A stretch of DNA of 64,000 nt from an uncultured Candidatus Saccharibacteria bacterium. Its GTDB lineage: Bacteria; Patescibacteriota; Minisyncoccia; Phycocordibacterales; DATDWN01. The translations under genes were made by a program, and so were the position numbers. The notes under the pieces are model-generated. The model was not told where the DNA came from. It did not search any database and was given only the letters and a program-made list of their open reading frames with translations. Where the stretch lies: assembly GCA_964468795.1 (NCBI GenBank), contig CAYXWL010000014.1:22376-86375 (forward strand), written 5' to 3'. This document shows positions 1 through 64,000 of this stretch, piece by piece (position 1 is the first letter of the stretch; the number at the start of each line of letters is the position of its first letter).

Positions 1-145
1 AAACTTCTCCAGCCTCATTTCCCAGCCCTAATGCAGGATAAATCACTTTGTATTTTTGATCGTACAATGCTGTTATAAGCGCTTTTTCTTGGTATTCGTT
101 CAAATTCATAGAATAAATGTTATCTTTCAATGATACCATTGACAT
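1..145 (-). CDS. MazG-like nucleoside triphosphate pyrophosphohydrolase, 5' part only (gene continues off the window)
   Basis: Minus-strand translation from ATG at 145: MSMVSLKDNIYSMNLNEYQEKALITALYDQKYKVIYPALGLGNEAGEV. The Y..A..TA.Y...YP.LGL.GEAGE pattern is typical of the MazG/NTP-PPase fold. AT-rich like the rest of the genome. Confidence 0.45.
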   Translation of the reverse strand, partial: MSMVSLKDNIYSMNLNEYQEKALITALYDQKYKVIYPALGLGNEAGEV

Positions 146-189
146 TCTTCTTTTTAAAGACGAAGGCCGGCCCTTTCGAGCCGACCGTA

Positions 190-852
190 TTACAGAACAT
201 TATGAGCCCTGAGCTCTCGGATTACCTCCTCGTGAATTTCTTCGCGAGAACGCATGAGACCACGATGGTCCGTGCACCGGATATGGATCCAATGCTCCGG
301 GTTACGTGCGATGAGCCACTGAGCAGACTTGTGCGAATTCTCGATGTATCGCGGATTGTTCTCCACAATATCTCGTGTCTTCGAATCCATGTTACGATGC
401 GAGACTGCCGGCGGAACATCAAGGTAAACCGAAATGTCAGGCCGAGGGATCTTGTACTCGCCGTACTCGAGCTGCTCGAGCCATGCCAAAAACTCGATCC
501 TCTTTTCCTCATTCTCGATCTTACCGCCCTGATGGATCTGGTTCGAGCTCGCATAGCGATCGCACAGGACATACACTCCGTTCTCAAGCTCGCGCTCAAT
601 CTGTGCCTTCGACGCCCATCTGTCTGCGGCGTACAACGGCGCAGCCAAATGCGGGTCGAGCTCGACGAAGTTGCCGTAGTCGCCTCGAAGCGCCCTTCTC
701 AGCTCCCTGCCGAAGAATGTGTCTTCATAGCGCGGGAAACTGATTCGCACGACAGGCCGACAGTCTTCGACCAGGTACTTGCGCAAAAGATCGGTTTGAG
801 TTTGCTTTCCTGATCCGTCATTGCCGTCGATCACGATCATCTTTCCCCGCAT
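190..852 (-). CDS. tmk: thymidylate kinase
   Basis: MRGKMIVIDGNDGSGKQTQ P-loop and dTMP-kinase layout. AGGAGG RBS 4 nt upstream of the ATG at 852. GC-rich codon usage. Confidence 0.8.
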   Translation of the reverse strand: MRGKMIVIDGNDGSGKQTQTDLLRKYLVEDCRPVVRISFPRYEDTFFGRELRRALRGDYGNFVELDPHLAAPLYAADRWASKAQIERELENGVYVLCDRYASSNQIHQGGKIENEEKRIEFLAWLEQLEYGEYKIPRPDISVYLDVPPAVSHRNMDSKTRDIVENNPRYIENSHKSAQWLIARNPEHWIHIRCTDHRGLMRSREEIHEEVIRELRAHNVL

Positions 853-974
853 GGAACCTCCTAACAAATAGACTATATAAATACACATCTTTAATCAAAT
901 TGACAAAGGTTAGAAATCTAGTAGAAATAGGTACTAGATGCAGCAATTCCGCTGCCCTATTGGAGTTCCTTTAC

Positions 975-2288
975 ATGACGATTTTAAGCAAAGCTGCTTC
1001 TGAGATCATCGTCTTCGACGATGTGAAGCCGGAAGCTAACGCCATGATGCTCGCGCTCTATTCACGCAGCCCCCAATCGGTGAACGTTCACCGGGAACGC
1101 GTCGCCAAGGTCGGCGCCGACAAGTTCATGGACCAGTACTACGTGGGCTACGGCCATCAGTCGATCGGCGACTGCGGCACGACCAACATCTGCTTCGAGA
1201 ACGTCTCAATGCTCGCGGCCAAGGCGGTTCAGAACAATCGCCTGTACAACGGTCAGGAAGCATCGACGCGCTACCTCGACATGGCCTCGCAAGCAGTTCT
1301 CAACCCGCTCGGCACTCATCAAGGAGCCGCTATCCAGGAAGAATGGATGCGGCTCTACCGCAGTGCTCTCGATGCACTCGTCCCCTTCCTCAAGGAGAAG
1401 TACACGATGAAGGAAGATGAGAAGCCGAAGGAGTATGAGAAAGCGATCAGCGCACGCGCCTTCGATATCGCGCGCGCATTCCTGCCTGCCGGCTGCACGA
1501 CGTACGTCGGCTGGCACTCGACGCTTCGGCAAGCATGGGATCATGTTCACGACATGCTCTTCCATCCACTCGAAGAAGTTCGAAGTCTCGCTGAGAAGGC
1601 ACTTGCCGAGCTGCGCGAGAAGTATCCGAACAGCTTCGGATTTGAGAGAAAGAAGGAGGTGGACCAGTACTACAGGACCGCTTCTTCTGTTCTCTACTAT
1701 TCTACGGAAGTAATCCTGAAGGATTTCTCAGTTAGCACTGCCAACTTCAGTAAACACACGATCAGTGAGCAAGAACAGCGGTTCCTCACTTATCGTCCTC
1801 GCAAGGCGGAAGTCCCTTCCTTCTTCGAGAAATTCGGAACAATCAAATTCAGATTCTACCTCGACTTCGGATCGTTCCGCGACATCCAGCGTCACAGGAG
1901 CTGTTATCAGACGATGCCGCTCCTCACCACAAGGCTTGGGTTCCACCCATGGTACCTGGAGTCACTTCCGGACAGCTTCCGACGTGAAGCAGAGCGAACG
2001 ATCGCAAAGCAGGGGGATGCGATCTCTTCGATTCAGGACCTGGCTGTCGCCCAGTACTACACCGCCATGGGATTCCAGGTTGCCTGCGAGCTCGTTGCCA
2101 GCCTGCCATCGGCAATCTACATCGCCGAACTTCGTTCAACACCGGCCGTCCATCCAACCCTTCGTCCGATCGCTCAGAAAATGGGTGCGGCGCTCAAGGA
2201 GCTCCTCCCGTACATGGCGCTTTACGTCAACAACTCGCCGGACGAGTGGTCAACGATCCGCGGCAAGCACGATATCGTCCAAAAGTAA
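975..2288 (+). CDS. thyX: flavin-dependent thymidylate synthase ThyX-like, long tandem-domain form
   Basis: N-terminal LALYSRS resembles the ThyX ARxCYS region. The first half has a degenerate ThyX signature (QNNRLYNGQEASTRY, compare QWFRHRIASYNELSGRY). The second half has an intact QRHR. The frame-extended ORF could start at 900 or 975; GGAG sits 9 nt before 975. GC-rich. Confidence 0.55.
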   Translation: MTILSKAASEIIVFDDVKPEANAMMLALYSRSPQSVNVHRERVAKVGADKFMDQYYVGYGHQSIGDCGTTNICFENVSMLAAKAVQNNRLYNGQEASTRYLDMASQAVLNPLGTHQGAAIQEEWMRLYRSALDALVPFLKEKYTMKEDEKPKEYEKAISARAFDIARAFLPAGCTTYVGWHSTLRQAWDHVHDMLFHPLEEVRSLAEKALAELREKYPNSFGFERKKEVDQYYRTASSVLYYSTEVILKDFSVSTANFSKHTISEQEQRFLTYRPRKAEVPSFFEKFGTIKFRFYLDFGSFRDIQRHRSCYQTMPLLTTRLGFHPWYLESLPDSFRREAERTIAKQGDAISSIQDLAVAQYYTAMGFQVACELVASLPSAIYIAELRSTPAVHPTLRPIAQKMGAALKELLPYMALYVNNSPDEWSTIRGKHDIVQK

Positions 2289-2294
2289 GAAATA

Positions 2295-2328
2295 ATCCCC
2301 CGAGAGCCATTGGCTCTCGGGGGATGTG
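2295..2328. terminator. bidirectional rho-independent terminator between convergent thyX and dcd
   Basis: Perfect hairpin cccccgagagcc-attg-gctctcggggg. Confidence 0.6.
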
Positions 2329-2343
2329 TGTTTGTCTAAAAAA

Positions 2344-3465
2344 CTACTTCCACTCAGCGAACTGCTTGCCGAGCTTCGGGCCGTTCTGAGTTCCGTACGT
2401 CGGACTCATCTGGTCGTAATGCTGTTCAGGGATCCGCAACATCTTCTCATAGCGAATCTTGGCGATTGGCTGCCCATCTTGGATGATGATGCCATTGTCG
2501 AATGACCTCACCTCGAGAGTAAGCGGCCTCCCATTGCCTGATCCGTCAACACCGATACCCCAACCCGGGTCGATGAAGCCGGCGTAGTGCGAGCGCAAAT
2601 CTCCGCTTCGCTCATCCATCGGCCTCATCTCGCATGCAAGGCTCTCAGGTACTCTTACATACTCTCTGCTCGAGAGAATGTAGAAGTTGCCAGAGCGCAG
2701 CGTTACAGACGACTTGCCACACACCTTGCTGACTGTCACCTCGCGAAAGAAATTCCGCGGGTCATAGTGTGCTTTGAGAGAAAGGTCAATCGCCTCGCCC
2801 GTCTCGATCGCCTCGTACCCAGGAACTTCGAAGTTGAGTCCGAGCGAGAGAAGGATTGATCCGTCGCCGTCGGTGTGAGTGATGTCGGAATAGATAAACC
2901 CCTTGCCTTTCTCGTCAGCAAGAAGACCACCACCCGACTCGAACATCATCGAGAGCTGGAGCTCATCGAACCTCGTGTCTCCATTGAAGAACCGAAGTTG
3001 ATTGAGCGCGAGTCCTGGCGACACCAAGACCGGAAAGGTCTTGGGCACCACAAGGAGCCACAACGGCCCCTGATACTTCTCGTTGATCGCGTCATACCTC
3101 GACGAACGATCCACAAGAAGCCGCACATGCATGTCCACTCGACCACTCGATGATTTCGGATTGGCGAATGCGTATGTGTGCGCCGGAAAGCGGGCAATGC
3201 GTTCTGCAAGTCGGATGCAATAACAGCACCCTTTCTCGAGAAGCACTTTCGCTCCCGTGAGTCTGATGCCGCCCACGCGCCTCATGGCTGCCGCGACTGT
3301 CTCATCGCAACCCGGCAAGAAAGCGCCGTTTACACGATACACTTCGTCAGTGATCGCAAGGTCGAGCGAGCCAGGCCGAACGTTGCGAGGATCAGCCTCG
3401 ACAATGAGGCTCTCCCGTAACAACTCGTGAATGGTCTCGCTTGGTAGGGCTCCGATTTTTCCCAT
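2344..3465 (-). CDS. dcd: 2'-deoxycytidine 5'-triphosphate deaminase, long two-domain DCD form
   Basis: About 370 aa with two dCTP-deaminase/dUTPase-like halves, matching the long DCD family. Start chosen at MGKIG (GGAGA RBS) rather than ORF start 3606. GC-rich. Confidence 0.55.
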   Translation of the reverse strand: MGKIGALPSETIHELLRESLIVEADPRNVRPGSLDLAITDEVYRVNGAFLPGCDETVAAAMRRVGGIRLTGAKVLLEKGCCYCIRLAERIARFPAHTYAFANPKSSSGRVDMHVRLLVDRSSRYDAINEKYQGPLWLLVVPKTFPVLVSPGLALNQLRFFNGDTRFDELQLSMMFESGGGLLADEKGKGFIYSDITHTDGDGSILLSLGLNFEVPGYEAIETGEAIDLSLKAHYDPRNFFREVTVSKVCGKSSVTLRSGNFYILSSREYVRVPESLACEMRPMDERSGDLRSHYAGFIDPGWGIGVDGSGNGRPLTLEVRSFDNGIIIQDGQPIAKIRYEKMLRIPEQHYDQMSPTYGTQNGPKLGKQFAEWK

Positions 3466-3517
3466 TATGTTGTCTCCAAAAAAGAAGATTGTTCTGAGCA
3501 CAAGACTAACACACCCT

Positions 3518-3550
3518 CCAAAATTAAAAAAGACCTCTTTCGAGGTCTTT
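3518..3550 (-). terminator. rho-independent terminator downstream of rplK
   Basis: aaagacctc-tttc-gaggtcttt followed by a T-run on the minus strand. Confidence 0.55.
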
Positions 3551-3562
3551 TTTAATTTGTAG

Positions 3563-3988
3563 TTATCCCTTGATTTCAACTCCCATGCTTCGTGCAGATC
3601 CTGCAATGATCTTCATTGCTGCATCGATGTCGTTAGCGTTGAGATCTGGCATTTTCTTTTCTGCGATCTCCTTGAGCTGGGCCTTTGTGATAGAGCCAAT
3701 CTTTGAGACTGCATTCTTTCCTGATCCCTTCTCCTTACCCATAGCCTTTAGAATAAGTGCTGATGCTGGAGGAGTCTTTAGGATAAATGTGAATGTTCGG
3801 TCCTCGTATACTGAGATTTCAACTGGAACAACATCCCCCATCATCTTTGCTGTAGCATCGTTGAACTGCTTTACGAATTCACCGATGTTAACGCCAGCCT
3901 GTCCGAGGGCAGGTCCAATAGGAGGGGCGGGGTTAGCCTTTCCTGCCTGGATGACGAGTTTTAGCTTTTTTGTAATTTTCTTTGCCAT
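3563..3988 (-). CDS. rplK: 50S ribosomal protein L11
   Basis: [35 protein letters not shown], a canonical L11 N-terminus. Confidence 0.95.
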
Positions 3989-4160
3989 GTTTTTAGCTCC
4001 ACTACTTTATTATAAAAACCTATAAAATGCAAGGGTCTAGAAACTTTCATAATTTGGATGAAATCCGAGGCGGACGAGGAAAATGTTTCGAGCCTTATTT
4101 GAAATAAGGTGAGAAATATTTTACCGAAGTCCAACAAAGGAGTTCGCCAAATTTGGAAGT

Positions 4161-4706
4161 TTATATCTTTTTTACCTGAAGGAAATCTAGCTCTACCGGC
4201 GTTTCTCGGCCAAACATAGCCACCAAAACCTTAACCTTTCCTCTCTCTTCATCAACTTCAGAGACCTTGCCTTCTAGATCCTTGAATGGACCGTCGACTA
4301 TCTTGATAGCATCGTTAAGCTGAAGATCTATTTTGTGCTTAACCTCGTGAGCATTCATTCTTGAGAACAGCTCATCAATCTCTTTCTTTGCGATGGGTAC
4401 AGGATAAACTCCAGAACCTACGAATCCTGTTACTCGAGGAGTATTTCTAACCACATACCACGAATCCTCTGTTACGATCATGTCTACCAAGATGTATCCA
4501 GGGTAGATCTTCTCCTCCTCCTCTACTCTCTTTCCGCCTTTTATCTTGATCTTCTTTTCGGTAGGAACGATTACGTTAAAAATCTTATCTTCCATTCCCA
4601 AAGACTCGATTCTCTGCTTGAGATTTCGCATCACTGCGTTCTCGTATCCAGCGTATGTATGGATAACGTACCAATTACGACCTGTATCTAAGTGTTGTTT
4701 TGACAT
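4161..4706 (-). CDS. nusG: transcription termination/antitermination factor NusG
   Basis: NGN plus KOW architecture (WYVIHTYAGYEN ... KIVDGPFKDLEGKV). Sits in the secE-nusG-rplK arrangement. Confidence 0.9.
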   Translation of the reverse strand: MSKQHLDTGRNWYVIHTYAGYENAVMRNLKQRIESLGMEDKIFNVIVPTEKKIKIKGGKRVEEEEKIYPGYILVDMIVTEDSWYVVRNTPRVTGFVGSGVYPVPIAKKEIDELFSRMNAHEVKHKIDLQLNDAIKIVDGPFKDLEGKVSEVDEERGKVKVLVAMFGRETPVELDFLQVKKI

Positions 4707-4710
4707 GAGC

Positions 4711-4890
4711 TTATATTACAAATTTACCAATAAATAGCTTCAATAGAAAATCAAAGAAACCAAGATAGAAAGCTACGAACACTGAAACTAGAACAACAAC
4801 TACTGTAAAAGCAATAGCCTGTGCCCTAGAAGGCCAGCTTACGTGGTTCAGCTCAGACTGTGTTTCCTTTAAGTATGATATTAAGCTCAT
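4711..4890 (-). CDS. secE: preprotein translocase subunit SecE
   Basis: 59-aa ORF MSLISYLKETQSELNHVSWPSRAQAIAFTVVVVLVSVFVAFYLGFFDFLLKLFIGKFVI immediately upstream of nusG. Below the ORF-track size cutoff; read manually. Confidence 0.75.
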   Translation of the reverse strand: MSLISYLKETQSELNHVSWPSRAQAIAFTVVVVLVSVFVAFYLGFFDFLLKLFIGKFVI

Positions 4891-4971
4891 TTTATTGTAG
4901 TTATCTTTACTAAAAAACCCCTTCCCGGGGAATCGATTACAATAATACTCTTATTTACAAAATATGTCAAT

Positions 4972-6453
4972 CTATTTTGCACAACCATTTGCGCAACTAG
5001 TTAATGTAGCCGGAGGAGTTATATCAATAACATCCCCTTCCTGAAGTCCGGAAAGGATCTCTACATATCCATCACCGCTTTTAAGGCCAAGGCTTACTGG
5101 CGATAGCACGAATTTATCTCCAACTTTCTTCAAAACAGAAGAATTTTCTTTAGTATCAACTATTGAAAAAAGTGGAATAGAAATAACCTTGGATTTCTTA
5201 TCAGTTACAATGGTCAAGCGCGCTGTAAGACCGCTTTTCAACTCCGAATAGACTTTTTCGAATGCAATGCTGACTTTATAATTTACAACTCCGTCAATCA
5301 GAACTTCGCTAGGCTCTATATATGTTACCGTACCAGCATATTCATTGTCTGGAAACGCATCGAAAGAAATGCTGACTGGATCGCCGATTTTAACCTTTGC
5401 AATATTAATCTCTGAAACATATCCTTCTATTTCCATATTGCTATCGGATATCACCGTAACCAGTGTACGTCCTGGATTTACAATCTGCCCGACTTTTGCG
5501 TCCTGCGTTGTAACAAGCCCAGTTTGTGGCGATTTCAAAACCATTTTATTCATCTCTGAATAAATAGATTGCAATTGACCTTGATCTTGCACCACCCGAG
5601 CAACCTGGGCTTTTATAACTTCCGGAGTATTTCCGCTTTTTACCAAAATAAGTTTCTTCTTTGCCAGAGCTAGACTGGACCTTGCATCAGTAAGAGAAGA
5701 CTTGGCTGATATCAAAGTTGATCGTGCTGAGGATAAAGAGCTTCTATAAGTTGCCAAAGTTGTCTCTGGATAATTTGCACTTGGAGTCTGACTATTAACC
5801 GCTTTTGCAATTTTTTCAATGAAAGACGTAACTTGTTGCAAGCTATCATCTATCCTATCTTTGCTCCACTGTGAAAGTAGTAACTCGATATGCACCCTGT
5901 CTGTTCCGAGAGAATCTTTTAACTGACTATCTGCTAGAGGCAGGTTGAACTGAGGTGTGCTTGTATGTGGATTGCTGTATAAGTTATCAACCGTATTGCT
6001 GATTATATCCCTCACCTTGTCCTCCAAACTTTTTTCTGCATCTGAAAGTGCGCTCTCGGCATTACTTAATTCTGTTTCACTGACTGAAACCTGCTCAAAT
6101 GTAGCCCCTTTTCTCAAATTCTCTAAAATAGCCTGATCGGCCGCAACTATAGCTTTAGCTCTCATGACTTCTGCTTTCAATTCACTATCATCCAGATAAA
6201 CCAAAACATCACCTTTTTCAACATGACTGCCGACTTTCACAGAAGTGCTTGCAACCTTTCCACTAACTTCAAAACCCAAATTGACTGATGTTGCAGCTTT
6301 TGTCTTGCCGTTCACTATTACCCTCTGCACTATATCCCCAACCACAATCTTGTATTCAGTATGCTTTTCCTCTTTTGCAGTAATTTTTTTATAGCCGAAA
6401 AAGGCCCCAAAAATAAGTATTGTGAAAAAGATTAGATAAAGAACTTTTTTCAT
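4972..6453 (-). CDS. HlyD-family periplasmic adaptor (MacA-like membrane-fusion protein)
   Basis: N-terminal TM anchor, long coiled-coil section and beta-barrel/lipoyl-like segments. First gene of an operon with ABC ATPase and permease. Confidence 0.75.
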   Translation of the reverse strand: MKKVLYLIFFTILIFGAFFGYKKITAKEEKHTEYKIVVGDIVQRVIVNGKTKAATSVNLGFEVSGKVASTSVKVGSHVEKGDVLVYLDDSELKAEVMRAKAIVAADQAILENLRKGATFEQVSVSETELSNAESALSDAEKSLEDKVRDIISNTVDNLYSNPHTSTPQFNLPLADSQLKDSLGTDRVHIELLLSQWSKDRIDDSLQQVTSFIEKIAKAVNSQTPSANYPETTLATYRSSLSSARSTLISAKSSLTDARSSLALAKKKLILVKSGNTPEVIKAQVARVVQDQGQLQSIYSEMNKMVLKSPQTGLVTTQDAKVGQIVNPGRTLVTVISDSNMEIEGYVSEINIAKVKIGDPVSISFDAFPDNEYAGTVTYIEPSEVLIDGVVNYKVSIAFEKVYSELKSGLTARLTIVTDKKSKVISIPLFSIVDTKENSSVLKKVGDKFVLSPVSLGLKSGDGYVEILSGLQEGDVIDITPPATLTSCANGCAK

Positions 6454-7283
6454 AATAATTTATTGCGCACAGGAATCAGGGCTGGCAAGTCAGATTGTGA
6501 TCCTGATGTTGATTTAATTATATCAGAAATTATTTTTCCATCCGACAAAGTTATTACCCTATGCGCCATTTCAGCATAATCCTTCTCATGAGTAACCATG
6601 ATGATAGTTTGGCCGGCCCGATTAAGTTCGAGAAAAGTCTGCAAAACAATATGAGACATTTCAGTATCAAGGTTTGCTGTCGGCTCGTCGGCAAAAATAA
6701 TATCAGGATTGTGTGCAATAGCTCTTGCAATAGATATTCTCTGTTGTTGTCCACCAGAAAGCTGGTTTGGAAGAGAATATGCCTTGTCACCCAAACCGAC
6801 TTTGACCAAAGCTGATTGAGCAGCTTTCAAAGCTTCGCTTTTAGGTTCGCCGAGCATTAGCAAAGGAAGCATTATGTTATCAATCGCGCACAAATCTGGG
6901 ACCAACGCATAATCCTGAAATATATAGCCAAACTTATTTAACCGAAATGCCGTTCTTTTGCTACATATTTCAGTTAAATAAGTTTGGCTAAATATTTCAG
7001 GATTATGCAATATATAGCCAAACTTATTTAACCGAAATGCCGTTCTTTTGCTACTGCTTAAATGCGAAACATTTATATTATCAATGATAATCTCTCCACT
7101 ATCAGGTTCATCAAGCAAGCTTAGCTGATAAAGCAGTGTAGATTTTCCAGAACCTGATTTACCAGTAATAGACATGAATTGCCCCCGTGGCAATGATAGG
7201 TTTAAATTATTTAACACCACCAATCTCCCCGCTCCGGATAAATAAGACTTGGTCAGATTTTTTACGTCAATTATATATTCCAT
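6450..7283 (-). CDS. ABC transporter ATP-binding protein (MacB/LolD-like) carrying a 30-aa in-frame duplication
   Basis: Walker [10 protein letters not shown], signature [14 protein letters not shown], Walker B IIFADEP. An internal duplicated [14 protein letters not shown] segment is encoded by a palindromic DNA rearrangement at 6905-7053. Confidence 0.8.
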
Positions 7284-7286
7284 ATT

Positions 7287-8570
7287 TTATTTTCCTAAAA
7301 TGGCTTCGAGAGTATTTTGTTTTACGACCAATCTAGCCGGGATATACCCAGCTATTACCGTGACCACAATAAGCCAACCTGCTCTTAAAAGAGTTCCGCT
7401 ATAAGGAGCCACTACTATTCCGTCGCTAAACGGAAAATTAATCGGATGATTGTTTAGATAAGGTATGATGAAAAAATAAAGCACCAACATACCCAAAGAT
7501 GTTCCGATTACTGCATAAAATAGTGACTGGAGCATATAGGCAATTTCAATCGCTGTTGCATGGATGCCTATGGCCTTTAGTATTGCTATATACTTCCTGC
7601 GAGATATGGCATTTATATAAATAACAATAAATATAGTAATAAAAGCAACAACAATGCTGATTGAGCCCATAAGATCTCCGACATAGCTAAAAGTTGCAGC
7701 TACGTCTTTTACCCACTTTGGCAGAGCCTCATAAGAAGTCTGGATTTTTGCAAATCTTCCTATGCCGGCCTTTTTTAAAGCAAGCTGGACCATTTTTGGA
7801 TCTGTTCCTGGAGCAATTTTTATAGAAATTTCACCTACGTTGTAATCAACCTTTCCCATGAGCTCCCTCATAGTTTTTTGTGTGACATAAACTCGCTGAT
7901 CAACATCCCCCACCTTACTACTTAATACTCCTTTGACTGTCATCTCCTTTGTGTTGTTTCCAATCGTAACCCTAACTTTAGATCCAACATCAACATCAGA
8001 AAGCATGCTGATCCCTGGCAATTGTATAGGAGAATAATTATTGAGCAGGTTCGCACCAATAAGCAGGTAGTCATTGTCATCTTCTGATAAGTAAGTTCCG
8101 CTCACAAGATTTCTACTGAGTTCCGTAGTTAGTTCCTCTTTTCTTGGATTAATTCCGGCAATAGAAATAGTCGTAGAATTCGGCTTGTCGTTATAATTTT
8201 CTCTCTGCTTGTAAGTACCCTCGACTGTGCCTAGATGCACATATCTTGAAGAATACGCAACAGTCCACGGCATATTAGTAATTGTATTTTCAATCTGAGG
8301 CGAATTCTCGATAAAATACTTATTACTTAGATTGGATAAAATTATATCGCTGTGGTATCTCTCCCTGTAAATATCCATTGCGCTATCTGCAAGACCGACC
8401 AAAAAACCCTTAATGACGATAAAATTTATAAATGTCATCATCATTATAAAAATAATGAGAAAAGTTGTTCCCATTCGGCTATGCCTTATTTGCCTGACAA
8501 CTAGAAACCAGCCGATTTTAAATGATAGAAATAAATTTTTTATAGGCATTGCTTTTTTATATTGTATCAT
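7287..8570 (-). CDS. ABC transporter permease, FtsX/MacB-type
   Basis: N-terminal TM, large periplasmic domain and a C-terminal 3-TM FtsX-like region. Exact start is ambiguous (M at ORF start or MPIKNL). Confidence 0.75.
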   Translation of the reverse strand: MIQYKKAMPIKNLFLSFKIGWFLVVRQIRHSRMGTTFLIIFIMMMTFINFIVIKGFLVGLADSAMDIYRERYHSDIILSNLSNKYFIENSPQIENTITNMPWTVAYSSRYVHLGTVEGTYKQRENYNDKPNSTTISIAGINPRKEELTTELSRNLVSGTYLSEDDNDYLLIGANLLNNYSPIQLPGISMLSDVDVGSKVRVTIGNNTKEMTVKGVLSSKVGDVDQRVYVTQKTMRELMGKVDYNVGEISIKIAPGTDPKMVQLALKKAGIGRFAKIQTSYEALPKWVKDVAATFSYVGDLMGSISIVVAFITIFIVIYINAISRRKYIAILKAIGIHATAIEIAYMLQSLFYAVIGTSLGMLVLYFFIIPYLNNHPINFPFSDGIVVAPYSGTLLRAGWLIVVTVIAGYIPARLVVKQNTLEAILGK

Positions 8571-8600
8571 TTATTTTATGCATCTAAAGTAGACAGCATT

Positions 8601-8632
8601 AAAAAAACAAACCCTTTCGGGTTTGTTTTTTA
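8601..8632 (-). terminator. rho-independent terminator
   Basis: aaacaaaccc-tttc-gggtttgttt hairpin followed by a T-run, downstream of the 8641-9462 gene. Confidence 0.6.
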
Positions 8633-8640
8633 AATATCTT

Positions 8641-9462
8641 TTATTCGATTTCGTACACAATCGTTACGCTTGAAGTGATTTTATTTTCACCTGTTGGCAG
8701 TGAAGGTGCTGCTTTGCTTTGCATTACTGCTGGCTGTGCCATGCCTGCAACATCGTATCCTGCATACATAGGTATAGGCTGATCTCCGTTTTCATAGAAG
8801 TTTACAACTTTCTTTAACTTCACCTTGAGAGACTTCGACAAAGTTGATGCGTTTGCTTTTGCATCTGCAATAGCCTTATCTCGAGCTTGAATTTTAAGCG
8901 CATCTACGTCGTCCACTGTAAAGCTTAGTCCGCTTATATTTGAGACTCCCAATTCTCCGACTTTGATTAGAACATCGCCAGCCTTATCTGTATTTCGGAC
9001 TTTAACAGTGATTGTTTCATCAACTTCGTAGCCAGTTAGAACCTGCTTTCCAGGAGGAGGACAGTAACCACCAGCACAGATAGTACCTTGAGAAGTCTGA
9101 TACTCATACTTTGGATAAGAATTGTATCCAGAAGTTTGAATATCCTTTTCTTCTATACCCAAGGCCTTGAGCGCAGCGAGTACAGAATTTTCTTTTGCTG
9201 CAGCAAGATCCTGAGCGGCTTTTACTGTCTTGCTAGATTCCATAATGCTGAAAGAAAAAGTCGCAATATCTGGCTTTGCCATCACTTCCCCTTTGCCATT
9301 AACTGAAATGACGTTGGAGGGATAAACCCCCTTGCCTATGTATGCTAACTCTTTTATTGCGGAAAGAGATTTTACTCCTAAAAATACAGCAAGAAGAACG
9401 ACAACTGCCATAACTACTCCGTATAATCTTTTTTTTTGTGTACTGTCTAAATATTGATCCAT
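8641..9462 (-). CDS. SIMPL/DUF541-domain periplasmic protein (YggE-like)
   Basis: N-terminal TM anchor. Pattern VNGKGEV...TFSFSI...GYNSYPKY...TVKV resembles SIMPL-family proteins. Confidence 0.5.
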   Translation of the reverse strand: MDQYLDSTQKKRLYGVVMAVVVLLAVFLGVKSLSAIKELAYIGKGVYPSNVISVNGKGEVMAKPDIATFSFSIMESSKTVKAAQDLAAAKENSVLAALKALGIEEKDIQTSGYNSYPKYEYQTSQGTICAGGYCPPPGKQVLTGYEVDETITVKVRNTDKAGDVLIKVGELGVSNISGLSFTVDDVDALKIQARDKAIADAKANASTLSKSLKVKLKKVVNFYENGDQPIPMYAGYDVAGMAQPAVMQSKAAPSLPTGENKITSSVTIVYEIE

Positions 9463-9519
9463 GAACTTTATATTAATAATAATTATGCTATTTATGTAGA
9501 CATAATTATCGCATATTTA

Positions 9520-10062
9520 TTACAAAGTTCGCTGTTGATAAGGAAAAAACTTGAACAGCCAGATTGAGAAAAAGGAAACTGCCACTCCAAGCAATATTCC
9601 AAAAGCAACATCACTGACCCAGTGTACACCAAGATAAACTCTAGAAAACGCCACTAAAAATATAAACAAACCACACATTATTCTAAATATTATTGCCAAT
9701 CTCCTTTCCATCAAGTCGGACAATATGTATCCGAGCATTATAAAAAAAATGGTGGCAACAGTTGCGTGGCCGCTAGGAAAGCTTTTACCAAAAACCATCA
9801 TAACACCGTCAACCGGCCTGTTTACGTTAAAGAAAATCTTAAGAAAATAAACTGAAATGCCCCCCAATATTATGCTGAATAAAAATAGAAAAGAATAATG
9901 ATAATTTCGGAAAAGCAATATTAGCAAGGCGAATGCGCCAACCAATAAAACAAAATGAAAAGAAAAATCAAACATGATCGTGACCAGATAAATAAGTTCA
10001 GTATTGAGTGGAGTTCTGATCAGTGAAAAATAATTTTGTACAAAGACATCAATAGAATGCAT
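9520..10062 (-). CDS. PAP2-family phosphatase (undecaprenyl-diphosphatase-like)
   Basis: Multi-TM protein with KSFPSGHAT and SRVYLGVHW PAP2 motifs. Confidence 0.7.
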   Translation of the reverse strand: MHSIDVFVQNYFSLIRTPLNTELIYLVTIMFDFSFHFVLLVGAFALLILLFRNYHYSFLFLFSIILGGISVYFLKIFFNVNRPVDGVMMVFGKSFPSGHATVATIFFIMLGYILSDLMERRLAIIFRIMCGLFIFLVAFSRVYLGVHWVSDVAFGILLGVAVSFFSIWLFKFFPYQQRTL

Positions 10063-10076
10063 AAGATCATTTTGAA

Positions 10077-10955
10077 CTATCTTTCAAATCTTGCAAATAT
10101 GCCCGAAGGCAAAAATCTATCTGATGAATCCTTTATGTGAAGCTCTCCATGAGTAAGGTCTCCTGTGAATTCCCTGGTGATTTCAGACAATACCTGTGAG
10201 TATGTCATAGAAGAATATCCAGATGAGTATCCGTTAAGAAGTATTGCCAAAGGATCTGGTCTTAAAATCTCTTTTACCTTTTTTAAAAACGGGACTAAAT
10301 CTTCCTCGATATTCCAAACCTCTTTTTTGCTGCCCTTTCCGTAGACCGGAGGATCCATTATTACAACATCGTATTCATTCCCTCTTTTAATCTCTCTTTC
10401 TACGAACTTCCTGACATCATCCATAATGAGCCTGATTTTGCTCTCACCCAAGCCGGATTTCTTAAAATTCAGATTTGCAGTATCTATTGCAAACTTTGAA
10501 CTATCTACATGAACCACTTCCGCACCAGCTCTGCATGCAACCAGGCTTGCTCCGCCGGTATATGCAAATAAGTTCAGAACTGAAACTTTTTTTCCCTGCT
10601 CAGTTTCTTTTCTTATCTTTTCTTCAAGCCATTTCCAATTAACCACCTGTTCGGGAAAGATGCCGACATGTTTTGAAGGTAAAAGCTCTAGGGAAAAAAC
10701 AAGATTATCAAATCTAAAATCCCATGTTTTGAAATCTTTCTTTTTGTGCCATTTGCCAGTCTTTCCAGTTCTTTCGAAAAAAGCATCAGCGTCCTCCCAC
10801 TCATTCCCCAATGACCTCCTCCAAATAGCCTGAGGATCTGGTCTTCGAAGAATATACTTACCGAATCGCTCGAGTTTTTCTCCTTCCCCACTGTCTATGA
10901 GCTCATAATCAGCGGACTTTTCTGTAATAAGTATCTCGTTCATGTTACATGTCAT
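10077..10955 (-). CDS. class I SAM-dependent methyltransferase, RlmI/YwbD-like
   Basis: LNLFAYTGGASLVACRAGAEVVHVD motif I-like, IMDPPVYGKG, and a PUA-like N-terminus. Confidence 0.55.
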   Translation of the reverse strand: MTCNMNEILITEKSADYELIDSGEGEKLERFGKYILRRPDPQAIWRRSLGNEWEDADAFFERTGKTGKWHKKKDFKTWDFRFDNLVFSLELLPSKHVGIFPEQVVNWKWLEEKIRKETEQGKKVSVLNLFAYTGGASLVACRAGAEVVHVDSSKFAIDTANLNFKKSGLGESKIRLIMDDVRKFVEREIKRGNEYDVVIMDPPVYGKGSKKEVWNIEEDLVPFLKKVKEILRPDPLAILLNGYSSGYSSMTYSQVLSEITREFTGDLTHGELHIKDSSDRFLPSGIFARFER

Positions 10956-11505
10956 TTTCTAAGTTGTGCACGAGCTTCTCAGTTTTTTTCAATAGATCGT
11001 CACGCGTTCCATCGTTTACAATGACCTTATCGGCCATGGCAATGAGAGCATCGACTTGATGGGCAAACTCATCCCCGTTTCGTTCTGCATCCTCTTCTGC
11101 CTTGAATTGGTCAAAAGAAATATCATCTCCGACTCGTTTTCGCTCGAGCGCCCATTTGTAGCGTGTCTCGATCGGCGCTTCCACTGTAATCAGCACGAAG
11201 TCTGGACCAAACTCTTCTCGCAAAAACTCCACTTCCTTTATATTTCGAAGCCCAGAGATCACTGCATTGCCATTTACCTTACTGGCTGCAATCTTGGCAA
11301 GATAATCAGGGCCTCTTTCATGTCGAGATTTGATTGCATAGTGACTTACATGCGAACGATCGAGTGGGAGATTTTCCTTTCTCATCTCTTCCCTAATGAT
11401 TCCGGACGTAGATATATGAGTAAAGCCAAGCTTCGATAAATGGGTTGCCACTGTGTCCTTTCCAGCTGAAGGTGCACCAGTGAGACCTATGATTAATCTT
11501 TTCAT
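10945..11505 (-). CDS. P-loop nucleotide/nucleoside kinase-family protein (dephospho-CoA kinase / dNMP kinase-like)
   Basis: GLTGAPSAGKDT Walker A near the N-terminus; about 186 aa. Confidence 0.4.
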   Translation of the reverse strand: MKRLIIGLTGAPSAGKDTVATHLSKLGFTHISTSGIIREEMRKENLPLDRSHVSHYAIKSRHERGPDYLAKIAASKVNGNAVISGLRNIKEVEFLREEFGPDFVLITVEAPIETRYKWALERKRVGDDISFDQFKAEEDAERNGDEFAHQVDALIAMADKVIVNDGTRDDLLKKTEKLVHNLENDM

Positions 11506-11587
11506 ATACTAAGTGTATAAAAAATAATGAGAAGAAACCAGCTCTTACACAAGTTACTAAAAGTAAGCACATGCTATAATTAGCTTT

Positions 11588-12142
11588 ATGAATCTTGGCA
11601 TACTGGGTATGTATAGTGCAGCTTTCTTTTTTGGTGAATATGCAACCATTCCGTTTTTTACGTTGGCTCATCAAGGGAAACTCAACCTAACAACAATAGC
11701 ACTTATAACATACACTGCTTCTTTGTCGGCAGATCTGTTTTGGTTTGGAGCCTCTAAAATTTTTTTTAAGAAATTATATATTCAAAATTGGTATAAAAAA
11801 GCGCAACTTTCAAATCAAAAAGTGTACAATTATATATTTGAACAACACATACTCTTTGCCCTTACATTTATAAAATTTCTTATTGGCCTCAGACTTATCC
11901 TTACCTTATCTCTTATATTCGTAAAAAAATTCACCTTTAAGCAATATCTGGGTTTTGCACTCATAAGCAATTTTTTTCTAATTATTGGTCTTGATATTAT
12001 TGGATACTGTGTAAGTAAAGGACTGAATTTACTCCCTATTTATAAGGGAATATCGGGTATTATTACAATTGTAATAATAACGGTTTTGATAACCCATCTT
12101 TTTCCCTACATATTTAAATTTTATATTTCAAAACGAAAATAA
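11588..12142 (+). CDS. DedA/SNARE-associated-like membrane protein
   Basis: Multi-TM protein with FFGEYATIPFF near the N-terminus. Confidence 0.35.
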   Translation: MNLGILGMYSAAFFFGEYATIPFFTLAHQGKLNLTTIALITYTASLSADLFWFGASKIFFKKLYIQNWYKKAQLSNQKVYNYIFEQHILFALTFIKFLIGLRLILTLSLIFVKKFTFKQYLGFALISNFFLIIGLDIIGYCVSKGLNLLPIYKGISGIITIVIITVLITHLFPYIFKFYISKRK

Positions 12143-13015
12143 TTACAGATTGCCTTGTGCTTTGAGCACCTGAGTGATAATTATTCTTTTTATCTTCTGT
12201 ATTGGGTTTCTATTTCCTAAAGGCATCCATACTTTTTTTAGCTTTCTCATATATGGATCAAAATGCAACGAAGAAGGAACAACTCTTGCTTTCTCACCGA
12301 ATAAAATTCTTAAAGCTTCAGTGGAAACCAGATTCGCACATAACAGTGTACCTGTTACAAGTGAAGGAGCTTTTCGCGTCTTCCACTTTACAGCATCTGG
12401 TTTGAAGTATTTTCGTTGTAACAAAGATGGTGTCAGTCCCAGACCAAAGCGAATATATTTTTCATCATCACTCATCTTATCTGTGATATCAAAATACTTA
12501 TCAAAACTCATCCCTTTTGGGTCAAATATAAGCATAGAAGACCCGAATCCGATGGGACCTGCCATAAGCACAAACACATTATGCCTTTCAGCAGCTTTAT
12601 AGAAGATTCTACGTGCTTCTATTTCAAAAAAATCTATTCCATCAAGTGCGATGTCTACACCTTCTAAAAATTCATCAATATTGCCTTCATTTATTCCTTG
12701 GGGGTACACTCTCACCTCTGCACTCGTGTTAATTGAGGTAATCATCTTCTTTACAACCTCAACTTTTGGTTGACCGAGTACGTCGACAGAAGCTGCTTGT
12801 TGTCGATTCATATTAACTATCTCAAACACATCAAGGTCAGCAATTCTAAACTTCCCAAAACCAAGTCGTGCAAACGTAGTGGCATATATTCCTCCTGCTC
12901 CACCGAGACCTGGAATAGCGACAGTACTATTTCTTAATTTTTCTTGCTGCTCAGGAGTAAGTAACCCTATATTTCGCGAGAAGGCCTCCTTGTAGTACTC
13001 TGTTTGATTTTCCAT
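12143..13015 (-). CDS. ThiF/MoeB/HesA-family E1-like adenylyltransferase
   Basis: Rossmann fold: VAIPGLGGAGG glycine-rich loop, DLDVFEIVNMNRQ. Adenylation domain only (290 aa). Confidence 0.65.
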   Translation of the reverse strand: MENQTEYYKEAFSRNIGLLTPEQQEKLRNSTVAIPGLGGAGGIYATTFARLGFGKFRIADLDVFEIVNMNRQQAASVDVLGQPKVEVVKKMITSINTSAEVRVYPQGINEGNIDEFLEGVDIALDGIDFFEIEARRIFYKAAERHNVFVLMAGPIGFGSSMLIFDPKGMSFDKYFDITDKMSDDEKYIRFGLGLTPSLLQRKYFKPDAVKWKTRKAPSLVTGTLLCANLVSTEALRILFGEKARVVPSSLHFDPYMRKLKKVWMPLGNRNPIQKIKRIIITQVLKAQGNL

Positions 13016-13068
13016 ATAATAATTATACTATAATAATACAACATGATACAATTATTTTATCAATAGTT

Positions 13069-13737
13069 ATGACATCAGAATCAAAATTACTTCGTGCCTA
13101 CTCTGCTCCACCCTTCATATATGATCTGCGAGGTTTTTTTATTCTAACATTCTCTTATCGAAGCACGTTATGGCAGCAAGTCAGCTTTTTTGGAAAAAAT
13201 ATAGGTAAACGGCATCTAGATATTGCAGTAGGTACAGGCACATTATTGTTTATCATCTATATGTGGAGAAAAATAACCCGAAAGTCGGAAAGTAAGATCG
13301 TGGCTATAGATTATGTTCCCTCAATGCTAGAGGGTGGTAATAAATATTTTAAACACAATCCTCATGTACATTTGGAAGTTGGGGATGCGACACAACTAAA
13401 GTTTGAGTCAAACAGCTTCGATACTGTAAACATGGCAAATGCATTTCATTGTATTTCTAACATTGATGCAGCCCTTGTAGAGGTGTATCGAGTATTAAAA
13501 CCGGGAGGAATATTTGCAGTAAATATACTTCTATATCCAAAAGGAAAATGGCCATTTAAGCAGATTGCGGAGAAAATTAATATGTGGGGAATTAAAAAAG
13601 GTATACTCTATACTCCATACAACAAAGAAGACGTCCGCAAAAAAATAATTGAAAGAGGATTTGAACTTGTCTTTGAGAAAATTTCGGGTAATAGCTACAA
13701 TCTGCTTATTAAAAAACCAGCCACCCTATTTAAATAA
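13069..13737 (+). CDS. class I SAM-dependent methyltransferase (UbiE/Methyltransf_11-like)
   Basis: LDIAVGTGTLL motif I and a downstream acidic motif. Confidence 0.6.
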   Translation: MTSESKLLRAYSAPPFIYDLRGFFILTFSYRSTLWQQVSFFGKNIGKRHLDIAVGTGTLLFIIYMWRKITRKSESKIVAIDYVPSMLEGGNKYFKHNPHVHLEVGDATQLKFESNSFDTVNMANAFHCISNIDAALVEVYRVLKPGGIFAVNILLYPKGKWPFKQIAEKINMWGIKKGILYTPYNKEDVRKKIIERGFELVFEKISGNSYNLLIKKPATLFK

Positions 13738-14364
13738 AGAGTAATCAGGAACTTCTTCTAGAATCTTATCTAAAATACCTGATTTGTTCTTATTTTCTTT
13801 AATTTTTTTTACAGAAAGAGCTTGAGCAATTCCCCATGTATTCACAGAAGAATAAAATTTTTTCTCTGAAATTACTTCGAAGCCTAGTGTTGTATAAAAC
13901 ATCGCATGTTCAGGAGTTGTTGCAATAACCAAATAATCACACTCTAAATACAGTGCGTAATGAAAGACCAAATTAAGCAGTGGTAATGAGGCCATGTACT
14001 GCTTTAATGGATTAAAAGTAGAGTCATTCTTTTTAATAATATCATGGTCAATCGCATACTGAGTTACTTCTGCGAGTTTATAACCCTGAGATCTCAAGCT
14101 TTGAAGCTCATTCTTATTTAGATAATCCATTGGCAATCCGACATCAGAATCATTGACGACAGAAACCGTACCAAATAACTCACCGTTTATACCCGCAGTA
14201 AACATTTTTGTATTAGGCAATAACAGATATTTACCAAAAGATTCATCGTGACCCACGTCAGAAAAGTACCCTCTCTTTTTATATGTCGATTTAATTAGGG
14301 AAAGTACTTTCTGTTTTTCTTCTTCTGTAACAGCAACTTTATATTCGTACATAATTACATTCAA
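13726..14364 (-). CDS. GNAT-fold N-acyl amino acid synthase-like acyltransferase (FeeM/PF13444-like)
   Basis: GTVSVVNDSDVGLPMD ... AEVTQYAID pattern resembles acyl-ACP-dependent N-acyltransferases. Assignment is tentative. Confidence 0.35.
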   Translation of the reverse strand: MNVIMYEYKVAVTEEEKQKVLSLIKSTYKKRGYFSDVGHDESFGKYLLLPNTKMFTAGINGELFGTVSVVNDSDVGLPMDYLNKNELQSLRSQGYKLAEVTQYAIDHDIIKKNDSTFNPLKQYMASLPLLNLVFHYALYLECDYLVIATTPEHAMFYTTLGFEVISEKKFYSSVNTWGIAQALSVKKIKENKNKSGILDKILEEVPDYSLFK

Positions 14365-15286
14365 AATCTTGTAACATTTTTTCAGTCAAACTGGCACACT
14401 CAGCAGCTTTTACCTCAAATGAATGATGCCCTCCTTTTACCTCGTAAAAATTTCTTATTCTTAATTCATCCACTTTTCTCCTCAATTTTTTAAAATGTAC
14501 TATCCTGTCTTTTGTTGCAGCAATAACGCCTATATTATGCTTATTTTTATTAAGTACCCTTGTAATAAGCTTATGAGGCTCAATTCTGAGTATATCTATT
14601 CCATCTGAAATACTGCGAAAAAATCCTACCTTTTTCATCCAATTCACTACACTCTTCCCTTTTACCATGAGAACTCTTTTTTCCTCCTTTGTAGCCTGCA
14701 GAAATCTGTAAATTACAAATTGTAATAGATTGTTGAGCTCCATTACAATAATCCCCATATACGATATGTTCCCGGTGAGACCCGGCACCCCTTGAAGGAT
14801 GATATTCCTTAATCGATCTGGATATCTTTCTGCAAGGGCAAGCACAACAATACTTCCCTCTGAATACCCTACAGCATCAATACGTGTGATATTTTTTATT
14901 CGCAACACTTCTTCTATTGCACTCAGTTTAATGGAAAGAGACTTAGGAAGACCCGGTTCATGATTCCCCACATAAGTAAAGGGGAAAGAGAGAGAAATAA
15001 TTCTCCTCCCGGATTCATAATGAACACGCAAACCATCTTTGTAAGTTTCTGGGGTCGCCCCCCATCCGGGGACATAGAGTAGTGGAACTGATTCATCACT
15101 ATGACACATATCAGGTTGCATATCCCATACTCCTATGAGGTCATTAGCGAATGGAAATGATTCAATTTCTTTAAATTGTCTTTCAAAACCCGAACGTATT
15201 ATTTTTTCGTTCACGATGTTTTCGAGTTCAACAAGAGAAGTCTCCATAATCATATTAATCATAAAATGAATATGATAATATGGCAA
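14339..15286 (-). CDS. alpha/beta-fold hydrolase
   Basis: GYSEGS nucleophile elbow (G-x-S-x-G) and downstream His/Asp-containing segments. Confidence 0.55.
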   Translation of the reverse strand: MPYYHIHFMINMIMETSLVELENIVNEKIIRSGFERQFKEIESFPFANDLIGVWDMQPDMCHSDESVPLLYVPGWGATPETYKDGLRVHYESGRRIISLSFPFTYVGNHEPGLPKSLSIKLSAIEEVLRIKNITRIDAVGYSEGSIVVLALAERYPDRLRNIILQGVPGLTGNISYMGIIVMELNNLLQFVIYRFLQATKEEKRVLMVKGKSVVNWMKKVGFFRSISDGIDILRIEPHKLITRVLNKNKHNIGVIAATKDRIVHFKKLRRKVDELRIRNFYEVKGGHHSFEVKAAECASLTEKMLQDFECNYVRI

Positions 15287-15338
15287 TCCTTGGTATTTAC
15301 AAAAAAAAGGAATACAATTCTGTTATATTTACCCATAT

Positions 15339-15980
15339 ATGACTCACACTATCAAGCACAGCGGAGAAACATTTGTTTTTTTTATTTCTCAAACATTCTC
15401 ATTTTTCTTTATCGGCTTTCTTTTTGATATTTTTCTTAAACCAAGAATTGAAATGCCTGAAGGACTCACTATTCCCCAAGGGACTTTGATCGTTTCCAAT
15501 CACCAGAGTTGGATTGATCCGTGGGCACTCATATATTTTCTCGGACCTCAAAATATAATACCCCTGCTACCCATGCGTTTCCCGGTTACTCATAATTTTT
15601 TTCGCAAAACTATTATGGGATCGATCCTTTGGTGTTTAGGAGGATTCAATATTGGAAGTACTCCTTTAGAAAAAGCAAAAAAATTACTTTATATTCGTAA
15701 TCTTATACACCAAAAATATTCTGTACTTATATTCCCAGAAGGCAAATGGGTGCAGAATATAAAAGAGCGGTTTGAATTTAAGCGAGGTATACACATGCTC
15801 GTACATGAAGATACTCCCATACTTCTTGTCCAACTTAGTAATCTTAAAAATAATTTATTTACATATAAATTTAGACGCAGTGGTATCCGAATTAAATACT
15901 CAAGACTAATTAATAGTGGTTCTGCAAGTGAAAAAATTAAATTAATTCATGAATTTTACGGTATTCATGACAAAGTTTAA
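15339..15980 (+). CDS. PlsC-family lysophospholipid acyltransferase
   Basis: NHQSWIDP (H-x4-D) and FPEGK motifs. Confidence 0.65.
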   Translation: MTHTIKHSGETFVFFISQTFSFFFIGFLFDIFLKPRIEMPEGLTIPQGTLIVSNHQSWIDPWALIYFLGPQNIIPLLPMRFPVTHNFFRKTIMGSILWCLGGFNIGSTPLEKAKKLLYIRNLIHQKYSVLIFPEGKWVQNIKERFEFKRGIHMLVHEDTPILLVQLSNLKNNLFTYKFRRSGIRIKYSRLINSGSASEKIKLIHEFYGIHDKV

Positions 15981-16539
15981 ATTATTTCCCATTACAAACT
16001 CCCTGGAAAAACATACCACTCTTAAGGCAGAGATTGCAGATTTTCTTTCTCAAAAACTAAAAACGAATGTGTTTGCACATGAAATAACATACAAAAAGGA
16101 TGCGCTTGGAATGCCATTTTTTACCTACCGAACAGTCACTTCTCGATCTATAGGAATTACCATTTCTATTTCTGATACAAGAGATGTGTGGGCTCTCTCC
16201 ATTACAGATGAAGGTGTCATTGGACTTGATATAGAGTATATACGAGAATTAAGCTCAGAAGTTCTTGCCAACTTTCTTACAGCAAAGGAAAAAAAATGGC
16301 TAAAAACACAGCCCGTATCATATTTTAAAAAAAATACTGTTCTTTTGTGGACACTTAAGGAAGCTTATTTAAAGACCCTAGGTGTAGGACTCAGAACCCA
16401 CCCTCAAAGCATAGAAATAATACCGGATGAAGATGGTAATTTTGCTATTAGCACTCAATCTAACCCGTTTAAAGGATTATTGTGGTATAATGTAAACACT
16501 CACAAAAACTTGATAATTTCCCAAGTAATAAAACAATGA
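15949..16539 (+). CDS. 4'-phosphopantetheinyl transferase (Sfp/EntD type)
   Basis: GLDIEYI ... WTLKEAYLKTLGVG motifs. Confidence 0.65.
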   Translation: MNFTVFMTKFKLFPITNSLEKHTTLKAEIADFLSQKLKTNVFAHEITYKKDALGMPFFTYRTVTSRSIGITISISDTRDVWALSITDEGVIGLDIEYIRELSSEVLANFLTAKEKKWLKTQPVSYFKKNTVLLWTLKEAYLKTLGVGLRTHPQSIEIIPDEDGNFAISTQSNPFKGLLWYNVNTHKNLIISQVIKQ

Positions 16540-16775
16540 ATATTGAACAAAAAGTGATAAGTATTATTTCAGAAGTAACACACATCCCGTCTGAAAAGAT
16601 TACACTCGAGAACAAATTAATAGACCTTGTATCAGATTCGATTCAACTATTTGAGCTACTTATTACATTTGAAAAAGAATTAGGAGAAAAAGTGAGCTAT
16701 ACAGATGTTGCACAGATTGAATCTGTAAAAGATATCGTGGCGTACGCTTATAAAAAAAAACTATACGTTATCTAA
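16536..16775 (+). CDS. acyl carrier protein
   Basis: 79 aa with LIDLVSDSIQLFEL (DS phosphopantetheine-attachment site). Start overlaps the PPTase stop by 4 nt, suggesting translational coupling. Confidence 0.7.
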   Translation: MNIEQKVISIISEVTHIPSEKITLENKLIDLVSDSIQLFELLITFEKELGEKVSYTDVAQIESVKDIVAYAYKKKLYVI

Positions 16776-16783
16776 AGTGACCA

Positions 16784-17395
16784 CTATTGCGGATACTCAA
16801 CATTCGCATTGTTGATATGTAACTCTGGAATTAACTGAGGATTTTTAACTGTAGTTGTAATCACGATTGCTTTATACTTTAACCACCATCGTCCTTTCCA
16901 CACTTTTAAAAAAGTATCATATGGAATAGAATTGTTTCCGATAGGAAAAGCAGGATCTATTGAGGAGTTGCCATACCTCGAATCATAGATAAAAAATACT
17001 TTAGCCTTATCATCATACCCACCGACTGCAATCCAATGGAGAATTTTGGTTTTAATCAATATTGCCGGTGGCTTTCTAATTACAGCAACCTGCCGTTTTA
17101 CCCATTCTAATCGTTGGTCATCAGTGAACGCATTTAAATCCACCTCTTCACATTCCATCCCTCTAAATCTAAACAACTTCATCATGTCTGAAGGGACAAT
17201 TGGTCTAAACATATCAAACCAAATCGGCCCATGAAGCAAGTCATTCGCAGGTATCGGATGTAGCCCTATTGCTCGGGCAATCCATTCAGTGGTATATGAC
17301 CCACACCTAATTTTTGATAGATGATGAACTACAGGTACATCCTTTAGTTTGATGTAAGCTGCGGCAGGAAGTTCATTTTGAGAATTCATATTCAT
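16784..17395 (-). CDS. papain-like C39/BtrH_N-like domain protein (putative ACP-dependent acyl- or peptidyl-transferase or peptidase)
   Basis: Candidate Cys (IRCGSYTTEW) and His (ILHWIAVGGYDD) dyad, spaced as in C39/BtrH_N folds. Confidence 0.35.
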   Translation of the reverse strand: MNMNSQNELPAAAYIKLKDVPVVHHLSKIRCGSYTTEWIARAIGLHPIPANDLLHGPIWFDMFRPIVPSDMMKLFRFRGMECEEVDLNAFTDDQRLEWVKRQVAVIRKPPAILIKTKILHWIAVGGYDDKAKVFFIYDSRYGNSSIDPAFPIGNNSIPYDTFLKVWKGRWWLKYKAIVITTTVKNPQLIPELHINNANVEYPQ

Positions 17396-17404
17396 TTCTA
17401 TATA

Positions 17405-17875
17405 CTATATAAGATCAACAAGATTCAATTCGCCCCATATCTTATTGTATTTTGAAACATTTTCTTGTGGAACAATCGTACCGTCAATATTGAGGACGTA
17501 TAGTGGGGTATATTTACCACTTACCTCGTTTGTATTAACGATAAGAAGTTGGCTGAACTGGGGCCAGCTAAGCTTATCTTGAGACATATACCAATTTCGT
17601 GCTGCATCGGAGTCAACCATAAGCATAGCAAACGGCACCCAATTCTCTCGAAATACTCGATTTCCATCCTCATCTATTATTGTTATATCCTGATAATCAT
17701 CCTCACTGCAATCACCGAACAAGCTATCCATCAATTCTGTCCGGGAGTGAATCGGCACAGAATTCCAATCAAAAATAAATACAGGCTCCCTATTTTCTAT
17801 ATTGCTATCTTTCAAAGGAAACATGAGTGACCTTCCCACTAATGGTGCAATCATCTCAATAAAATTGGTACTCAT
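17405..17875 (-). CDS. hypothetical acidic protein
   Basis: ORF only; no recognisable motifs. Confidence 0.3.
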   Translation of the reverse strand: MSTNFIEMIAPLVGRSLMFPLKDSNIENREPVFIFDWNSVPIHSRTELMDSLFGDCSEDDYQDITIIDEDGNRVFRENWVPFAMLMVDSDAARNWYMSQDKLSWPQFSQLLIVNTNEVSGKYTPLYVLNIDGTIVPQENVSKYNKIWGELNLVDLI

Positions 17876-17883
17876 ACAGTGAT

Positions 17884-18306
17884 TTATTGTGACAGAGCGA
17901 TTAATTCGGGAGCTGCACCAGCTGAAGGAAGGATATAAGGCACAAGCTCGGCAGGTATTTTACATGTAAGTTCCTCGAGGCTTACACCCTCGGTGAACTC
18001 ACTGAGATCCAACCTATCCGCATCCATTCGATTAAATGGAATTTGATTCGGATCCTGGAGTGAATACGAGGTCCGTCTCATTCCCTTGATAAAGGCGCGC
18101 ACAAACCCGTCAAATTGGTCATTACTAGAGCACACCATAGAACCAGACACACTAACCTGCTCCACACCCTCGCTTTCTTCGTCATGGACAGGATCCTTGT
18201 CTTGATCAAATTGAAAATTCACAGTTAGAGACGCTTTATCAAAATCAACTTGTAATAACCTTTCTGCCCCATCCATATGTGAAAAATATAAAAGTTTCAT
18301 ATACAC
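17884..18306 (-). CDS. hypothetical acidic protein
   Basis: ORF only; no recognisable motifs. Confidence 0.3.
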   Translation of the reverse strand: MYMKLLYFSHMDGAERLLQVDFDKASLTVNFQFDQDKDPVHDEESEGVEQVSVSGSMVCSSNDQFDGFVRAFIKGMRRTSYSLQDPNQIPFNRMDADRLDLSEFTEGVSLEELTCKIPAELVPYILPSAGAAPELIALSQ

Positions 18307-18391
18307 ATTATTTTATACTATAAACATACAATTTGTAACTGTGAGAATATATTTCTAAAGTGACTCCAAAGAGTTGAGCTCCTACTTCTTG

Positions 18392-18463
18392 GGTGACTAC
18401 TGGGAGTTGAACCCAGACTAAGAGCTCCACAAGCTCGTGTGCTACCGCTACACCATAGCCACC
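18392..18463 (-). tRNA. tRNA-His (GTG) including G-1
   Basis: Cloverleaf folded by hand: extra 5' G, acceptor GTGGCTA/TAGTCAC, anticodon loop TTGTGGA (anticodon GUG), T-arm CTGGG-TTCAACT-CCCAG, discriminator C. Anticodon stem has one non-canonical pair. Confidence 0.55.
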
Positions 18464-18530
18464 ATATAAGCCTCAAAATGAGGACTTGTAATTTGTACCA
18501 CAAAAAACCTTCAAAATCCAGCTTTTTATA

Positions 18531-19814
18531 ATGTATACTCCTCGTATGAAAACCAAACCTTTCGATCCGTATGAATTTTCTAAAAAAATCATAAAAGGCG
18601 TGCCTGTTTATTACAAAACTGTCGATTCCTCGCCATGTGTTTTTGTACAGATTTCCTTTAACGTTGGATGCTCGAATGATCCCAAAGAAATTGTTGGCTT
18701 GTCGCACTTTTTGGAGCACATGATTTTTGACGGTTCGCCAAAAATACCAAACAAGAAAGCTGTTGAAGAGTGGTCTAGAGTTAATACCTTTAAATCATGG
18801 AATGCCTGGACATCTCGCACTGACACAACGTACCACCTCAGATGCCTGCCAGAAAAGATAGATACTATTTTAGATGGAATGGAAGATATGATATTTCATC
18901 CCCTGCTCCGAGCCGAGGATGTGGAGCATGAAAGAAGCGTAATCACCCAAGAAGCTTGGGGAAGATATAAAAATGATAAGTATCTCAAATATCGGAAAGA
19001 AATTACTAAGAATTTCTTTCATGGCACAACCATGGAAGATTGTGATAGTCCGCTTGGGTGGCCAGAAACGGTAGCAAAAATTTCAAGAGAAGAAGTTGCT
19101 CAATGGCATAAGAAAAATTACGGCCGAGGCAACTTCTTCATGGTTGTTGGCGGAGCAATTAACGACAAGACTTTACATAAGATAGAAAAATTTCTTGAGA
19201 GGATTCCTAAAGCAAAAGAGATTAACCGTTCAAAGAGCGTATTTAAAAAACCGCTTAATTCTCATGTCGTAAAAACAGGCGATGAAATAGGGCAAATAAA
19301 GGAACAGGCTGAAGTTGCATTTGAAAGAATTCTGCCTGTTGAGAAAAATTTTGACGAAGAAACAAACTCGATGCTTGCCGAACTAACATACGATCTTTTA
19401 TTTGAAAGGCTTAGAACAGAAAGAGCTTTATGCTATAGCGTCCATATTGAATCATTCACTTCTCCTCTATACGTCGCTTGGGCTGCCGGACTAAGAGTTG
19501 ATGAAAAAAATATCGAGGTTGTAAAAAAAGAATTTAGAAGAGCTTTGCAGGATATAATTAAAGGCAAAGAAAAAGCTAGATTTGAAACTTTGAAAAAAAT
19601 GCGGATTGAAAGACTCAAGGCGGCGGAAGAAGTTACAGAAGATATCGCCTATCACGCTATCAATCAATTGAGAAACAAAGGGAAAATAACCCCTAGAAAA
19701 GAAAGTATGAGAAAGAGAGTTAAGGTAACATATGCAGATGTAGTAGCCTGCCTAAAACAAGCCTTCGATGCTAAGTGGACGGTTACAGAGGTAATCCTGC
19801 CTTCAAAAAAATAA
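18531..19814 (+). CDS. M16-family (pitrilysin/insulinase-like) zinc metallopeptidase
   Basis: HFLEHMIF inverted zinc motif (HxxEH). Alternative start MKTKPF at 18546. Confidence 0.75.
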   Translation: MYTPRMKTKPFDPYEFSKKIIKGVPVYYKTVDSSPCVFVQISFNVGCSNDPKEIVGLSHFLEHMIFDGSPKIPNKKAVEEWSRVNTFKSWNAWTSRTDTTYHLRCLPEKIDTILDGMEDMIFHPLLRAEDVEHERSVITQEAWGRYKNDKYLKYRKEITKNFFHGTTMEDCDSPLGWPETVAKISREEVAQWHKKNYGRGNFFMVVGGAINDKTLHKIEKFLERIPKAKEINRSKSVFKKPLNSHVVKTGDEIGQIKEQAEVAFERILPVEKNFDEETNSMLAELTYDLLFERLRTERALCYSVHIESFTSPLYVAWAAGLRVDEKNIEVVKKEFRRALQDIIKGKEKARFETLKKMRIERLKAAEEVTEDIAYHAINQLRNKGKITPRKESMRKRVKVTYADVVACLKQAFDAKWTVTEVILPSKK

Positions 19815-20028
19815 AATAATATAAATTAAATATCCGGGTTACCAGATATTTTAGTGCCCAGGAGAGGAGTCTCTGTAATATTATTCTCGCCGACGTTCGA
19901 ATAATATTACAGCGCAGATTCGCTACAAGCGCTGGTGGGCTCGTGCACCGCGAATCTGTTCGAGTCCCCCACGCAAAGCCATGCTTTGCTCTGGGCAAAC
20001 AAAAAAGCCGCATTCGCAGCTTTTTGTT

Positions 20029-20113
20029 TGGTGCCCAGGAGAGGACTCGAACCTCCACACCTTACGGCACACCCACCTCAAGGGTGCTTGTCTACCAATT
20101 TCAACACCTGGGC
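20029..20113 (-). tRNA. tRNA-Leu (GAG), CCA encoded
   Basis: Acceptor GCCCAGG/CCTGGGC, anticodon stem CACCC/GGGTG, loop TTGAGGT, long variable arm, T-loop TTCGAGT, 3' ACCA. Confidence 0.8.
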
Positions 20114-20149
20114 AATATGTGCAGTATAGATAAATTAAGACTTTTTTTC

Positions 20150-20176
20150 AATCAAAAAAACCGCTTTCGCGGTTTT
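20150..20176 (-). terminator. rho-independent terminator downstream of rplS
   Basis: aaaaaccgc-gaaa-gcggttttt hairpin with a T-run. Confidence 0.6.
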
Positions 20177-20596
20177 TTATTCTGCTGGTTTTTCTTCTGT
20201 TGCTGGAGATTCTTCTACTACCTCTTCCTCTGCCACTGGAGCGTCCGGAAGGGCCTGGATATTTCTCATCTGTCTTCGAATCTCCTTTGCTGCCTTGTCT
20301 CTAATGTGATAAAGCTTTGCTCTTCTAACCTTTGATCTCTTTACAGTTTCAACTGAATCAATCATTGGAGAGTATAGAGGGAAAATCTTTTCAACCCCTA
20401 CTCCTGAAGCTACTCGCCTAACTGTGAAAGTAGATCCTGCCTCCTTGCCGTGCTTTACAGCAATAACTAAGCCTTCAAAAGCCTGAAGTCGAGTCTTTCC
20501 CTTTTCCTGAATCTTCTGCCATACTCGAACTGTATCTCCTGATCGAATATCAAGATTTTTTCGCTCATTTAATTTCACTGGTGATTGGACTGCCAT
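20177..20596 (-). CDS. rplS: 50S ribosomal protein L19 with acidic C-terminal extension
   Basis: [38 protein letters not shown], a typical L19 sequence. Confidence 0.85.
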
Positions 20597-20620
20597 ATAG
20601 ATGCCTAATTTAGCACATGA

Positions 20621-21340
20621 TTACAAGCTTTGCAATAGAGAGACAGCATTTTTAAAGTCCTCTGGATAATCAGCTAATATTTCATGCCTATTGCCATTTA
20701 AATCAGAAAAAACGGCTTTATATGAATGTAGCCCAAGTCTCTCTAAACCGAGGGCTTTTTTGTGATTTGGAGCATATAGACTATCTGAAACCAAGGGGTA
20801 GCTTATGGCCTTAAAATGCACCCTAATCTGGTGAGTTCTGCCAGTTTTAGGATATACCTCAACCAGAGAGAAGCCACCGTGTCTTGATAGTACTTTATAT
20901 TCCGTAACAGCTTCCCTCATCTGCCCTCTCGCACCCCTTTGAGCAGACCACATTCGAAAATCTTTTGAGCTCCTGCCTATCGGACGATCAATAATTCCGC
21001 TATCATTTTTCATTTCTCCATTTACCAAAGCGTGATAGATTTTTTCTACCTCATGATTCTGAAATTGCTTTTTCAAACATTCAAACCCTTCTTGTGTTTT
21101 GGCAACAAGCATTACGCCGGATGTTTCCCTGTCGAGCCTGTGCACTATTCCTGATCTAAGTATCTCTTCCCCAGATTCCTTTACCCAAGGCTCCCCCACA
21201 TTTTTAATGCTTGGATATTTTTCTAAAAGCCAATCAACCAAATTTTTTTCATCAGTCTTTCCGTCGCTATGCACAACAAGCCCGGCAGGCTTATTTATAG
21301 CAAGCATATCATTGTCTTCGAATAATATTTTTGGTTCCAT
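20621..21340 (-). CDS. RluA-family pseudouridine synthase
   Basis: HRLDRETSGVMLVAK catalytic-Asp motif. Confidence 0.8.
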   Translation of the reverse strand: MEPKILFEDNDMLAINKPAGLVVHSDGKTDEKNLVDWLLEKYPSIKNVGEPWVKESGEEILRSGIVHRLDRETSGVMLVAKTQEGFECLKKQFQNHEVEKIYHALVNGEMKNDSGIIDRPIGRSSKDFRMWSAQRGARGQMREAVTEYKVLSRHGGFSLVEVYPKTGRTHQIRVHFKAISYPLVSDSLYAPNHKKALGLERLGLHSYKAVFSDLNGNRHEILADYPEDFKNAVSLLQSL

Positions 21341-21341
21341 G

Positions 21342-22034
21342 TCATTTTCCTACCCTCCTTTCTCTGTTTCCGTACCGGTTCAATATATCCAAAAATTCTT
21401 CCTGGGAAAAATCTGGCCAGAGGGTTTCAGTGAAAAAAAGTTCGCTATACACTCCCTGCCAAGGAAGAAAGCCAGACAATCTCATTTCTCCCGACGTCCT
21501 TATTATTATGTCAGGATCGGGCATAGGATATGTCTGCAAATTTTTTTCAAAGACTTTTTCGTCTATTTCATCGGCTGATATCCCGCTTTTAATAATTTTT
21601 TTAATTGCAGAAATAATCTCTGCCCTCCCCCCGTAGTTTAAAGCAAAATATACATGTGGCCCACTGTTATCTTTTGTTTCCTCTTTGGAGTTTATCAATT
21701 TATTTTTAAGATCTGGACTGAATTTCTCTATATCTCCAGCAAAGTGCAGTACACCACCTTCCTTTTTAAAATGCCCTATTTCATTTTCCAGAAAACTGCC
21801 TATTAAATTTAAAAGATAGGATACTTCTTCTTCGCTTCTATTCCAGTTTTCAGTAGAAAAAGTATAGAGTATTATATGCTCTACTCCGGCATCTTTTGCC
21901 CACTTCACAACCTGTTTTATTTTTTCACCGCCAGCCTTATGTCCTTCTAAAGATAGTTTGCCATTTTTTTTGGCCCACCTCCTGTTGCCATCCATAATTA
22001 TTCCGACGCATTTAGGCAATGTCATTTTGTCCAT
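21342..22034 (-). CDS. uppS: undecaprenyl diphosphate synthase
   Basis: GIIMDGNRRWAKK cis-prenyltransferase motif. Confidence 0.85.
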   Translation of the reverse strand: MDKMTLPKCVGIIMDGNRRWAKKNGKLSLEGHKAGGEKIKQVVKWAKDAGVEHIILYTFSTENWNRSEEEVSYLLNLIGSFLENEIGHFKKEGGVLHFAGDIEKFSPDLKNKLINSKEETKDNSGPHVYFALNYGGRAEIISAIKKIIKSGISADEIDEKVFEKNLQTYPMPDPDIIIRTSGEMRLSGFLPWQGVYSELFFTETLWPDFSQEEFLDILNRYGNRERRVGK

Positions 22035-22085
22035 TCTACATATATTTTACAAATTGAACAATATGATATATTCTATGTGGCATAC

Positions 22086-22158
22086 GCGCGATTAGCTCAG
22101 TTGGTAGAGCAACCCGTTTACACCGGGTAGGTCATAGGTTCGAGTCCTGTATCGCGCA
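22086..22158 (+). tRNA. tRNA-Val (TAC)
   Basis: Acceptor GCGCGAT/ATCGCGC, D-stem GCTC/GAGC, anticodon stem ACCCG/CGGGT, loop TTTACAC. Confidence 0.8.
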
Positions 22159-22414
22159 CAAAATGCATTTTGTGCCAGGACTCGAACGGCGGAGCGATTC
22201 TTGGTTTAACAAAACCAAGACGCGAGCCGGTGCCTAGACCTCCAATGAGCGACGGCGAATTGGAGAGTGGAGGGAGAGATTCCTGTATCGCGCACAACAA
22301 AACCCCATTTGGGGTTTTTGCTATAGAGATTCCAGTATCGCACACTGTAAGGATCGAGTCCTGGCAACGCTTCCCATTTTCTAATATCAATTTTTGTGTT
22401 ATCCTACTGTCATT

Positions 22415-22486
22415 GCTCTCGTAGTTCAATGGATAGAACCGCGGACTTCTAAGCCGCTGATGTAAGTTCGATTCTTACCGAGAGCG
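22415..22486 (+). tRNA. tRNA-Arg (TCT)
   Basis: Acceptor GCTCTCG/CGAGAGC, D-stem GTTC/GAAC, anticodon loop CTTCTAA (one A-G mismatch closing the stem), T-arm GTAAG-TTCGATT-CTTAC. Confidence 0.65.
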
Positions 22487-22511
22487 CATTTTGAGGTAAG
22501 GAATGATTATT

Positions 22512-22850
22512 TTACTGATTTAGCAGAGGATCCTTTGGGGTCTCTTTTAGGTTCAAATCAACATAGCTGTCTTCTCTTGCCTTTATTTCATCTAAAGTTT
22601 TTTTGAATAAATCCTGATTGACTCTAGTTTCGTTCAATTTGTTAGAATCTTTTATTGAGAAAAAGCTACCACTATCTACTTTAATATAAAAATAGACTGC
22701 AAATACGGAAAAGGCCAAAGTAATTATTGTAAAAGAAATCAGCATCCACTCCCATTCTTTTCTAGGCCTAATCTCATCCCTTTTCGGTAATTTTACTACT
22801 GGATTTTTGGATCCAAATACATTATGAAATTTTGAAAAGATTTTACTCAT
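22512..22850 (-). CDS. membrane-anchored hypothetical protein (possible pilus-assembly accessory, PilP-like position)
   Basis: Single TM. Called from its position downstream of pilMNO-like genes. Confidence 0.3.
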   Translation of the reverse strand: MSKIFSKFHNVFGSKNPVVKLPKRDEIRPRKEWEWMLISFTIITLAFSVFAVYFYIKVDSGSFFSIKDSNKLNETRVNQDLFKKTLDEIKAREDSYVDLNLKETPKDPLLNQ

Positions 22851-22854
22851 AATT

Positions 22855-23442
22855 TTATTTGTTTTCCAGAACTAATATATCATACACTCCTGTCCAAATA
22901 TTCGGAGTCTTTTTGCCTTGAGGTGAAACTCCTCCTGATATTCCTTCTATTGCAGCACTGCTTATCTTTATCCTTGTAGTTAGCGACTCTAGCTCGTTAG
23001 AAAACTTGTATACTCCTGTCCAAGTTCCCGAAACCCTTATTTTTGCATTGAGTCTAAGATAATTTATCTTGTTCTTATCTTTTTCGTTGTCAGACAAAAT
23101 GCCCAGGGATTCAATATCTATTTTCAATGAATATTTCTTGGCGATATCTTCGATTTTTTCAATAAAGGCAACATCGCCACCTTTTTCAATTATGGAAGCG
23201 TCTATTTTCGAAACTTCTATCTTGTTATTTTCGAAAAATATCTCGTTGCTTTTCAAATAATCTTGCCTTGTATTGAGCAGAGCCAGTTCAGAGTTTAGAT
23301 TGGCAATCTTTTCGTTTCTTGTCTGTATGTCGCTATAGATATAGTAAATAGCGCCTATTACTGCAAGGATAGAAACTGAAAGTATTATAATAGTTTTTGT
23401 ATATTTTTTGTTCTCCATTTTATTTTGCTTGATCAGAAACAA
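22855..23442 (-). CDS. type IV pilus assembly protein PilO-like
   Basis: N-terminal TM plus coiled-coil plus C-terminal domain, following PilN. Confidence 0.45.
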   Translation of the reverse strand: MFLIKQNKMENKKYTKTIIILSVSILAVIGAIYYIYSDIQTRNEKIANLNSELALLNTRQDYLKSNEIFFENNKIEVSKIDASIIEKGGDVAFIEKIEDIAKKYSLKIDIESLGILSDNEKDKNKINYLRLNAKIRVSGTWTGVYKFSNELESLTTRIKISSAAIEGISGGVSPQGKKTPNIWTGVYDILVLENK

Positions 23443-23968
23443 CCAAATTTATAGAAAACTCTATGTCTTTTTCTTTGGCATAGTTGGAAATCGGTATATC
23501 AACAGATTTGAATTTTGATGATGCCTGAAGCTTTTTTGACAGAAGAACTAGATTCTCCCTCGAATCAGCTATCCCTCCTACTGTCACAACAGCCGTGCTT
23601 GTAGCCACCATCCTGTAAGCAACTTGGTCTATGATTATGCCTGAGAACTTTTGAGCCAAGATCGTATCAACTATAGGATTAAATTTCCTGTAATCCAAAA
23701 CTGAGTTCATTACCTGCATTTTTAAGTTCAAAGACTTGATAGCCTCAGTGGTAGGACCGACATTTAAAGACGTGAGATAATTATTCATTTTTTCAGCCTG
23801 AGCCTCAACTTGCATACCCTTATAGGTAGATGAGAACCAAGTTGGCAAAATAAGGACAAGCACCATGCACAGTATTAAAAATGCTGTAAAAAGTATTGCC
23901 ACCGCTCTCCTCTGAGTATACTCGGCCTTGAGGGATTTTTTTATATCTGGAGGTAATAAGTTAAACAT
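23420..23968 (-). CDS. pilN: type IV pilus assembly protein PilN
   Basis: N-terminal FNLLPPD (INLLP-type motif) followed by a TM segment. Confidence 0.6.
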   Translation of the reverse strand: MFNLLPPDIKKSLKAEYTQRRAVAILFTAFLILCMVLVLILPTWFSSTYKGMQVEAQAEKMNNYLTSLNVGPTTEAIKSLNLKMQVMNSVLDYRKFNPIVDTILAQKFSGIIIDQVAYRMVATSTAVVTVGGIADSRENLVLLSKKLQASSKFKSVDIPISNYAKEKDIEFSINLVVSDQAK

Positions 23969-23972
23969 ATTT

Positions 23973-24953
23973 TTACATTAGCGTATCATCTGGAAGGGCA
24001 AGCCCCACAGCACCAGCGAACTTTAGGGATTCATTGAAGTCTATATTTGGAACTGATTTGTTAATATCAAATGCATTTAGCCACACATTTCCATAAACCA
24101 CCGGCGTGCTCATGTGGGAAAAAAGATAAGCCGCTATTGATTCATCAAACCCTTCACCGCATATTATTATCTGTTCAATTTTTTTCTCCGGATTGCCGGC
24201 ATTTTCTTTTAAGGTGTGCCAGTAGATATAAAGCTTGCTCACTTCCTGAAGCAAAAAGCTGGGATTGTTTCCAAGTTCGCCCTTCAAGGCTACAGTAGAC
24301 GTAAACCTCACTGTTCCAGAAGTCTCTATGTATAAACCGACTTTATCCTTGAAGAAATTTATAATGAGGCAAGTATTTGGGCTTTCAGCTGAAGTTAATG
24401 CCCTTACAATAGCCTGCGATTCTATTTCCAAAACCAAAGGCTTTAATCCTGCAGACAAGATGCACTCGGTGTATGTGCTTACAATGCTAGTTGGAAAGTT
24501 TGATACTACGATATCAAGCTGTTCTTTTTGGTTATTTAAAAATACTTTGTAATCGTAAATGAGCTCACTTGGAGAAACTGGTACGTTCTCCTCTATTTTA
24601 GACTCTACTGCGCTTTTTATATCGGCACCTTTAACTATTGGTAGCTTGGTTGTGAAAAGATAAGCTTTTTCTTCGGGCAAAGAAACTTTTACGTATTCAA
24701 GTCCCATTTCAGCCTTGAGAGTGCTCAAAACTTTTACAAGCTCCTCCTTGTTCAGTATATCTCCTGAATTTATGGTGTCTGGAGGCAAAGGCACTTCTTT
24801 GTATTTTTTTATCTTGTGCTGTCTGGCGCCTTTTTCAAATTCAATTGCCCTGACAAATTGGTCAGTTATATGTATACCGGCAAAAGGAAAGTCTAAAAAC
24901 TTTGGAGTTGGAAATGCTACGAATATTTTATCTAAAAAGCTGCTAGTGCTCAT
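23973..24953 (-). CDS. pilM: type IV pilus assembly protein PilM (actin-like ATPase fold)
   Basis: About 326 aa; sits immediately upstream of PilN. Confidence 0.55.
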   Translation of the reverse strand: MSTSSFLDKIFVAFPTPKFLDFPFAGIHITDQFVRAIEFEKGARQHKIKKYKEVPLPPDTINSGDILNKEELVKVLSTLKAEMGLEYVKVSLPEEKAYLFTTKLPIVKGADIKSAVESKIEENVPVSPSELIYDYKVFLNNQKEQLDIVVSNFPTSIVSTYTECILSAGLKPLVLEIESQAIVRALTSAESPNTCLIINFFKDKVGLYIETSGTVRFTSTVALKGELGNNPSFLLQEVSKLYIYWHTLKENAGNPEKKIEQIIICGEGFDESIAAYLFSHMSTPVVYGNVWLNAFDINKSVPNIDFNESLKFAGAVGLALPDDTLM

Positions 24954-25010
24954 TTATCAAATTATATCGCATAGCAGAATAAAAAGAAATTTAAAACTGT
25001 TTATTTTACT

Positions 25011-25379
25011 TTATTTAACAGAGCATCCAGGAGTAACGCTGTCGTTAGTTTGAAGAAGTGAGAAAAATTCTTGAGGCTCTCCATCTCCTGCCGAAAGTTG
25101 TCCGCTGACAGCCAATATCATACCCTGGCTTTCGAAGCCCCTTATCACCCTAGGCTCGAGGTTGGCGGCAAAAGCCACACTCTTCCCCACAAGCACTTGT
25201 GGTTCTGGAAAGTATTTTGATATGCCAGAAACTATCTGCCTTGGTTTTTCTTCGCCCATATCCACCGAGAGCTTCAGAAGCTTGTCTGCTCCTTCAATTT
25301 TTTCTGCAGAAAGGATCTTGCCTATCTTTATATCCAGCTTGTGAAAATCGTCTATTGTAATTGTCGGTTTAGTTTCCAT
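25011..25379 (-). CDS. tRNA-binding domain protein (CsaA/Trbp111/MetRS C-terminal-like)
   Basis: FHKLDIKIGKILSAEKIEGADKLLKLSVDMGEEKPRQIVSGI, an OB-fold tRNA-binding signature. Confidence 0.7.
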   Translation of the reverse strand: METKPTITIDDFHKLDIKIGKILSAEKIEGADKLLKLSVDMGEEKPRQIVSGISKYFPEPQVLVGKSVAFAANLEPRVIRGFESQGMILAVSGQLSAGDGEPQEFFSLLQTNDSVTPGCSVK

Positions 25380-25770
25380 TTTTTTCTTTGTTATTTTTCG
25401 TATCTAAATAGCTTTGCAATATTAGCGCCGCCGCAGAAGCATCATGCATTTCATTTTTACCCTGAAATCTCTCTGCTGCTTGCGAAGTCATGAATTCTGG
25501 ATGGGATTCTACTTCAAGTCGAAGCTCGTCTGTAAGTTTCTGAACAAAGGGTCTTATTTCTTCCATTATTTTGTTATCCTGCCCCGAAAAATCCTTTGAC
25601 TCTCCTACCACTATCATTCCTATATTGTTTATATTTGATAACTCCTTCAGCTCAGAAATAAGTTCGGGAGAATTCTCTAACACTTCCAGAGGAAATGCCA
25701 GCTTTAGATCTTCGTCTGAAATAGCAACACCAACCCTTTTTCCTCCATAATCTATTCCCATGTATCTCAT
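25369..25770 (-). CDS. ruvX: Holliday-junction resolvase-like protein RuvX/YqgF
   Basis: MRYMGIDYGGKRVGVAISDED N-terminal motif. Confidence 0.8.
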   Translation of the reverse strand: MRYMGIDYGGKRVGVAISDEDLKLAFPLEVLENSPELISELKELSNINNIGMIVVGESKDFSGQDNKIMEEIRPFVQKLTDELRLEVESHPEFMTSQAAERFQGKNEMHDASAAALILQSYLDTKNNKEKNGN

Positions 25771-25834
25771 AAAATCAGTTTACAGCAAAATCTGGCTAAT
25801 TGCATTATCATAGTTTTTTGCTATTATTGCCTTC

Positions 25835-26056
25835 ATGGATACGGTAGTAATAAATAGCGTTCCATTAAAATACCTTGTTTTGATGGCTGTATGGACTTTG
25901 CCTTGGAAAGGTTTAGCCCTATGGCACTCTGCGAGACTTTCGCACAAAAGATGGTTTATTGTACTCCTCATTGTAAATACAATGGCAATTCTAGATATAT
26001 ACTACATATATTTTGTTGCCAACAAGTACACAGTTGAGACAATAGAAACAAAATAA
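25835..26056 (+). CDS. small hypothetical 2-TM membrane protein
   Basis: ORF only, 73 aa. Confidence 0.2.
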   Translation: MDTVVINSVPLKYLVLMAVWTLPWKGLALWHSARLSHKRWFIVLLIVNTMAILDIYYIYFVANKYTVETIETK

Positions 26057-26060
26057 ATAC

Positions 26061-26147
26061 GGATGGGTGGCTGAGTGGTCTAAAGCAACGGTCTTGAAAA
26101 CCGTCACCTGGGTAACTGGGTCGTGAGTTCGAATCTCACCCCATCCG
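26061..26147 (+). tRNA. tRNA-Ser (TGA)
   Basis: Acceptor GGATGGG/CCCATCC, anticodon stem ACGGT/ACCGT, loop CTTGAAA, long variable arm, T-arm GTGAG-TTCGAAT-CTCAC, discriminator G. Confidence 0.8.
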
Positions 26148-27608
26148 CATAGTAATATTATCGTCATCTTTTGACATCAAATCAAAAGGAGAATGCAAAG
26201 TAAAATCTAGCTTTTTTTGATTTAACACACAGTTCTGGAGTAAGAAACTTAAAAGTTGTCGTTTTTCATTTACTTCGGAACTCATAAAAATCTCTTTTGC
26301 TCTCTTGGCTATACTCAAGAGTATATTTGCTGTTACATAAAATTGTTCATCTGCTACAGAATGGTCACCCATTAACTCTAATATTTCAGCTTGTCTAGAT
26401 TTATATTCGGTTAATAACTTGTCATACATTTCTCCCGTAAGACGGCCGTCCAATCTGTCCTCGTACATCTTCCTTATTCTTATCTCATATTTATCGTAAT
26501 CAGCTTTCAAACTATTCATGCTGTTTTTATGGAACTTGTTTTCACTATCACCTAAATATCTCAATCCACTTTTTATTTCTTCAATTCTCTCATCTGATAA
26601 CTTAATGCTGTCCAAAATAGTATTCACTTGATCAATCAATTCACTTTCAGGCACATAAACTCTTTCACAGTTTTTATACCCTGAACAACTGTAATAAGCA
26701 TATTTACCCTTTTTAAGTTGTCCTCCAACAACACCTCCGCACTTAGAACAAGTTATTAATCCTCTAAACACAAAAGGTTTTGATGCATACTTTGTTGGAA
26801 CTTTATTGTGTCGCTCCATTACTTCCTGACATTTTTCAAATAATTCTTTTGAGACTATAGGTTTATATCTATGGGCATACAGTAATTTATGAGTCCTTGA
26901 ATATGCTTTACCGCAATAAAAATGGTTATTTAGCATATTAAATATCATTGCATGATTTACTTTTCCTCCTTCCTTACTTCGCAAACCAAAATCATACATT
27001 CTGTCAGATAGAGTAACAAAAGATACATCTCCCTTGGAATATTCCTCAAATGTCTTAACGACTAGATGAGCTTTTCCATCTGGAACAACATCAACTCTTC
27101 TCATCCTTAGTGGATTATTGTTATATACACTTTTGTATCCAAGTGGAGGTGCTCCGGTTATATCTCCATCTTCTCTCATCTTGCCTTGCTTTCTCTTTAG
27201 GTTATCACTCAATTGCAATACATAATTTCTAGCAAACAGGACTGACATATCCCACCTCATAAGATCAGCACTATTTGAATTTTTATTTATTACCAAGTTC
27301 TCTCTATAAAAATGAAGCTCGACCTTTTCTGCTTTTCTTAAATCATCAAATACAACTGACTCTCTGAAACTTCTTTGTAGTCTGTCTACAGTATCAACCA
27401 CCAAAGCCAAAGGTTCTTTAGATCTTTGTATTATTTCAATAATCTCATGAAACTTTTTTCTATCTCCTTTGGTTGATGACTCTTTAAGTTTAAACACTTT
27501 CCACTCCTCTAAATCTCTGTTTTTTACATAGGACATTATTCTAGATAACTGTGCTTCGTTTGAGTCCTGATTTTTGTCAGAAACTCTAGCTAATATAATT
27601 GTTTTCAT
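26136..27608 (-). CDS. large serine recombinase (resolvase catalytic domain + recombinase domain + zinc ribbon)
   Basis: ILARVSDKNQ catalytic-Ser motif and VVDTVDRLQRSF. C-terminal CSKCGG...YYSCSGYKNCE Zn-ribbon. Stop codon lies inside the tRNA-Ser 3' end. Confidence 0.85.
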   Translation of the reverse strand: MKTIILARVSDKNQDSNEAQLSRIMSYVKNRDLEEWKVFKLKESSTKGDRKKFHEIIEIIQRSKEPLALVVDTVDRLQRSFRESVVFDDLRKAEKVELHFYRENLVINKNSNSADLMRWDMSVLFARNYVLQLSDNLKRKQGKMREDGDITGAPPLGYKSVYNNNPLRMRRVDVVPDGKAHLVVKTFEEYSKGDVSFVTLSDRMYDFGLRSKEGGKVNHAMIFNMLNNHFYCGKAYSRTHKLLYAHRYKPIVSKELFEKCQEVMERHNKVPTKYASKPFVFRGLITCSKCGGVVGGQLKKGKYAYYSCSGYKNCERVYVPESELIDQVNTILDSIKLSDERIEEIKSGLRYLGDSENKFHKNSMNSLKADYDKYEIRIRKMYEDRLDGRLTGEMYDKLLTEYKSRQAEILELMGDHSVADEQFYVTANILLSIAKRAKEIFMSSEVNEKRQLLSFLLQNCVLNQKKLDFTLHSPFDLMSKDDDNITMRMG

Positions 27609-27627
27609 CTTTTTGTTATTTATTATT

Positions 27628-27975
27628 TTATAAGACTTTATTAATTTTCTCTGCCTCTGCTTTGGCTTTCTGTTGGTAACTTAAATACTCCTTTCTGTTT
27701 ATTGCATACATAGTTGAGTTGCTTAAAAACCTCTCTAGAACCTTAGCCATCGTGGTTTTTTGTAACTTAGCTATATATCTCAAAACGTTAAGATAATTAA
27801 TTCCCAATCTAACTAGTTTAGTTTTCCGGAAAGTCCGTCTTTTAGCTCTATTCTTAGAATTATCCCAAGACTTTCCGATCTCCACCCTCAACTCATCAAT
27901 CCAACCTTTATAATCAAATTCTTTAACTTTTTTCATATTTTGTTTACAATTTTTAATTATCATTTTTCCCCTCAT
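27628..27975 (-). CDS. small basic protein, possible HTH/DNA-binding
   Basis: 115 aa, Lys/Arg-rich. Adjacent to the recombinase. Confidence 0.3.
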   Translation of the reverse strand: MRGKMIIKNCKQNMKKVKEFDYKGWIDELRVEIGKSWDNSKNRAKRRTFRKTKLVRLGINYLNVLRYIAKLQKTTMAKVLERFLSNSTMYAINRKEYLSYQQKAKAEAEKINKVL

Positions 27976-28142
27976 CCATACATATTTTCTTTTGTAATGT
28001 TTATATTCTTTTCAATCAGTTAGGCTCCTCAGTTCCTAAATTTTTGTCTGACAAAAGAAATAAAAAGTTATTTATTGATGAGCATGTGAGGTCCCCCGTT
28101 GGATGACTCCAGAGCGGGGACTTGCACTTGCTCACCAATAAA

Positions 28143-28364
28143 TTACACAGCCGGTTTATTTTCTGAGAAACTCGCTGACGCCCCAGTTACAAAAGATTGT
28201 TTCAAACTATTTTTGCCTTGTAGACTAGAATATAAATTTGGATTTACACGCCTATCTACTTTGTAAAGAAGTGCGAAAAAATCAATCAAGTTTTTGTTTT
28301 CAAAACCTGTTTTAGTTTCGGCGACGAAACTTTTGGTATCATTTTTTCTTACCTTTACTGGCAT
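28143..28364 (-). CDS. hypothetical small protein
   Basis: ORF only. Confidence 0.25.
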   Translation of the reverse strand: MPVKVRKNDTKSFVAETKTGFENKNLIDFFALLYKVDRRVNPNLYSSLQGKNSLKQSFVTGASASFSENKPAV

Positions 28365-28413
28365 GATGCCAGTCTCTCATGTAACTAGTTTTTGCAATAT
28401 GAAATTAAGCGTA

Positions 28414-29223
28414 CTATGCTTGTTTTCTGTGTGATCTTTCTAAAGAGATCATTTTGTTTATATCATCATATGTGTATGGACCAACTTCACCTGATCTACT
28501 AATCTTTTTAAACTTTTGATTTACAAGCTTGGCTAAATCACTTCCTTTTATTTGACGGTTTTCCCAGACAAAAGCTTTTACCTCTTTAATTGAAGACTTT
28601 TTTGCTCGGAATTTGTTAATTTTTATTTCAGGATTTAAATATCTATCTTGAATAGGTTTAACTTCTGTAATAAACATTTTATGGATGTAATCAACTAACT
28701 CATTTTCCTTAACATATGGAGTAATGTTTATTGCAATGGGGTATTCTTTAACCGTTTGCTTGTTAACTTCGTTTCCCTCCACATCATTTTTTCTAATAGA
28801 GTCGCTTACAAGAACTTGCTTATACACGAAAGTATCTACTAAAGAAATCCTTTTGTTATAAAATACGAAAAACTCTACTGTGTCTGACCAACTTCTAATT
28901 GGTAAGGCATATTTTTCACAAATCTTATTTACATCTTTTTTTAATAAAAATTGTGCCTCATGCCCTTCTTTTTCATACCACTCATCTGGAATACTTGGAC
29001 CTTTATTTCTCCACTCATAACCCCTTAGAGGAATATGATGCTTAATTCTAATTGTTCTTACATCACTTAAAAAACGATCACCATTTGAAATCTCTACAAA
29101 ATATTTCCACATCTTTTTGAAAGAATTTGAGGAACGTAATCCTTTTACATTTCTCTCTTTAAAGTGGTCGTTCAAGACCTTTGAGTATTCTTGGTCAAAC
29201 TTGTCGTTTTTCTTCCAGTCCAT
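28414..29223 (-). CDS. hypothetical protein
   Basis: 269-aa ORF with no recognisable motifs. Confidence 0.35.
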   Translation of the reverse strand: MDWKKNDKFDQEYSKVLNDHFKERNVKGLRSSNSFKKMWKYFVEISNGDRFLSDVRTIRIKHHIPLRGYEWRNKGPSIPDEWYEKEGHEAQFLLKKDVNKICEKYALPIRSWSDTVEFFVFYNKRISLVDTFVYKQVLVSDSIRKNDVEGNEVNKQTVKEYPIAINITPYVKENELVDYIHKMFITEVKPIQDRYLNPEIKINKFRAKKSSIKEVKAFVWENRQIKGSDLAKLVNQKFKKISRSGEVGPYTYDDINKMISLERSHRKQA

Positions 29224-29348
29224 AAACGGAATTGTAATGAAATGTATACAAAATAGATAGCCCTACCTACACCAAATTGTGGCTTCTTGTGGCTTTGTTA
29301 TTTCCAATATATCCCTATAAATAAGGCTGTTTTGCCTACACAAGATAC

Positions 29349-29377
29349 TTGACAGAATAGTTAAATGGGTGTATAAT
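29349..29377 (+). promoter_or_regulatory. consensus sigma70-type promoter (TTGACA-17 bp-TATAAT) facing the small-gene array
   Basis: ttgaca at 29349-29354, a 17-nt spacer, tataat at 29372-29377. Followed by palindromes gaaagtgctcaa/ttgagctttc and gggac...gtccc. Confidence 0.6.
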
Positions 29378-29472
29378 TTGGATGTAATAAGTTGTTCTAA
29401 GAAAGTGCTCAATTTGAGCTTTCTCTTGGGACAATTTGGTCCCGATTTGTTCATTTTATCTGGAGGAAATCA

Positions 29473-29685
29473 ATGAAAAAAAGCCGTTATCTCGTGTTCT
29501 GGGTCTTGAACGGAACCATGAACATGGGGACTCAGACCGTAGAACTCAACGGTGTCATGAACACTGCTGAGTTCAACGATCTGCAGAAGAAATTGCGAAA
29601 GCAACACGGCAAGAACCTCTGCATTCAAGCCTTTAGCAAGTTTGAAGGCAATGATCTTCCGGTCATTAACATCAATGTGAAGTGA
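29473..29685 (+). CDS. small hypothetical protein (cassette 1 of GC-rich array)
   Basis: GGAGG RBS. 70 aa. Own GC hairpin terminator downstream. Confidence 0.4.
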   Translation: MKKSRYLVFWVLNGTMNMGTQTVELNGVMNTAEFNDLQKKLRKQHGKNLCIQAFSKFEGNDLPVININVK

Positions 29686-29799
29686 CCCCACCAAATATGG
29701 GGAGACTCAGTCTCCCCATCCCATCAAAGCAATTAAGAAACAATCTTGATTACTTTGATGGGATCAATTTCGATCCAAAGTTCTTTGAGGAGAATTTCA

Positions 29800-30060
29800 A
29801 TGCTCAAGTACAACGGTGGCTGCATGACCACTGAAGAGATCCTGAAGTTTCAGGAGTCCATGACTTTCAGCGATGCTGAAGGTTACTCAATACAGGACAC
29901 CGATCGGATCGTAAAGCATCTCAGACACTGTCAGAAGTGCCACGAGAGATGCGATGACGCGGTTCGTAACTACTTCAAGGAAAAGGAGCTCATTCGCTTG
30001 GGCTTCAAGACCGCAGCACAGATGATGCTCGACGGGATCGACAATCAGCGTCGTTTCTAG
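29800..30060 (+). CDS. small Cys/His-rich hypothetical protein (cassette 2)
   Basis: Start chosen after the conserved ttctttgaggag RBS block. HCQKCHERC cluster suggests metal binding. Confidence 0.4.
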   Translation: MLKYNGGCMTTEEILKFQESMTFSDAEGYSIQDTDRIVKHLRHCQKCHERCDDAVRNYFKEKELIRLGFKTAAQMMLDGIDNQRRF

Positions 30061-30175
30061 CACAACTTCTCCACAACGGGCGAACATCGGGTTCGCCCTC
30101 CCACCAAAGTAATTAAATCTTTTTGATTTCTTTGGTGGGGCAATTTTGCCCCGGTTCTTTCAAATTAGGTGTAGC

Positions 30176-30436
30176 ATGTTTGTTCAAATCGAAGTTCGGT
30201 ACGAATGGTTTGGCCAGAACACGGACATCAGCTTCGTCGGTCCTTTCGAGGATAAGTCGCTCGCTGTTACTTGGAGCGATGAATTCAATACCATCGCCAC
30301 AGTTCGCAAGGTCAAGGCGAAGTCCGAAGTCATTGAGGGTTCACCGACCAACCGAGTCGTCGAACCCGCAAACAAGACACCGCAAACTGTGCTCTCGACC
30401 GTCCTCCAGTCAATCAGCGAGGTCTGCCGAGGGTAA
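30176..30436 (+). CDS. small hypothetical protein (cassette 3)
   Basis: Preceded by the palindromic site and an RBS-like block. Start chosen at MFVQIEV. Confidence 0.35.
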   Translation: MFVQIEVRYEWFGQNTDISFVGPFEDKSLAVTWSDEFNTIATVRKVKAKSEVIEGSPTNRVVEPANKTPQTVLSTVLQSISEVCRG

Positions 30437-30542
30437 CACATACGGGCGACAGAACATCGTCGCCCTCCCATCAAAGTTTTTAATGTTTTGAAAATTTTGA
30501 CGGGATCAATAAGGGTCCTAAGTTCTTTGAGGAGATAGACGG

Positions 30543-31061
30543 ATGATTACTGCCAGAAAAGGTTTTCCGCCGGTTCCGACCGCCGTAGCATCCATTCTGT
30601 TGGTTGCGATCGGTTTGCTCGTTCTCAGCATCATTGGGAGAATGAGTGCCCCGCTCATCGCCTACAACGACGATGGAAGCAAGATGACGGTCTACGCGAA
30701 CGTCATCACCACTGCAATCGAGCAGGCGAAGTATCGTGTCACAGTGAGCACTCACTACGAACCAGGGAAGAAAGCGGTTCGGATCGTCGACATGTATTCC
30801 CTGGAAGACAAGATGCACGCCAGCGTCACAGGGATCATGCGTGAAGATCTTGGTACTTGGGTTCGTACCTGCGCACTTTCAGACGAGAGTCTGAAAGGAG
30901 CACAGCCCCAATGCAACGAGAACGACAACATCGCCCTACGACTACTCGATGAGGCGATGAAGAAGACGATGGTGCGTGAAAACGCCATCGGCAACATGGA
31001 AGTTTTCTGGGCATGGGAACAAGGAACGAAAGAGGTCATCAACCAGATCAAGAACAAGTAA
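30543..31061 (+). CDS. membrane-anchored hypothetical protein (cassette 4)
   Basis: ttctttgaggag RBS. N-terminal TM. Followed by terminator gaccgcc...ggcggtc. Confidence 0.45.
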   Translation: MITARKGFPPVPTAVASILLVAIGLLVLSIIGRMSAPLIAYNDDGSKMTVYANVITTAIEQAKYRVTVSTHYEPGKKAVRIVDMYSLEDKMHASVTGIMREDLGTWVRTCALSDESLKGAQPQCNENDNIALRLLDEAMKKTMVRENAIGNMEVFWAWEQGTKEVINQIKNK

Positions 31062-31092
31062 TACTTCGGTCTGGAACGTCTCCGACAGGACC

Positions 31093-31140
31093 GCCTTGCG
31101 CTAAGCGCTCGGCGGTCTTTCATTTTGTATACTTTTCAAA
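31093..31140 (+). terminator. rho-independent terminator after cassette 4
   Basis: ggaccgcc-ttgcgctaagcgct-cggcggtc followed by tttcatttt. Confidence 0.5.
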
Positions 31141-31437
31141 CACCCCCACTCCCCTCAAAAATTCGGTTTTGTTCGGATTTATAAAATGCCACCTATTTTC
31201 AAGAACAGCTTTAGTTTTACTCTATTTCTGGTATAATTGTGTATACAACTGAATATGGCCTAAACTTTTGAAAACAAGAGCATGGCACAGCAAGTCCTAA
31301 CAGACACAAAAAACCCATCATGGGGTTGTCTGTTAGGCCATATCGGGAAACCGGTATGAGAGGGTTCGCCCTCTACCCGTGGTGGGCTTTTTGTATTCTT
31401 AAAGTCCAAAACGGATTATTAAATTAATTACTAATCC

Positions 31438-31860
31438 ATGGATCAAACAATTCAACCTAAGAGGAGGTGGTACAAAAGTAAATGGTTTATTATTATAGTT
31501 GGAGTAATAGCACTAGTTATATTCTCAAGTTTTGGTGAAAGTAATACAAGCAACACAAGTACTAATCTATCTAACATTCCAAGTTCAGGCGAAGAGGGAT
31601 ACTTAAGAATAGAAAATAGTGAAATAGTTACTTTAGCTAGAACTAAAGAAGATTACGATGAACTCAATAAAGCTATGTATGCTAAAGATACTTACGGTAT
31701 AGCAAGAATGGTGATGGAGAATAAAGCTTTTGATGTTCCTGTTGGGACTAAGGTATTAGTTATTGATCAAAAATTTGGTGGTAGAAAAGTTAGAATACTT
31801 GAAGGTAAATATGCCATGGAAGATGGTTGGGTTGTTATGGAATTTGTAAGTAAGCAATAA
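31438..31860 (+). CDS. membrane-anchored hypothetical protein
   Basis: GGAGG RBS. N-terminal TM. Low-GC. Confidence 0.4.
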   Translation: MDQTIQPKRRWYKSKWFIIIVGVIALVIFSSFGESNTSNTSTNLSNIPSSGEEGYLRIENSEIVTLARTKEDYDELNKAMYAKDTYGIARMVMENKAFDVPVGTKVLVIDQKFGGRKVRILEGKYAMEDGWVVMEFVSKQ

Positions 31861-31862
31861 CT

Positions 31863-32057
31863 ATGAGGCCTGTAATTTCCAAGAAACACGCATTGGAATT
31901 ACAGAAAATAATTAAAGATACTACTGGAAGAAATCTACCCTTAGGGGACTGCTTTGCCCTACTGGGACACCTCTGTGGACTCCTAGGGCTCTTGTGGTCC
32001 GTAGAGGATAGAAAAAATACATCTGAACCCAAGAACAACACGAAGTCATTGTGGTAA
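31863..32057 (+). CDS. small hypothetical protein
   Basis: ORF begins 3 nt after the previous stop. Confidence 0.25.
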   Translation: MRPVISKKHALELQKIIKDTTGRNLPLGDCFALLGHLCGLLGLLWSVEDRKNTSEPKNNTKSLW

Positions 32058-32212
32058 CCAGCTGGTTTGCTTGATTACTAGATATTTTCTATATTATTCA
32101 TTTAAAATACATGCGTTTTGCACTCTTATAAATCCATATTATTTACAATTTTTATCCCCAAATTAACTCTTGCTGCTTTTTATAAACCCATTTGGTATAA
32201 TGTTCGTAAGTA

Positions 32213-33229
32213 ATGCAAAACACTAAAAAACTTAGAACTTTAGATTTATTTGCTGGAATAGGAGGAGTGAGAATGGGTTTTGAAAAAGCAGGATTTGAGA
32301 CCATTTTTGGAAATGATTTTGACCCCTATTGCAAAGCAACCTATGACCTCAATTTCAAAGAGGCTCCTCTTACAGTTGCAAGTATAACTGAACTAAAAAC
32401 ATCAGCCCTACCAAATTTTGATGTATTACTTGGAGGTTTTCCGTGTCAGCCATTTTCAATTGCTGGTTACAGAAGAGGTTTTTTAGACACAGGAAGAGGT
32501 GATTTATTTTTTGAGATTATTAGAATAATTCGAGACAAAAAACCTCAAGCTGTATTTTTGGAAAATGTAAAAAACCTAAAATCCCATGACAAAGGAAAAA
32601 CTTTCAGTATTATCTCGGAAGCTCTTAAAGATCAGGGGTACTATGTAAAAGTAATGGTTCTTAATAGCATGATGTATGGAAATGTCCCACAAAATAGGGA
32701 AAGGGTTTATATCGTAGGTTTCAAATCAAAAAAACAATATGATGCTTTTGAGTTTCCTGTGCCTACCCCTTTAACAAAATCTGTAGAAAGTGTCCTAGAG
32801 AAAAATGTTGATAAAAAATACTATTACAATAATTCCTCACTTTATGAAACTCTAAAAAAATCAGGAATGAAGAAAGGAGTTGTATATCAGTGGAGAAGAG
32901 CTTATGTCCGAGAAAATAAAAATGGAGTATGCCCAACCCTAACGGCTAATATGGGAATGGGAGGTCACAATGTGCCATTGATTAAAGACACTAAAGGAAT
33001 AAGAAAACTTACACCAAGGGAATGTGCAAGACTTCAGGGCTTTCCTGATACATACAAATTACCAACCACTTTACCAGACTCAAAGCTATACAAGCAGTTT
33101 GGGAACTCAGTGACAGTAACAGTAATTGAGCGTGTTGCTGAAGCAATGAAAAGAGCGTTAGAATACAAAGACAATGTTCCTAGACCGACAACCAAAAGAT
33201 CAAGTAGCCTACTACGAACGACTGCTTAA
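32213..33229 (+). CDS. dcm: DNA (cytosine-5)-methyltransferase
   Basis: Motif I LFAGIGG, IV GGFPCQPFS, VI ENV, VIII QNRER, C-terminal QFGNSV. Confidence 0.9.
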   Translation: MQNTKKLRTLDLFAGIGGVRMGFEKAGFETIFGNDFDPYCKATYDLNFKEAPLTVASITELKTSALPNFDVLLGGFPCQPFSIAGYRRGFLDTGRGDLFFEIIRIIRDKKPQAVFLENVKNLKSHDKGKTFSIISEALKDQGYYVKVMVLNSMMYGNVPQNRERVYIVGFKSKKQYDAFEFPVPTPLTKSVESVLEKNVDKKYYYNNSSLYETLKKSGMKKGVVYQWRRAYVRENKNGVCPTLTANMGMGGHNVPLIKDTKGIRKLTPRECARLQGFPDTYKLPTTLPDSKLYKQFGNSVTVTVIERVAEAMKRALEYKDNVPRPTTKRSSSLLRTTA

Positions 33230-34361
33230 AGCGGTTGGCTCTTTATCTAACCTTTTCTCAGAGTCTCCTGAGCCTTATTTGGCGTCCAGGGCTACTGAAA
33301 ACCTATTTTGTAAGGCTTTTAATGCAGAAAACCTTTCAAGATCTGATGCTTCCGCTGATGCTTCAAAAAATCGCATTGGACTTGGTATAAAAACCTTTCT
33401 TGAGGGTAACGGGCGTACCATGCAAAAAATAGCTGAATTCAATGGTGATCACATGCTATTTGAGTCTTTATCTCCTACAGAAAAAATAAAGAAAATAGCT
33501 GAATTAAGGAATGAAAGAATTGAAACAACTAAGCGTATTTTTGGATTAGATGAACTTATTTATCATTGTATAACAAGAAAAGTAGGAAAAATCTTGGTTT
33601 ACGAGACCTCTACTCCATTAATTAATATATCTGAAATTAAAGATGTAAAAGTAAACAAGAAAGAAAGTGTAATTCAATTTTCAGATAACACAGCAGAGTA
33701 TTCATTCAATGTATCCAAAAGCACTCTATATAAAAGATTTATTACTGAAAACATTTTATTGGATGTTCCCGTAAGAATACTTACTGATCCATTTTCAGAG
33801 ATAGAAAAACTTATTGCAGAAAAGGGTCTTATTTTTGCCCCAGAAAAAGTTTTACCTCATGTATTTTTACCTCTTTATTCAACAAGAGGCGGAGATAAAC
33901 ATGTGCCTGAAAAAAGCGGACTAAACCAATGGAATGCTCAGGGAAGACCGCGCGACCTGAATGAAGTCTATGTTCCTATACCAGCATGGATACACAGAAA
34001 GTTTCCTGGATTTTTTCCTCCCAGAGACCAAGCTTTTGAATTAACACTTCCAAATAGAGATATTCTTAGTGCTAAGATTTGTCAGGATAATTCAAAAGCC
34101 TTAATGAGTAACCCTAACTTAGCTTTAGGTAAATGGCTTCTAAGAGATGTAATGAACTTAAAGGAAGGTGAACTTCTTACTTATGAAAAATTGCAGACAA
34201 TTGGGCTAGATGCAGTAGTAGTCTACAAGATAGATAACCAGCATTATGATATTGATTTTACAAAAATTGGATCTTATGAAAAGTTTGAGATTGAGAATGG
34301 AGAAGGAACAAAGGATGATGAGTCGGAAACCATTACTGAACAAGACCAAGACGAAGAATAA
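33174..34361 (+). CDS. putative type II restriction endonuclease partnered with the C5-MTase
   Basis: 395-aa ORF overlapping the MTase 3' end. No recognisable family motif; called by position. Acidic C-terminal tail. Confidence 0.35.
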   Translation: MFLDRQPKDQVAYYERLLKAVGSLSNLFSESPEPYLASRATENLFCKAFNAENLSRSDASADASKNRIGLGIKTFLEGNGRTMQKIAEFNGDHMLFESLSPTEKIKKIAELRNERIETTKRIFGLDELIYHCITRKVGKILVYETSTPLINISEIKDVKVNKKESVIQFSDNTAEYSFNVSKSTLYKRFITENILLDVPVRILTDPFSEIEKLIAEKGLIFAPEKVLPHVFLPLYSTRGGDKHVPEKSGLNQWNAQGRPRDLNEVYVPIPAWIHRKFPGFFPPRDQAFELTLPNRDILSAKICQDNSKALMSNPNLALGKWLLRDVMNLKEGELLTYEKLQTIGLDAVVVYKIDNQHYDIDFTKIGSYEKFEIENGEGTKDDESETITEQDQDEE

Positions 34362-34494
34362 CCAGCTACCGAACAATACTAAAATTATTATATAAAATTA
34401 ATTCTTGAGTCACTTTATTAAAATTTATAGTTCTAAACGCATTTAACCATTCCCGCAGACAAAAACACCATACAAATGGTGTTTTTGCTTTTAA

Positions 34495-34686
34495 GCGGAT
34501 GGGGTGAGATTCGAACAGATAGGGGTCGGGAAAGAAAGTCTTTCCCGGGGAGGAAGGCTTGGGAAAACCGTGGGTTTACCAGAGGTTCGCAGACTCACCA
34601 TTCCGACAACGAGTCGCGGTCGAAAGAATCTTGTTTTGCCGAAAACAAAATTACTTGAGACGGAATCTCACTCTTTCTCCCCTCCC
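34495..34686 (+). repeat. tRNA-fragment-associated structured element, copy 1 (inverted tRNA-Ser 3' fragment + conserved hairpin)
   Basis: Positions 34495-34516 are the reverse complement of tRNA-Ser 3' end gttcgaatctcaccccatccgc. Hairpin cgggaaagaaagtctttcccg. ggaaaaccgtgggttt shared with copy 2. Confidence 0.5.
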
Positions 34687-34740
34687 AATACAAATCTCCA
34701 CTTCACAACTTTTTATCTATTCACATGATAAAATTCTAAT

Positions 34741-35253
34741 ATGAGTGAATTTGGAACCGATCTGCAGGAAAAGCAAATATTTTATCTATTTGAAGGAAGC
34801 CTGTTTTTAAAAGGCGTACATGCTGTAATTGAAATTATTGGCGGAATATTGACTCTCTTCATTACTCAAAACTTCTTAATCAATGCAGTATTAGATATAA
34901 CCCACAAGGAGCTCGCTGAAGATCCGCACGATTTTCTAGTCAATTACCTGCTCCATTCGGCAAACAACTTTTCTATTAGTTCCAAATATTTTATTGCGTT
35001 CTACCTACTTAGCCACGGTGTGATAAAAGGAATACTAGTTATTTTGCTTTATGCAAAAAAGCTGTGGGCATATCCTGTTTCAATATTTGTATTTGGACTT
35101 TTTATGATATACCAGATACAGAGATACACTCGCACTCATTCCGTCTGGCTAATTGCCTTTACAATATTTGATGCATTTGTGATTTGGCTCATATGGCATG
35201 AATATAAACTTCAAAAATCCAAATCTGGGCTTGTTAGTTTGAAATCATCATAG
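34741..35253 (+). CDS. multi-TM membrane protein
   Basis: Four or more hydrophobic helices. Confidence 0.4.
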   Translation: MSEFGTDLQEKQIFYLFEGSLFLKGVHAVIEIIGGILTLFITQNFLINAVLDITHKELAEDPHDFLVNYLLHSANNFSISSKYFIAFYLLSHGVIKGILVILLYAKKLWAYPVSIFVFGLFMIYQIQRYTRTHSVWLIAFTIFDAFVIWLIWHEYKLQKSKSGLVSLKSS

Positions 35254-35285
35254 ATAAGTTGCCAGCCGAGTGATATAATTTTGAT

Positions 35286-35735
35286 ATGAAACTAAAACAA
35301 TTGTCAGTTTTATTGTCTAGAATCGCACTGTTCGTAATATATTTTTGGTTTGGAATATTAAAAGTTATCGGCCTATCACCTGCAAGCGGAATTGTACAGG
35401 AGCTTTTCGCAAAAACACTAAGCCCAATTCTTCACGCACTGCACCTATCTTTTATCACAGCCGGAACATTTGTTGTCATATTCGGAGTATTTGAAGTCAT
35501 AATAGGACTATTATTTATAATTCCTGGAAAAGAGAGATGGGCCATATATGCATTTTTTGCCCATATAGTTACAACAGGTCTTCCGCTATTTTTCCTAAAG
35601 ACATCTGTTTGGACTGGAGTTTTCGTTCCAACGCTTGAGGGTCAGTACATTATAAAAAATCTAGCATTGATTGCCTGCGTTGTTAATATATGGTCAATAT
35701 TGCCGACAAAAACAGAAGATCCGGTTATAATATAA
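35286..35735 (+). CDS. DoxX-like multi-TM membrane protein
   Basis: Four hydrophobic helices; about 149 aa. Confidence 0.35.
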   Translation: MKLKQLSVLLSRIALFVIYFWFGILKVIGLSPASGIVQELFAKTLSPILHALHLSFITAGTFVVIFGVFEVIIGLLFIIPGKERWAIYAFFAHIVTTGLPLFFLKTSVWTGVFVPTLEGQYIIKNLALIACVVNIWSILPTKTEDPVII

Positions 35736-35738
35736 ATT

Positions 35739-36200
35739 ATGAATAAAATTTCCTGGAAAGCATTTGAATATTTGCACACAGAAAAAACCTCAGACTGGTA
35801 TTGGATCGTCGGAATAATCAGCGTGTCTATAGCCATACTTGCAGTAATATTCAATAACCTAATATTTGCTCTGCTCATTTTGGTATCAGCTGCAACCCTT
35901 TCCCTCTTTGCATCTAGGCCTCCACATCTAATAGAGATAAGCATTGATGCAGCTGGCGTAACTATAGGAAAAACTAGATACCCATACGTCCATCTCGAAT
36001 CTTTTTGGGTTGAAACAAACGAACATTACCCGAGGCTTCTCCTGAAATCAAAAAAGGTTTTAATGCCTTTTATTGTGGCTCTCATAGAAGAACACGATGT
36101 TCATCCAGATGAGATAAGAACATTTTTGCTCAATCATTTGCCAGAAGAAGAGCACACAGAACCTCTTTTGGAAAAAGTACTGCTTTACTTGGGCTTTTAG
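35739..36200 (+). CDS. membrane protein
   Basis: Two TM helices plus a soluble C-terminus. Confidence 0.35.
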   Translation: MNKISWKAFEYLHTEKTSDWYWIVGIISVSIAILAVIFNNLIFALLILVSAATLSLFASRPPHLIEISIDAAGVTIGKTRYPYVHLESFWVETNEHYPRLLLKSKKVLMPFIVALIEEHDVHPDEIRTFLLNHLPEEEHTEPLLEKVLLYLGF

Positions 36201-36238
36201 TTTTTTCTACCTTTTGTGATAATCTGACCATTATCTAT

Positions 36239-36310
36239 GCTCTCGTAGTTTAATGGATAGAATGCAACTTTGCGGAAGTTGCGATCCAAGTTCGATTCTT
36301 GGCGAGAGCA
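36239..36310 (+). tRNA. tRNA-Arg (GCG; anticodon assignment tentative)
   Basis: Same scaffold as the 22415 tRNA (GCTCTCG...GTTCGATTCTTGGCGAGAGC). Anticodon stem CAACT/AGTTG, loop TTGCGGA. Confidence 0.55.
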
Positions 36311-36464
36311 CAAAATATACGTAGTAGATTTTGCTTGAGCCAAAATCGAACTAGATAGGGGTCGGGAAAGATAGTCTTTCCCGTGTCGGAAAGCAGCGAG
36401 CAGAGCGAGCGTTGGAAAACCGTGGGTTTCCAAGGAGAGAGATATCCTGGCGAGAGCACAAAAC
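36311..36464 (+). repeat. tRNA-fragment-associated structured element, copy 2, bounded by a direct repeat of the tRNA-Arg 3' end
   Basis: ggcgagagcacaaaa at 36301-36315 and 36449-36463. Interior hairpin cgggaaagatagtctttcccg plus ggaaaaccgtgggttt. Confidence 0.5.
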
Positions 36465-36492
36465 AAAAAAACCACCAAATGGTGGTTTTTTG
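36465..36492. terminator. rho-independent terminator downstream of rpsT
   Basis: aaaaaaccacca-aat-ggtggtttttt hairpin. Confidence 0.55.
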
Positions 36493-36762
36493 TTAAGCTG
36501 ATGCTTTCTTTAGCATCGCAGCAATTCGAGATTTCTTTCTAGCTGCTGTGTTCTTTTTTATAAGGCCAGTTTTTGCCGCCTTATCGAGAATTTTTTGAAC
36601 CTCTTTCATGTACTCCTTTGCATCCTTCACTTTCTTGTCTGCAACAAGTTTTTTGATGTTCTTGAGAGTTTTGTTTACTTTCTCCTTCTTTGCAGTATTG
36701 AAAGACTTCTTTCGCTGTGATCCTCGAAGAGCCTTTTTAGCTGATTTTGTTATTGGCATAGG
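36493..36762 (-). CDS. rpsT: 30S ribosomal protein S20
   Basis: MPITKSAKKALRGSQRKKSFN..., a typical S20 sequence. Confidence 0.85.
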   Translation of the reverse strand, partial: PMPITKSAKKALRGSQRKKSFNTAKKEKVNKTLKNIKKLVADKKVKDAKEYMKEVQKILDKAAKTGLIKKNTAARKKSRIAAMLKKASA

Positions 36763-36841
36763 CAAGATAGTATAACAGAATATAAAAATAATCAAGCCTC
36801 AAAACATAGCTCTCCCCCTAGAAATAGAGTATTATAGTGGT

Positions 36842-37402
36842 ATGATAGGACATCTCAAAGGAACTGTAATCCACCAGGATCTAAAGTCTGTTATTTTAGA
36901 TGTAAATGGGGTTGGATATAAAATATATACAAATACCTCCATTCTCGATTATCACAAGGAAAAAACTTTGGAATTTTGGACATATTTGGCTGTTCGAGAG
37001 AACGTTTTGGACCTGTACGGCTTTCAAACAAAAGATGAGATAGACTTTTTTGAACTGCTTTTGACCGTATCAGGCATTGGACCAAAATCTGCTTTGGGCA
37101 TATTATCCATTGCTACAATACAGAACTTGAAACACGCTATCTCTACCGGCGACACTAGCCACCTAACAAAAGTTTCTGGCATAGGAAAGAAAAATGCTGA
37201 AAAAATTGTTCTTGAATTAAAAGATAAACTGGACGGCCTTGTGTTTGAAATGGAATACTCCACTGCCGGCGATGTTGATGCACTTGAAGCCCTAAAAGCT
37301 CTTGGCTATGCTGAAAAAGAGGCACGAGAAGCTTTGAAAAAAGTTTCTGAAGCCAAAGATACAGGAGACAAGGTAAAGAAAGCCTTGAAATTGTTATCAT
37401 AA
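36842..37402 (+). CDS. ruvA: Holliday junction DNA helicase subunit RuvA
   Basis: MIGHLKGTV ... GVGYKI ... helix-hairpin-helix GIGPKSA and GIGKKNAEKI. Confidence 0.9.
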   Translation: MIGHLKGTVIHQDLKSVILDVNGVGYKIYTNTSILDYHKEKTLEFWTYLAVRENVLDLYGFQTKDEIDFFELLLTVSGIGPKSALGILSIATIQNLKHAISTGDTSHLTKVSGIGKKNAEKIVLELKDKLDGLVFEMEYSTAGDVDALEALKALGYAEKEAREALKKVSEAKDTGDKVKKALKLLS

Positions 37403-37425
37403 AATCTCTTTTAGGGACAATTAAA

Positions 37426-37600
37426 ACCTCTTCCTCGGCATTTCATTTTTGGAGCACGGATATTTTTCTGCTGAAAAATTCCTCAAGTCTTCCCTTACAG
37501 GGACTGTACACCTTTCGCCCTAAGGCTCAAGGTCTTGCGAAGCTAATCGCTTCTCACTACCCGGCTTGCGAAGTCTCCAAAAATGAAATGCACTCAACGA
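37426..37600 (+). ncRNA. candidate structured RNA closed by a long helix (6S-like shape; identity unknown)
   Basis: cctcggcatttcatttttggag at the 5' end pairs with ctccaaaaatgaaatgc...cgagg at the 3' end. The roughly 120-nt interior is GC-richer than surrounding DNA. Confidence 0.3.
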
Positions 37601-37754
37601 GGTTTTGTGTTATTTTGTGGGTATGTTTTTGCGTTGGATATTCGCCGAGTTCAAGGCGCGAATGAGGAATGCGACCAAAGTGTACAAGTAGTACTCTGCG
37701 GGAGCATCCGGAATGAGCAACGCAGAAATCGACGAATATACAAGCAAAATCAAA

Positions 37755-38654
37755 ATGCCTGAACTACCTGAAGTAACAACCACAGTAAACGGCCTAAATA
37801 ACGTCCTCAAAGGACTATCCATTAAAGATGTCTGGTCTGACTACTTTGTAAACACTTCTAACAAAAGAACAGACAACATAAAGAACAAGAAATATTTTGA
37901 AAAATTTAAAAGCGAAATTGTTGGCGAAAAATTTAAAAATGCCGAAAGAAGAGGAAAAAATATTTTAATTCACTTTACTAACAACAAGACAGTGTTGATC
38001 CACATGAAGATGACAGGGCATCTCTTGTATGGGAAATACGAATGGAACGGAAAGAAATGGAAGAGTGATGTTCCCCTCCTCTCTGACTCTTTTAACCAGT
38101 TTATCCACCTTATTTTTACCCTATCAAACGGAAAGTATCTGGCTTTTTCGGACATGAGAAAATTTGCCAAGGTTATAATGTTTGAAACAGACAAAAAGCA
38201 CGAACATGTCGACTTGGTAGGTCTTGGACCTGAACCTCTGGACGGGCTATCAAAAGACACTCTAAAGGCTCAGGTGTTAAAGAAGCCTAACTGGGATATT
38301 AAAACTGTACTTATGGACCAAAGCATAGTAGCAGGCATCGGAAACATTTATTCTGATGAGATACTCTGGACTGCAGGAGTCCATCCAGAGAGAAAACCAA
38401 CTTCCCTCACAAACAATGAGATAAGCGACATGTGGAAAGCCACGACAGAGATACTTGAGAGATCCATAAAGATGGGTGGTGATTCCATGTCCGACTATCG
38501 AAATATTTACGGGGAAAAAGGAAACTTCCAAAATGCACACATGGTTTACAGACGCACAAAGCAAAAGTGTCTCAAAAAAGGATGTAAAGGAATCATTGAA
38601 AGAAAAATAATAGGAGGAAGAAGTGCCCATTTTTGCAACACGCACCAGAAATAG
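37755..38654 (+). CDS. fpg: formamidopyrimidine-DNA glycosylase (Fpg/Nei family)
   Basis: MPELPEV N-terminus and C-terminal zinc finger C..C...C..C. Confidence 0.85.
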   Translation: MPELPEVTTTVNGLNNVLKGLSIKDVWSDYFVNTSNKRTDNIKNKKYFEKFKSEIVGEKFKNAERRGKNILIHFTNNKTVLIHMKMTGHLLYGKYEWNGKKWKSDVPLLSDSFNQFIHLIFTLSNGKYLAFSDMRKFAKVIMFETDKKHEHVDLVGLGPEPLDGLSKDTLKAQVLKKPNWDIKTVLMDQSIVAGIGNIYSDEILWTAGVHPERKPTSLTNNEISDMWKATTEILERSIKMGGDSMSDYRNIYGEKGNFQNAHMVYRRTKQKCLKKGCKGIIERKIIGGRSAHFCNTHQK

Positions 38655-38686
38655 AGAAAGTCTCTATTTTGTTGTATTATATTTAC

Positions 38687-39550
38687 ATGAACAAAGATGG
38701 CAGTTTAGTAATACTATTGCTCATAATCGCCCTAGGCCTATATGGGAGCATAAAAGGTCCTGCCACCGTCAGAAATACTCCTGAACAAAAACAGGCGGAC
38801 ATAGCTAGGCAGTTGCAAGACACTCAGTCAAAGGTTGATGACCTGAAAGAACAAGTTCAAATAGAAGTAGACAATAAAACCAAATCTCAATACAGAGATG
38901 TGGTAAAAATATCTACTATTGCAACAGGAGCAGATCCAGAGAATGAATATATTGTTTTACAAGTTAGCTCACGTGCTAAATCCCCTATCAATATTACCGG
39001 CTGGACTCTAAAAAGCACTTCTACAAATATTTCAATAAATATACCTAAGGCCTCAAAGCTTTACTTCGCTGGCATGGTTAACAGCGAAGAAGATGTCTAC
39101 GTTTCACCTGGCGATACAGTTTATTTGGTCACAAGCATTTCGCCTAACGGAGCCAGCTTCAAGATAAACAAGTGTTCTGGATATTTGACCCAATTTCAGA
39201 CTTTTTATCCATACATAAGTAGCAACTGTCCATTGCCAAGAGATGAAGACCTGTCTTCAATACCGAACAGCCCAAACAACGACGCCTGCCTCACATACAT
39301 AAGCAATTTTCCATCTTGCTCTATCCAGACTAGAACTTTGCCAGAAAACTGGAGCTACGAATGCACCAATTTCATTTACAAAAAAATCAACTACCCTTCC
39401 TGCATAGATACGCATAAAAACGATCCTGATTTTTATCAGCCAGAATGGAGAATTTACCTCAAGCGAAGCGAAAGGCTTTGGAAAGACAGGAGAGAAAATA
39501 TAGTTCTCTATGACAACGAGGGAAAGATCGTTAGTACTTATAGGTATTAG
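38687..39550 (+). CDS. secreted/membrane-anchored Cys-rich hypothetical protein
   Basis: N-terminal TM/signal peptide and 8+ cysteines in the C-terminal half. Confidence 0.4.
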   Translation: MNKDGSLVILLLIIALGLYGSIKGPATVRNTPEQKQADIARQLQDTQSKVDDLKEQVQIEVDNKTKSQYRDVVKISTIATGADPENEYIVLQVSSRAKSPINITGWTLKSTSTNISINIPKASKLYFAGMVNSEEDVYVSPGDTVYLVTSISPNGASFKINKCSGYLTQFQTFYPYISSNCPLPRDEDLSSIPNSPNNDACLTYISNFPSCSIQTRTLPENWSYECTNFIYKKINYPSCIDTHKNDPDFYQPEWRIYLKRSERLWKDRRENIVLYDNEGKIVSTYRY

Positions 39551-39578
39551 CAAATCTCTTCCTCAACCTAATTCTTTC

Positions 39579-40052
39579 CTATTTATCCAGCATCCTAAAC
39601 AATCCGACTCCAAACGCAACGGAAACATTGAGAGACTCTTTTTCCCCTTCCATCGGTATTTCTGCAACAATATCGGCAATGTCTAAAATTTCTTTATCAG
39701 TACCCAAGACTTCATTTCCAACTACAAAAATCGCATTGCCCTTTACTTTTACTTTTTTGTAATCAACAGATTTTTTTGATTGCTCCAAAACTATCACCTC
39801 AAACTTCTTCTTTTTTAAATCTTTGAGAAGCTTTACTGGAGAATCCACATATTCCCAAGATATACTCTTTTCCGCTCCTAGAGCTACTTTAGCAATATCT
39901 TTTCTAGGTCTTTCAAACTTATCAATAGGCTTAGGTGTATATCCCGACAAATAGATTTTATTTACTCCCAAAGCGTCTGATGTTCGGAAAATTGAACCCA
40001 CATTATGAGTGCTTCGTATATCGTGAAGTAATATGTAGACTTTTGAGGCCAT
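39579..40052 (-). CDS. SpoU-family (TrmH/TrmL-like) RNA 2'-O-methyltransferase
   Basis: HNVGSIFRTSDALGV motif; 157 aa. Confidence 0.7.
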   Translation of the reverse strand: MASKVYILLHDIRSTHNVGSIFRTSDALGVNKIYLSGYTPKPIDKFERPRKDIAKVALGAEKSISWEYVDSPVKLLKDLKKKKFEVIVLEQSKKSVDYKKVKVKGNAIFVVGNEVLGTDKEILDIADIVAEIPMEGEKESLNVSVAFGVGLFRMLDK

Positions 40053-40173
40053 ATAGACAATTTGAAGTGATGAAATATAGGTTTTTTATAACATGCGCAG
40101 GCTTATATTACATCACGAAACACAAAGAATATAGCACATTGATAAATAGAATAAAGACCGCTATAATTTTCCT

Positions 40174-40554
40174 ATGTTTACATCATTTTTACACCCTTTA
40201 ACAACATTCCCGACACTTTTATCGTTTAGCCTTTTATCACCCATAATACTCAGGGTAGCGGTCGGAATTTACATTGCTTACATCGGCAAAACAAAGATAA
40301 GCAAAAAATATCCGGGTGTTGATCTGTTTTACTATATTGCAGGAGCCATGCTGATAGTTGGGCTTTACACACAGGTTACTGCTATAGCGGGGATATTGAT
40401 GCTAAAATTCTACTTCTACTTCGCATACTGGATACACAGAAAATCTTCACCGATTTCAATTGAAAGATATTTTGAATATGTCTTCCCTGCTGTCATCTTG
40501 CTATCCCTCATCTTCACAGGCCCAGGACTATTTGCATTCGATTTGCCATTGTAG
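40174..40554 (+). CDS. small multi-TM membrane protein
   Basis: Hydrophobic helices. Terminator hairpin at 40565-40592. Confidence 0.35.
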   Translation: MFTSFLHPLTTFPTLLSFSLLSPIILRVAVGIYIAYIGKTKISKKYPGVDLFYYIAGAMLIVGLYTQVTAIAGILMLKFYFYFAYWIHRKSSPISIERYFEYVFPAVILLSLIFTGPGLFAFDLPL

Positions 40555-40747
40555 AAAATTTAAAAAATCCTGATTACTCAGGATTTTTTATTTTGTGCGC
40601 CCAGGGGAATCGAATCTTACAGATTCTGTACACCTGTTCTACTTTTTGTTGCTAACCGCACAAAAAGTTATCACAGGTCTTCGATTCCCCACAAAACTAT
40701 CTCCCAGACAGTTTCTCCGGGTCTACAAATTTCAAAATTGAAATTTT

Positions 40748-40820
40748 GTGCGCCCGGGGGGAATCGAACCCTCGACCATCTCCTTAAAAGGGAGCTGCTC
40801 TACCGACTGAGCTACGGGCG
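40748..40820 (-). tRNA. tRNA-Lys (TTT)
   Basis: Acceptor GCGCCCG/CGGGCGC, D-stem GCTC/GAGC, anticodon loop CTTTTAA, T-loop TTCGATT. One mismatch each in the anticodon stem and T stem. Confidence 0.6.
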
Positions 40821-40861
40821 CAAGTATTTCAAAATATAACAGAAAACTGACTAAAGTCCAA

Positions 40862-41605
40862 TTAAACTCCAAGCACCCACTTCTCCAGCATCACATCCAT
40901 GTCGCCTTCGCCTTGGCGAACCCTATGTGTCATATCGACTAATTCCTCTGACATTTTTACAAGTTCCTCTGTCCTGTAGTTTCTGCTTCCACTCAAAGCA
41001 TTTTTAAAAGCATAAGGTGTAAGTCCTGCATCCACTGCGCTTTTGGCCCTACTTGCAAGTATCATGTTCTTTACCTGCCAGAAAAATATGCCATGAAGCT
41101 CCTCTGGCACGCTCCCCTTTTTTATTGCATCAACATATGAAACCCAAAGCTTCCTTTTGTCTTTTTCCAAAAGTCCGTCTGTAACAGAGAAAATATTATA
41201 AAAAGGTTTTTTGCTTTCTGGCTTTTTGAATTCCTGAACCTGCTTTGAATTTCTCTCAATCTTTTTTAAAGTTGCAACATCAATACCTCCTTCAAGCATC
41301 AAAAATATTTGATCTGAATTATTGACTTCCTCCAGCCTGTCTACTATGTAGGCTTTTGCATCCTTTTTCTCAAAAACATTATCAAGTACCACAGTATATT
41401 TCTGTTCAAAAAGCCCTTGAGAACTGATGAGCTCATCAAACAACGATTCGCTCCAATTCTCCGAGTTTATCCTAAATAGTTCGGCGCTTGGCCTTTTTTT
41501 CTTTGCAGAATCCAAAAGCTCATGGAGCTTCTTTCGAGTTTTTATGGAGTCACTGCCGTAAAGCACATAAAGCATTAAATCATTATACAGCAATTTTCTG
41601 GACAA
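40862..41605 (-). CDS. holA: DNA polymerase III delta subunit-like
   Basis: Size and pattern LYVLYGSD...EL.....SLF consistent with HolA N-terminal domain. Confidence 0.5.
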   Translation of the reverse strand: MSRKLLYNDLMLYVLYGSDSIKTRKKLHELLDSAKKKRPSAELFRINSENWSESLFDELISSQGLFEQKYTVVLDNVFEKKDAKAYIVDRLEEVNNSDQIFLMLEGGIDVATLKKIERNSKQVQEFKKPESKKPFYNIFSVTDGLLEKDKRKLWVSYVDAIKKGSVPEELHGIFFWQVKNMILASRAKSAVDAGLTPYAFKNALSGSRNYRTEELVKMSEELVDMTHRVRQGEGDMDVMLEKWVLGV

Positions 41606-41830
41606 AGAGAAAGCGGCATTTCTGCCGCTTTATCTCCAAAATCTTACATGATTTGTTTACATGGTTTCCCGATTCTGCATTTCCTTTCCGCAGCATCGGC
41701 AAAACGTTCCGGGAGGCTGGGCAAGATTCCAAAGTCTGCACCAGCGCATGACGCAAATCGAATACTTCCAAGTCATGGCATACCTCCTATTACTCTAATA
41801 TTATACCACAATATGCTTTATTTTGTCAAG

Positions 41831-44185
41831 TTACAACACTGCCTTTGTTTCAGCCCAATTATCCCCAGATGAAACAGTGGCCTCGCATATTACCCCAGAA
41901 ACATCTTTTGGATTGATTACGCTTTCCATTATTTTCTTTATTTCAGTAGCAACGGAATCTATTATCCCCTCTTTTATCTCATAAACCAGCTCGTCATGTA
42001 CCTGAAGGAGAAGTCTTGCATCGTTCTTTATCCCCTTGCTCTCCAAAAATTTATCTATCCTTATCATTGCAAGCTTTATTATGTCCGCCTCTGTTCCTTG
42101 TATCGGAGCGTTTATTGCCATTCTCTCAGCTGCAGCTTTCATAAACGGCAATCGAGAGCGAATATCTGGAAAATATCTTCTCCTGCCGAAATAAGTTTCT
42201 GTATATCCCTTTTGAGCAGTCTCCTTCTTTACTCTTTCCAAGTATTCGGCAAGACCGCTGTAACTGCCAAAGTATTCATCCAGAAACTTCTGAGCATCTT
42301 CCCTGTTTGTTCCGAGATTTTTCTGAAGAGCAGTAACCCCCATTCCGTACATAACACCAAAGTTAATGACTTTCGCTTTGGACCTCATTTCCTTTGTCAC
42401 ATTTTCAGGCTTTACTCCAAAAACCTCGCAAGCAACTGCAGTGTGGACATCCTGTCCTGTTTTGAAAATGTTTATAAGCTTTTTATCTCCAGAAAGAAAA
42501 GCAGCAATGCGAAGCTCAATCTGAGAGTAATCAAATGTGACTATCTTGTATCCCTTTTCAGCAATGAAAGATTTTCTGATCTCTCTGCCTAGCTCGGTCT
42601 TGTTTGGAATATTTTGGACTCCTGGATTCTGACTTGCCATCCTGCCTGTAGCAGAGCCGGCCTGTATGAATTCCGGATGCAGGCGATTATTTTTATCAAC
42701 AAGCTTTGGAATAGTATCTATGTATGTGCCGAGAAGTTTTGACAACTCTCTGTATTCCAAAACTAGGTCTACTACTGGGTTTTCTCCCTTTAGTTTTTCA
42801 AGTTCGGATTCTTTTGTAGAAAATCCTCCGCTGGCTGTTTTTTTCTGATTCTTTGCCTTAAGGCCCATCTTTACAAAAAGCATTTCGCCGAGCTGTTTTG
42901 GCGAGCTTATATTGAATTCCTCGCCTACTATTTTCCATATTTTTTTCTGGATAGAAGAAAGTTCTGCATGGTATTTTTTGGATAATTCTTCCAACCTGTC
43001 GCAATCTATTTTCACCCCCACTTCCTTCATTTCCCTTACAATCGGCATGAGAGGCTTTTCTATATCGTCCCAGACAAAAGATAGTTCTTGGTCCTTAATT
43101 ATTTTTTCTAAAACTTTTCGAGCTTCTCCCAGAGAATTGGCATGGGTATAAGATAAAATATCATCTAGGTTCGGATTGGTCTTGTTTGAATCAACAATCC
43201 ATAGAAGCAACCCTACTTCCAAAATGTCCTCTTGCGACTCATTGCCTGACTCTGATACCGGCATATCCAAAGACAGAGCTTCTGCCACTTTTACCCCCAA
43301 CGTTCTAAACTCAAATTCCCTGAACAGCTCCCCTACTTTGTTCATATCAACATCTTCTCTCCAGACTTTTTCTGGCACCACAAAGTGAATGGGAGCGTCC
43401 CGCCTAATAGTGGCAAGCATTTTTGAGAACTGCGCTTCTTCCTCTCCATTTTTCAAAAGTTCAATCACTCTCTTCTTTATTCCTGCCTTTTCGAATTCTG
43501 CTTCGCTTTTCTTTAACTTTTTGTATATGTCCTCTATTGATCCAAACTTTGTAATCAAAATTTCTGCAGTTTTTTCTCCTATACCCGGAATACCAACTAT
43601 GTTGTCAGAAGGGTCGCCTCTGAGACCTTTGTAGTCAGGCAAAAGCTCCGGACCGAAGCCGAACCTTTCCCTTACAGCATCCTCGTTGTAAATGATTGTA
43701 TCCTTTATTCCTTTCTTTAATGTATAAACTCTAACCTTATCACCCGAAACTAACTGCATAGTATCCATATCTCCAGAAGCGATGATGACATCAATGTCTT
43801 TATTGTCTCTCAATTTTTCCGTGATTGTCCCGAGCATATCATCAGCCTCAAAACCAGGAGATGAATACATTGGAATATTTAGAGCCTTGAAAACTTCTTT
43901 AGACCTTTCTAGCTGAGAAATGAGAGCTTCGTCTATTTTTTTTCTGTGTGCCTTGTACTCGACGTATGCCTCGTGCCTTACTGTTTTCTCCGGCAAGTCG
44001 TAGCAAGCGATTATATAGTCTGGCTTTAAGTCTTTGACTAGCTTTATCAAAAAAGTGCAAAGCCCGTACAAAGCTCCTGTAGGCACCCCTTTGCTAGACT
44101 CAAATTCCGGAAGGGCGTGATAAGACCTGTGCAATATGGCGTGCACATCGAGTAGAACCAGAGTTTTTTTATCCTTTTTTGCCAT
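41831..44185 (-). CDS. polA: DNA polymerase I
   Basis: 5'-3' exonuclease N-terminus (LLDVHAILHRSYHA), polymerase motifs RRYFP, KVINFGVMYG, QVHDELV. Confidence 0.9.
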   Translation of the reverse strand: MAKKDKKTLVLLDVHAILHRSYHALPEFESSKGVPTGALYGLCTFLIKLVKDLKPDYIIACYDLPEKTVRHEAYVEYKAHRKKIDEALISQLERSKEVFKALNIPMYSSPGFEADDMLGTITEKLRDNKDIDVIIASGDMDTMQLVSGDKVRVYTLKKGIKDTIIYNEDAVRERFGFGPELLPDYKGLRGDPSDNIVGIPGIGEKTAEILITKFGSIEDIYKKLKKSEAEFEKAGIKKRVIELLKNGEEEAQFSKMLATIRRDAPIHFVVPEKVWREDVDMNKVGELFREFEFRTLGVKVAEALSLDMPVSESGNESQEDILEVGLLLWIVDSNKTNPNLDDILSYTHANSLGEARKVLEKIIKDQELSFVWDDIEKPLMPIVREMKEVGVKIDCDRLEELSKKYHAELSSIQKKIWKIVGEEFNISSPKQLGEMLFVKMGLKAKNQKKTASGGFSTKESELEKLKGENPVVDLVLEYRELSKLLGTYIDTIPKLVDKNNRLHPEFIQAGSATGRMASQNPGVQNIPNKTELGREIRKSFIAEKGYKIVTFDYSQIELRIAAFLSGDKKLINIFKTGQDVHTAVACEVFGVKPENVTKEMRSKAKVINFGVMYGMGVTALQKNLGTNREDAQKFLDEYFGSYSGLAEYLERVKKETAQKGYTETYFGRRRYFPDIRSRLPFMKAAAERMAINAPIQGTEADIIKLAMIRIDKFLESKGIKNDARLLLQVHDELVYEIKEGIIDSVATEIKKIMESVINPKDVSGVICEATVSSGDNWAETKAVL

Positions 44186-44200
44186 GCTTAAATTATATCA

Positions 44201-44638
44201 TTAAGACTCGATCTCTATTTCTCTCGAGTTTCCATCTTCTAACGCACTAAATTTTATCTTCACATGCTCTGGCATTATCTCGCTTACCCTTTCCGGCCAT
44301 TCAATAAGTATTAAATTATTTTTATCAGAAATGATTTTCTGCCAACCCAAATTCAAAAGTTCCTCTCCGCTATTTAGTCTATACGCATCAATATGTATTA
44401 GATGTGAAAATTTATTGCCATATAGTTCATAAATCTTTTCAATTACAAATGTCGGGCTTGTGACAGAGTCCTCCACTCCTAAAATAGATGCCACTGATTT
44501 TGTAAAAGTTGTCTTTCCGCCCCCAAGATTTCCGTACAATCCAACAACAAAAGCTGAATCATTTTTCGGAGAAATCGAATTTATAAAATCTTCGGCGATT
44601 TTGTGAGTTTCCTCGAGGCTGTTAGATACGTGCTTCAT
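44201..44638 (-). CDS. tsaE: tRNA threonylcarbamoyladenosine biosynthesis protein TsaE
   Basis: LYGNLGGGKTTFTK P-loop; about 145 aa. Confidence 0.75.
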   Translation of the reverse strand: MKHVSNSLEETHKIAEDFINSISPKNDSAFVVGLYGNLGGGKTTFTKSVASILGVEDSVTSPTFVIEKIYELYGNKFSHLIHIDAYRLNSGEELLNLGWQKIISDKNNLILIEWPERVSEIMPEHVKIKFSALEDGNSREIEIES

Positions 44639-44667
44639 ATCTTGGATATTAGCATATTTTTATACGA

Positions 44668-44697
44668 AAAAACCCGCCTCATTTGGCGGGTTTCTGA
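44668..44697. terminator. terminator hairpin between tsaE and the GC-rich gene
   Basis: aaacccgcc-tcatttg-gcgggttt, followed by palindrome gaggcaggcatgcctgcctc. Confidence 0.5.
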
Positions 44698-44726
44698 GGC
44701 AGGCATGCCTGCCTCGGAAATGTACT

Positions 44727-45533
44727 CTACCTCCATGTGGGGGGAGGTCGGCGCGGAACTGAGCGTTGCGTCGGCTGGGGCCGAGGCACATACCTCTGGT
44801 ACTCAGGCCTGAGCCTGATCTCCCAGGTATAGAACCTCGTACCAGATCCGAAATTTCCACCTGAATTTCGCAAGGTGAAAGTTTGGGACCTTGCCAGTCC
44901 CAGTGTGCCGTCAGGGAAATGCCCTTTGGCGATAAACTGGAACGAAACGTATCGGCCGTCTCTCCAGGTATTGATCTGCCTGAAGAGCGTGATCGATCCG
45001 CCAGCGCAGAGCCGGCCGACCACCTGCCCTCTTTCATCCTCAATCGAGTCGAGGATGAAATCGTGGGTATTGATCACTCGGACTTTTACGAAGTCCGAGA
45101 CTGACCAATTGCCCGTGGCACGGGGGTCAATCGTCATTTCCTGCTCTTCCGAAGGAGAGCAACCGGAAACCTCGGCGCGGTCGTGGGCCTTGCGCCACTC
45201 GTTCTCGGCCCTCGATCTGTCCTTCTCGTCCTTCTTGAAGCTCTTTCGAGCCTCTCGCATGGCGGGAGTATCGAAAGTTTCAATGTACGAATCCTGAAGC
45301 TTCTCGAGATTCTTCATCTCGATTCTCAAGGCCTCGTACACAACCTTCTTCTTATCGATCGACTTCGGGTTAGAGAAGACGAGGACTCCGATCCGCTCCT
45401 CAGCTTCCTTGATCTGCTTCTGCAGAGAAAGCTGGGTACGATTCGGCTTCCAGTCTGGAGCCTTCTGCGCTTCGAGGGTAGTTGCGAGGGCGACCAACAT
45501 AATGGCCACCACCATAGTTTTCAAGGTGTTCAT
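44727..45533 (-). CDS. GC-rich secreted hypothetical protein
   Basis: Signal peptide MNTLKTMVVAIMLVALATTLEA. Pro/Arg-rich C-terminal tail. Local GC far above genome background. Confidence 0.45.
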   Translation of the reverse strand: MNTLKTMVVAIMLVALATTLEAQKAPDWKPNRTQLSLQKQIKEAEERIGVLVFSNPKSIDKKKVVYEALRIEMKNLEKLQDSYIETFDTPAMREARKSFKKDEKDRSRAENEWRKAHDRAEVSGCSPSEEQEMTIDPRATGNWSVSDFVKVRVINTHDFILDSIEDERGQVVGRLCAGGSITLFRQINTWRDGRYVSFQFIAKGHFPDGTLGLARSQTFTLRNSGGNFGSGTRFYTWEIRLRPEYQRYVPRPQPTQRSVPRRPPPTWR

Positions 45534-45615
45534 TCAAATCCTCCTATATACATATTACACCATTTTTAGTGTTTTGTCAATATGGGAAAAGTGGCTATAT
45601 TTAGGCCTCTTTTGT

Positions 45616-47310
45616 ATGTTAAAATTGATTGAAATGCCTACATTTGACGAAGAAAAGCAGAATAAAAGAGTTGAGGATTTGAGGAAGCAAGAAGAAGAAT
45701 TGCTTGCCCAGACTCTTTCAGCAAAATACGGAGTACCCTACCTTGACCTCACATCAACTCCTATAAACATAGATGCTTTGCGTGTTATAAGCGAACAGGA
45801 AACTATAGATGCTCAGATTGCCGTTTTCAACGAAGTTAATAAAGTTGTAAGTCTCGGCGCTCTCTCTCCCGAAAATCCAAAAACAAAAGAGGCCATCAAA
45901 AAAATTAGAGACAAAGGCTTCAGCGTCGAGGTTTACATGGTCTCTCATGCAAGCCTTAAAAAAGTCTGGGAAAGGTACAAGGACCTTTCTTATTCTTTTG
46001 AAACAAAGTCCGGCGCCTTGGATATTTCAAATGATCAGATCACGGAGTTCCTTTCTCAGGTTCACACAATCCCCGATGTTCAAAAGCTAATCAGCGATGT
46101 TTTGAACATGAAAAAAAGCTACAGAATTTCTAGAATAATGGAAATTATTCTGGCCGGCGCTATTGCAACAAACTCCTCCGACATACACCTCGAACCGCAA
46201 GAGGACTATGTGACATTGCGATACAGACTAGACGGAATCCTTACCGAAATCCTCCAGTTTGATTTGGAAACATTCAAGCTTCTAGCTTCACGAATCAAAC
46301 TTGTTTCAAACCTAAAGCTCAATGTCTATGGCGCTCAAGACGGGAGATTCAGCATAAAAATAAAAGATTCTGAAATTGAAATACGAACTTCCCTTCTGCC
46401 AGGAAATTTTGGCGAAGCTATCGTTCTTAGGGTGCTCAACCCGAACTCGATATCTGTACCGCTTGAAGATCTCGGTATTCATCCAAAACTTCTGCAGGTA
46501 ATCTTCAAAGAAATTGAAAAGCCAAAAGGCATGGTTATCATCACAGGACCTACGGGCTCTGGAAAGACCACGACTTTGTATGCTTTTTTAAAGAAAGTTC
46601 ACACACCAGAAGTAAAAGTAATCACTATTGAAAACCCGATCGAGTACCATTTAAACGGCATTGTCCAAACACAGACCAACGAAAAAAACAACTACGGCTT
46701 TGCCGATGGCCTTCGAAGCGCGTTAAGACAAGACCCTGATATAATCATGGTCGGTGAAATAAGAGATAGCGAAACAGCTAACACTGCTATAGATGCGGCT
46801 CTTACCGGACATTTGGTATTCTCTACCCTTCACACAAACACAGCTGCAGGAACTTTCCCTAGACTTATTGATCTTGATGTAAATCCAAAGATTATTTCTT
46901 CTGCGATAAACCTTGCAATGGCACAAAGGCTTGTAAGGAGACTCTGCCCTTACTGTAAAAAAGAAGTTCCAATTTCTAAAGAAGATAAGCAGATTGTAGA
47001 CGAAATAGTTTCAAAAATTCCCGACAAGGAATACTTAAGTGGTGTACAAACAGAAAATTATTTTGAAGCGGTTGGTTGTGATAAGTGCAATATGACAGGA
47101 TACAAAGGCAGAATAGGAATTCACGAAGCAATTAGAATAGATGCAAACATTGAAAATGTGGTTATAAACAACCCAAGTGAGAGAGAGATAAGAGCTGCTG
47201 CCAAAGGCCAGGGACTTTTGACATTAAGAGAAGATGGAATAGTAAAAGTTCTTACTGGCATCACAACTTTACCTGAACTGAGAAGAATTGTTGATATCGA
47301 GGAAGTCTAA
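45616..47310 (+). CDS. type II/IV secretion-system ATPase (GspE/PilB family)
   Basis: Walker A GPTGSGKTTTL, Asp and His boxes, C-terminal tetra-Cys motif. Start moved to MLKLIEMP (45616), because the ORF 5' extension overlaps the upstream gene. Confidence 0.85.
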   Translation: MLKLIEMPTFDEEKQNKRVEDLRKQEEELLAQTLSAKYGVPYLDLTSTPINIDALRVISEQETIDAQIAVFNEVNKVVSLGALSPENPKTKEAIKKIRDKGFSVEVYMVSHASLKKVWERYKDLSYSFETKSGALDISNDQITEFLSQVHTIPDVQKLISDVLNMKKSYRISRIMEIILAGAIATNSSDIHLEPQEDYVTLRYRLDGILTEILQFDLETFKLLASRIKLVSNLKLNVYGAQDGRFSIKIKDSEIEIRTSLLPGNFGEAIVLRVLNPNSISVPLEDLGIHPKLLQVIFKEIEKPKGMVIITGPTGSGKTTTLYAFLKKVHTPEVKVITIENPIEYHLNGIVQTQTNEKNNYGFADGLRSALRQDPDIIMVGEIRDSETANTAIDAALTGHLVFSTLHTNTAAGTFPRLIDLDVNPKIISSAINLAMAQRLVRRLCPYCKKEVPISKEDKQIVDEIVSKIPDKEYLSGVQTENYFEAVGCDKCNMTGYKGRIGIHEAIRIDANIENVVINNPSEREIRAAAKGQGLLTLREDGIVKVLTGITTLPELRRIVDIEEV

Positions 47311-47784
47311 TTTTTAAAAAAGCAAGTCTTTTTTTATTTGCCAGTTATTACCTTTGCAGGTGTAATGAATTATCCCCTTGCAGAAGGTACTTTGGTATGG
47401 ATAATTATTGGTAGATAAGCTACTCAAAACAAAAATCTCCCGTCTATTTTAGAGAGACGAGAGACTTCGTTCCAAGACATAAATCTCTAAGCAACACTTT
47501 TAATAATCGTACCAAAAGCTAAGTATTTCGCAAAGGATAATTCCAGTGTATTACACAAGGTAATAACCAGAATGTCCTCGCAGGAACACTCTTAAGCATA
47601 AAATGCTTAGTTGCTTAGAGATTTATATTTTGGAGCTAAAAATAAAACAGCCCCGCTAAGAAGGCTCTTATTAACTACCTCTTTTTTAAACTACTTATTT
47701 CACTGAAAAGTCTAGCATGAAAGATTTTTCGTGTCAAGTACTTATTTCATAGAAAAAGTTCTGCTGTGAGCTATAATTCTTGAT

Positions 47785-48810
47785 ATGGCAGAAAAGAAAA
47801 ATCACGAAAAGGGAGAAAGAGAGAATGCTGAACTAAAGGATTTCCTGTTTTTAGACACCACACTTAGACCAAATAAGTGGGATGAATACATAGGCCAGGA
47901 AAATATAAAGAAAAATCTTCACATACTTCTGACTGCTGCCAAAGAAAGGAACCACCCGCCGGAGCATATTTTGTTTTACGGCCCTCCTGGTCTGGGAAAA
48001 ACCACTCTTGCTCACCTCATAGCAAAGGAAACGAATGCTCAGATGAAAGTAACATCTGGACCTGCAATAGAAAAAGTCGGAGACTTAGCTTCAATCCTTA
48101 CAAACCTCTCCGCTGGAGACATACTTTTTATTGACGAGATACACAGACTAAACAAGGCAATCGAAGAAGTTCTCTACCCCGCAATGGAGTCAGGCACTCT
48201 CGATATTATTATAGGAAAAGGACCAAGTGCACGAACCATACAACTCGAATTGCCTCCATTTACCCTCATCGGGGCTACAACACGGATCGCCATGCTTTCC
48301 TCCCCATTACGTTCACGATTTGGTGGTGGAGTATTTAAGCTTGAGTTCTACACCAACGATGAGATACACAAGATAATCTCTAGATCTTCGGATATTTTGG
48401 GTATGAATCTAGATCACGAGGCTGGAAAAGAAATAGCCAAAAGATCAAGGTACACTCCACGAACTGCGAACTACTTTTTGAAAAGATGCAGAGACTTTGC
48501 TCAGGTTCACAAGACCGATTTGAACAAACAAACTGTTGATGAGGCACTCAAGCTTTTAGGGATAGACTCGGTAGGACTTTCACCTTCTGACAGAGACATA
48601 CTGCATTCTATTATAAATAAATTTGCCGGTGGCCCTGTTGGACTAAATACTCTGGCTGCAACTCTCGGAGAAGAGCAAGCAACAATTGAAGAGTTCAATG
48701 AGCCATATTTAATCCAGCTTGGTTTTTTGGAAAGGTCTCCGAGAGGAAGAATTGTGACTCAGCTTGGCTACGAACATTTAGGCCTCAAGGCACCCAACAC
48801 TTTGTTATAG
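47785..48810 (+). CDS. ruvB: Holliday junction DNA helicase RuvB
   Basis: GPPGLGKTTLAHLIA Walker A, DEIHRL Walker B, winged-helix C-terminus. Confidence 0.9.
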   Translation: MAEKKNHEKGERENAELKDFLFLDTTLRPNKWDEYIGQENIKKNLHILLTAAKERNHPPEHILFYGPPGLGKTTLAHLIAKETNAQMKVTSGPAIEKVGDLASILTNLSAGDILFIDEIHRLNKAIEEVLYPAMESGTLDIIIGKGPSARTIQLELPPFTLIGATTRIAMLSSPLRSRFGGGVFKLEFYTNDEIHKIISRSSDILGMNLDHEAGKEIAKRSRYTPRTANYFLKRCRDFAQVHKTDLNKQTVDEALKLLGIDSVGLSPSDRDILHSIINKFAGGPVGLNTLAATLGEEQATIEEFNEPYLIQLGFLERSPRGRIVTQLGYEHLGLKAPNTLL

Positions 48811-48939
48811 AATCTTAAATCTCTTTCTCGACATAATTTTTGATAGGCCAGACCCTACCCCTAACCCCTATAAAAAATTATGATCTCGACAAGATTTAAG
48901 ATTCTTGATTCTTTATCCATAATTCTATATTCTTTCGAT

Positions 48940-49467
48940 ATGGCAGGACACAATAAATGGTCAAAAATTAAAAGACAGAAAGAAAAGACTGACGGTCAAA
49001 AGTCAAAAATTTTCGGCAAGATGGTAAAACTTATTTCAGTAGAGGCAAAAAAAGCTGGAGGAAATATTTCTTCACCTGGACTAAAGGCGGCGATAGAAAA
49101 AGCAAAATCAATGAACGTGCCGAACGACAACATTGAACGTGCAATCAAAAAGTCAGCAGAATCAAAAGAAATGGAAATGATAGTTTACGAGGCATACGGA
49201 CCAGGTGGATGTGCAATGATCATAGAAGCATTAACAGATGCAAAAAACCGAGCGAACCAAGAAATAAAAACTATTTTAGCCAGACACGAATGCGCCATGG
49301 CTGGGGTTGGCGCTGCGAGCTGGGCATTCACTCACAACATTGGCGAAGAATGGATTCCAACATCCACAGTTCCACTATCCGAAGAAGATGGAGAAAAACT
49401 TTCCGCGCTAATAGACGAACTTGAGGAAAATGATGAGGTGAATGATGTGTATACAAATGCTGAATAG
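48940..49467 (+). CDS. YebC/PmpR-family transcriptional regulatory protein
   Basis: MAGHNKWSKIKRQK N-terminus. Confidence 0.8.
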   Translation: MAGHNKWSKIKRQKEKTDGQKSKIFGKMVKLISVEAKKAGGNISSPGLKAAIEKAKSMNVPNDNIERAIKKSAESKEMEMIVYEAYGPGGCAMIIEALTDAKNRANQEIKTILARHECAMAGVGAASWAFTHNIGEEWIPTSTVPLSEEDGEKLSALIDELEENDEVNDVYTNAE

Positions 49468-49608
49468 TAGAACCTTTAAATTTAGCGAACTTCTTCGTTG
49501 AACTTCAAAAAACTATTGCCACCTTATACTCGATAAGGCTCCTCAAATTTTTCTTGTTCGCCTCGAATTTCATCTAAATTTAAATGTTCTAAATGCTAAA
49601 ATATTGAT

Positions 49609-50241
49609 ATGCAAATAACTTACGGACTCCCTCTACAAAAAATAAAATTTGTTATTGTTACAGACAACAACGAGCCTTTAGTAGAAATAAAAGAAACAGA
49701 AAAAATAAAATTGGATAAAACAAACAAAAATCTAATACCCCAAATCAGAATGACTGTATTGGATCTACTCATAAAAGCATCGACTAACTTACCGTCCGAA
49801 TATAAAATACTGGTCTCAACGGCATTTAGACCATATGAAATGCAAAAATGCATGTGGAGAAAACGACTTCTACAAATGGCAGTATTACATCCAATTAAAA
49901 TGATCTTAAATAACAAAGCCTGGAAGAAAGAAGCGGGTAGATACACAGCTCCACCAGGTGGGTCCTCACACCAATGTGGTGCGGCACTAGATGTAACTCT
50001 TTTATATAAAAATTCAAAGGTTGATATGGGAAGCACTCAAAACGACTTGGGAACAAAAGTTCACACTTTTAATAAAGAAATAAATATCGAACAAAAAGCT
50101 AACCGTGAAATGCTTTACAGGATAATGACTGAGGCTGGCTTTGCAAACTACCCTCTTGAATGGTGGCATTACTCATACGGAGACAGAATGTGGGCCGCGT
50201 ACACGGAAAAATCTGAAGCTTTCTATGGACCGATCAAATAA
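49609..50241 (+). CDS. D-Ala-D-Ala dipeptidase-like M15 zinc peptidase (VanX/DdpX family)
   Basis: AFRPYEMQ, GGSSHQCGAALD and EWWHY motifs. Confidence 0.65.
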   Translation: MQITYGLPLQKIKFVIVTDNNEPLVEIKETEKIKLDKTNKNLIPQIRMTVLDLLIKASTNLPSEYKILVSTAFRPYEMQKCMWRKRLLQMAVLHPIKMILNNKAWKKEAGRYTAPPGGSSHQCGAALDVTLLYKNSKVDMGSTQNDLGTKVHTFNKEINIEQKANREMLYRIMTEAGFANYPLEWWHYSYGDRMWAAYTEKSEAFYGPIK

Positions 50242-50242
50242 A

Positions 50243-50806
50243 ATGGATATTAAAAAAACTTCAAATTATATTTTTCTAAATGATGGCGAGAAAGAAAGCG
50301 ACTTAGCTTTTGTGTTTGGCACACATCTTTGCTTAAAACAATCAGTTGAAAAGGCTGTAGAACTTTATAAGAAAGGTCTCGTTCCAAAAATAATATTTAC
50401 CGGTGGTGCAAATGCAGAATCAAAGAAAATTGAAAGTGAAGAAATGAAGAACCTCGCATTAATCTTGGGAGTAAAAGAACAAGATATAATCACTGAAGAC
50501 AAATCAACAAACACTATGGAGAATGTGACTTTTGCGCTACCAATAATTGATAAAGAAATAGGTCTTGGCAAGATAAATAAAATTACAGTTGTTGTTAAAG
50601 ACTTTCATTCCAGACGGGCCGTGATGACACTTAGAAAATACTTACCCGAGCATATTAAAATTTTATCTGCCCCATACAAGTCAGAGGACTATCGATATAG
50701 CAAAGAAGTGTGGCATGAGACTGAAATTGGAAGGGAGAAAATTAATGAAGAAATTGATAAAATAAGATTGTATCTAGAAAAAGGACACCTAGCTGAGTTA
50801 AATTAA
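50243..50806 (+). CDS. YdcF/DUF218-family protein
   Basis: Pattern LAFVFGTH ... IIFTGG ... E typical of DUF218. Confidence 0.5.
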   Translation: MDIKKTSNYIFLNDGEKESDLAFVFGTHLCLKQSVEKAVELYKKGLVPKIIFTGGANAESKKIESEEMKNLALILGVKEQDIITEDKSTNTMENVTFALPIIDKEIGLGKINKITVVVKDFHSRRAVMTLRKYLPEHIKILSAPYKSEDYRYSKEVWHETEIGREKINEEIDKIRLYLEKGHLAELN

Positions 50807-51721
50807 ATGAAAGAAAATACAAATATAAGTAAAAAAATAGAAGAAGCAATAAAGAAGATTTCTCCAAAACCTTTTACTATTTCTGTTTCTGTAATAAACC
50901 TAAAAACACCAGAGCCCGCAATATCTGGATACAATATGGATGAATTTATCTATCCAGCAAGTATTTATAAAATTTTTATCGCAGCTGAAATACTTCGAAA
51001 GATTGACAAGAAAATCCTATCTTTAGATCAAATTGTAACTATAAGTGACCCTAATGAAGTAGATAAAAACATAAAGCTTTTCCCAAAGAGAAACCCTTAT
51101 CGCCCACTACTTCATGCTGGTGACAAAGTAACAATAGACTACTTGTTGGATCTAATGCTCACACGAAGCGACAACACCGCAGCAAACGAGCTTATGGATA
51201 TAGCTGGAAGAGAAGATATAAATCAAAATATTATTTTACCAAATGGTTGGAGCGGAAGTGATGTGACAAGAAAATTTATGAACAGACTCTTGGAACAAAA
51301 ACAGTATCAGAAATCATCTATAACTGTATCGACCACAAGACACATTTCAGAGTTTTTTTATAAAGTTGAAACAGGAAAACTAGTAAATCCTTGGGTTTCG
51401 AAAATGCTTAAAGACTATATGCTTCGCTGGGACAAGGGTGGAAAAACAGGATTACTAATACCAGAGTTCAAAAGCTACTATACCAAAGGTGGCTGGTTAC
51501 AGATAAACGGTTGGTCTTACAACTTTTTCAAAGCCGTAGTAAATATAATACGTAAAGGATACTGTGTTGTGACATGGAACAATGATGCTGGGGTTGTTGT
51601 CGGAGAAAAGTCCCACTATGCTATAGCTGTGATGTCACTTACAAAATCGCCCTTTCTTTGGGTAAAGTTTCCTCTGAATAAACTGTCAAAAGAAATTCAC
51701 GATATAATGGAGTCACAATAA
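50807..51721 (+). CDS. class A beta-lactamase-like / PBP-like serine hydrolase
   Basis: SIYK (SxxK), SDN and KTG motifs in correct order. Confidence 0.6.
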   Translation: MKENTNISKKIEEAIKKISPKPFTISVSVINLKTPEPAISGYNMDEFIYPASIYKIFIAAEILRKIDKKILSLDQIVTISDPNEVDKNIKLFPKRNPYRPLLHAGDKVTIDYLLDLMLTRSDNTAANELMDIAGREDINQNIILPNGWSGSDVTRKFMNRLLEQKQYQKSSITVSTTRHISEFFYKVETGKLVNPWVSKMLKDYMLRWDKGGKTGLLIPEFKSYYTKGGWLQINGWSYNFFKAVVNIIRKGYCVVTWNNDAGVVVGEKSHYAIAVMSLTKSPFLWVKFPLNKLSKEIHDIMESQ

Positions 51722-51722
51722 T

Positions 51723-52232
51723 ATGAAAATAATTTCTATAGACCCTGGGTACGAGAGACTTGGACTTGCAATAATCGAGAAAATTAAAAATAAAAAGGAA
51801 GAACTAGTTTTTTCTGAATGTTTTAAAACCTCCGCTAAACTCCCCCACAATGAGAGACTAGCTTTGATTGGAGACAGAATAAAAGAAATAATTAAAAAAT
51901 ATAAACCTGAAGCGCTCGCCACAGAAAAACTTTTCTTTTCTGGAAACCAGAAAACTGCAATGCTTGTAGCCGAGGCTCGTGGAGTAATACTTTACGCTGG
52001 GAGTTCATCAGGACTGCCTATTTTTGAATACACACCAAACGAAGTAAAAATTGCCATCACCGGTTACGGACGAAGCGAAAAAAAACAAATGATAGATATG
52101 GTCAAAAAACTTATAGTCGTCGATATCAACCAACCTCATCGGCTAGCAGGAAAAAGTAGCGACGACGAATTCGACGCAATAGCTATAGGTCTCACCCACT
52201 TTGCGATATATAGAACTTCCAAATCTGGCTAA
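51723..52232 (+). CDS. ruvC: crossover junction endodeoxyribonuclease RuvC
   Basis: MKIISIDPGYERLGLAIIE; acidic catalytic residues conserved. Confidence 0.85.
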   Translation: MKIISIDPGYERLGLAIIEKIKNKKEELVFSECFKTSAKLPHNERLALIGDRIKEIIKKYKPEALATEKLFFSGNQKTAMLVAEARGVILYAGSSSGLPIFEYTPNEVKIAITGYGRSEKKQMIDMVKKLIVVDINQPHRLAGKSSDDEFDAIAIGLTHFAIYRTSKSG

Positions 52233-52508
52233 TTTCTGCGTTGGAATTTCAAAAATTCTCGTCACCTTATGCTCGATAAGGCTCCTCGCATTTTCTCATT
52301 CCGCCTTGAACTTAACTAAGATTGTGAAAGTTATAAAAATCTCGTTGAATCACATATTTTCGGAAGACCTCGCAGGCCTGAAGCATGGTTCTGTCAACGA
52401 CCGAGCACAGCGAGGCTCATTGACAGATTCAGGCCGAGAACAAAGAGAGCTTTCTGCTGGAAAAGCGAACGGTCTGGAAAAAATATGTGTGAAAAAGAGA
52501 TTTTGTGA

Positions 52509-54311
52509 CTATGACCTCATCATCTTCAAAAAAACGTCATGAGGAATATCCACAGTCCCCATTCCCCTCTCTTTCATCTTCTTCTTTCCCTTCTTCTGCT
52601 TTTCTCGCAGTTTCATCTTTCGAGTAATATCCCCTCCATACATATGCTGAGTCACATCCTTACTGAACGCCTTTACTGTTTCTGAAGAAATTATTCTACC
52701 CAGTGCTTTTGCTTGAACTTTCATAACGAACATTTGTCGTGGAAGTATTTTGTGTAGTTTCTCAACAGAAGATTTTGCTTCTTCTTCTACTATTCGTCTT
52801 GATATAACTTTTGAAAATGCTGGCACCACTTCATCGGCAACTAGGATATCCATACGCACAACATTTGCGTCACGCATTCCCTCTATCTCGTATGACATAG
52901 AAGCGAAACCACTAGAAGCACTTTTTAGTTTATCAAAAAAGTTTCGCATTAACTCTCGTAGTGGCATTTTCATAACAAGCCTTGTTCTATCCCCTCCAAA
53001 GTTTTCTGAGTCTTGTAGCTCCGCCTCGTGGTCATAGAAAAGTGGCATAAGGTTAGGAAGGAATCTTGATGGAGTGATGATAGTACAGTTTACCCAAGGC
53101 TCCCTTATGTTACTCAAAAGGCCCTCGTCAGGAAAATATGATGGTGAATATATTATTTCTGTCTTGCCAGACTTTGGACCACTTTTATATGTAACTTCAT
53201 ACGTGATAGTTGGCATTGTCACCACAAGGTCTAGATCAAACTCTCTGTGAAGTCTCTCTGTGATTATTTCAAGGTGTAGCATACCCAAAAATCCACAACG
53301 AAAACCACGACCTAGTGCACCTGATGACTCTTCTTCAAATGTAAAAGATGAGTCAGAAAGTTTTAGTTTCCCAAGCGATTGTTTCAATGTAGTAAAGTCA
53401 TCCTGACTTTCTGGGTATATAGACGCCCACACAACAGGTCTCGGCAACATATATCCGTGTAGTGGTGGATTTGTATCATTTATGCCTGCAACTGTGTCTC
53501 CCACAGAAGCTATACCTGGCTCCTTTATTCCTGTAACAATATAGCCTATCTCTCCTGCAGAAAGGGACTCGACAGGCTTTTCATCAGGAGAAAATATTCC
53601 AACCTCTATAGAGGTAAATTTTTCTTTTGATACCTTGAAAAGCAAAGGTGTGTTTCTTCTGACCTCCCCATTCATTACACGAACAAAAACGATTACACCT
53701 CGATGAGTTGAATATTTAAAATCAAATATGAGAGATTTAAAGCTATTGGAATCAGAGTATTTTTTTGGAGAAGGTATTTTTTTAATTATCTCTTGGAGTA
53801 AATTGTCTACACCCTCTCCCGTTTTACCCGAAGTATAAAGTATATCCTCTGGTAAACAATCCAAAAGTTTAATAACCTCTTCCTTTATCTCTTCTACCCT
53901 AGCTAAAGGAGAATCAACTTTTGAAAGCACAGGAATTATAGTAAGGCCAGCCTCACGCGCCATACCGAGGGTGGTAAGAGTTTGAGCCTGAACTCCTTGA
54001 GTTGCATCAACCAAGAGAATTGAGCCTTCTACAGCCTTTAGAGCTCGAGATACTTCGTATGAGAAATCTATGTGGCCAGGTGTATCAATAAGATTTAGAG
54101 TGTATTCCTTGCCTGAATGATTATACTTCATCCTTACAGGCTGCATCTTTATCGTAATACCCCTCTCCCTTTCAAGTTCCATTGAGTCCAAGACCTGATC
54201 CTGCATTTTGCGCGCTTCAATAGTGCCCGTTATCTCGAGCATTCTGTCAGCCAGGGTTGATTTTCCGTGGTCAATATGGGCAATGATTGAAAAATTTCTA
54301 ATATTTTCCAT
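52509..54311 (-). CDS. lepA: elongation factor 4
   Basis: NFSIIAHIDHGKSTLADR G-domain and a LepA-specific C-terminal domain. Confidence 0.9.
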   Translation of the reverse strand: MENIRNFSIIAHIDHGKSTLADRMLEITGTIEARKMQDQVLDSMELERERGITIKMQPVRMKYNHSGKEYTLNLIDTPGHIDFSYEVSRALKAVEGSILLVDATQGVQAQTLTTLGMAREAGLTIIPVLSKVDSPLARVEEIKEEVIKLLDCLPEDILYTSGKTGEGVDNLLQEIIKKIPSPKKYSDSNSFKSLIFDFKYSTHRGVIVFVRVMNGEVRRNTPLLFKVSKEKFTSIEVGIFSPDEKPVESLSAGEIGYIVTGIKEPGIASVGDTVAGINDTNPPLHGYMLPRPVVWASIYPESQDDFTTLKQSLGKLKLSDSSFTFEEESSGALGRGFRCGFLGMLHLEIITERLHREFDLDLVVTMPTITYEVTYKSGPKSGKTEIIYSPSYFPDEGLLSNIREPWVNCTIITPSRFLPNLMPLFYDHEAELQDSENFGGDRTRLVMKMPLRELMRNFFDKLKSASSGFASMSYEIEGMRDANVVRMDILVADEVVPAFSKVISRRIVEEEAKSSVEKLHKILPRQMFVMKVQAKALGRIISSETVKAFSKDVTQHMYGGDITRKMKLREKQKKGKKKMKERGMGTVDIPHDVFLKMMRS

Positions 54312-54349
54312 GCCCCACTATTAAAGCACAATTGCCCCTCTAAACCAAC

Positions 54350-56977
54350 TTAGTTATGACTTGAGATGAACTCTCTTGTAATCGGGCCCACCATTCCCCA
54401 TCCTGTAGTCCTTTCATTACCCGAACAGACAATATTATTGTCGCATTGGTAATTTTTTACTGCATTTCTAGTTATATCTCCAAAATACCCTGTATTATCG
54501 CTGAACTTCATATAACATTTCTGAGAAAAAAACTTCTGAAGCTCCTTTACTCTGTCACCATTGTCTCCATATCTTAAATTTTTCTTTGGTGAATATCGGG
54601 TCACTGAATAATTACAGGAAGATCCTTGGCCTACGGTTGGAGCACTTGGAACTGTAGGTGTAGAAGGAGTAGATGGATTGGTATTGGGGGTAGAAGTTGG
54701 AACAGGTGCAGGAGTCGGAGTAGGAGCAGGAACTGGTACTGGTATCGGAGACGGTGCAGGTGTTGGAGCAGGAACAGGTAGTGGTACAGGAGCAACTAAC
54801 GGATTTATTGTTACTAGTACAGGTTTAGGTTCGACAGACCAATTGTTTGCACCGTCCGTAACATGAACACCATAGTAGTACTGTCCAACTGCTGGAGAGT
54901 CGTTAAAGGAGTATGACCAGCTAGTAGACTTATCTGGTGCATTAACTGTAGTTATTAGATCCCAAGAGCAATTGCCTAGATTTGTCGACGTGCATGAAGA
55001 GCTATTCAATTTCGCCCTATAAAGTTCAGCTTTGGCAATATAAGATCCTCCGATATCGCTTGAAACAAATGTAGCTGATACTGAGCCGCTTCCATTTTTT
55101 GGCAATACATCAAAGACAGATATGAAAGGTTTTGCTGTATCGGAGGACGCAGGTTGGTACGGCGGAACCGGGGCTGGCGATGGAGAGATTCCTTGTGATG
55201 GGGTGTTTGTTATGCCAATGCCTGAAATAACATTAGTAGTGTTTGAACTTACAGAAGAAACATCTGCTCCAATATCTTTCCCATCAGTACCGGCATTATC
55301 ATAAGGACTTCCACTGACTATATTATAATTGCCTCCATTCTTATCAACCAAAACATCGCTCCACTGTGAAGGAAAAAAGTTTCCGGGATAATTGCTGTAT
55401 AGATTTGGAAATCCGGCAACAAAAACATTTTTTTGAAAAACAACATTTGGAAAATATGTAGCAAGTGCAGCATTACCAATACCCAAAGTGTCTCCAAATA
55501 CTCCATAAGCATTATGGGCAAAAATATTATTTACAATAACCATACTTGGTTTTGTTGAAACAGATGGAGAATAATAACTACCAGCCATTATTGCTGTGCC
55601 ATCCTGCAAAAAAGTATTATTGCTAAACTCTACATTCAAAGGACCAGGAGCTGATGTCCCGCCGTCGAGCAATATTCCCCATCCGCTTCCTCCCCAATTC
55701 GCGGAGCTTATATCTTCCCATATGTTGTTACTTACCCTTATTCTGTTTGTAGGTGGATTTTGAGGGTAATGATCATCATGACCATTTATCGAAATCCCAG
55801 ATGATGCATGTCGAACTATGTTATTTGAAAAAGTCACATCCTGAACCACACACCATGGACAATTCCCACCCTGATTTCTAGTAGTGAGGACAATTGCATA
55901 ACCAGACTGACCATCTACCCAGCTACCATCAAATATGTTTCCCGATATTAGTATCCTCTGAGCATTCTTTAGTTCAAACAAATTTTTCACAGACCAGTGG
56001 GTGCCCCCATACGAAGAATCTCCGACTTTCCATGTTCTGGGTTTGTAAACATAGTTATTCCTAAATTCTATATCTGAAGGAATAAGACCTGTAACTCTAG
56101 GATCATCTCCACCAAAAAGTACATTCTCACCAGAACCTTCAAAATAGTTGTTAGCTATCTTGTAAGGACCGGGACCCCATGTTGCAGTAATCGCTTGGGC
56201 ATCTTGTCCTACTACGTGAATATTTGAAATATATGAATCAACTACTGCACTCGATTTTGAATCAAGACCAATTCCTCTTTTAACGTTATAGTTTGGTTGA
56301 CCATGTATGTACATCCTATCAAGGACTATATCGCTAGCGAACATGGACAGAACCGACTCATCGCATACTTTGTAGAAATCTGTAGCGGTTCCACAATAGC
56401 TGTTTCCTGTTCCAAGTTGTACTAGAACATTTGAATCATTATTATTGCCTTCCGTAACCTCTATTCCAACAAGTCTGTAATGATGTGCTTTATCCTCAGT
56501 TTCAATAGCCGAAAGATTGTTACCGGGCGCAATTATTTTTGGCATATATTGAGCATTTGAAGGTGCAATCCTTGTACCTTGTGCAGGCAACATGCTCATG
56601 TCTTCTGGTCTTATTACTATCCATCCACTTCCAGTAGCCTTGTACTTTAGAACTACTGGACCATTTATAGTCATCCTATTATCAATCAATATTTCATCAC
56701 CCAAAGAAGCTGAGTCAATTGCAGACTGCAAAGATGTATAGCAGTACTGAGTGTTCGTGCAAGACGGTTTTACAGACCTCACAGTTCTGGAAGAGGAAAG
56801 GGGTGGGTATGTTGTGTCTAGATAAGTTCTTGGTAGTTCGGGAGAAGCTATGGATGACTGAGAGACCTGAGTAGTCTGGCTTGGTGGAAAAATATTTCCA
56901 GCCAGAGCCAAGTTATTTGAAAAGCCGGAAATTACGGTTGCTACTGAAATAATAATACCGCCAAGGTTTGATGACAT
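54350..56977 (-). CDS. secreted right-handed beta-helix protein with Pro/Thr linker and C-terminal peptidoglycan-binding domain
   Basis: Signal/TM. Repeated NN..G-x-x-G beta-helix-like strands. PLPVPAPTPAPSPIPVPVPAPTPTP linker. C-terminal LRYGDNGDRVKELQ...GYFGDITRNAVKNYQ (PG_binding_1-like). Confidence 0.55.
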   Translation of the reverse strand: MSSNLGGIIISVATVISGFSNNLALAGNIFPPSQTTQVSQSSIASPELPRTYLDTTYPPLSSSRTVRSVKPSCTNTQYCYTSLQSAIDSASLGDEILIDNRMTINGPVVLKYKATGSGWIVIRPEDMSMLPAQGTRIAPSNAQYMPKIIAPGNNLSAIETEDKAHHYRLVGIEVTEGNNNDSNVLVQLGTGNSYCGTATDFYKVCDESVLSMFASDIVLDRMYIHGQPNYNVKRGIGLDSKSSAVVDSYISNIHVVGQDAQAITATWGPGPYKIANNYFEGSGENVLFGGDDPRVTGLIPSDIEFRNNYVYKPRTWKVGDSSYGGTHWSVKNLFELKNAQRILISGNIFDGSWVDGQSGYAIVLTTRNQGGNCPWCVVQDVTFSNNIVRHASSGISINGHDDHYPQNPPTNRIRVSNNIWEDISSANWGGSGWGILLDGGTSAPGPLNVEFSNNTFLQDGTAIMAGSYYSPSVSTKPSMVIVNNIFAHNAYGVFGDTLGIGNAALATYFPNVVFQKNVFVAGFPNLYSNYPGNFFPSQWSDVLVDKNGGNYNIVSGSPYDNAGTDGKDIGADVSSVSSNTTNVISGIGITNTPSQGISPSPAPVPPYQPASSDTAKPFISVFDVLPKNGSGSVSATFVSSDIGGSYIAKAELYRAKLNSSSCTSTNLGNCSWDLITTVNAPDKSTSWSYSFNDSPAVGQYYYGVHVTDGANNWSVEPKPVLVTINPLVAPVPLPVPAPTPAPSPIPVPVPAPTPTPAPVPTSTPNTNPSTPSTPTVPSAPTVGQGSSCNYSVTRYSPKKNLRYGDNGDRVKELQKFFSQKCYMKFSDNTGYFGDITRNAVKNYQCDNNIVCSGNERTTGWGMVGPITREFISSHN

Positions 56978-57051
56978 GTATATGAAATTTTGATTAATTT
57001 GAATTAATCAAATAATACTAATAATAATTTAATGAAGATTGGATGAAGAGA

Positions 57052-58728
57052 CTAGAGCTCAGCATCCGGCTGGACTATTCTTGCCTTCCAGATTTTCTTA
57101 TGCAAAGTGCTCCACACCTCGTTTAATTCCCTGCTGTTCAGAAGCCAGAGGATCACTGTCCCGCAAATTATACCAACAATGCCCGATAGGAACCCTTGGA
57201 AAAATATGCCAGCCAAAGTATTGAGATTCAGGTAATTATCAAAAATGTTTAGGCATACGTAAGATATGTACCCCATAATGACTGACGCTCCTGTTATCTC
57301 AAATAATGTTCTAAACACTGGTGATGAAAAATCCCTGAACTCCAGTCCGAAACCTATCCAGTGAACAACAAGGTTGAACAAAAGTCCTATTGTATAACCT
57401 AATGGCAACATAAGCACGATAGTTCCCGGTACACCCGAAACCTTAAACAGCGATTCCATAAAATCTCTGAAAAAACTACTATTATTAAACAAAGTGGCTA
57501 GGCCATAGCTAGAAAATACTATTACTCCTGCAGATACTATATTCATAATAAGCGGAGTCTTGGTCTTGCCCTGAGAATAGTAGGACCTCACAAAAAGAGA
57601 AACCAGATTTTGAGCTACTAGAGAAATAGTGAATATTGCCAAAGCTGCCGATGTGAGCCTTGTGTCATCCCAATTAAACCTTCCTGACCCCAAAATAGTT
57701 CTTACTATCTGTGCTCTCAAAACCACGAACATAACAGAAATTGGCACAGACCAGAATATAATGTGCCTAGCTGAGGTTATCATCTGCTCTACAAACTTAT
57801 CCTTCTCCCCCGCCCCAAACAGCCGTGTCAGGGTCGGAAACGCTGCGAGCGAGTAGCTAACCCCTATTATACTAAATGGTACAGCTTGCAGGTTGAAAGA
57901 AAAATTAAAGATAGCGATAGAACCAGTTGCAAAAAATGAGGCGAAGGAGATAAGGAACAATTCTGCAATTTCGTTTGAGGAAACAGTGATGGTTCTAGGT
58001 AGCGAAGTGTAAATTATTTTTTTTATGAAACTGTACTTGATAGGAAACCTAAATTTTGGAAACATTTTTTGTGAAGCGATGAAAGGAATCTGGATGGCAA
58101 AATGGAAAAAGGCTCCAAACACTACTCCCATGCCGAGGCCGGTTACTCCCATCATAGGATAGAGAAGCACTATGCCCATGATTATTCCTATGTTGTAGAC
58201 CACTGGCGAAATGGCATAAATGAAAAATCTCCTATTTATCTGAGTAATGCTTGCAAGCAAATTTGAAAAGCCCAAAAAGGCTGGGGATAGGAGAAGAATC
58301 CTAGACAGCTTAACAAGTTGCGGGAAGCTGTCAGACTTTGCGAACACCGGAAACAGTTTTGCCATTATAAAAGGAGTGGCTATATAAGAGACGATGCCTA
58401 CAAGCATCATAAAGAAAAAGAAAAAAGTAAAAACACTGTCAATAAACTCTTTTGCTGATTCTTCGCTCTGCTCAAAACGCTCAATTAGGAAAGGTATGAG
58501 CACAGATACAGATACTATGGATGCCACAGTAACGAACAGTATGTCTGGGATACGAAATGCCGAGTAGTATATGTCCAGTGTATTGTTTGCTCCGAACTGA
58601 TGAGCCAAAATTCTATCTCGAACAAGAGCTAGCACTTGAGAACAGATGGCAAAAAAACCTAGAAGATACGCGGCCTGATGAAGACCAGATATTTCCTTGT
58701 TAATAAAATTAAGAAATCTCTTAACCAT
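57052..58728 (-). CDS. murJ: lipid II flippase MurJ/MviN
   Basis: 14-TM protein with ALVRDRILAHQFGA and FAASFFATGSIAIF MurJ-like segments. Confidence 0.75.
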   Translation of the reverse strand: MVKRFLNFINKEISGLHQAAYLLGFFAICSQVLALVRDRILAHQFGANNTLDIYYSAFRIPDILFVTVASIVSVSVLIPFLIERFEQSEESAKEFIDSVFTFFFFFMMLVGIVSYIATPFIMAKLFPVFAKSDSFPQLVKLSRILLLSPAFLGFSNLLASITQINRRFFIYAISPVVYNIGIIMGIVLLYPMMGVTGLGMGVVFGAFFHFAIQIPFIASQKMFPKFRFPIKYSFIKKIIYTSLPRTITVSSNEIAELFLISFASFFATGSIAIFNFSFNLQAVPFSIIGVSYSLAAFPTLTRLFGAGEKDKFVEQMITSARHIIFWSVPISVMFVVLRAQIVRTILGSGRFNWDDTRLTSAALAIFTISLVAQNLVSLFVRSYYSQGKTKTPLIMNIVSAGVIVFSSYGLATLFNNSSFFRDFMESLFKVSGVPGTIVLMLPLGYTIGLLFNLVVHWIGFGLEFRDFSSPVFRTLFEITGASVIMGYISYVCLNIFDNYLNLNTLAGIFFQGFLSGIVGIICGTVILWLLNSRELNEVWSTLHKKIWKARIVQPDAEL

Positions 58729-58737
58729 TTAGGTAGT

Positions 58738-61116
58738 TTACTGTACTTTCTCTTTTACTGGTAGGTTTTTTCCCTTCTCAGGATGTGTTGTGGTTGCATT
58801 CTTGAATATTGGCTTGCCGGACAGCAAGTTGGATAAAATTGCGTCCACCTCCTTGCTATCAGGGTTAGTAACTTTGAGATCTTTAAATTCCTGTATTGCC
58901 TTTTCATGCTCCCCTGTCGCCTCATACGACAGTCCGAGGAAATATTTCGCATTAGCGTAATCCGGCCTCATTCCTATCGCCTTCTTGAGCGACTCAATTG
59001 CACCTGCATAGTCCCCAACGTTGTATTTGAGCAGGCCCAGCTGGAAGAAAACTGCTGGATTTGTAGGATCAATCACGGATGCTGACGTTACTGAATCTAT
59101 TGCTCCTTTCAGGTTATTGCTTGCCACCTCTATCTGAGAAAGAAGGAAATAAGCATCTAGGTAGTTGCTTTTTAGAGATATGGCCTTATTTGCATATTCT
59201 TTTCCTAGACCATAATCGCCATGTGTAGAAGCTAGTCTAGCAAAAAGCATTAGTATTCCTGGATTTTTTGGATTTCTTTTCAATGCTTCATTATATGCAT
59301 ATTGAGCGCTTTCGTATGCTCCGCTTATTTTTAGATTTGGAGCAGATACCGCTTCATATACTTGGCCGAGCGCTATCCAGTTTAAATAATTTGCTGAATC
59401 TGCCTTTGTTGCCGCTATGCCTGCTTTTATAGCATTAGATAGGACATCGCTGAACTGCTTCTGAATCTGCTCTGGCTTTACGGTCTTTGGATCTTGGGAT
59501 GCGACTGCCCCGAGCTTTAGCACTTCAACATTTGATAGTGCTCTAAAGTATAGATCATAAGGTACAGCATCTATAGCTCGGAGAATGTGCTTTTCTGACT
59601 CATTTATATTTCCGGTATTGTTTATTTCATGATTGCTCTTCGAGAAGTACCAGAGAGATACTGAGTTTTTATACATCCCATACAATAGCGAAACGCATGC
59701 AACGACAAGAGCTACTGAAATTACAGACGCTATAAATCCTGTCCGAGGATCAACTAGCAGCATTTTTTCACGAGTCTTAATCAGTCCAGCCCTGTAAACT
59801 GACGCAAAGAAAAGTCCTGTAAAGAAAAGAGTCAGAATAAATATGACGACACTGGGCACATAAACAAAAGACATTACCCACAAATAAAACGTAACAAAAA
59901 ATGACGATACCAATAAATACTTTGAAAATTCGTCATCAATACGAGAAAAAATCGCCTTTACGCCGAGGTACAAGATAAATCCGACAAATACCACCCAAGA
60001 CAAAAGACCTATAATACCGGTTGTAACGGCAAAAGTAGGAATGAGACCAACTCCTGTTGCAAAATCTGTATTCCAAAATACAGTCGAGATTATTTCATCC
60101 GGCTTATATGAGAGCCACTGGTTTACAAAAGTATTTGGGCCTGAGCCAAATAGAGGCTCCTTTGCAAGAGTATTTTTTGCTATAGCATACGTTATTTCAA
60201 AAGATGGCCTGACTTCAAGATTGCTCACGTTCAGCTTTTTAGATAAAAATCCTCCTATGCTATTTCCCCATATTACAAAAATTATCGAGATGGCCAAGAC
60301 TCCAGCTGAGTAAAATGAAATGCCCTTCAGCCTTTCTTTGAAACTTAATTTTGCAAACCCGTCATTTCCATAACTGAAAATCCGATAAAGTATGAATAAA
60401 AATGCAGTAACGCCGACAATCGCCCAAATGACAGTAAAGTTAACAAGAGCAAGGAAAAAAATGGATAGGACGAGAGCCAAAGTCAGTATGCCTTTTACAA
60501 GCCGGCTTACATTTACCATTTCGTAAGTAAGCAGGGACAAGATGGCACATATGCCGAAAAATAATCCGATGTTATTCCAGCTTCCCACCATTGTTGAAGT
60601 AAGCTGGCTGAAAATTCCAAAAGAAAGTATGTTCTGTCCAAAGATAAGCCTTACTAAAGTGAAAAGCGATAATATGACGGAAGAAATAACAAAAGCGAAA
60701 TAGGAATAGAAAATCCTATTCCCTTCTTTAAACAAAAGTGAGACCAAGAAAAGATATCCGAAACCAAGGAGGATAAATCCGATGGTTGTGATGTCGAATG
60801 TGTACCCAAAAAATGCCAACCGTGAAAAGCCATGCGAAATTCCTGCAAGTGCATACACGACAGGAACCAATGCGGTGATACCGATAATGTACTTTGACTC
60901 GGACGGTAATTCAATAGATCCATAAGCTAGTCCTGAAATGATATAAATGAGAGCAGAAGCAATTACACCTATGGAGAAAAGAAGGCTTGTGCCAAATTGA
61001 GTCGAAATAAAAGAAACAGGTATGAAAAATACTGGCACAAGAAATGTCATACCTAGCAATATGATATACGATATCTTGCTCCAAAAATGTCGCTTAGATT
61101 GCTGGAACTCTTCCAT
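58738..61116 (-). CDS. O-antigen ligase (Wzy_C)-like polytopic membrane protein fused to C-terminal TPR repeats
   Basis: Twelve or more TM helices followed by a soluble TPR-like region (AYESAQYAYNEALKRNPKNPG ... LGLLKYNVGDYAGAIESLKKAI). Confidence 0.6.
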   Translation of the reverse strand: MEEFQQSKRHFWSKISYIILLGMTFLVPVFFIPVSFISTQFGTSLLFSIGVIASALIYIISGLAYGSIELPSESKYIIGITALVPVVYALAGISHGFSRLAFFGYTFDITTIGFILLGFGYLFLVSLLFKEGNRIFYSYFAFVISSVILSLFTLVRLIFGQNILSFGIFSQLTSTMVGSWNNIGLFFGICAILSLLTYEMVNVSRLVKGILTLALVLSIFFLALVNFTVIWAIVGVTAFLFILYRIFSYGNDGFAKLSFKERLKGISFYSAGVLAISIIFVIWGNSIGGFLSKKLNVSNLEVRPSFEITYAIAKNTLAKEPLFGSGPNTFVNQWLSYKPDEIISTVFWNTDFATGVGLIPTFAVTTGIIGLLSWVVFVGFILYLGVKAIFSRIDDEFSKYLLVSSFFVTFYLWVMSFVYVPSVVIFILTLFFTGLFFASVYRAGLIKTREKMLLVDPRTGFIASVISVALVVACVSLLYGMYKNSVSLWYFSKSNHEINNTGNINESEKHILRAIDAVPYDLYFRALSNVEVLKLGAVASQDPKTVKPEQIQKQFSDVLSNAIKAGIAATKADSANYLNWIALGQVYEAVSAPNLKISGAYESAQYAYNEALKRNPKNPGILMLFARLASTHGDYGLGKEYANKAISLKSNYLDAYFLLSQIEVASNNLKGAIDSVTSASVIDPTNPAVFFQLGLLKYNVGDYAGAIESLKKAIGMRPDYANAKYFLGLSYEATGEHEKAIQEFKDLKVTNPDSKEVDAILSNLLSGKPIFKNATTTHPEKGKNLPVKEKVQ

Positions 61117-61208
61117 GTGTTTGTTTTTAAGTTTTTAAAAGCTGTTTACATTATAGTAAAGCTAAAGCTTCCTCACAAACCGCTATTCCACAAAAAATGG
61201 CTTATAAT

Positions 61209-61802
61209 TTACTTAAAAATGAGTGTAGAGAGTATCTGCCCGATAAGACTATCCAGCCTCTTGTATGTAGTAACCTGATACAAATTGCCGTGATAGACAA
61301 ACCACACTTCACGAGTTTCTCCCATGCTTCCATTCTTTGAAAAAAATATAAGCGCATGCTGACCAGCCACTTTCTTTTGCTGCGGACCCAAGATGACATT
61401 TTGAGGAGAACGTATAACCAAGTCAGGAATATCCTCGTGTATACGTTCTGAAGTGAGGATCTCTCCTTCATCCCAGGGTGTAATATATATTTGAAACCAA
61501 TCGCCATTTGAGCGAGTAAATACAATCTGCTCCCCCTCGCCTTCCTGAAAATTGGAAGTTTTAAAATCGCTTGGAAAAGAAAAAGTGAAATTGTATTTTT
61601 TGTGCAGATATGTGCTTGATGTCTGAGATGCTTGAGTAATCTCCGGAGGGACAATGTCAACATGAATAGTATCCGCCTCATTATCCTGTTCATTTATGAC
61701 ATCATTCTGACTTATGTGCGACAGTTTTTTATATTTTTGATACAGAAAAAAACCTCCGATTGCAATAACCATTATAAATATAAATATGTATACTCTTTTC
61801 AT
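61209..61802 (-). CDS. membrane-anchored hypothetical protein
   Basis: N-terminal TM; ORF overlaps the upstream stop by 4 nt. Confidence 0.35.
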   Translation of the reverse strand: MKRVYIFIFIMVIAIGGFFLYQKYKKLSHISQNDVINEQDNEADTIHVDIVPPEITQASQTSSTYLHKKYNFTFSFPSDFKTSNFQEGEGEQIVFTRSNGDWFQIYITPWDEGEILTSERIHEDIPDLVIRSPQNVILGPQQKKVAGQHALIFFSKNGSMGETREVWFVYHGNLYQVTTYKRLDSLIGQILSTLIFK

Positions 61803-63931
61803 CTTCCCATATTGTACAAGGCCTTTATTTCATCTGCTGAAAGTGCTCGGTTGTACATCCTAACGTCATCTACGGATCCAGGAAGGTAATTCCATCCTCC
61901 TGTACCTATACCTGTTCTGATTCCGGCATTGTAGCCGGTTCCAATAACCGTATTTACCCACCATGATTGGTTTATTGTTCCAGCTCGACTACCGACAAGT
62001 GCACCATCAAGATACAACGACTGGTAAGAGTCATCACCAACCATAACTGCATGGTGCCAAACACCGTCGTTTACTGAACCTGTTGAGGTAATTTGGCCGT
62101 TAGATCCTGTCCAAAATTCACCTCTCAACTTTCCGTCAGTTTGCACAGCTAAAACAGGTATGAATGATGTTGGAGTAAGTGGAATTGAGGTATTATCGTT
62201 TTGGTTAAAAATAACCGGTCCTGCAGTCGAAGTTGTCTTAAACCACAAAGAAACCGTCTCTTTAACTCCACTTGAAAGATTTAGGCCAAAATTTGTTGGC
62301 AGGTATACATAATCATCACTGCCGTCAAATTTTAATGCTTGCCCAATCCTCCCCAAAGAAGCAACGGGTCCATTTGTAAGGGTTCCATTATTTGCACTTG
62401 CCGATGAATCATACGCTGTCACTCCAGAAATCTTTGATCCATCAAATGTCCAGTGCCCAACAAGCCCATCTTTTATATGCGATGTGTTTGTCTTATTTAC
62501 GACTGTAGCCTTGGTGTTTTTATACAAGTTATGAATCTCTGCAGAACTAAGCACCCTACTATACAATCGTACTTCATCAATATAGCCTGGAAAATACTCA
62601 CCTAGAGGACTGCTAGCGTAATCCGCTCCAATAATAATAGGGTAATTTGCATAACCTATATTTCCCAATCCTACGTTACTAGACACAAGCGCAACATCAT
62701 CAAGATATGGTCGTATCGTATTACCATCATATGTCATCGCAATATGATGCCATTGTCCATAAATAACATCACTTCCAAGAGTAACCTCGTGCCCAGAATA
62801 GGTCGTTCCATTTCCAATACCAAATTCTAATGTATGCGCATTAAAGTTAAAACGAATAAGCCATGATAAGAAAGGAGGTGACCATGGAGAACTTGTATAC
62901 GGTTTCGTAATTAACGACGAGTAATAAGAAATATTCGATGTATTGGGCAAATAAAACCATAATGAAATAGAAATCGCATCCGAACGCAATATAACATTAT
63001 CTGGAATTGTTGCGTAATTTGACCCACTTGAAAGATCTATTGCTTTTCCATTTTTTCCAGTTGTCCACCCACCCGTTAATGCTCCATTATTCTTATTTCC
63101 AGAAGAGTCTCCGATCACGCTTCCAGATCCCTCGTCCATTTTCCAGTATCCAATAAGCCCCGTATTACTTACCCCACCAGACACTCTCGGCTTTTGAAGT
63201 CGGTAGAGCCGCTGTATCTCATCGGAAGACAGCACGCGATTGTAAATTCTAATTTCATCAAGTGAACCGTTAAAAAATCGATTTGTGGCGATACCTGAAG
63301 TATATCCGCCGATTTGAGTCAGGCTTGAACCTGGAGATTGAGGGGTGCTTGCTGACGTATCAGAATAAATAAGTTGCCCATCCAGATATATTGATGGATA
63401 CCCTGACCCATTTACCACGAGCCCGAATTGATGCCAGCCAGTACCGAAGTTTCTACCAGTTGGAATCCAGCGAACATCTTCATATAACACTGTAAGAGTA
63501 TTACCTGCCTGTTCAAATCCTGTATTATCATTTGGTGAAAGTCCGATACCTACCCCTCCATTTACACCTCCAATTTTTATAAATGCCCCATGATTTGTTG
63601 TATTTGAAACATACGCCCACCCCACAATAGAAAAATTAGCAGTCCCAATATTGAGATGAGAAGGAATGCTGACGTATTTATTTGTTCCATCAAATGAGAG
63701 TGCTTGTCCAAGACCAGGGGTACTTGTAGTTGCAATTGGGCTATTTGTCAAAACTCCCGTCTGACTATTACCGCTTCTGTCATACGCGTAGCCTGTCTGA
63801 ACCACGTCTTCAAAATTCCAATACCCTGCAAGATTTGAATTAATAACTGGGCGTGCAATCGTACTGGCACATGCAACAGAAAAAAACCCAATAATAAAAA
63901 CAGAATATACTACTCTAAAAAAAACTTTCAT
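61799..63931 (-). CDS. secreted protein with three LamG/concanavalin-A-like lectin domains
   Basis: LDEIRIYNRVLSSDEIQRLY, IDEVRLYSRVLSSAEIHNLY and VDDVRMYNRALSADEIKALY, repeated three times. Confidence 0.65.
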   Translation of the reverse strand: MKVFFRVVYSVFIIGFFSVACASTIARPVINSNLAGYWNFEDVVQTGYAYDRSGNSQTGVLTNSPIATTSTPGLGQALSFDGTNKYVSIPSHLNIGTANFSIVGWAYVSNTTNHGAFIKIGGVNGGVGIGLSPNDNTGFEQAGNTLTVLYEDVRWIPTGRNFGTGWHQFGLVVNGSGYPSIYLDGQLIYSDTSASTPQSPGSSLTQIGGYTSGIATNRFFNGSLDEIRIYNRVLSSDEIQRLYRLQKPRVSGGVSNTGLIGYWKMDEGSGSVIGDSSGNKNNGALTGGWTTGKNGKAIDLSSGSNYATIPDNVILRSDAISISLWFYLPNTSNISYYSSLITKPYTSSPWSPPFLSWLIRFNFNAHTLEFGIGNGTTYSGHEVTLGSDVIYGQWHHIAMTYDGNTIRPYLDDVALVSSNVGLGNIGYANYPIIIGADYASSPLGEYFPGYIDEVRLYSRVLSSAEIHNLYKNTKATVVNKTNTSHIKDGLVGHWTFDGSKISGVTAYDSSASANNGTLTNGPVASLGRIGQALKFDGSDDYVYLPTNFGLNLSSGVKETVSLWFKTTSTAGPVIFNQNDNTSIPLTPTSFIPVLAVQTDGKLRGEFWTGSNGQITSTGSVNDGVWHHAVMVGDDSYQSLYLDGALVGSRAGTINQSWWVNTVIGTGYNAGIRTGIGTGGWNYLPGSVDDVRMYNRALSADEIKALYNMGR

Positions 63932-64000
63932 TAAGTGTATTATATATAAAAACAGAGATAAAACTCAGACTTGTATTTTGTTAAATTAATGTTAAAATAC

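Follow-up and report, generated by a model that had tools for sequence, protein, structure and literature searches.

In the acyl-oxazolone systems OxzA/OxzB (Pseudoalteromonas rubra), TyzA/TyzB/TyzC and TrzA/TrzS (Mycobacterium tuberculosis), an N-acyl amino acid synthase (NAS) of the FeeM fold adjoins a ThiF-like ATP-dependent enzyme, and the established order of reactions is N-acylation, ATP-dependent cyclisation by the ThiF-like enzyme and desaturation (PMC10404671; PMC12856293; PMC12596934). When the flavin oxidase (FDO) of TrzS is inactivated, the saturated cyclised intermediate is still formed (PMC12856293). The NAS partners of these cyclases, TyzA, OxzA and TrzA, use acyl-CoA and not acyl-ACP as the donor (PMC10404671; PMC12856293); FeeM is acyl-ACP dependent according to work cited in PMC10404671. 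Candidate loci for N-acyl-(dehydro)tyrosines, namely stieleriacines (Stieleria), kyonggic acids (Massilia) and thalassotalic acids, likewise combine a NasY-type synthase with ThiF and a UbiE-like methyltransferase, and stieleriacines and kyonggic acids are products of relatives of Stieleria and Undibacterium (PMC12479983). These clusters include a nitroreductase and draw on housekeeping acyl donors. The fee cluster from environmental DNA combines the N-acyl tyrosine synthase FeeM with the ACP FeeL. It is not known to contain a ThiF-like enzyme, a PlsC-type acyltransferase or a papain-like protein.

The 64-kb window analysed here, by which we mean the whole stretch of DNA, comes from a tiny-genome bacterium of the Patescibacteria/CPR type. 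It shares the adjoining FeeM-type synthase and ThiF-like enzyme with the acyl-oxazolone systems, but it carries no FDO or nitroreductase within its 64 kb and adds a dedicated ACP, a 4'-phosphopantetheinyl transferase (PPTase) and a PlsC-type acyltransferase, as well as a papain-like enzyme, a methyltransferase and an alpha/beta hydrolase. The ACP/PPTase/PlsC set and the C39-like protein are also missing from the N-acyl-(dehydro)tyrosine clusters, and the features common to the window and the fee cluster are the FeeM match and the dedicated ACP. Judged from the sequence, the locus probably encodes a self-contained pathway to an N-acyl amino acid-derived lipid, derived from the systems that pair NAS with a ThiF-like cyclase, with or without a flavin oxidase. 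The dedicated ACP-centred accessory pathway proposed in the preliminary description holds up, with a lipoamino acid or N-acylated metabolite as the likeliest product class.

Gene content of the locus

The ten ORFs previously placed at 12143-18306 were all found at their given coordinates, and eight of them carry the domains named for them, as shown by Pfam and NCBIfam profile searches and, for g8, at the level of the fold. The ThiF-like gene g1 (12143..13015, minus strand) encodes a predicted ATP-dependent carboxylate-adenylating enzyme, an N-acyl amino acid activase/cyclase. It matched ThiF as expected (PF00899, E=2.7e-41) and scored 347 bits on the equivalog NF006077/PRK08223 (cut-off 266 bits), which also claims the FeeM- and FDO-adjoining ThiFs of Stieleria (415 bits) and Undibacterium (450 bits); the Stieleria mannarensis and Undibacterium proteins are 44-45% identical to g1. 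The glycine-rich motif GLGGAG lies at residues 36-41, and the family-invariant residues R14, D60, N68/R71/Q72, K84 and D125 are kept, whereas neither a conserved Cys nor a CxxC motif was found in the g1 sequence. With all invariant adenylation residues and no conserved Cys, g1 thus fits a cyclase/adenylase better than a thioester-forming E1. By NCBIfam score, it and TrzS are not close orthologues: the Rv1355c/TrzS model gave 72 bits and ThiF proper 92 bits, so the transfer of function rests on gene context and not on close orthology. The expected substrate is the carboxylate of an N-acyl amino acid, not a protein and not an amino acid destined for ACP loading.

The FeeM identity suggested earlier for g3 (13726..14364, minus strand) was borne out by PF21926 (E=7e-29) and by the FeeM crystal structure 2G0B (E=2.4e-28); the family initially named for it, the OlsB-type PF13444, gave no match at E<=0.1. 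The gene g5 (15339..15980, plus strand) encodes a PlsC-superfamily acyltransferase (PF01553, E=6e-15) with a hydrophobic N-terminal anchor and the motifs HQSWID at residues 55-60 and FPEGKW at 132. HX4D and FPEG are kept across 15 cluster-linked homologues, and the Arg of the canonical FPEGTR is not. The alpha/beta-fold hydrolase or acyltransferase g4 (14339..15286, minus strand; gene callers place its start in the 15247-15262 region, and the ORF reaches 15286) has GYSEG at residue 140 and a weak Abhydrolase_1 match (Pfam, E=6.5e-6). Its homologues are restricted to loci L009 and L095, and it is a lineage-specific accessory gene.

A GNAT N-acyltransferase and a PlsC-type O-acyltransferase together typify the synthesis of ornithine and glycine lipids (PMC12493201), as in OlsB/OlsA, GlsB/GlsA and OlsF, whose products are membrane or envelope lipids. 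An acyloxyacyl aminolipid of this type, in which the GNAT would use 3-hydroxyacyl-ACP to form a lyso-aminolipid, the PlsC-type enzyme would add an ester-linked second chain and the ThiF, methyltransferase and hydrolase would modify the head group, seems quite unlikely here. Both genes are present and co-conserved, export pumps are linked to the module, and an alpha/beta hydrolase can serve as an O-acyltransferase, as in OlsI (PMC12493201). However, the GNAT is of the FeeM type and not of the PF13444 type, g5 stayed below the OlsA-specific and PlsC equivalog cut-offs (NCBIfam), and g4 scored only 20 bits as OlsI against a cut-off of 385. Moreover, genomes of this type are thought to lack fatty acid synthesis (FAS) and show no evident source of 3-hydroxyacyl-ACP, and the tight family-wide association of ThiF, NAS and FDO would be left unexplained.

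The Sfp-type PPTase g6 (15949..16539, plus strand; PF01648, E=2.7e-17; motifs GLDIE and WTLKEAYLK) and the ACP g7 (16536..16775, plus strand; PF00550, E=5e-10) are coupled as described before, the stop codon of g6 overlapping the g7 start as ATGA and the DS motif of g7 lying at residues 34-35, with Ser35 within it. The earlier remark that no FAS genes are nearby also stands, as none turned up in the Pfam annotation of some 10 kb to either side or in a sample of the larger ORFs of the window.

Conservation of the module

The survey covered 84 non-redundant loci holding a PRK08223-family ThiF. A FeeM-like NAS lay near ThiF in 57 of the 84 loci, and FeeM-like genes lay within 6 kb of it in 54; a nitroreductase-type FDO was fused to ThiF or adjoined it in 60; these neighbours match the published OxzAB/TyzABC/TrzAS architecture. 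The E1-like gene, initially presented as an unexplained oddity, therefore belongs to a family that partners NAS, usually together with a nitroreductase-type oxidase. A private ACP/PPTase pair beside such an enzyme, which had been called unusual, recurs in Patescibacteria-type genomes and is not confined to this one: PlsC, PPTase and ACP occur together beside ThiF in 16/84 loci, which form one ThiF clade, come mostly from Patescibacteria and span several lineages of that group as well as other MAGs. Their gene order is shuffled, with a recurring ThiF-PlsC-PPT-ACP-FeeM arrangement, a MacB-type pump is often present, and FDO is kept in half of them. At L068, an AMP-ligase-ACP-PlsC tri-domain protein adjoins ThiF and FDO, which ties ACP to the PlsC-type enzyme in function. 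Both this 16-locus clade, which adds PlsC, PPTase, ACP and often the pump, and the window lineage, which lacks FDO and carries the C39-like protein, methyltransferase and hydrolase, appear to be undescribed.

The absence of synteny had been set beforehand as a refuting condition, and the gene set proved to be conserved across genomes. This bears on whether there is a pathway at all, since unrelated genes are tightly packed in reduced genomes, the window genes are distributed over both strands, and the ACP, PPTase and PlsC-type genes might be housekeeping phospholipid-remodelling genes beside unrelated ones. Such a coincidence is very improbable and is largely refuted by the synteny: the same five gene families adjoin one another in 16 loci despite rearrangement, and the joint recurrence of the core genes in many independent genomes indicates clustering beyond chance. 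In addition, g7 is below the housekeeping AcpP cut-offs (45 vs 71 bits, NCBIfam), and g6 is Sfp-type and not AcpS-type.

The resemblance of g8 (16784..17395, minus strand) to C39 and BtrH_N proteins stood at the level of the fold, and its remote sequence relatives are in Peptidase_C39_2, with BtrH_N second. This stand-alone, cytoplasmic 203-aa protein has a papain fold with Cys (C31) at a helix N-terminus and His (H120) and Asp (D138) on subsequent strands. The fold and the Cys/His/Asp placement are shared with C39 bacteriocin-processing peptidase domains, the phytochelatin-synthase-like Alr0975 and BtrH-type transferases, but g8 has no ABC transporter attached, and a double-glycine substrate is not evident. 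It makes up a distinct and very small family, which in 9/9 contexts sits in this module. We predict that it is an acyl-thioester hydrolase or transferase.

These genes could also be connected differently: g1 would adenylate an N-acyl amino acid, or a scavenged fatty acid, and pass it on to a thiol, either that of the phosphopantetheine arm on the ACP or Cys31 in g8. The PlsC-type or papain-like transferase would then move this acyl group to an acceptor with a hydroxyl or an amine, for example a lysolipid, a polyamine or a cell-wall component. Many loci place a PlsC-type gene directly beside ThiF (L016, L021, L043, L045, L007), g8 homologues were seen only at loci without FDO in the sequence examined and adjoin the ACP in the window, L007 and L009, and E1-family chemistry usually finishes with a thiol attack (PMC12596934). 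A separate acyl-ACP synthetase was not found in the window either, and one is nearby in just 5/84 loci. However, carrier-protein loading by a ThiF-type enzyme is without precedent, the FDO kept in half of the ACP-bearing loci points to ordinary oxazolone chemistry there, and the ACP is already explained by FeeM, a known acyl-ACP user. We thus regard this route as unlikely.

The two acidic ORFs immediately upstream of g8, g9 (17405..17875) and g10 (17884..18306), both on the minus strand, have pI values of 4.2 and 4.3 and matched no family in Pfam, NCBIfam or PADLOC. They occur only in near-identical contigs and are thus strain-specific, g9 being an ORFan that matches itself alone among 5.8 billion clusters, and neither is related to the small membrane protein that adjoins g8 or ThiF in L010 and L011. 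Their membership of the module lacks support. A peptide or protein modification system (RiPP, microcin-C/pantocin-like or ubiquitin-like), in which g1 would adenylate a small protein or peptide at its C-terminus, perhaps the product of one of these ORFs, and the C39-like protease would process it, is accordingly hard to credit. The ThiF relatives MccB and PaaA do act on peptide C-termini (PMC12596934), and among the proteins structurally closest to g8 are double-glycine C39 leader peptidases and UFM1/ubiquitin-type proteases. However, neither g9 nor g10 ends in Gly-Gly, g1 has neither a conserved Cys nor a CxxC motif, g8 lacks an exporter fusion, and no ThiS, MoaD or ubiquitin-like gene was seen among the domain matches and recurrent neighbour clusters examined. 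The g1 family is overwhelmingly tied to NAS and FDO genes, and the E1 matches in PADLOC are generic, at the Rossmann level only.

Proposed pathway

In the pathway to an N-acyl amino acid-derived lipid, g6 would, by its family assignment, convert apo g7 into the holo form, and g3 would then N-acylate an amino acid with the acyl chain carried on g7. The FeeM precedent and the adjacency of ACP and FeeM suggest g7 as the donor to g3, a role that is not secured because the characterised NAS partners take acyl-CoA. We infer the chemistry past these two steps. By analogy with TyzB, OxzB and TrzS, g1, whose link to their family is established, would use ATP to adenylate the N-acyl amino acid at its free carboxylate, a step that in characterised relatives leads to a 5(4H)-oxazolone ring. 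As there is no nitroreductase-type oxidase, the activated product should remain saturated and reactive, and would probably be hydrolysed or trapped by a nucleophile; the absence of FDO throughout the window excludes the known unsaturated oxazolone as the end product unless an oxidase is encoded elsewhere. Our guess for the remaining enzymes g5, g8, g4 and g2 is a second acylation, acyl transfer or release, and methylation.

Methyltransferase and export genes

The UbiE-like SAM methyltransferase g2 (13069..13737, plus strand; Methyltransf_11, Pfam E=4e-19) is divergent from g1. A methyltransferase lies directly upstream of and divergent from ThiF also in L009, L010 and L020, and more distantly related ones adjoin ThiF/FDO in L053, L042 and L077; g2 is a putative tailoring enzyme that varies by lineage.

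About eight of the ten genes first grouped as a cluster are shown to belong together, g9 and g10 not being among them, and the grouping had left out g0, a likely member, and a pump, a probable one. The conserved 184-aa polytopic membrane protein g0 (11588..12142, plus strand) abuts g1 and has no Pfam or NCBIfam family match. Its homologues adjoin the module in L009, L013, L014, L015 and L019 (E=1e-68 to 1e-81), and it is likely a module member serving lipid handling or export. The MacB-type tripartite pump (4972..8570, minus strand), consisting of a membrane-fusion protein, an ABC ATPase and an FtsX permease (matches to HlyD/RND_mfp, ABC_tran and FtsX), is 3.5 kb away from the cluster, with unrelated genes intervening. 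The window FtsX clusters with pumps located <=6 kb from ThiF in 22/84 loci, among them 12 of the 16 that have an ACP, and the pump is the probable exporter for the module. Given this recurrent synteny, g0 and the pump may together export the lipid as the last step. In proteobacteria, other lipid-export genes lie beside the module, encoding MMPL, LolA-like and DUF1302 proteins.

An ACP-linked gene cluster and its relatives

The cluster is real and conserved. All ten open reading frames claimed in the preliminary description were found as described there, and Pfam and NCBIfam searches bore out most of the domains, including that of the E1-like gene (g1, 12143-13015, minus strand), which matched PF00899 (ThiF) with E=2.7e-41. 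A UbiE-like methyltransferase (g2) was recognised by Pfam/NCBIfam, and a FeeM-type N-acyl amino acid synthase (NAS; g3) by PF21926 (E=7e-29) and by the FeeM crystal structure 2G0B (E=2.4e-28). The alpha/beta hydrolase g4 gave a weak match and carries a GYSEG motif. The Sfp-type PPTase (g6, PF01648) has the PPTase motifs, and its stop codon overlaps the start of the ACP gene (g7, PF00550, DS site) as ATGA; motifs, DS serine and gene adjacency, the marks of an Sfp-type PPTase/ACP pair, are all present. The 203-aa protein g8 has no Pfam match of its own, and the acidic g9 and g10 (pI 4.2 and 4.3) match no family. At lower coordinates lie a gene for a small membrane protein (g0, 11588-12142) and a MacB-type pump (4972-8570), the latter from the same homologue cluster as the pumps beside other ACP-bearing loci. 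The module measures about 6 kb, several metagenome contigs carry identical copies of the cluster, and the MAGs that contain the nearest relatives of g8 and g1 belong to Candidatus Moranbacteria/Moraniibacteriota, which points to a Patescibacteria (CPR)-type genome as the origin of the window. Six-frame searches of the window found no AMP-ligase/acyl-ACP synthetase, GDSL lipase or FAD_binding_4 oxidase. A promoter and terminator scan of 11400-18800 was uninformative (38 promoter-like sites versus 28 +/- 5 expected, and 6 terminator-like sites versus 4.4). The kinase encoded at 10945-11505 gave only generic nucleotide-kinase matches, and its assignment to CoaE was rejected.

An aminolipid route resembling OlsB/OlsA is possible. 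That type of route contains a PlsC-superfamily O-acyltransferase, and g5 matches PF01553 (E=6e-15) and carries the motifs HQSWID and FPEG, with every NCBIfam acyltransferase score under its cut-off. The enzymes of the g5 type form a distinct subfamily in which the arginine of FPEGTR is not conserved. However, PF13444 (Acetyltransf_5), the family of OlsB/GlsB-type N-acyltransferases, did not match g3 at E<=0.1, and g3 is of the FeeM type instead. The OlsB/OlsA-like route also leaves the ThiF-like enzyme unexplained. OlsI membership of g4 was rejected (20 bits versus a cut-off of 385 bits).

We fetched 80 genome loci encoding a ThiF of the g1 family and analysed their six-frame ORFs by phmmer, HMMs and clustering; with the window's own contig (L001) and loci L007, L009 and L010 these made up 84 non-redundant loci. 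A FeeM-like gene was present nearby in 57 of the 84, at a distance of 6 kb or less in 54. A nitroreductase-type flavin-dependent oxidase (FDO) was encoded in 60 of the 84, either as an adjacent protein of 350-410 aa or fused to ThiF (about 680 aa). The adjacent protein has an N-terminal APSGDNxQPW motif, belongs to the nitroreductase family (PF00881) and matches the oxidase half of the Rv1355c/TrzS family as well as the Acg family. Its appearance as a second ThiF copy was a single-linkage artefact that arose via the fusion proteins.

The association of ACP, PPTase, PlsC-type, ThiF and FeeM genes suggested by the preliminary description recurred in 16 of the 84 loci, where a PlsC-type acyltransferase, an Sfp-type PPTase and an ACP adjoin ThiF and FeeM. 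Gene order is shuffled among these 16 loci, with the order ThiF-PlsC-PPTase-ACP-FeeM recurring, and a neighbour-joining tree places their ThiFs in a single clade. The genomes carry the labels Moraniibacteriota, Saccharibacteria, Paceibacterota, Patescibacteria, "Bdellovibrionales" or unclassified. This synteny refutes the explanation that the cluster consists of housekeeping genes adjacent by chance. The general idea of an ACP-centred lipoamino-acid pathway was right. A MacB-type pump (FtsX permease, ABC ATPase and membrane-fusion protein) is encoded nearby in 12 of the 16 ACP-bearing loci, and many of the 16 also have g0 and one or two membrane-anchored GDSL lipases. Five related loci have an AMP-ligase nearby. 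In one of them, L068, a single 835-aa protein (4238-6742) adjoining ThiF and FDO combines AMP-binding, PP-binding (ACP) and PlsC-type parts in the order AMP-ligase-ACP-PlsC, and this natural fusion, which brings fatty-acid activation together with carrier protein and acyltransferase, supports a functional link of the ACP with the PlsC-type enzyme.

In didermic bacteria, represented by Desulfobacterales, Omnitrophota and gammaproteobacterial loci (L023, L024, L026, L063, L077 and L087), the neighbours of ThiF-FDO/FeeM encode an MMPL/RND-type transporter, a LolA-like protein and a DUF1302 outer-membrane protein, along with a second GNAT (PF13444/FeeM-like). This setting suggests lipid export to the outer membrane.

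The ThiF-like enzyme and the missing oxidase

The preliminary description called a private ACP/PPTase pair with an E1-like enzyme unusual for a reduced genome. The E1-like enzyme is explained by a known, very recently characterised kind of pathway. Such acyl-oxazolone systems are OxzA/OxzB (bioRxiv 10.1101/2020.06.11.147165; reviewed in PMC12596934), TyzA/B/C (PMC10404671) and TrzA/S (PMC12856293). In these, an NAS attaches an acyl group to Tyr, Phe or Trp, ATP-dependent cyclisation by a ThiF-like enzyme gives the oxazolone, and an FDO then desaturates it (PMC12596934, PMC10404671, PMC12856293); TrzS with an inactive FDO makes a saturated azlactone-type intermediate (PMC12856293). The window resembles these systems in having an NAS of the FeeM/AHL-synthase fold (g3) and, beside it, a ThiF of the NAS/FDO-linked kind with an intact adenylation site (g1). 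Unlike them, it has no FDO fused or adjacent to ThiF, nor any elsewhere in the 64 kb.

The assignment of g1 rests on its score against NCBIfam NF006077/PRK08223 (347 bits, above the curated cut-off of 266). In PRK14851 (679 aa) it aligns with the first 300 residues, and in PRK14852 (989 aa) with the middle; the N-terminus of PRK14852 matches g3. The family-invariant adenylation residues R14, GxGxxG, D60, NxxRQ, K84 and D125 are all kept in g1, and its ThiF/MoeB equivalog scores are far under the cut-offs. The same NCBIfam family includes the ThiFs of Stieleria mannarensis (L053, 415 bits) and Undibacterium (L082, 450 bits), both of which adjoin an NAS and an FDO, in Stieleria together with a methyltransferase. 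The candidate stieleriacine and kyonggic acid clusters have been described with the same layout (PMC12479983). We also compared g1 with PDB 9EGB/9EGC/9EGD; the literature search found no report on 9EGB, the best solved relative of g1.

A RiPP or ubiquitin-like system, in which g1 would activate a protein or peptide, is disfavoured. Protein activation by E1/ThiF/MoeB enzymes involves a Gly-Gly beta-grasp partner and a catalytic Cys or CxxC. No ThiS/MoaD/ubiquitin-like gene appeared among the domain matches or the recurrent neighbour clusters examined, and the C-termini of g9 and g10 lack GG. The single Cys of g1 is shared by 13 of 24 family members, and CxxC is absent; the lack of a conserved Cys or CxxC speaks against g1 itself carrying out thioester or sulfur-relay chemistry of the E1 type. 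No conserved substrate gene turned up, and the family context points elsewhere. A defence system was likewise rejected, since PADLOC run on g0, g1, g4, g8, g9 and g10 gave only generic Rossmann-level E1 matches (g1).

A search of all frames of the 64-kb window with an FDO HMM, derived from six proteins of the loci, gave no match at E<=10, and the same HMM detects the FDO in 60 of the 84 loci; an FDO may still be encoded elsewhere in the genome. Within the ACP-bearing group the FDO is kept in 7 of the 16 loci and absent from 9. The nearest ThiF relative of g1 (L012, 65% identity) retains an FDO, which implies repeated loss of the oxidase. A FAD_binding_4 oxidase is encoded between ThiF and the g8 homologue in L011 (4174-5820) and L091 (854-2497), neither of which has an FDO in the available sequence, and near the module in L045 (5735-7363). 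This flavoprotein may stand in for the nitroreductase-type FDO as an alternative oxidase.

The papain-like protein and the proposed pathway

An AlphaFold model of g8 (built on its 16-member family, pLDDT 85) has a papain fold with a Cys/His(/Asp) triad, as in the C39 bacteriocin leader peptidase; C31 and H120 are invariant in the family and D138 is nearly so. Of the 16 members, 8 match Peptidase_C39_2 weakly and 5 match BtrH_N (PF14399); the remote relatives are C39_2 proteins. The family is very small, with 16 proteins among 5.8 billion clusters and 6 matches at E<1e-30 among 1.84 billion representatives. In all nine readable contexts (the window, L007, L009, L010, L011, L091, L093, L094 and L095) g8 lies inside the module. 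None of the nine has an FDO in the available sequence, but four are contigs shorter than 4 kb, where its absence is weak evidence. C39 bacteriocin leader peptidases are fused or paired with an ABC exporter and process a double-glycine precursor, whereas g8 is a stand-alone protein, and no conserved precursor peptide gene was found across the nine contexts.

The other lineage-specific genes are less constant. The methyltransferase gene g2 is divergent from ThiF in four lineages, and g4 recurs in L009 and L095 only. Both g9 and g10 are confined to near-identical contigs and match nothing in other loci, nor the small protein that adjoins g8 or ThiF in L010 and L011; the homologue search with g9 returned only itself, making it an ORFan.

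The window carries a pathway variant that we did not find described in the literature searched: a dedicated ACP/PPTase/PlsC-type link, no oxidase, a papain-like protein and Patescibacteria-type genomes. The searches returned no report combining an E1-like enzyme with an NAS, and nothing relevant on N-acyl amino acids in Patescibacteria. The analysis establishes to which families the genes belong, that they are syntenic, and that the window has no FDO; we infer all steps of the mechanism. The PPTase g6 would prime the ACP g7, and g3 would N-acylate an amino acid from acyl-ACP, a donor suggested by FeeM precedent and the recurrent ACP-FeeM adjacency. The free carboxylate would be adenylated by g1. 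Lacking an FDO, the pathway would yield a saturated, hydrolytically labile azlactone, or else the adenylate could be captured by another nucleophile. The PlsC-type g5, the papain-like Cys enzyme g8, the hydrolase g4 and the methyltransferase g2 may tailor or transfer the lipid, and g0 and the pump would export it.

A relay from ThiF to a thiol on the ACP or g8 is an attractive alternative, for which we know of no precedent. The ThiF-like enzyme could adenylate the N-acyl amino acid and, with the oxidase lost, the ACP, or Cys31 of g8, would receive the activated acyl group in thioester form, with the papain-like enzyme acting like an E2; the acyl group would then be ligated to an envelope or host amine or hydroxyl. 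It is rather improbable that the module is such an E1-to-thiol relay acting on lipid, not protein, in bacteria thought to be without fatty-acid synthesis. In related possibilities, the ATP-driven saturated azlactone could serve alpha-carbon epimerisation of the lipoamino acid or allow the adjacent UbiE-like methyltransferase to C-methylate the alpha-carbon.

Patescibacteria (CPR) are generally held not to synthesise lipids or most secondary metabolites and to depend on host cells for their living. The results point to a conserved, self-sufficient module consisting of a carrier protein, its activating enzyme, an NAS, a ThiF-type activase, acyltransferases and a pump, which is expected to produce a lipid derived from an N-acyl amino acid and to export it. 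With such a module these organisms would have their own defined lipid or signal. Since N-acyl amino acids and acyl-oxazolones show bioactivity in other bacteria, this lipid is a candidate for mediating host attachment or antagonism. The very recent acyl-oxazolone/ThiF-cyclase field is extended by an ACP-linked branch and by repeated oxidase loss, and these two features raise the question of what role the ThiF cyclase plays alone.

Genomic setting and other features of the window

A tRNA gene (18392-18462, minus strand) borders the cluster directly after g10, and the cluster is slightly more A+T-rich than its flanks (34.7-35.2% G+C at 12-16 kb versus 38.5-39.5%). The neighbours on the g8 side of the module are different in L009. 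Together, these observations fit an accessory, rearranging region.

A large serine recombinase with Resolvase, Recombinase and Zn_ribbon_recom domains is encoded at 26136-27608 (minus strand). Its gene overlaps the end of a tRNA gene of 87 nt (26061-26147), and the region 26061-27608 may be an integrated element. Positions 1-4000 have 52% G+C versus about 38% in the rest of the window and contain no rRNA. Their ORFs (900-2288, plus strand; 2344-3606, minus strand) encode a long (462-aa) ThyX-like protein with a Thy1 domain, together with a dCTP deaminase-like protein of two domains, and may be horizontally acquired nucleotide-metabolism or DNA-modification genes. A full-length LOOT RNA (RF03000; 31257-31374, plus strand) scored 81 bits versus a gathering score of 46.4 and lies inside a local G+C peak at 30-32 kb (44.9%). 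Finally, an 875-aa ORF (54350-56977, minus strand) adjoining MurJ and LepA has a C-terminal PG_binding_1 as its only recognisable domain and encodes a large, otherwise unannotated envelope protein.

Follow-up and report, generated by a model that had tools for sequence, protein, structure and literature searches.

The question raised by this locus is how a segment that begins with a recombinase gene inside the 3' end of a tRNA gene, and is followed by an inverted copy of that same 3' end, came to be where it is. For the window (the whole stretch of 64,000 nucleotides analyzed), the initial annotation had proposed either an integrative element that entered at tRNA-Ser and was later rearranged or a recombinase-bounded invertible or composite element, delimited by 22-bp inverted repeats. 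Its inventory of parts was confirmed: a minus-strand recombinase ORF (26136-27608) ends within the 3' end of tRNA-Ser(TGA), with its stop codon (26136-26138) in the T-arm, and is accompanied by three hypothetical minus-strand genes (ORFs of 115, 73, and 269 aa), a GC-rich plus-strand block, and a C5-cytosine methyltransferase with a 395-aa probable restriction endonuclease, both recovered by Pfam and PADLOC searches and the methyltransferase also by TIGR00675. The last 22 nucleotides of tRNA-Ser (GTTCGAATCTCACCCCATCCGC) indeed occur in two exact copies, at 26127-26148 (+) and inverted at 34495-34516 (-), with none expected from 100 shuffles. Considering the evidence below, entry at tRNA-Ser was supported, and we estimate a probability of about 0.93 that the segment 26150-34457 (8,308 bp) is an integrative island whose own large serine recombinase inserted it right at the 3' terminus of tRNA-Ser(UGA) (Table 1).

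The comparison with an island-less relative envisaged by the initial annotation defined the junctions at CCGCA. In a contig of the same species from another sample (L065), which carries the empty site, the island segment alone is missing, exactly 8,308 bp; window positions 26149..23293 and 34577..34453 were matched at 100% with an overlap of 5 nt (CCGCA), and in-silico deletion of 26150-34457 gave the natural L065 sequence exactly. Because this empty site proves them, the junctions can be named attL and attR with a CCGCA direct repeat, and the hallmark of a tDNA island, a tRNA gene that is cleanly occupied in one strain and empty in a close relative, was thereby observed. Junction alignment of five islands likewise placed the 5-bp direct repeat at 26145-26149 and 34453-34457, and no direct copy of the 22-mer was found at the distal island end at ≤3 mismatches, CCGCA alone being repeated. 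The tRNA-Ser(UGA) gene is still intact with the island inserted. Moreover, related Paceibacteria share the gene order RuvA, S20, tRNA-Arg(gcg), a 153-aa gene, a DoxX-like gene, tRNA-Ser, DUF5652, RuvX, and PilM; in these genomes the gap separating the DoxX-like gene from tRNA-Ser measures only 90 bp to a few kilobases.

Table 1. Coordinates of the island, its parts, and the adjoining host elements in the window.
Feature	Position	Strand	Evidence or occurrence
tRNA-Ser(UGA), anticodon tga, integration target	26061-26148	+	ARAGORN; Rfam tRNA, 62.7 bits
attL core CCGCA (tRNA discriminator base + first trailer bases), left repeat copy	26145-26149	+	Junction alignment, five islands; L065 5-nt overlap
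P' arm of island, TAGTAATATTATCG...	26150-26190	+	Conserved as NNGTAAKATTATC in L030, L032, L033, L007, and attP contig L045
Large serine recombinase, 490 aa when integrated	26136-27608	-	Pfam Resolvase, Recombinase, Zn_ribbon_recom; PHROG integrase 1.8e-55
Basic protein, 115 aa, in position of relatives' HTH_17 + ~370-aa proteins	27628-27975	-	Backbone comparison
73-aa protein, conserved island-family backbone	28143-28364	-	Homologues in L030, L032, L033, L007, 52-67% identity, 24-33 aa core
269-aa backbone protein; ~50-residue part resembles helix-turn-helix DNA-binding domains	28414-29223	-	
Operon promoter TTGACA, 17 nt, TATAAT	29349-29377	+	Sole 12/12 consensus match in 26000-36600
GC-rich operon, four small genes	29473-31061	+	Sequence and repeats
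Operon gene 1, 70 aa	29473-29685	+	
Operon gene 2, 86 aa	29800-30060	+	
Operon gene 3, 86 aa	30176-30436	+	
Operon gene 4, 172 aa	30543-31061	+	
Three repeated spacer units between operon genes	29686-29799, 30061-30175, 30437-30542		
LOOT RNA (Rfam RF03000), cargo	31257-31374	+	cmscan 81.1 bits vs gathering score 46.4, E=1e-13, model positions 1-121/121
140-aa protein, N-terminal hydrophobic helix, Sie-like (phage superinfection-exclusion)	31438-31860	+	PHROG 25409 9.3e-9; PHROG 8545 (Sie-like) 2.2e-6
64-aa ORF	31863-32057	+	ORF list; gene call in 2/3 assemblies
C5-cytosine DNA methyltransferase, type II restriction-modification	32213-33229	+	Pfam DNA_methylase 8.4e-91; TIGR00675 5.9e-98; PADLOC MTase_II 1.6e-123
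Type II restriction endonuclease, 395 aa, NgoFVII-like C-terminal B3 DNA-binding domain	33174-34361	+	PADLOC REase_II 5e-106; Pfam RE_NgoFVII_C 5.9e-11
Displaced coding remnant of recombinase C-terminal tail (REWLNAFRTINFNKVTQELILYNNFSIVR, then stop)	34366-34455	-	Tail peptides conserved in 20 islands; L045 ORF
attR, island's right end: P arm GTTCTAAACGCATTTAACCATTCCCGC (conserved) and right repeat copy, core CCGCA, 34453-34457	34430-34457	+	Motif shared with L030, L032, L033, L028; L065 junction
Host terminator-like hairpin (CAAAAACACCAT ACAA ATGGTGTTTTTG), directly 3' of tRNA-Ser in empty site	34460-34490	.	L065; analogous hairpins in L008, L013, L017, L025
Host tRNA-Ser-matched element, outside island, four parts	34495-34680	+	Adjoins tRNA-Ser in L065; homologous arrangements in L008, L013, L017, L025, L032
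Part 1: left arm, exact inverted copy of last 22 tRNA nt	34495-34516		
Part 2: 'type D' core	34517-34582		
Part 3: degenerate direct copy of tRNA 3' end	34583-34606		
Part 4: 'type A'-like 3' module, second degenerate copy at end	34607-34680		
Sister element after tRNA-Arg(gcg); same type D core, arms matched to Arg tRNA	36312-36458	+	
Second copy of type D core, after tRNA-Arg(gcg)	36353-36429		

The LOOT RNA, the right junction, and the second copy of the core after tRNA-Arg(gcg) were features beyond those listed by the initial annotation.

The same junctions recur in a family of islands. The recombinases of L030, L032, and L033 are 70 to 76% identical and also have their stop codon in the tRNA-Ser T-arm, and the cargo of these islands is wholly different despite the same recombinase, tRNA-Ser site, and end sequences. 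Across the family, the attL sequence is CCGCA followed by NNGTAAKATTATC, and in attR GTTCTRAACGCATYTAACCAYTCCCGC gives way to unrelated host DNA; the P-arm motif of attR was present in 17 metagenome stretches. As for the enzyme itself, its Pfam scores were 2.4e-12 for Resolvase (residues 4-118), 7e-12 for Recombinase, and 8.3e-9 for Zn_ribbon_recom, the presumed catalytic Ser10 lies within the motif ARVSDKNQ of the translation, and 1,036 homologues were found at E≤1e-20. NCBIfam returned weak matches to XisF (59.9 against a cutoff of 375), CcrB (48.1 against 900), and CcrA, and since these scores fall far under the cutoffs, the recombinase is not the equivalent of any named enzyme.

The attP form was represented by a metagenome contig (L045) in which the P arm runs straight into the P' arm with the 3' end of the recombinase gene, and the recombinase ORF is unbroken across attP. 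Thus, a short core shared by attL and attR (CCGCA), a matching attB (L065), and a matching attP (L045) were all found, as expected of a large serine recombinase. No excised circle or attP of the window island itself was recovered, and L045, the sole attP contig, comes from a relative, where the joined ends might reflect a tandem junction instead of a circle. Strand exchange by the recombinase would occur in the short core CCGC(A), common to the attP of the element and a host attB made up of the tRNA-Ser discriminator base and trailer, which leaves the tRNA intact and attL and attR each with one copy of the core, a 5-bp direct repeat. The minus strand of the P' arm (26150-26190) holds the codons for the last residues of the recombinase. 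attP is located within the 3'-terminal part of this gene, so that integration swaps the conserved C-terminal tail of ~28 residues (REWLDAFRTVDWK...) for three to four tRNA-encoded residues. Accordingly, the predicted length of 516 aa in the attP form becomes 490 aa once integrated, with all three domains retained. It is only after excision, in the attP form, that the tail remnant is contiguous with the recombinase gene, and the peptide that the P arm specifies shows amino acid-level conservation in 20 islands. The truncation may affect enzyme activity or directionality; recombinase activity, the exact crossover dinucleotide in CCGC, and whatever role the C-terminal tail may have are likewise inferred.

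Next to the recombinase, the 73-aa and 269-aa proteins are remnants of the family backbone. When a recombination directionality factor for excision was looked for, an HTH_17 protein was seen to adjoin the recombinase in the L030-L033 islands, whose backbone also includes a ~370-aa protein; both are absent from the window island, where the 115-aa protein occupies their position. This protein had no family match among Pfam, PHROG, NCBIfam, and PADLOC models and gave a poor structure model (pLDDT 50). Because these two backbone genes are missing, the window island may no longer excise on its own, and its excision may depend on other factors. On the other arm, the PADLOC REase_II match spans residues 12-371, nearly the whole 395-aa protein, and the methyltransferase and endonuclease genes overlap by 56 nt, in the adjacency typical of type II systems. 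Together with the Sie-like membrane protein, this type II restriction-modification pair constitutes the defence cargo of the island, in which no structural or replication genes were found.

Between these two arms lies a block of distinct composition, with a GC content of 0.46 to 0.53 over 29.5-31.2 kb, against 0.30 to 0.35 on its left side and 0.32 to 0.40 on its right side. Third-position GC was 0.63 to 0.69 in the operon, compared with 0.21 to 0.46 for four measured genes nearby. The operon promoter and 5' leader share 84% identity with positions 220-314 of L017, where they precede another GC-rich small gene, and the operon is bracketed by a single consensus promoter and a single conserved terminator. 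Each spacer unit combines three hairpins, one GC-rich, one palindromic of ~20 bp (CCCAYCAAAG...CTTTGRTGGG), and one small, with GTTCTTTGAGGAG, and the three units in the window had fold z-scores of -4.5 to -6.8. The 172-aa protein has 11 homologues, and its gene recurs with the upstream spacer unit in unrelated settings (L034 and L035), with different neighbours across the unit. The operon was acquired separately, with foreign codon usage, and the mosaic composition, earlier attributed to at least two sources, is supported by its third-position GC and by the 172-aa gene in unrelated settings.

What, then, is the inverted 22-mer? It lies 37 nt outside attR, past the host terminator, and in L065, which lacks the island, the terminator, the inverted 22-mer, and the core follow immediately after tRNA-Ser. 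Equivalent elements stand after tRNA-Ser in four further island-free relatives (L008, L013, L017, and L025), and one such tRNA-matched element is located just past the attR of the L032 island. Similar elements, each fitted to its own tRNA, follow about one-fifth of the tRNA genes in this bacterial group, and none matched an Rfam family. The sister element after tRNA-Arg(gcg) shows that the tRNA-matched element is independent of the island. Judged from these comparisons, the inverted 22-mer is the left arm of a host element, with no part in island integration; the ancestral place of this element is just past the tRNA-Ser terminator, and the island was inserted between tRNA-Ser and the element. 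Hence, the 22-bp inverted repeats taken as boundaries by the initial annotation gave way to CCGCA edges, and the counter-case that it had itself raised, a match at 34495-34516 unrelated to the island, is in essence what was found, namely, tRNA-related host sequence.

The two readings built on the inverted repeats can be weighed on this basis. An invertible switch, in which the ~8.3-kb region is turned over by the serine recombinase at the paired inverted copies of the tRNA-Ser 3' end, would account for exact 22-bp repeats at the flanks and a serine recombinase gene abutting one of them; however, in island-free L065 the inverted copy is present as well, at a distance of 37 nt from the tRNA, comparable copies occur in relatives without the recombinase, and the conserved junctions of the family are at CCGCA rather than at the 22-mers. 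Moreover, a single orientation, colinear with the window, is seen in all contigs of this species that reach the island, and the enzyme is a large recombinase of integrase type (PHROG integrase 1.8e-55), not a small invertase. This switch, largely refuted by the precise CCGCA-to-CCGCA absence in L065, is extremely improbable. The same can be said of normal direct-repeat integration at tRNA-Ser followed by an inversion or rearrangement that reversed the tRNA fragment displaced to the right end, a scenario suggested by the sole long tRNA copy being inverted here, unlike the direct displaced fragment usually left in tDNA islands by tyrosine integrases (PMC4383910). An intact family-consensus attR in direct orientation (34430-34457) requires no rearrangement, removal of the island restores the natural L065 sequence, and no evidence of inversion or rearrangement of the segment was found. 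In addition, a very short shared core suffices for serine recombinases, so no long direct repeat is expected. Neither rearrangement nor invertibility, as first annotated, is thus needed to explain ordinary attL and attR sites.

Two other readings concern the content of the island. The GC-rich block, initially described as a cassette array, might be integron-like, with cassettes captured at the repeated palindromes by the adjacent recombinase, considering the palindromic units between the four small genes and the changed neighbours of the 172-aa gene across the same unit in L034 and L035. In the integron sense, this term was not upheld: the scanned island ORFs contain no IntI-type tyrosine-recombinase domain, the palindromes are near-perfect ~20-bp stems without the attC ends RYYYAAC/GTTRRRY, the recombinase has clearly defined sites of its own that bear no relation to the spacer units, and the promoter, conserved leader, and terminator are those of an ordinary operon, making capture of this kind highly unlikely. 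A prophage integrated at tRNA-Ser is also unlikely. The PHROG integrase match, the Sie-like protein, and weak Phage_CRI and Bro-N matches in the precomputed annotation of the related L033 island point toward it, but capsid, tail, terminase, portal, and lysis genes are absent among about a dozen ORFs, the size is just 8.3 kb, the Phage_CRI match was not recovered when the homologous protein of L030 was scanned directly against Pfam, and neither the recombinase nor the 172-aa protein has relatives in the viral contig collection searched.

Taken as an integrative element, the island resembles the elements of phiC31/Bxb1-type integrases and of CcrAB of SCCmec in its three-domain recombinase, in the few bases common to attL and attR, in a conserved host gene that is hit at the 3' end and preserved, and in the occurrence of both an attP form and empty attB sites; it differs in that the target is the tRNA discriminator and trailer in a candidate-phyla-radiation bacterium and in that attP lies within the recombinase's own coding sequence. 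According to the Islander work (PMC4383910), tDNA islands are usually moved by tyrosine integrases and can be recognised by a direct repeat, the displaced 3' fragment of the tRNA; the window island likewise abuts an intact tRNA, with the integrase gene beside it and variable cargo including defence genes, whereas it has a serine recombinase and only the CCGCA repeat. Archaeal SSV-type 'suicidal' tyrosine integrases, exclusive to archaea according to a review, also have the att site in the integrase gene and are altered by integration, which splits the gene into two inactive halves (PMC8371274); the enzyme of the window island is a serine recombinase that gives up only a ~28-residue tail, with all its recognised domains retained and no such split. 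The operon shares with integron arrays short genes alternating with repeated palindromic sites behind a single promoter and a gene that has different neighbours elsewhere, but it lacks IntI and the attC consensus, and it has near-perfect palindromes and a conserved terminator at its end. Hin/Gin invertible segments also have inverted repeats near a serine recombinase gene, but the repeats here are not crossover sites, a single orientation was seen, and the enzyme is a large integrase type. The tRNA-matched elements are short, structured, and repeated, as are the tRNA-like domain of tmRNA, viral tRNA-like structures, and REP/MITE sequences, and as in tRNA-like RNAs their arms can pair in the manner of the acceptor and T stems of the adjacent tRNA; they differ in that the arms extend over the discriminator and trailing bases as well, one of at least four interchangeable cores takes the T-loop position, and each copy is fitted to its own tRNA, without an Rfam match. 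The island itself is an ordinary mobile island of 8.3 kb.

The segment at the 3' end of tRNA-Ser is a serine-recombinase island inserted at a tRNA gene, an element of a kind already known, and its limits could be precisely drawn. The comparison with an island-free relative proposed in the initial annotation was carried out with a contig of the same species (L065), which was retrieved by an exact-sequence look-up of the window RuvX protein and derives from a different sequencing run. This contig matched the window at 100% over 26149..23293 and 34577..34453, and the two matches overlapped by five bases, CCGCA, which gives the empty-site junction. Its sequence reads tRNA-Ser...CCCATCCGCA, GACAAAAACACCATACAAATGGTGTTTTTGCTTTTAA, GCGGATGGGGTGAGATTCGAAC, AGATAGGGGTCGGG... 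and is identical to the site reconstructed earlier by removing 26150-34457, indicating that the island is 8,308 bp long, is bounded by a 5-bp direct repeat, and is carried by one strain and missing from another whose flanks are identical. The attB site is tRNA-Ser...CCCATCCGCA joined to GACAAAAACACC, and the attP of the window island is predicted as ...AACGCATTTAACCATTCCCGCA joined to TAGTAATATTATCG. Other features described in the initial annotation were borne out as well. The recombinase at the tRNA-Ser 3' end was supported by its domains and by its stop codon inside the tRNA-Ser T-arm, and it matched a PHROG integrase family (1.8e-55); the high-GC block had a GC content of 0.46-0.53 over 29.5-31.2 kb, with 0.30-0.35 in the recombinase arm and 0.32-0.40 in the right arm; and both the methyltransferase and the 395-aa endonuclease were confirmed by family searches.

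The neighboring PilM-like protein was scanned against species-representative genomes, yielding 23 loci from Paceibacteria/Parcubacteria-type genomes (related loci and contigs carry L-numbers). Protein matches revealed the conserved order RuvA, S20, tRNA-Arg(gcg), a 153-aa gene, a DoxX-like gene, tRNA-Ser, DUF5652, RuvX, a tRNA-binding protein, and PilM, with the distance from the DoxX-like gene to tRNA-Ser being as short as 90 bp (L029) versus about 9 kb in the window. Recombinases 70-76% identical to that of the window were carried by L007, L030/L031, L032, and L033, and the stop codon likewise fell in the tRNA-Ser T-arm in L030-L033. When the left junctions were aligned, all read ...CCGCA and then NNGTAAKATTATC; because the acceptor-stem bases vary with the host tRNA, the position of crossover must be 3' of that stem. 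At its far end, every island has the conserved motif GTTCTRAACGCATYTAACCAYTCCCGC, beyond which lies host DNA of unrelated sequence. A metagenome scan recovered this right-end motif in 17 stretches, 16 of them in the attR (island junction) form and one (L045, from a relative) in the attP form, where the motif directly abuts the P' arm and the recombinase 3' end. Scans of viral contigs with the recombinase, the 172-aa island protein, and the attP pattern found nothing.

Several further variations were observed around this locus. In one sub-lineage (L008, L013, L017, L024, and L015), the RuvA-to-RuvX block, with both tRNA-Arg(gcg) and tRNA-Ser inside it, is flipped with respect to PilM when compared with the window; this is an older rearrangement unconnected with the island. 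A DUF2127 membrane-protein gene (window 34741-35253) lies between the tRNA-matched Ser element (described below) and the DoxX-like gene; none of the 23 related loci has it at this position, which makes the sequence to the right of the island variable as well. In L007, a 1.08-kb GC-rich block (7590-8672, 54% GC) separates tRNA-Ser from the recombinase gene, with CCGCA on both sides and degenerate P-arm-like sequence flanking it, and may be what is left of a second, tandemly integrated element. In addition, a P-arm motif with 3 mismatches is found in L028 (5082-6197), ∼1.1 kb from tRNA-Ser; the interval contains no recombinase gene, and the arrangement looks like a decayed island remnant.

The last 22 nt of tRNA-Ser occur in exactly two copies, inverted relative to each other, with none expected by chance; the inverted copy reported initially is therefore a real feature, while its interpretation as the island boundary had to be abandoned, since it is part of a separate host element that the insertion of the island split from its tRNA. 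The stretch that follows this 22-mer (34517-34582) has further copies downstream of other tRNAs, one at window 36353-36429 after tRNA-Arg(gcg) and one in L027 after tRNA-Arg(tct); in both cases the 3' end of the tRNA concerned is repeated on either side of the core, once inverted and once direct. Moreover, four related loci (L008, L013, L017, and L025) show tRNA-Ser, a terminator, a hairpin-interrupted inverted 3'-end copy, a core, and a direct copy. The window Ser copy itself looks composite, with a core of type D and, after it, the 3' portion of an element of type A. An inversion of the island between the two 22-mers, which their opposite orientation had suggested, was not supported, as every other same-species contig reaching the island was colinear with the window, and no inverted form was present among the same-species contigs obtained from DUF2127 and RuvX protein look-ups. 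Two short contigs of the same species (L055 and L060) have their left ends at window 34559-34590, inside the type D core, of which a second copy follows tRNA-Arg(gcg); these breaks probably reflect how the repeat was assembled and not genuine variation. A tmRNA or tRNA-like gene on the minus strand (34495-34700) was also considered and rejected, with no ARAGORN prediction and an unremarkable fold (z = -1.8), and a relaxed-threshold Rfam scan beyond the 22-mer gave only chance-level matches.

We regard it as a tentative reading, with a probability of roughly 0.45, that the inverted 22-mer belongs to an undescribed family of small structured elements occurring downstream of about one-fifth of the tRNA genes in Paceibacteria. 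The elements (∼95-185 nt) lie just downstream of tRNA genes and comprise an inverted copy of the 3' end of their own tRNA, often interrupted by a hairpin, then a core and a direct 3'-end copy. They were present after 22 of the 121 tRNAs in the window and related loci, including five of the seven in the window (Leu, Val, Ser, Arg-gcg, and Lys). The cores fall into at least four recognizable, interchangeable types, with three copies unclassified, and core type was not tied to tRNA identity. Across 542 kb, 22 core motifs were detected, 19 of which were ≤250 nt downstream of a same-strand tRNA; the exceptions were the window Ser copy, separated from its tRNA by the island, and two at contig ends. 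Compensatory changes affected 7 of 8 base pairs of the interrupting hairpin, a generous count that leans toward structure because the sequences were chosen and trimmed by eye. No matching family was found in Rfam, relaxed-threshold scans of the Leu, Val, and Lys elements returned only chance-level matches, and no description of such tRNA-linked elements was found in the literature. Two possibilities are that they are RNAs guided by or mimicking the tRNA, with which they would be cotranscribed and processed, or that they represent a novel type of selfish element targeting tRNA 3' ends. Should they prove to be functional RNAs or to form a new mobile class, they would bear on tRNA processing or genome dynamics in these reduced genomes.

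Features of the island, its target tRNA, and the tRNA-matched elements (window positions unless a locus is named)
Feature	Position	Strand	Remark
tRNA-Ser(tga)	26061-26148	+	ARAGORN and Rfam
Recombinase ORF, 490 aa	26136-27608	-	Resolvase, Recombinase, Zn_ribbon_recom domains
attP within recombinase 3' end	34366-34455 and 26136-26150	-	also L045 91-453
Right-end motif GTTCTRAACGCATYTAACCAYTCCCGC	34430-34456		CCGCA at 34453-34457
LOOT RNA (RF03000)	31257-31374	+	island cargo
Spacer units	29686-29799, 30061-30175, 30437-30542		
Double-hairpin spacer unit elsewhere	L034 1826-1940, 2450-2565; L035 6820-6929		
tRNA-matched element	19855-20028	-	
tRNA-matched element	22160-22294	+	
tRNA-matched element (Ser)	34495-34680	+	
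tRNA-matched element (Arg-gcg)	36312-36458	+	
tRNA-matched element	40596-40747	-	
tRNA-matched elements elsewhere	L008, L011, L014, L017-L019, L021, L024, L025, L027, L029, L030, L032		

Besides the recombinase, the related islands have in common an HTH_17 protein of ∼58 aa and proteins of ∼370, ∼60, and ∼270-350 aa. The window retains the latter two as proteins of 73 and 269 aa; the HTH_17 and ∼370-aa genes are absent from it, with no remnants found, and a 115-aa protein occupies their place. Searches of Pfam, PHROGs, NCBIfam, and PADLOC gave no match for the 115-, 73-, and 269-aa proteins or for the four GC-rich ORFs. The family of the 269-aa protein includes 467 representatives, and its structural model is confident (pLDDT 88.5), with no whole-fold match and only local helix-turn-helix similarity. 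The single-sequence model of the 115-aa protein was unusable (pLDDT 50), and the weak Phage_CRI label on the ∼370-aa protein of relatives was dismissed, as a direct Pfam scan of the L030 homologue did not return it. The cargo consists of a restriction-modification pair, a Sie-like membrane protein, a 64-aa ORF, a LOOT RNA, and the GC-rich operon. A TATAAT-like hexamer, read by eye and not picked up by the promoter scan, precedes the LOOT RNA, and a terminator-like hairpin follows it. No LOOT RNA was detected in the related loci scanned (islands L007, L030, L032, and L033, plus L017, L034, and L035), nor was a direct precedent found in the literature.

The GC-rich operon begins at the only perfect sigma-70 consensus promoter of the region (29349-29377), and its leader shares 84% identity with a leader in L017 that lies upstream of another GC-rich small gene. 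Its four ORFs each have ribosome-binding sites and show a third-position GC of 0.63-0.69, versus 0.21-0.46 in the four neighboring genes measured. The three intergenic spacers share one design, namely, a GC-rich hairpin, a ∼20-bp palindromic hairpin, a small hairpin, and GTTCTTTGAGGAG, and their predicted folds are much more stable than those of shuffled sequences (z = -4.5 to -6.8). The spacer unit recurs in unrelated genomic settings: the gene for the 172-aa protein, which has 11 homologues, is preceded by the same unit but has different neighbors both in L034, where the island encodes a different serine recombinase, and in L035, where it lies between housekeeping genes. In our reading, the GC-rich block is a mobile operon module whose genes are separated by conserved sites, which perhaps serve RNA processing. 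The "cassette array" of the initial annotation, in the sense of an integron, was not supported, as neither IntI in the island ORFs scanned nor an attC consensus was found, and a relaxed-threshold Rfam scan of the block yielded chance-level matches only. A 17-nt inverted repeat (29238-29254 and 31122-31138; 94% complementary, containing GTATAC) surrounds the operon; it is not accompanied by a target duplication, and the regions of L034 and L035 that were read contain no counterpart. ARAGORN also predicted tRNAs that would decode the UAA stop codon (anticodon tta) at L013 280-353 and L017 972-1045, the latter adjoining the GC-rich small gene that has the promoter and leader of the window operon. 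In L034, a group I intron (9212-9478, minus strand; 84.7 bits) lies beside the different serine recombinase (566 aa), on the island that carries the 172-aa protein homologue.

The island alone represents a routine case of site-specific integration. Its value lies in being mapped to the base, with attL, attR, and attB plus the attP of a relative all available, which provides a ready-made pair of recombinase and site from a candidate-phyla-radiation bacterium. To our knowledge, almost no genetic tools exist for these bacteria. Moreover, the island shows defense genes moving between candidate-phyla-radiation genomes. Two by-products are less routine, the tRNA-matched small elements after many tRNA genes being the second; the other is the location of attP within the serine recombinase gene, by which integration strips a conserved protein tail.

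In L045, the recombinase ORF runs uninterrupted through the junction (...NITVREWLDAFRTVDWREIRL...). Translation of the strand opposite the P arm (the right end of the island) in 20 islands revealed a conserved peptide, REWLDAFRT[VI][DN]WK..., in a tail of 22-49 residues with a stop at its end wherever the contig allows. The tail is conserved despite codon changes; the constraint is therefore on the encoded protein and not solely on the DNA site. The window recombinase is predicted to have 516 aa when excised, and its integrated form ends ...ITMRMG after 490 aa; once the island is integrated, the coding sequence of the conserved tail (REWLDAFRTVDWK...) lies at the opposite end of the island, and only in the excised form is it contiguous with the recombinase gene. 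The lost tail may affect recombinase activity or directionality, and tail loss may provide an intrinsic switch between the free state and the integrated one. No direct precedent for an attP inside a serine integrase gene was found in the literature. The nearest one found is the archaeal SSV-type "suicidal" tyrosine integrase, the gene of which is split by integration (PMC8371274), whereas the window recombinase loses its tail only.

Follow-up and report, generated by a model that had tools for sequence, protein, structure and literature searches.

Conserved three-hairpin units between the small genes of a Patescibacteria array: a candidate intercistronic mRNA module that also marks points of cassette exchange

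Why would an array of small genes carry the same kind of structured element between one cistron and the next? In the 64-kb stretch of DNA analyzed here (the window), one strong promoter is followed by four plus-strand ORFs, and three units of ~105 nt lie between the ORFs (Table 1). A sequence-only reading of this DNA had described the promoter, the ORFs, the units with their hairpins and palindrome, and a GTTCTTT-SD (Shine-Dalgarno) block, all of which are present where it placed them. That reading went on to propose a function for the hairpins and the palindrome, and here our analysis arrives at a different answer.

Table 1. Features of the array, in window coordinates; CM, covariance model; z, fold z-score against shuffles
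Feature	Position	Strand	Details
Sigma-70 promoter	29349..29377	+	TTGACA-17-TATAAT; consensus match 12/12; heads array
5' leader	29378..29472	+	head version of the unit without hp1
Leader, hp2-variant arms	29391-29405 / 29420-29431	+	
Leader, hp3	29428-29443	+	
Leader, GTTCATTT	29449-29456	+	
Leader, SD	29462-29466	+	GGAGG
ORF1	29473..29685	+	70 aa; small soluble protein; GC3 0.63
Unit 1	29686..29799	+	CM 71.9 bits; fold -44.4 kcal/mol, z -6.8; inverted repeats I2, I16
Unit 1, hp1	29699-29717	+	
Unit 1, hp2	29719-29763	+	
Unit 1, hp3	29761-29776	+	
Unit 1, GTTCTTT	29780-29786	+	
Unit 1, SD	29787-29792	+	
ORF2	29800..30060	+	86 aa; Cys/His cluster HCQKCHERC; GC3 0.69
Unit 2	30061..30175	+	CM 66.8 bits; z -4.4; inverted repeat I5
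Unit 2, hp1	30078-30098	+	
Unit 2, hp2	30099-30139	+	
Unit 2, hp3	30137-30152	+	
Unit 2, GTTCTTT	30154-30160	+	
Unit 2, SD	30167-30171	+	weak; AGGTG
ORF3	30176..30436	+	86 aa; orphan (by exact-protein look-up); ATG at 30176
Unit 3	30437..30542	+	CM 83.6 bits; z -4.8 on +, -3.1 on -
Unit 3, hp1	30444-30465	+	
Unit 3, hp2	30466-30505	+	
Unit 3, hp3	30502-30519	+	
Unit 3, GTTCTTT	30522-30528	+	
Unit 3, SD	30529-30534	+	
ORF4	30543..31061	+	172 aa; only widely shared cassette
Intrinsic terminator	31089..31125	+	canonical; closes array; GACCGCC...GGCGGTC then TTTCATTTT; inverted repeat I13

The four small genes are real, and ORF1, ORF2 and ORF4 are under coding constraint. ORF1 has homologues of the same length with 79% and 44% identity. 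ORF2 matches a 111-aa ORF in the metagenome locus L176 (54% identity over 61 aa; E = 2e-23) that likewise stands 3' of a unit, and a search of a large database returned for it only a near-identical relative. For ORF4 there are 11 homologues with 55 to 99% identity and a dN/dS of 0.12 to 0.32. The codon positions of ORF3 (GC1/2/3 = 0.53/0.40/0.64) resemble those of the other cassette ORFs, and its exact protein is present in a public collection in a five-member 90% cluster; searches for the exact ORF3 and ORF4 proteins elsewhere returned only the same arrangement. The Cys/His cluster pointed out in the sequence-only reading is that of ORF2, and the membrane anchor is the N-terminal hydrophobic helix of ORF4, whose AF2 model (pLDDT 68) comprises this transmembrane helix, a six-stranded beta domain and C-terminal helices. 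Foldseek found no match to this model in the PDB below E = 0.5, and nothing was found by Pfam on the four ORFs and the small proteins of the surrounding island.

Most likely, the array is one transcription unit. Near-identical promoters, including the spacer (..TTAAAtGGGTGTATAAT), head related modules in L017/L018, L001, L091, L099 and L152, and in L099 the promoter is followed by a leader of the window's type. This leader is a diverged copy of the unit's 3' two-thirds (weak CM match at 29372-29467, 29.6 bits; fold z-score of -4.8 against shuffles). The terminator that closes the array is also found 3' of ORF4 homologues in L020 and L021. The array stands out from its surroundings in GC content, as had been claimed (0.51 at 30001-31000 versus 0.32 to 0.38 in the flanks), and GC3 of the four ORFs reaches 0.63 to 0.69 compared with 0.24 to 0.41 in neighboring genes. 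It sits on an island of ~8 kb adjoining tRNA-Ser and a large serine recombinase (Resolvase/Recombinase/Zn_ribbon_recom). This setting, the host-foreign GC3, the unrelated ORFs downstream of units and the presence of the ORF1 cassette in another array (see below) bear out the earlier idea of a horizontally acquired, cassette-like module. Blastn of the array against phages and plasmids gave no match, and a pattern scan of IMG/VR yielded 12 matches, all of them chance occurrences in coding sequence, and no evidence of a phage origin. The LOOT RNA was not found in 18 other array loci, so that we count it among other cargo of the island and not as part of the system.

The unit is a real conserved family across Patescibacteria that is uncatalogued in Rfam. 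A CM seeded with 37 aligned units gave 121 matches at E<1e-9, corresponding to 115 distinct units, and the three units of the window have E-values of 1e-13 to 1e-17; together with their CM scores and fold z-scores (Table 1), this sets the repetition recognized in the sequence-only reading apart from chance. True units accounted for 40 of 113 pattern matches in GTDB genomes and for 40 of 41 in metagenomes. Nearly all of these genome and metagenome loci have a Patescibacteria label; of the 40 genome loci, 37 lie in MAGs assigned to Patescibacteria lineages, two in bins without classification and one on a 2.8-kb contig placed in a Nitrospira bin. All units within a locus are on the gene strand and in a fixed register to the SD and ATG. 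Arrays hold up to 8 units, and copies are confined to arrays: the window contains the three units and the leader only. Several genomes have the array at a conserved chromosomal position adjoining rpsO and a TrmB-like regulator, and 11 loci have a TrmB-family HTH gene 1 to 1.5 kb upstream of the arrays. We discarded the TrmB-like regulator as a universal partner, as it is absent from the window and from most loci. No Rfam 15 family reached its gathering threshold (the best score was 23 bits for Xoo1, with a threshold of 70), Rfam found nothing in the conserved leader upstream of the arrays in L104, and a literature search with terms for the unit turned up no account of it. The unit could be submitted as a new family.

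What is the unit made of? Its parts follow the order hp1, hp2, hp3, GUUCUUU, Shine-Dalgarno sequence and start codon. The first hairpin, hp1, is GC-rich and free in sequence: 112 of 115 units have it, in 98 different versions. In 104 of 115 units the gap between hp1 and hp2 is 0 nt. The second, hp2, is a conserved hairpin of 17 bp (about 17 to 20 bp), UCCCAYCAAAG...CUUUGRUGGGA, with arms spaced by 15 to more than 40 nt; that of unit 3 contains one A.C and one G.U. The small hp3, present in 108 of 111 units, overlaps hp2, the GGGA at the foot of hp2 being common to both. An exact GTTCTTT lies 11 to 19 nt 3' of hp2 in 104 of 115 units. Directly after promoters (L090, L091, L099 and the leader of the window) the series hp2-hp3-GTTCTTT-SD occurs without hp1; this placement and the common strand of units and genes link the unit to expression. 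About nine terminal units, on the other hand, have hp1 and hp2 but lack GTTCTTT, SD and ORF, and their match to the consensus stops at GGGA; an ending at hp2 suits recombination of cassettes that end with hp2 better than a 5' untranslated region of a next gene. In 17 of 92 units, GTTCTTT also stands immediately 5' of hp1, often in the form TAGTTCTTT, and this upstream copy is left unexplained if the unit is read as an mRNA module.

The sequence-only reading had assigned a private terminator to each cassette. This is doubtful: what comes after hp1 is UCCCAYCA, with which hp2 begins, and not a U-tract, so that hp1 is not a canonical terminator, and a terminator scan calls no hp1 on the plus strand. 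What the scan does flag, in all three units of the window, are the short hp3 stems with GUUCUUU (29761-29776, 30136-30153 and 30502-30519). Because hp2 and hp3 compete for GGGA and hp3-GUUCUUU is terminator-like, attenuation is an alternative RNA mechanism. Before each cistron, hp3 and GUUCUUU would form a weak intrinsic terminator and hp2 would serve as the antiterminator through the common GGGA; the extent of transcription would depend on a factor acting on hp2 or on ribosomes completing the upstream ORF, and expression would be stepwise. The arrangement is conserved, hp3 requires the GG(G)A that closes hp2 (its share in the ensemble is 78% for hp2 and 19% for hp3), and hp3 is favored in 19 of 104 units. 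However, the hp3 stems are short (3 to 7 bp), the tail has 5 U in 8 and is interrupted by C, and no candidate sensor was found. In addition, hp2 is far more stable, making read-through the default. Moreover, the module is also found directly after promoters, and a terminator there would shut off the first gene. We consider an attenuator unlikely.

The unit folds on the sense strand, and hp2 covaries. RNAalifold gave 17 pairs for hp2, and 97.9% of the cells are paired on the 115 distinct units, compared with 42 to 65% for slid controls. Double (compensatory) changes affect 12 of the 17 pairs (176 cells), a level reached by 0 of 500 shuffles. The sense strand has 265 G.U cells versus 40 non-pairs, the plus strand is the more stable one in 86 of 91 units (-38.4 versus -31.3 kcal/mol; p = 6e-15), and CM scores are 60 to 90 bits on the gene strand versus 25 to 40 bits on the opposite strand. 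Synonymous sites of ORF4 are saturated (dS of 0.9 to 2.1) between loci whose upstream units remain alike, which indicates that the unit is under selection. Most likely, its active form is RNA and not single-stranded DNA; top-strand single-stranded DNA would give the same asymmetry in the form of G.T, and hence RNA is not proven by it.

The same data bear on the operator suggested in the sequence-only reading, i.e., a double-stranded site at which a dimeric repressor co-regulates each cassette, its candidate being the 115-aa basic protein encoded at 27628-27975. In other loci, the TrmB-like regulator would be the candidate. The inverted repeat with its conserved 11-bp arms and the TrmB-family gene near the arrays in 11 loci would fit such a site. 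However, a duplex operator is expected to have no strand preference, unlike the G.U-rich and more stable sense strand seen here, and the units are co-oriented and at a fixed distance from the ribosome-binding site. The sites also lie inside the transcribed operon, downstream of its only promoter, and their arm spacing varies from 15 to more than 40 nt. As for the repressor, the window has no TrmB homologue, and the 115-aa protein has neither an HTH match nor any Pfam domain and is without a homologue in L001-L134, which include all 40 genome loci. A repressor-operator function is hardly credible.

The sequence-only reading had also located conservation in the regulatory units rather than in the ORFs, and this holds well beyond the window. 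The ORFs 3' of units in ~80 related loci are nearly all singletons and mutually unrelated, and ~93% of them have no Pfam match (76 scanned, with seven family matches of one protein each); PHROGs and PADLOC returned only generic HTH or sigma matches for the 76 cassette proteins. The roles suggested in the sequence-only reading (phage early genes, anti-defense or a toxin/immunity-like set) are thus no more than guesses. The subtypes of hp1, hp2 and hp3 re-assort independently of one another: the hp1 sequence GGGCGAGTTGTTAACTCGCCC stands behind four unrelated ORFs and is combined with four different hp2 sequences, that of unit 3 (GGGCGACAGAACATCGTCGCCC) is present also in L099 and L126, and hp1 and hp2 subfamilies are common to different genomes. 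The position of ORF4 varies by locus, where it is alone, second or last. From 29427 rightwards, the ORF1 cassette recurs in L137, a different array, with 100% identity along 300 nt; the identity begins at T/GGGAC (the slash marks the junction) and is preceded in L137 by a canonical hp1 and hp2. L149 and L152 share 1.9 kb with 98% identity, beginning at G/GGAC, with hp1 and hp2 on the 5' side in one locus and the promoter in the other. Both comparisons break at the hp2/hp3 boundary, and hp3 travels with the downstream ORF. An all-against-all search for near-identical cassettes in different contexts gave these two clean junctions only. Judged from such alignments, the unit appears to mark points of cassette swapping, with junctions at the hp2/hp3 boundary.

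Could the units then be DNA recombination sites? In the main rival to our preferred reading, a single DNA strand would fold into hp2 and form an attC-like, structure-specific site with the crossover at the 3' foot of hp2 (..GAT/GGGAC), the cassette would be [hp3-GTTCTTT-SD-ORF-hp1-hp2], and the promoter and leader hairpin would play the role of Pc and attI. We found promoterless, hyperdiverse and mostly orphan ORFs in one orientation between conserved repeats, up to 8 units behind a single strong promoter, the ORF1 cassette in two arrays, and a GC content unlike that of the host. The two independent breaks at the hp2/hp3 boundary, the terminal units that stop at GGGA with no gene beyond and the variable position of ORF4 point in the same direction, and the rpsO/TrmB-like site in several genomes recalls a sedentary chromosomal integron. 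However, no tyrosine or other shared recombinase adjoins the arrays. ORF clustering in 44 loci (including the window and excluding 40 metagenome loci) found serine recombinases, in 4 loci, as the only shared recombinases, and these look like island integrases. Furthermore, the attC core sites RYYYAAC/GTTRRRY are absent from the units of the window and from the consensus, the stable strand is the coding strand and attC recombines as the bottom strand, precise junctions number only two, and homologous exchange between similar units would explain the re-assortment of subtypes equally well. We regard an integron-like platform as possible, but doubtful. The same tentative standing applies to an unrecognized cassette-capture system of Patescibacteria, functionally parallel to integrons and mechanistically unrelated to them, in which the hairpin would be cut or exchanged at its 3' foot (..GAUG/GGAC). 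Single-gene cassettes would gather behind a conserved promoter, at the rpsO-TrmB site or on serine-recombinase islands, and the recombination machinery would be encoded in trans, conceivably with the help of the conserved and structured non-coding stretch of 300 to 700 nt at the head of many arrays.

A further way to spread would be that of a selfish miniature repeat (MITE/REP/BIME-like or of the IS200/605 type) that inserts at GTTCTTT between genes and is tolerated as harmless or mRNA stabilizing. GTTCTTT on both sides of 17 of 92 units looks like a target duplication, one strand is enough to fold the structure, and hp1/hp2 subfamilies are shared by several genomes. Against this, the units are not dispersed and in the window occur only in the array; they keep a single orientation and their SD/ATG register throughout; hp3 moves with the downstream ORF and not with hp1 and hp2; the loci showed neither a transposase nor a RAYT gene; and hp2 is under strong purifying selection while neighboring synonymous sites are saturated. 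Such an origin is very improbable.

What does the cell, or the array, gain from the unit? With a probability of about one-half, we favor a cis-acting intercistronic mRNA module, acting in processing, stability or translation, that doubles as a junction for cassette shuffling. The sigma-70 promoter would drive four foreign, GC3-rich cistrons, and the intrinsic terminator would end the transcript. Between the cistrons, the unit would be an mRNA structure that punctuates the polycistronic RNA as an endonucleolytic processing site and/or a block to exonucleases, with the outcome that every cistron becomes a stable mRNA and is translated separately. We hypothesize that hp1 forms the 3' terminus of the preceding cistron, where it stacks without a linker on hp2 and protects this end, and that hp2/hp3, at the 5' end, offer the U-rich/SD region to the ribosome with GUUCUUU single stranded. 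Since the module is common to all cassettes, it may also be the place of exchange between arrays. We infer the effects on processing, stability and translation from the architecture of the unit, and likewise cleavage or protection, a nuclease or binding protein, and the role of GUUCUUU. The modeled length of hp2 (17 to 20 bp, with one internal mismatch) would be compatible with an RNase III-type intercistronic processing site. Its stem is conserved across distant Patescibacteria classes beyond the needs of RNase III or of a stabilizer, implying a sequence-specific partner.

Patescibacteria (CPR) are a large and mostly uncultured group with tiny genomes, and little is known about their regulatory RNA or mobile-element biology. 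A recognizable, conserved 105-nt module found in arrays of hypervariable small genes provides a handle on their accessory gene pool, possibly including host-interaction, anti-defense or surface proteins, and the unit is a candidate portable element for expression or processing in engineering these bacteria. The arrays also offer a concrete test of integron-independent evolution of cassette capture.

How does the array compare with known systems? CRISPR arrays have repeats of 23 to 50 nt and non-coding spacers of 25 to 50 nt; with units of ~105 nt and intervals that are ORFs of 213 to 519 nt with an SD and start codon, a CRISPR array was rejected. Integron arrays with attC, such as the chromosomal integrons of Vibrio with their VCR repeats, resemble the array in several respects. 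A single promoter stands before many short ORFs, most of them orphans, which have no promoters of their own and all point the same way; between the ORFs lie hairpin-capable repeats of ~100 nt that are alike within and between genomes; cassette content varies among relatives, junctions lie at the hairpin foot, and the GC content is unlike that of the host. Integrons differ in having intI, the attC cores and L-boxes, all lacking here, and in folding on the bottom strand; in our array, folding favors the coding strand, the repeat includes the ribosome-binding region of the next gene, and conservation across classes of a superphylum extends to the sequence of the stem.

REP/BIME, ERIC, the Correia elements of Neisseria and the pneumococcal BOX are palindromes in transcribed operons that fold within the mRNA and affect its stability or processing by RNase III/E, and like our units they are repeated, imperfect and located inside operons. 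However, REP/BIME-type elements occur genome-wide in either orientation without a tie to a ribosome-binding site, whereas the units are array confined, oriented and carry the translation start region; Correia and ERIC elements in addition carry inverted repeats at their termini and show target duplications. In phage T7, the RNase III processing hairpins R0.3-R1.3 lie between the early genes, and cleavage leaves protective 3' hairpins. Both systems have a strong sigma-70 promoter, a polycistronic transcript of small genes and, shortly before each following ribosome-binding site, a conserved intercistronic hairpin that is ~20 bp long and contains an internal mismatch. The array differs in its three contiguous hairpins, its strongly conserved stem sequence and a cleavage that is only predicted, and it is a chromosomal or island element of Patescibacteria without IMG/VR matches.

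Finally, the role that we propose has a counterpart in plastids. The plastid intercistronic expression element (IEE) and the protein-protected intercistronic sites of the PPR10 type turn polycistronic transcripts into stable, translatable monocistronic mRNAs and fix both where the upstream RNA stops (3' end) and where the downstream one starts (5' end) (PMC2230500, PMC3326301). Our unit would be a short intercistronic RNA element with the same role. The plastid sites work through bound helical-repeat proteins on single-stranded sequence, whereas the unit is mostly helical and belongs to a different domain of life.

The three intercistronic spaces of the array are copies of one unit (repeat families D1/D2; inverted repeats I2, I5 and I16). 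The consensus promoter, four ORFs, repeated units and GC-rich composition described by the sequence-only reading are all present as claimed (see the table). GC content is 0.51 in the array versus 0.32 to 0.38 in its surroundings, and GC at third codon positions (GC3) is 0.63 to 0.69 in the four ORFs versus 0.24 to 0.41 in neighboring genes. A 17-nt inverted repeat, TGAAATGTATACAAAAT (29238-29254) and ATTTTGTATACTTTTCA (31122-31138), matching at 16 of 17 positions, encloses the module from promoter to terminator. The sequence TTGTATAC occurs three times within 2 kb here (third copy at 31236-31247) versus 1.7 copies expected in all 64 kb of the window; it could mark a module boundary or serve island promoters as an operator.

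Features of the array, of its island and of related loci (window coordinates unless a locus is named)
Feature	Position	Strand	Remark
Sigma-70 consensus promoter, TTGACA-17-TATAAT	29349-29377	+	perfect match
Leader, 95 nt	between promoter and ORF1	+	
ORF1, 70 aa	29473-29685	+	
Unit 1	29686-29799	+	intercistronic space
ORF2, 86 aa	29800-30060	+	
Unit 2	30061-30175	+	intercistronic space
ORF3, 86 aa	30176-30436	+	
Unit 3	30437-30542	+	intercistronic space
ORF4, 172 aa	30543-31061	+	
Canonical terminator	31089-31125	+	closes array; inverted repeat I13
LOOT RNA (Rfam RF03000)	31257-31374	+	81 bits vs threshold 46.4, full length
Large serine recombinase gene	26136-27608	-	overlaps tRNA-Ser 3' end
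Dcm C5-methylase	32213-33229		after array
NgoFVII-like restriction enzyme	33174-34361		after array
Thymidylate kinase	190-888	-	
ThyX-like protein	900-2288	+	
420-aa ORF	2344-3606	-	
Array-head non-coding region	L104 1624-2790; L027 3067-4270		L027 reverse-oriented; also in L124, L103, L022, L041, L083

From 5' to 3' along the gene strand, each unit is a succession of hairpins that leads to a ribosome-binding site. The first, hp1, is GC rich, 5 to 12 bp long and free in sequence; hp2 abuts it without a linker and has the conserved stem UCCCAYCAAAG...CUUUGRUGGGA, lengthened to 17 to 20 bp by an AU-rich inner stem with one internal mismatch or G.U pair; and hp3, of 3 to 9 bp, shares in its 5' arm the GGGA that closes hp2. 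A single-stranded GUUCUUU follows, and the unit ends with a Shine-Dalgarno (SD) sequence, the start codon lying 13 to 16 nt past GUUCUUU. Compared with dinucleotide-shuffled sequences, units 1 to 3 of the window have folding z-scores of -6.8, -4.4 and -4.8, respectively. A covariance model built from 37 units detects 121 at E<1e-9, 115 of them distinct; in these 115, 97.9% of the hp2 cells are paired, with two-sided changes at 12 of 17 pairs (176 cells). None of 500 shuffles reached the observed hp2 pairing values, and pairing drops to 42 to 65% when the partner is slid by one to three columns. We found hp1 in 112 of the 115 units, in 98 different sequences, and its end falls directly at the first hp2 base in 104; exact GTTCTTT is present in 104 of the 115 units, 11 to 19 nt 3' of hp2, and hp3 in 108 of 111. 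That the hp2 stem is so extremely conserved in sequence from class to class implies a sequence-specific partner. A second GTTCTTT lies 5' of hp1 in 17 of 92 units, and the mRNA-module reading set out below does not account for it. The segment CCGGCGCGTCAGCCCGG(t/c)ATCGTC is conserved 5' of the hp1 subtype CCGAGGAAGTCATAAATCCTCGG in units from different genomes (L027, L087, L109, L124 and L104); hence, some unit subfamilies reach about 30 nt further upstream.

The unit is a real and widespread element that we did not find catalogued: no Rfam 15 family matches it, and our literature search returned no published description. ORF4 has 11 homologues, on contigs with the same unit ahead of the gene (L001, L004 and L019). 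When one genome of each GTDB species was scanned with a degenerate pattern, 113 loci were returned, 40 of them with true units; the other 73 were chance matches in coding DNA of other phyla. The family belongs to Patescibacteria: 37 of the 40 come from MAGs that bear the label Zambryskibacteria, Kaiserbacteria, Paceibacterota, Parcubacteria, Minisyncoccia, Wildermuthbacteria, Saccharibacteria or Patescibacteria. Of the other three loci, two lie in unclassified bins and one is a 2.8-kb contig that had been binned as Nitrospira. With a stricter scan of JGI metagenomes we obtained 41 loci, mostly from groundwater, and 40 of these contain true units. The IMG/VR scan gave only chance matches, and phage and plasmid collections contained no match to the array. 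Same-strand arrays have up to eight units (L104; six in L027 and L109, five in L073), and all units of a locus are on the gene strand.

The palindromic hp2 stem had been taken for an operator in duplex DNA. Three hp2 positions are mostly G.U or U.G, and the 115 distinct units contain 265 wobble cells versus 40 unpaired cells. Because these wobbles become A.C mismatches on the opposite strand, the sense strand is the more stable one in 86 of 91 units (mean fold energy, -38.4 versus -31.3 kcal/mol; Wilcoxon p=6e-15). Covariance model scores are 60 to 90 bits on the gene strand versus 25 to 40 on the other. A duplex operator predicts neither the wobbles and the sense-strand stability nor the register of hp1, hp3 and GTTCTTT, and the claim is not borne out. 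The protein proposed as its repressor (27628-27975) has no recognizable domain and no homologue in loci L001 to L134, which include all 40 genome loci with units; we consider the operator model hardly credible. The suggestion that hp1 serves each gene as a private terminator is doubtful, since hp1 has no U-tract and is therefore not a classical terminator. The only terminator-like calls inside units comprise hp3 and GUUCUUU, and an attenuator acting at the RNA level would use hp3 as the terminator and hp2 as the antiterminator. In the predicted ensemble the shared GGG is held by hp2 78% and by hp3 19% of the time, and such attenuation seems to us distinctly unlikely.

The array ORFs are both genes and cassettes. 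Purifying selection acts on ORF4 (dN/dS, 0.12 to 0.32), whose synonymous sites are saturated (dS, 0.9 to 2.1); the units are still alike upstream of these diverged genes and hence are themselves under selection. That the units are selfish repeats is very improbable. ORF1 has homologues of the same length with 79% and 44% identity; ORF2 is 54% identical (E=2e-23) to an ORF of L176 that likewise lies downstream of a unit; and ORF3, for which an exact-protein look-up returned near-identical relatives only, agrees in codon-position GC with the other array ORFs. The position of ORF4 varies: it stands alone between promoter and terminator (L017 and L021), second behind one cassette (L004 and L019), mid-array (L001) or, in the window, last of four. 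Its AF2 model (pLDDT 68) combines a transmembrane helix with a six-stranded sheet and helices at the C-terminus, and has no fold match in the PDB. Across loci, the ORFs that start after units have 33 to 305 aa (median, about 95) and are nearly all mutually unrelated; among 76 cassette ORFs, Pfam gave seven family matches, each in one protein, and PHROG/PADLOC gave no meaningful match. Arrays are usually GC-richer than their flanks (0.49 versus 0.37 in L056; 0.52 versus 0.42 in L124). One array interval of L022 (4696-6480, reverse-oriented) is occupied by an ORF of 594 aa; by eye, its product looks like a TROVE/Ro60-type protein whose C-terminus is vWA-like.

The array is located on an island of about 8 kb (26061-34400, integrative) adjoining tRNA-Ser (26061-26148), together with a large serine recombinase, two small unknown proteins, a LOOT RNA, a 140-aa protein and a Dcm/NgoFVII-like restriction-modification pair. 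The LOOT RNA lies about 130 nt downstream of the array terminator; by eye, a TATAAT of its own can be seen about 30 nt upstream of it, as can a short hairpin bearing a T-run at 31372-31395. It was not found in 18 other array loci and is thus probably separate island cargo. In its flanking genes the window is similar to a Zambryskibacteria MAG (L052/L124), from which we infer that it derives from a related Patescibacteria genome. Eleven other loci encode a TrmB-family regulator 1 to 1.5 kb upstream on the same strand; in three of them its gene adjoins, as judged by eye, rpsO and type IV pilus genes. The window has no TrmB homologue. Between the TrmB-like gene and the first unit of many arrays is a conserved non-coding region of 500 to 740 nt, 72 to 80% identical between genomes and without an Rfam match. 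As read by eye in the L104 and L027 sequences, it has divergent consensus promoters in an AT-rich center, between GC-rich flanks that appear highly structured; the right flank shows a long-range GCGGGGGTGGGT/ACCCACTCCCCGC pairing and terminates in GTTCTTT. The region is possibly one or two new structured RNAs. A second GC-rich block in the window (130-3480; GC, 0.48 to 0.55) encodes the thymidylate kinase, the ThyX-like protein and the 420-aa ORF of the table. It has no units and a GC3 of 0.64 to 0.68, that of the array ORFs, and gives the impression of a further foreign segment that shares their codon bias. A GC-rich direct repeat of about 66 to 80 nt (34517-34582 and 36353-36434; 85 to 88% identical, 1.84 kb apart), with internal hairpin GGGAAAGAAAGTCTTTCCC and no Rfam match at the gathering threshold, flanks DUF2127, DoxX-like and 153-aa genes and tRNA-Arg (36239-36311). 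In L001, on the contig that also carries an ORF4-homologue array, a group I intron (9212-9478, minus strand; Rfam RF00028, 84.7 bits) overlaps the 3' end of a serine recombinase gene (called at 7678-9378).

What does the unit do? Its 3' two-thirds (hp2 or a variant, hp3, GTTCTTT and SD) occur without hp1 directly after promoters in L090, L091 and L099, and the window leader has the same promoter-proximal form. The leader hairpin, GTTGTTCTAAGAAAG...CTTTCTCTTGGGAC, is a recognizable hp2 variant (29.6 bits with the covariance model) that occurs within arrays too (L073). The promoter is homologous, including its spacer (TTGACA..TTAAAGGGTGTATAAT), in the window, L017/L018, L001, L091, L099 and L152, and the ORF4 terminator is kept in L020 and L021. 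On the natural reading, the upstream cistron has hp1 as its 3' end structure, and hp2-hp3-GUUCUUU-SD makes up a standard 5' untranslated region. The best supported hypothesis, to which we give a probability of about 0.5, is that the unit acts in cis as a module of the mRNA and punctuates a polycistronic transcript. Processing and/or exonuclease blocking between hp1 and the ribosome-binding site would produce stable cistrons and present the U-rich/SD segment to initiation, and the common module would also be the site where cassettes are exchanged.

Two comparisons of near-identical sequences place a cassette junction at the foot of hp2. The ORF1 cassette (window 29427-29726) is 100% identical over 300 nt to metagenome contig L137 (896-1195), in which a different array with another promoter type, a 102-aa ORF, hp1 and a canonical hp2 lies upstream; identity starts after T, at GGGAC, which is the 3' foot of hp2 and the first hp3 base. 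L149 and L152 are 98% identical over 1.9 kb, starting between G and GGACGAATAG, and this junction is preceded by hp1 and hp2 in L149 and by a promoter in L152. About nine terminal units have no downstream gene (for example, L052_1490, L087_1222, L126_2160 and L056_7656); they keep hp1 and hp2, and similarity ends right after GGGA. The hp3 and SD region moves with the downstream ORF: ACGAATAGTTCGT and GAGATAGA go with ORF4 in L001, L004 and L019, where hp1 and hp2 differ. The main rival, an integron-like mechanism, would act at the hp2 foot on DNA folded from a single strand and would make the arrays an independent cassette system; it accounts for the terminal units and precise junctions better than an mRNA module does. 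However, it comes without a recombinase and without attC core sites, and the favored strand is the wrong one; we regard it as possible but unlikely. The hp1, hp2 and hp3 subtypes re-assort among units (in L004, L096, L137 and L176, hp1 GGGCGAGTTGTTAACTCGCCC is found after four unrelated ORFs and ahead of four distinct hp2 sequences), and homologous exchange between units could therefore give the same mosaic.

As a proposed mRNA module at which cassettes may be exchanged, the unit would join known kinds of system, namely intercistronic RNA processing or expression elements and cassette arrays.
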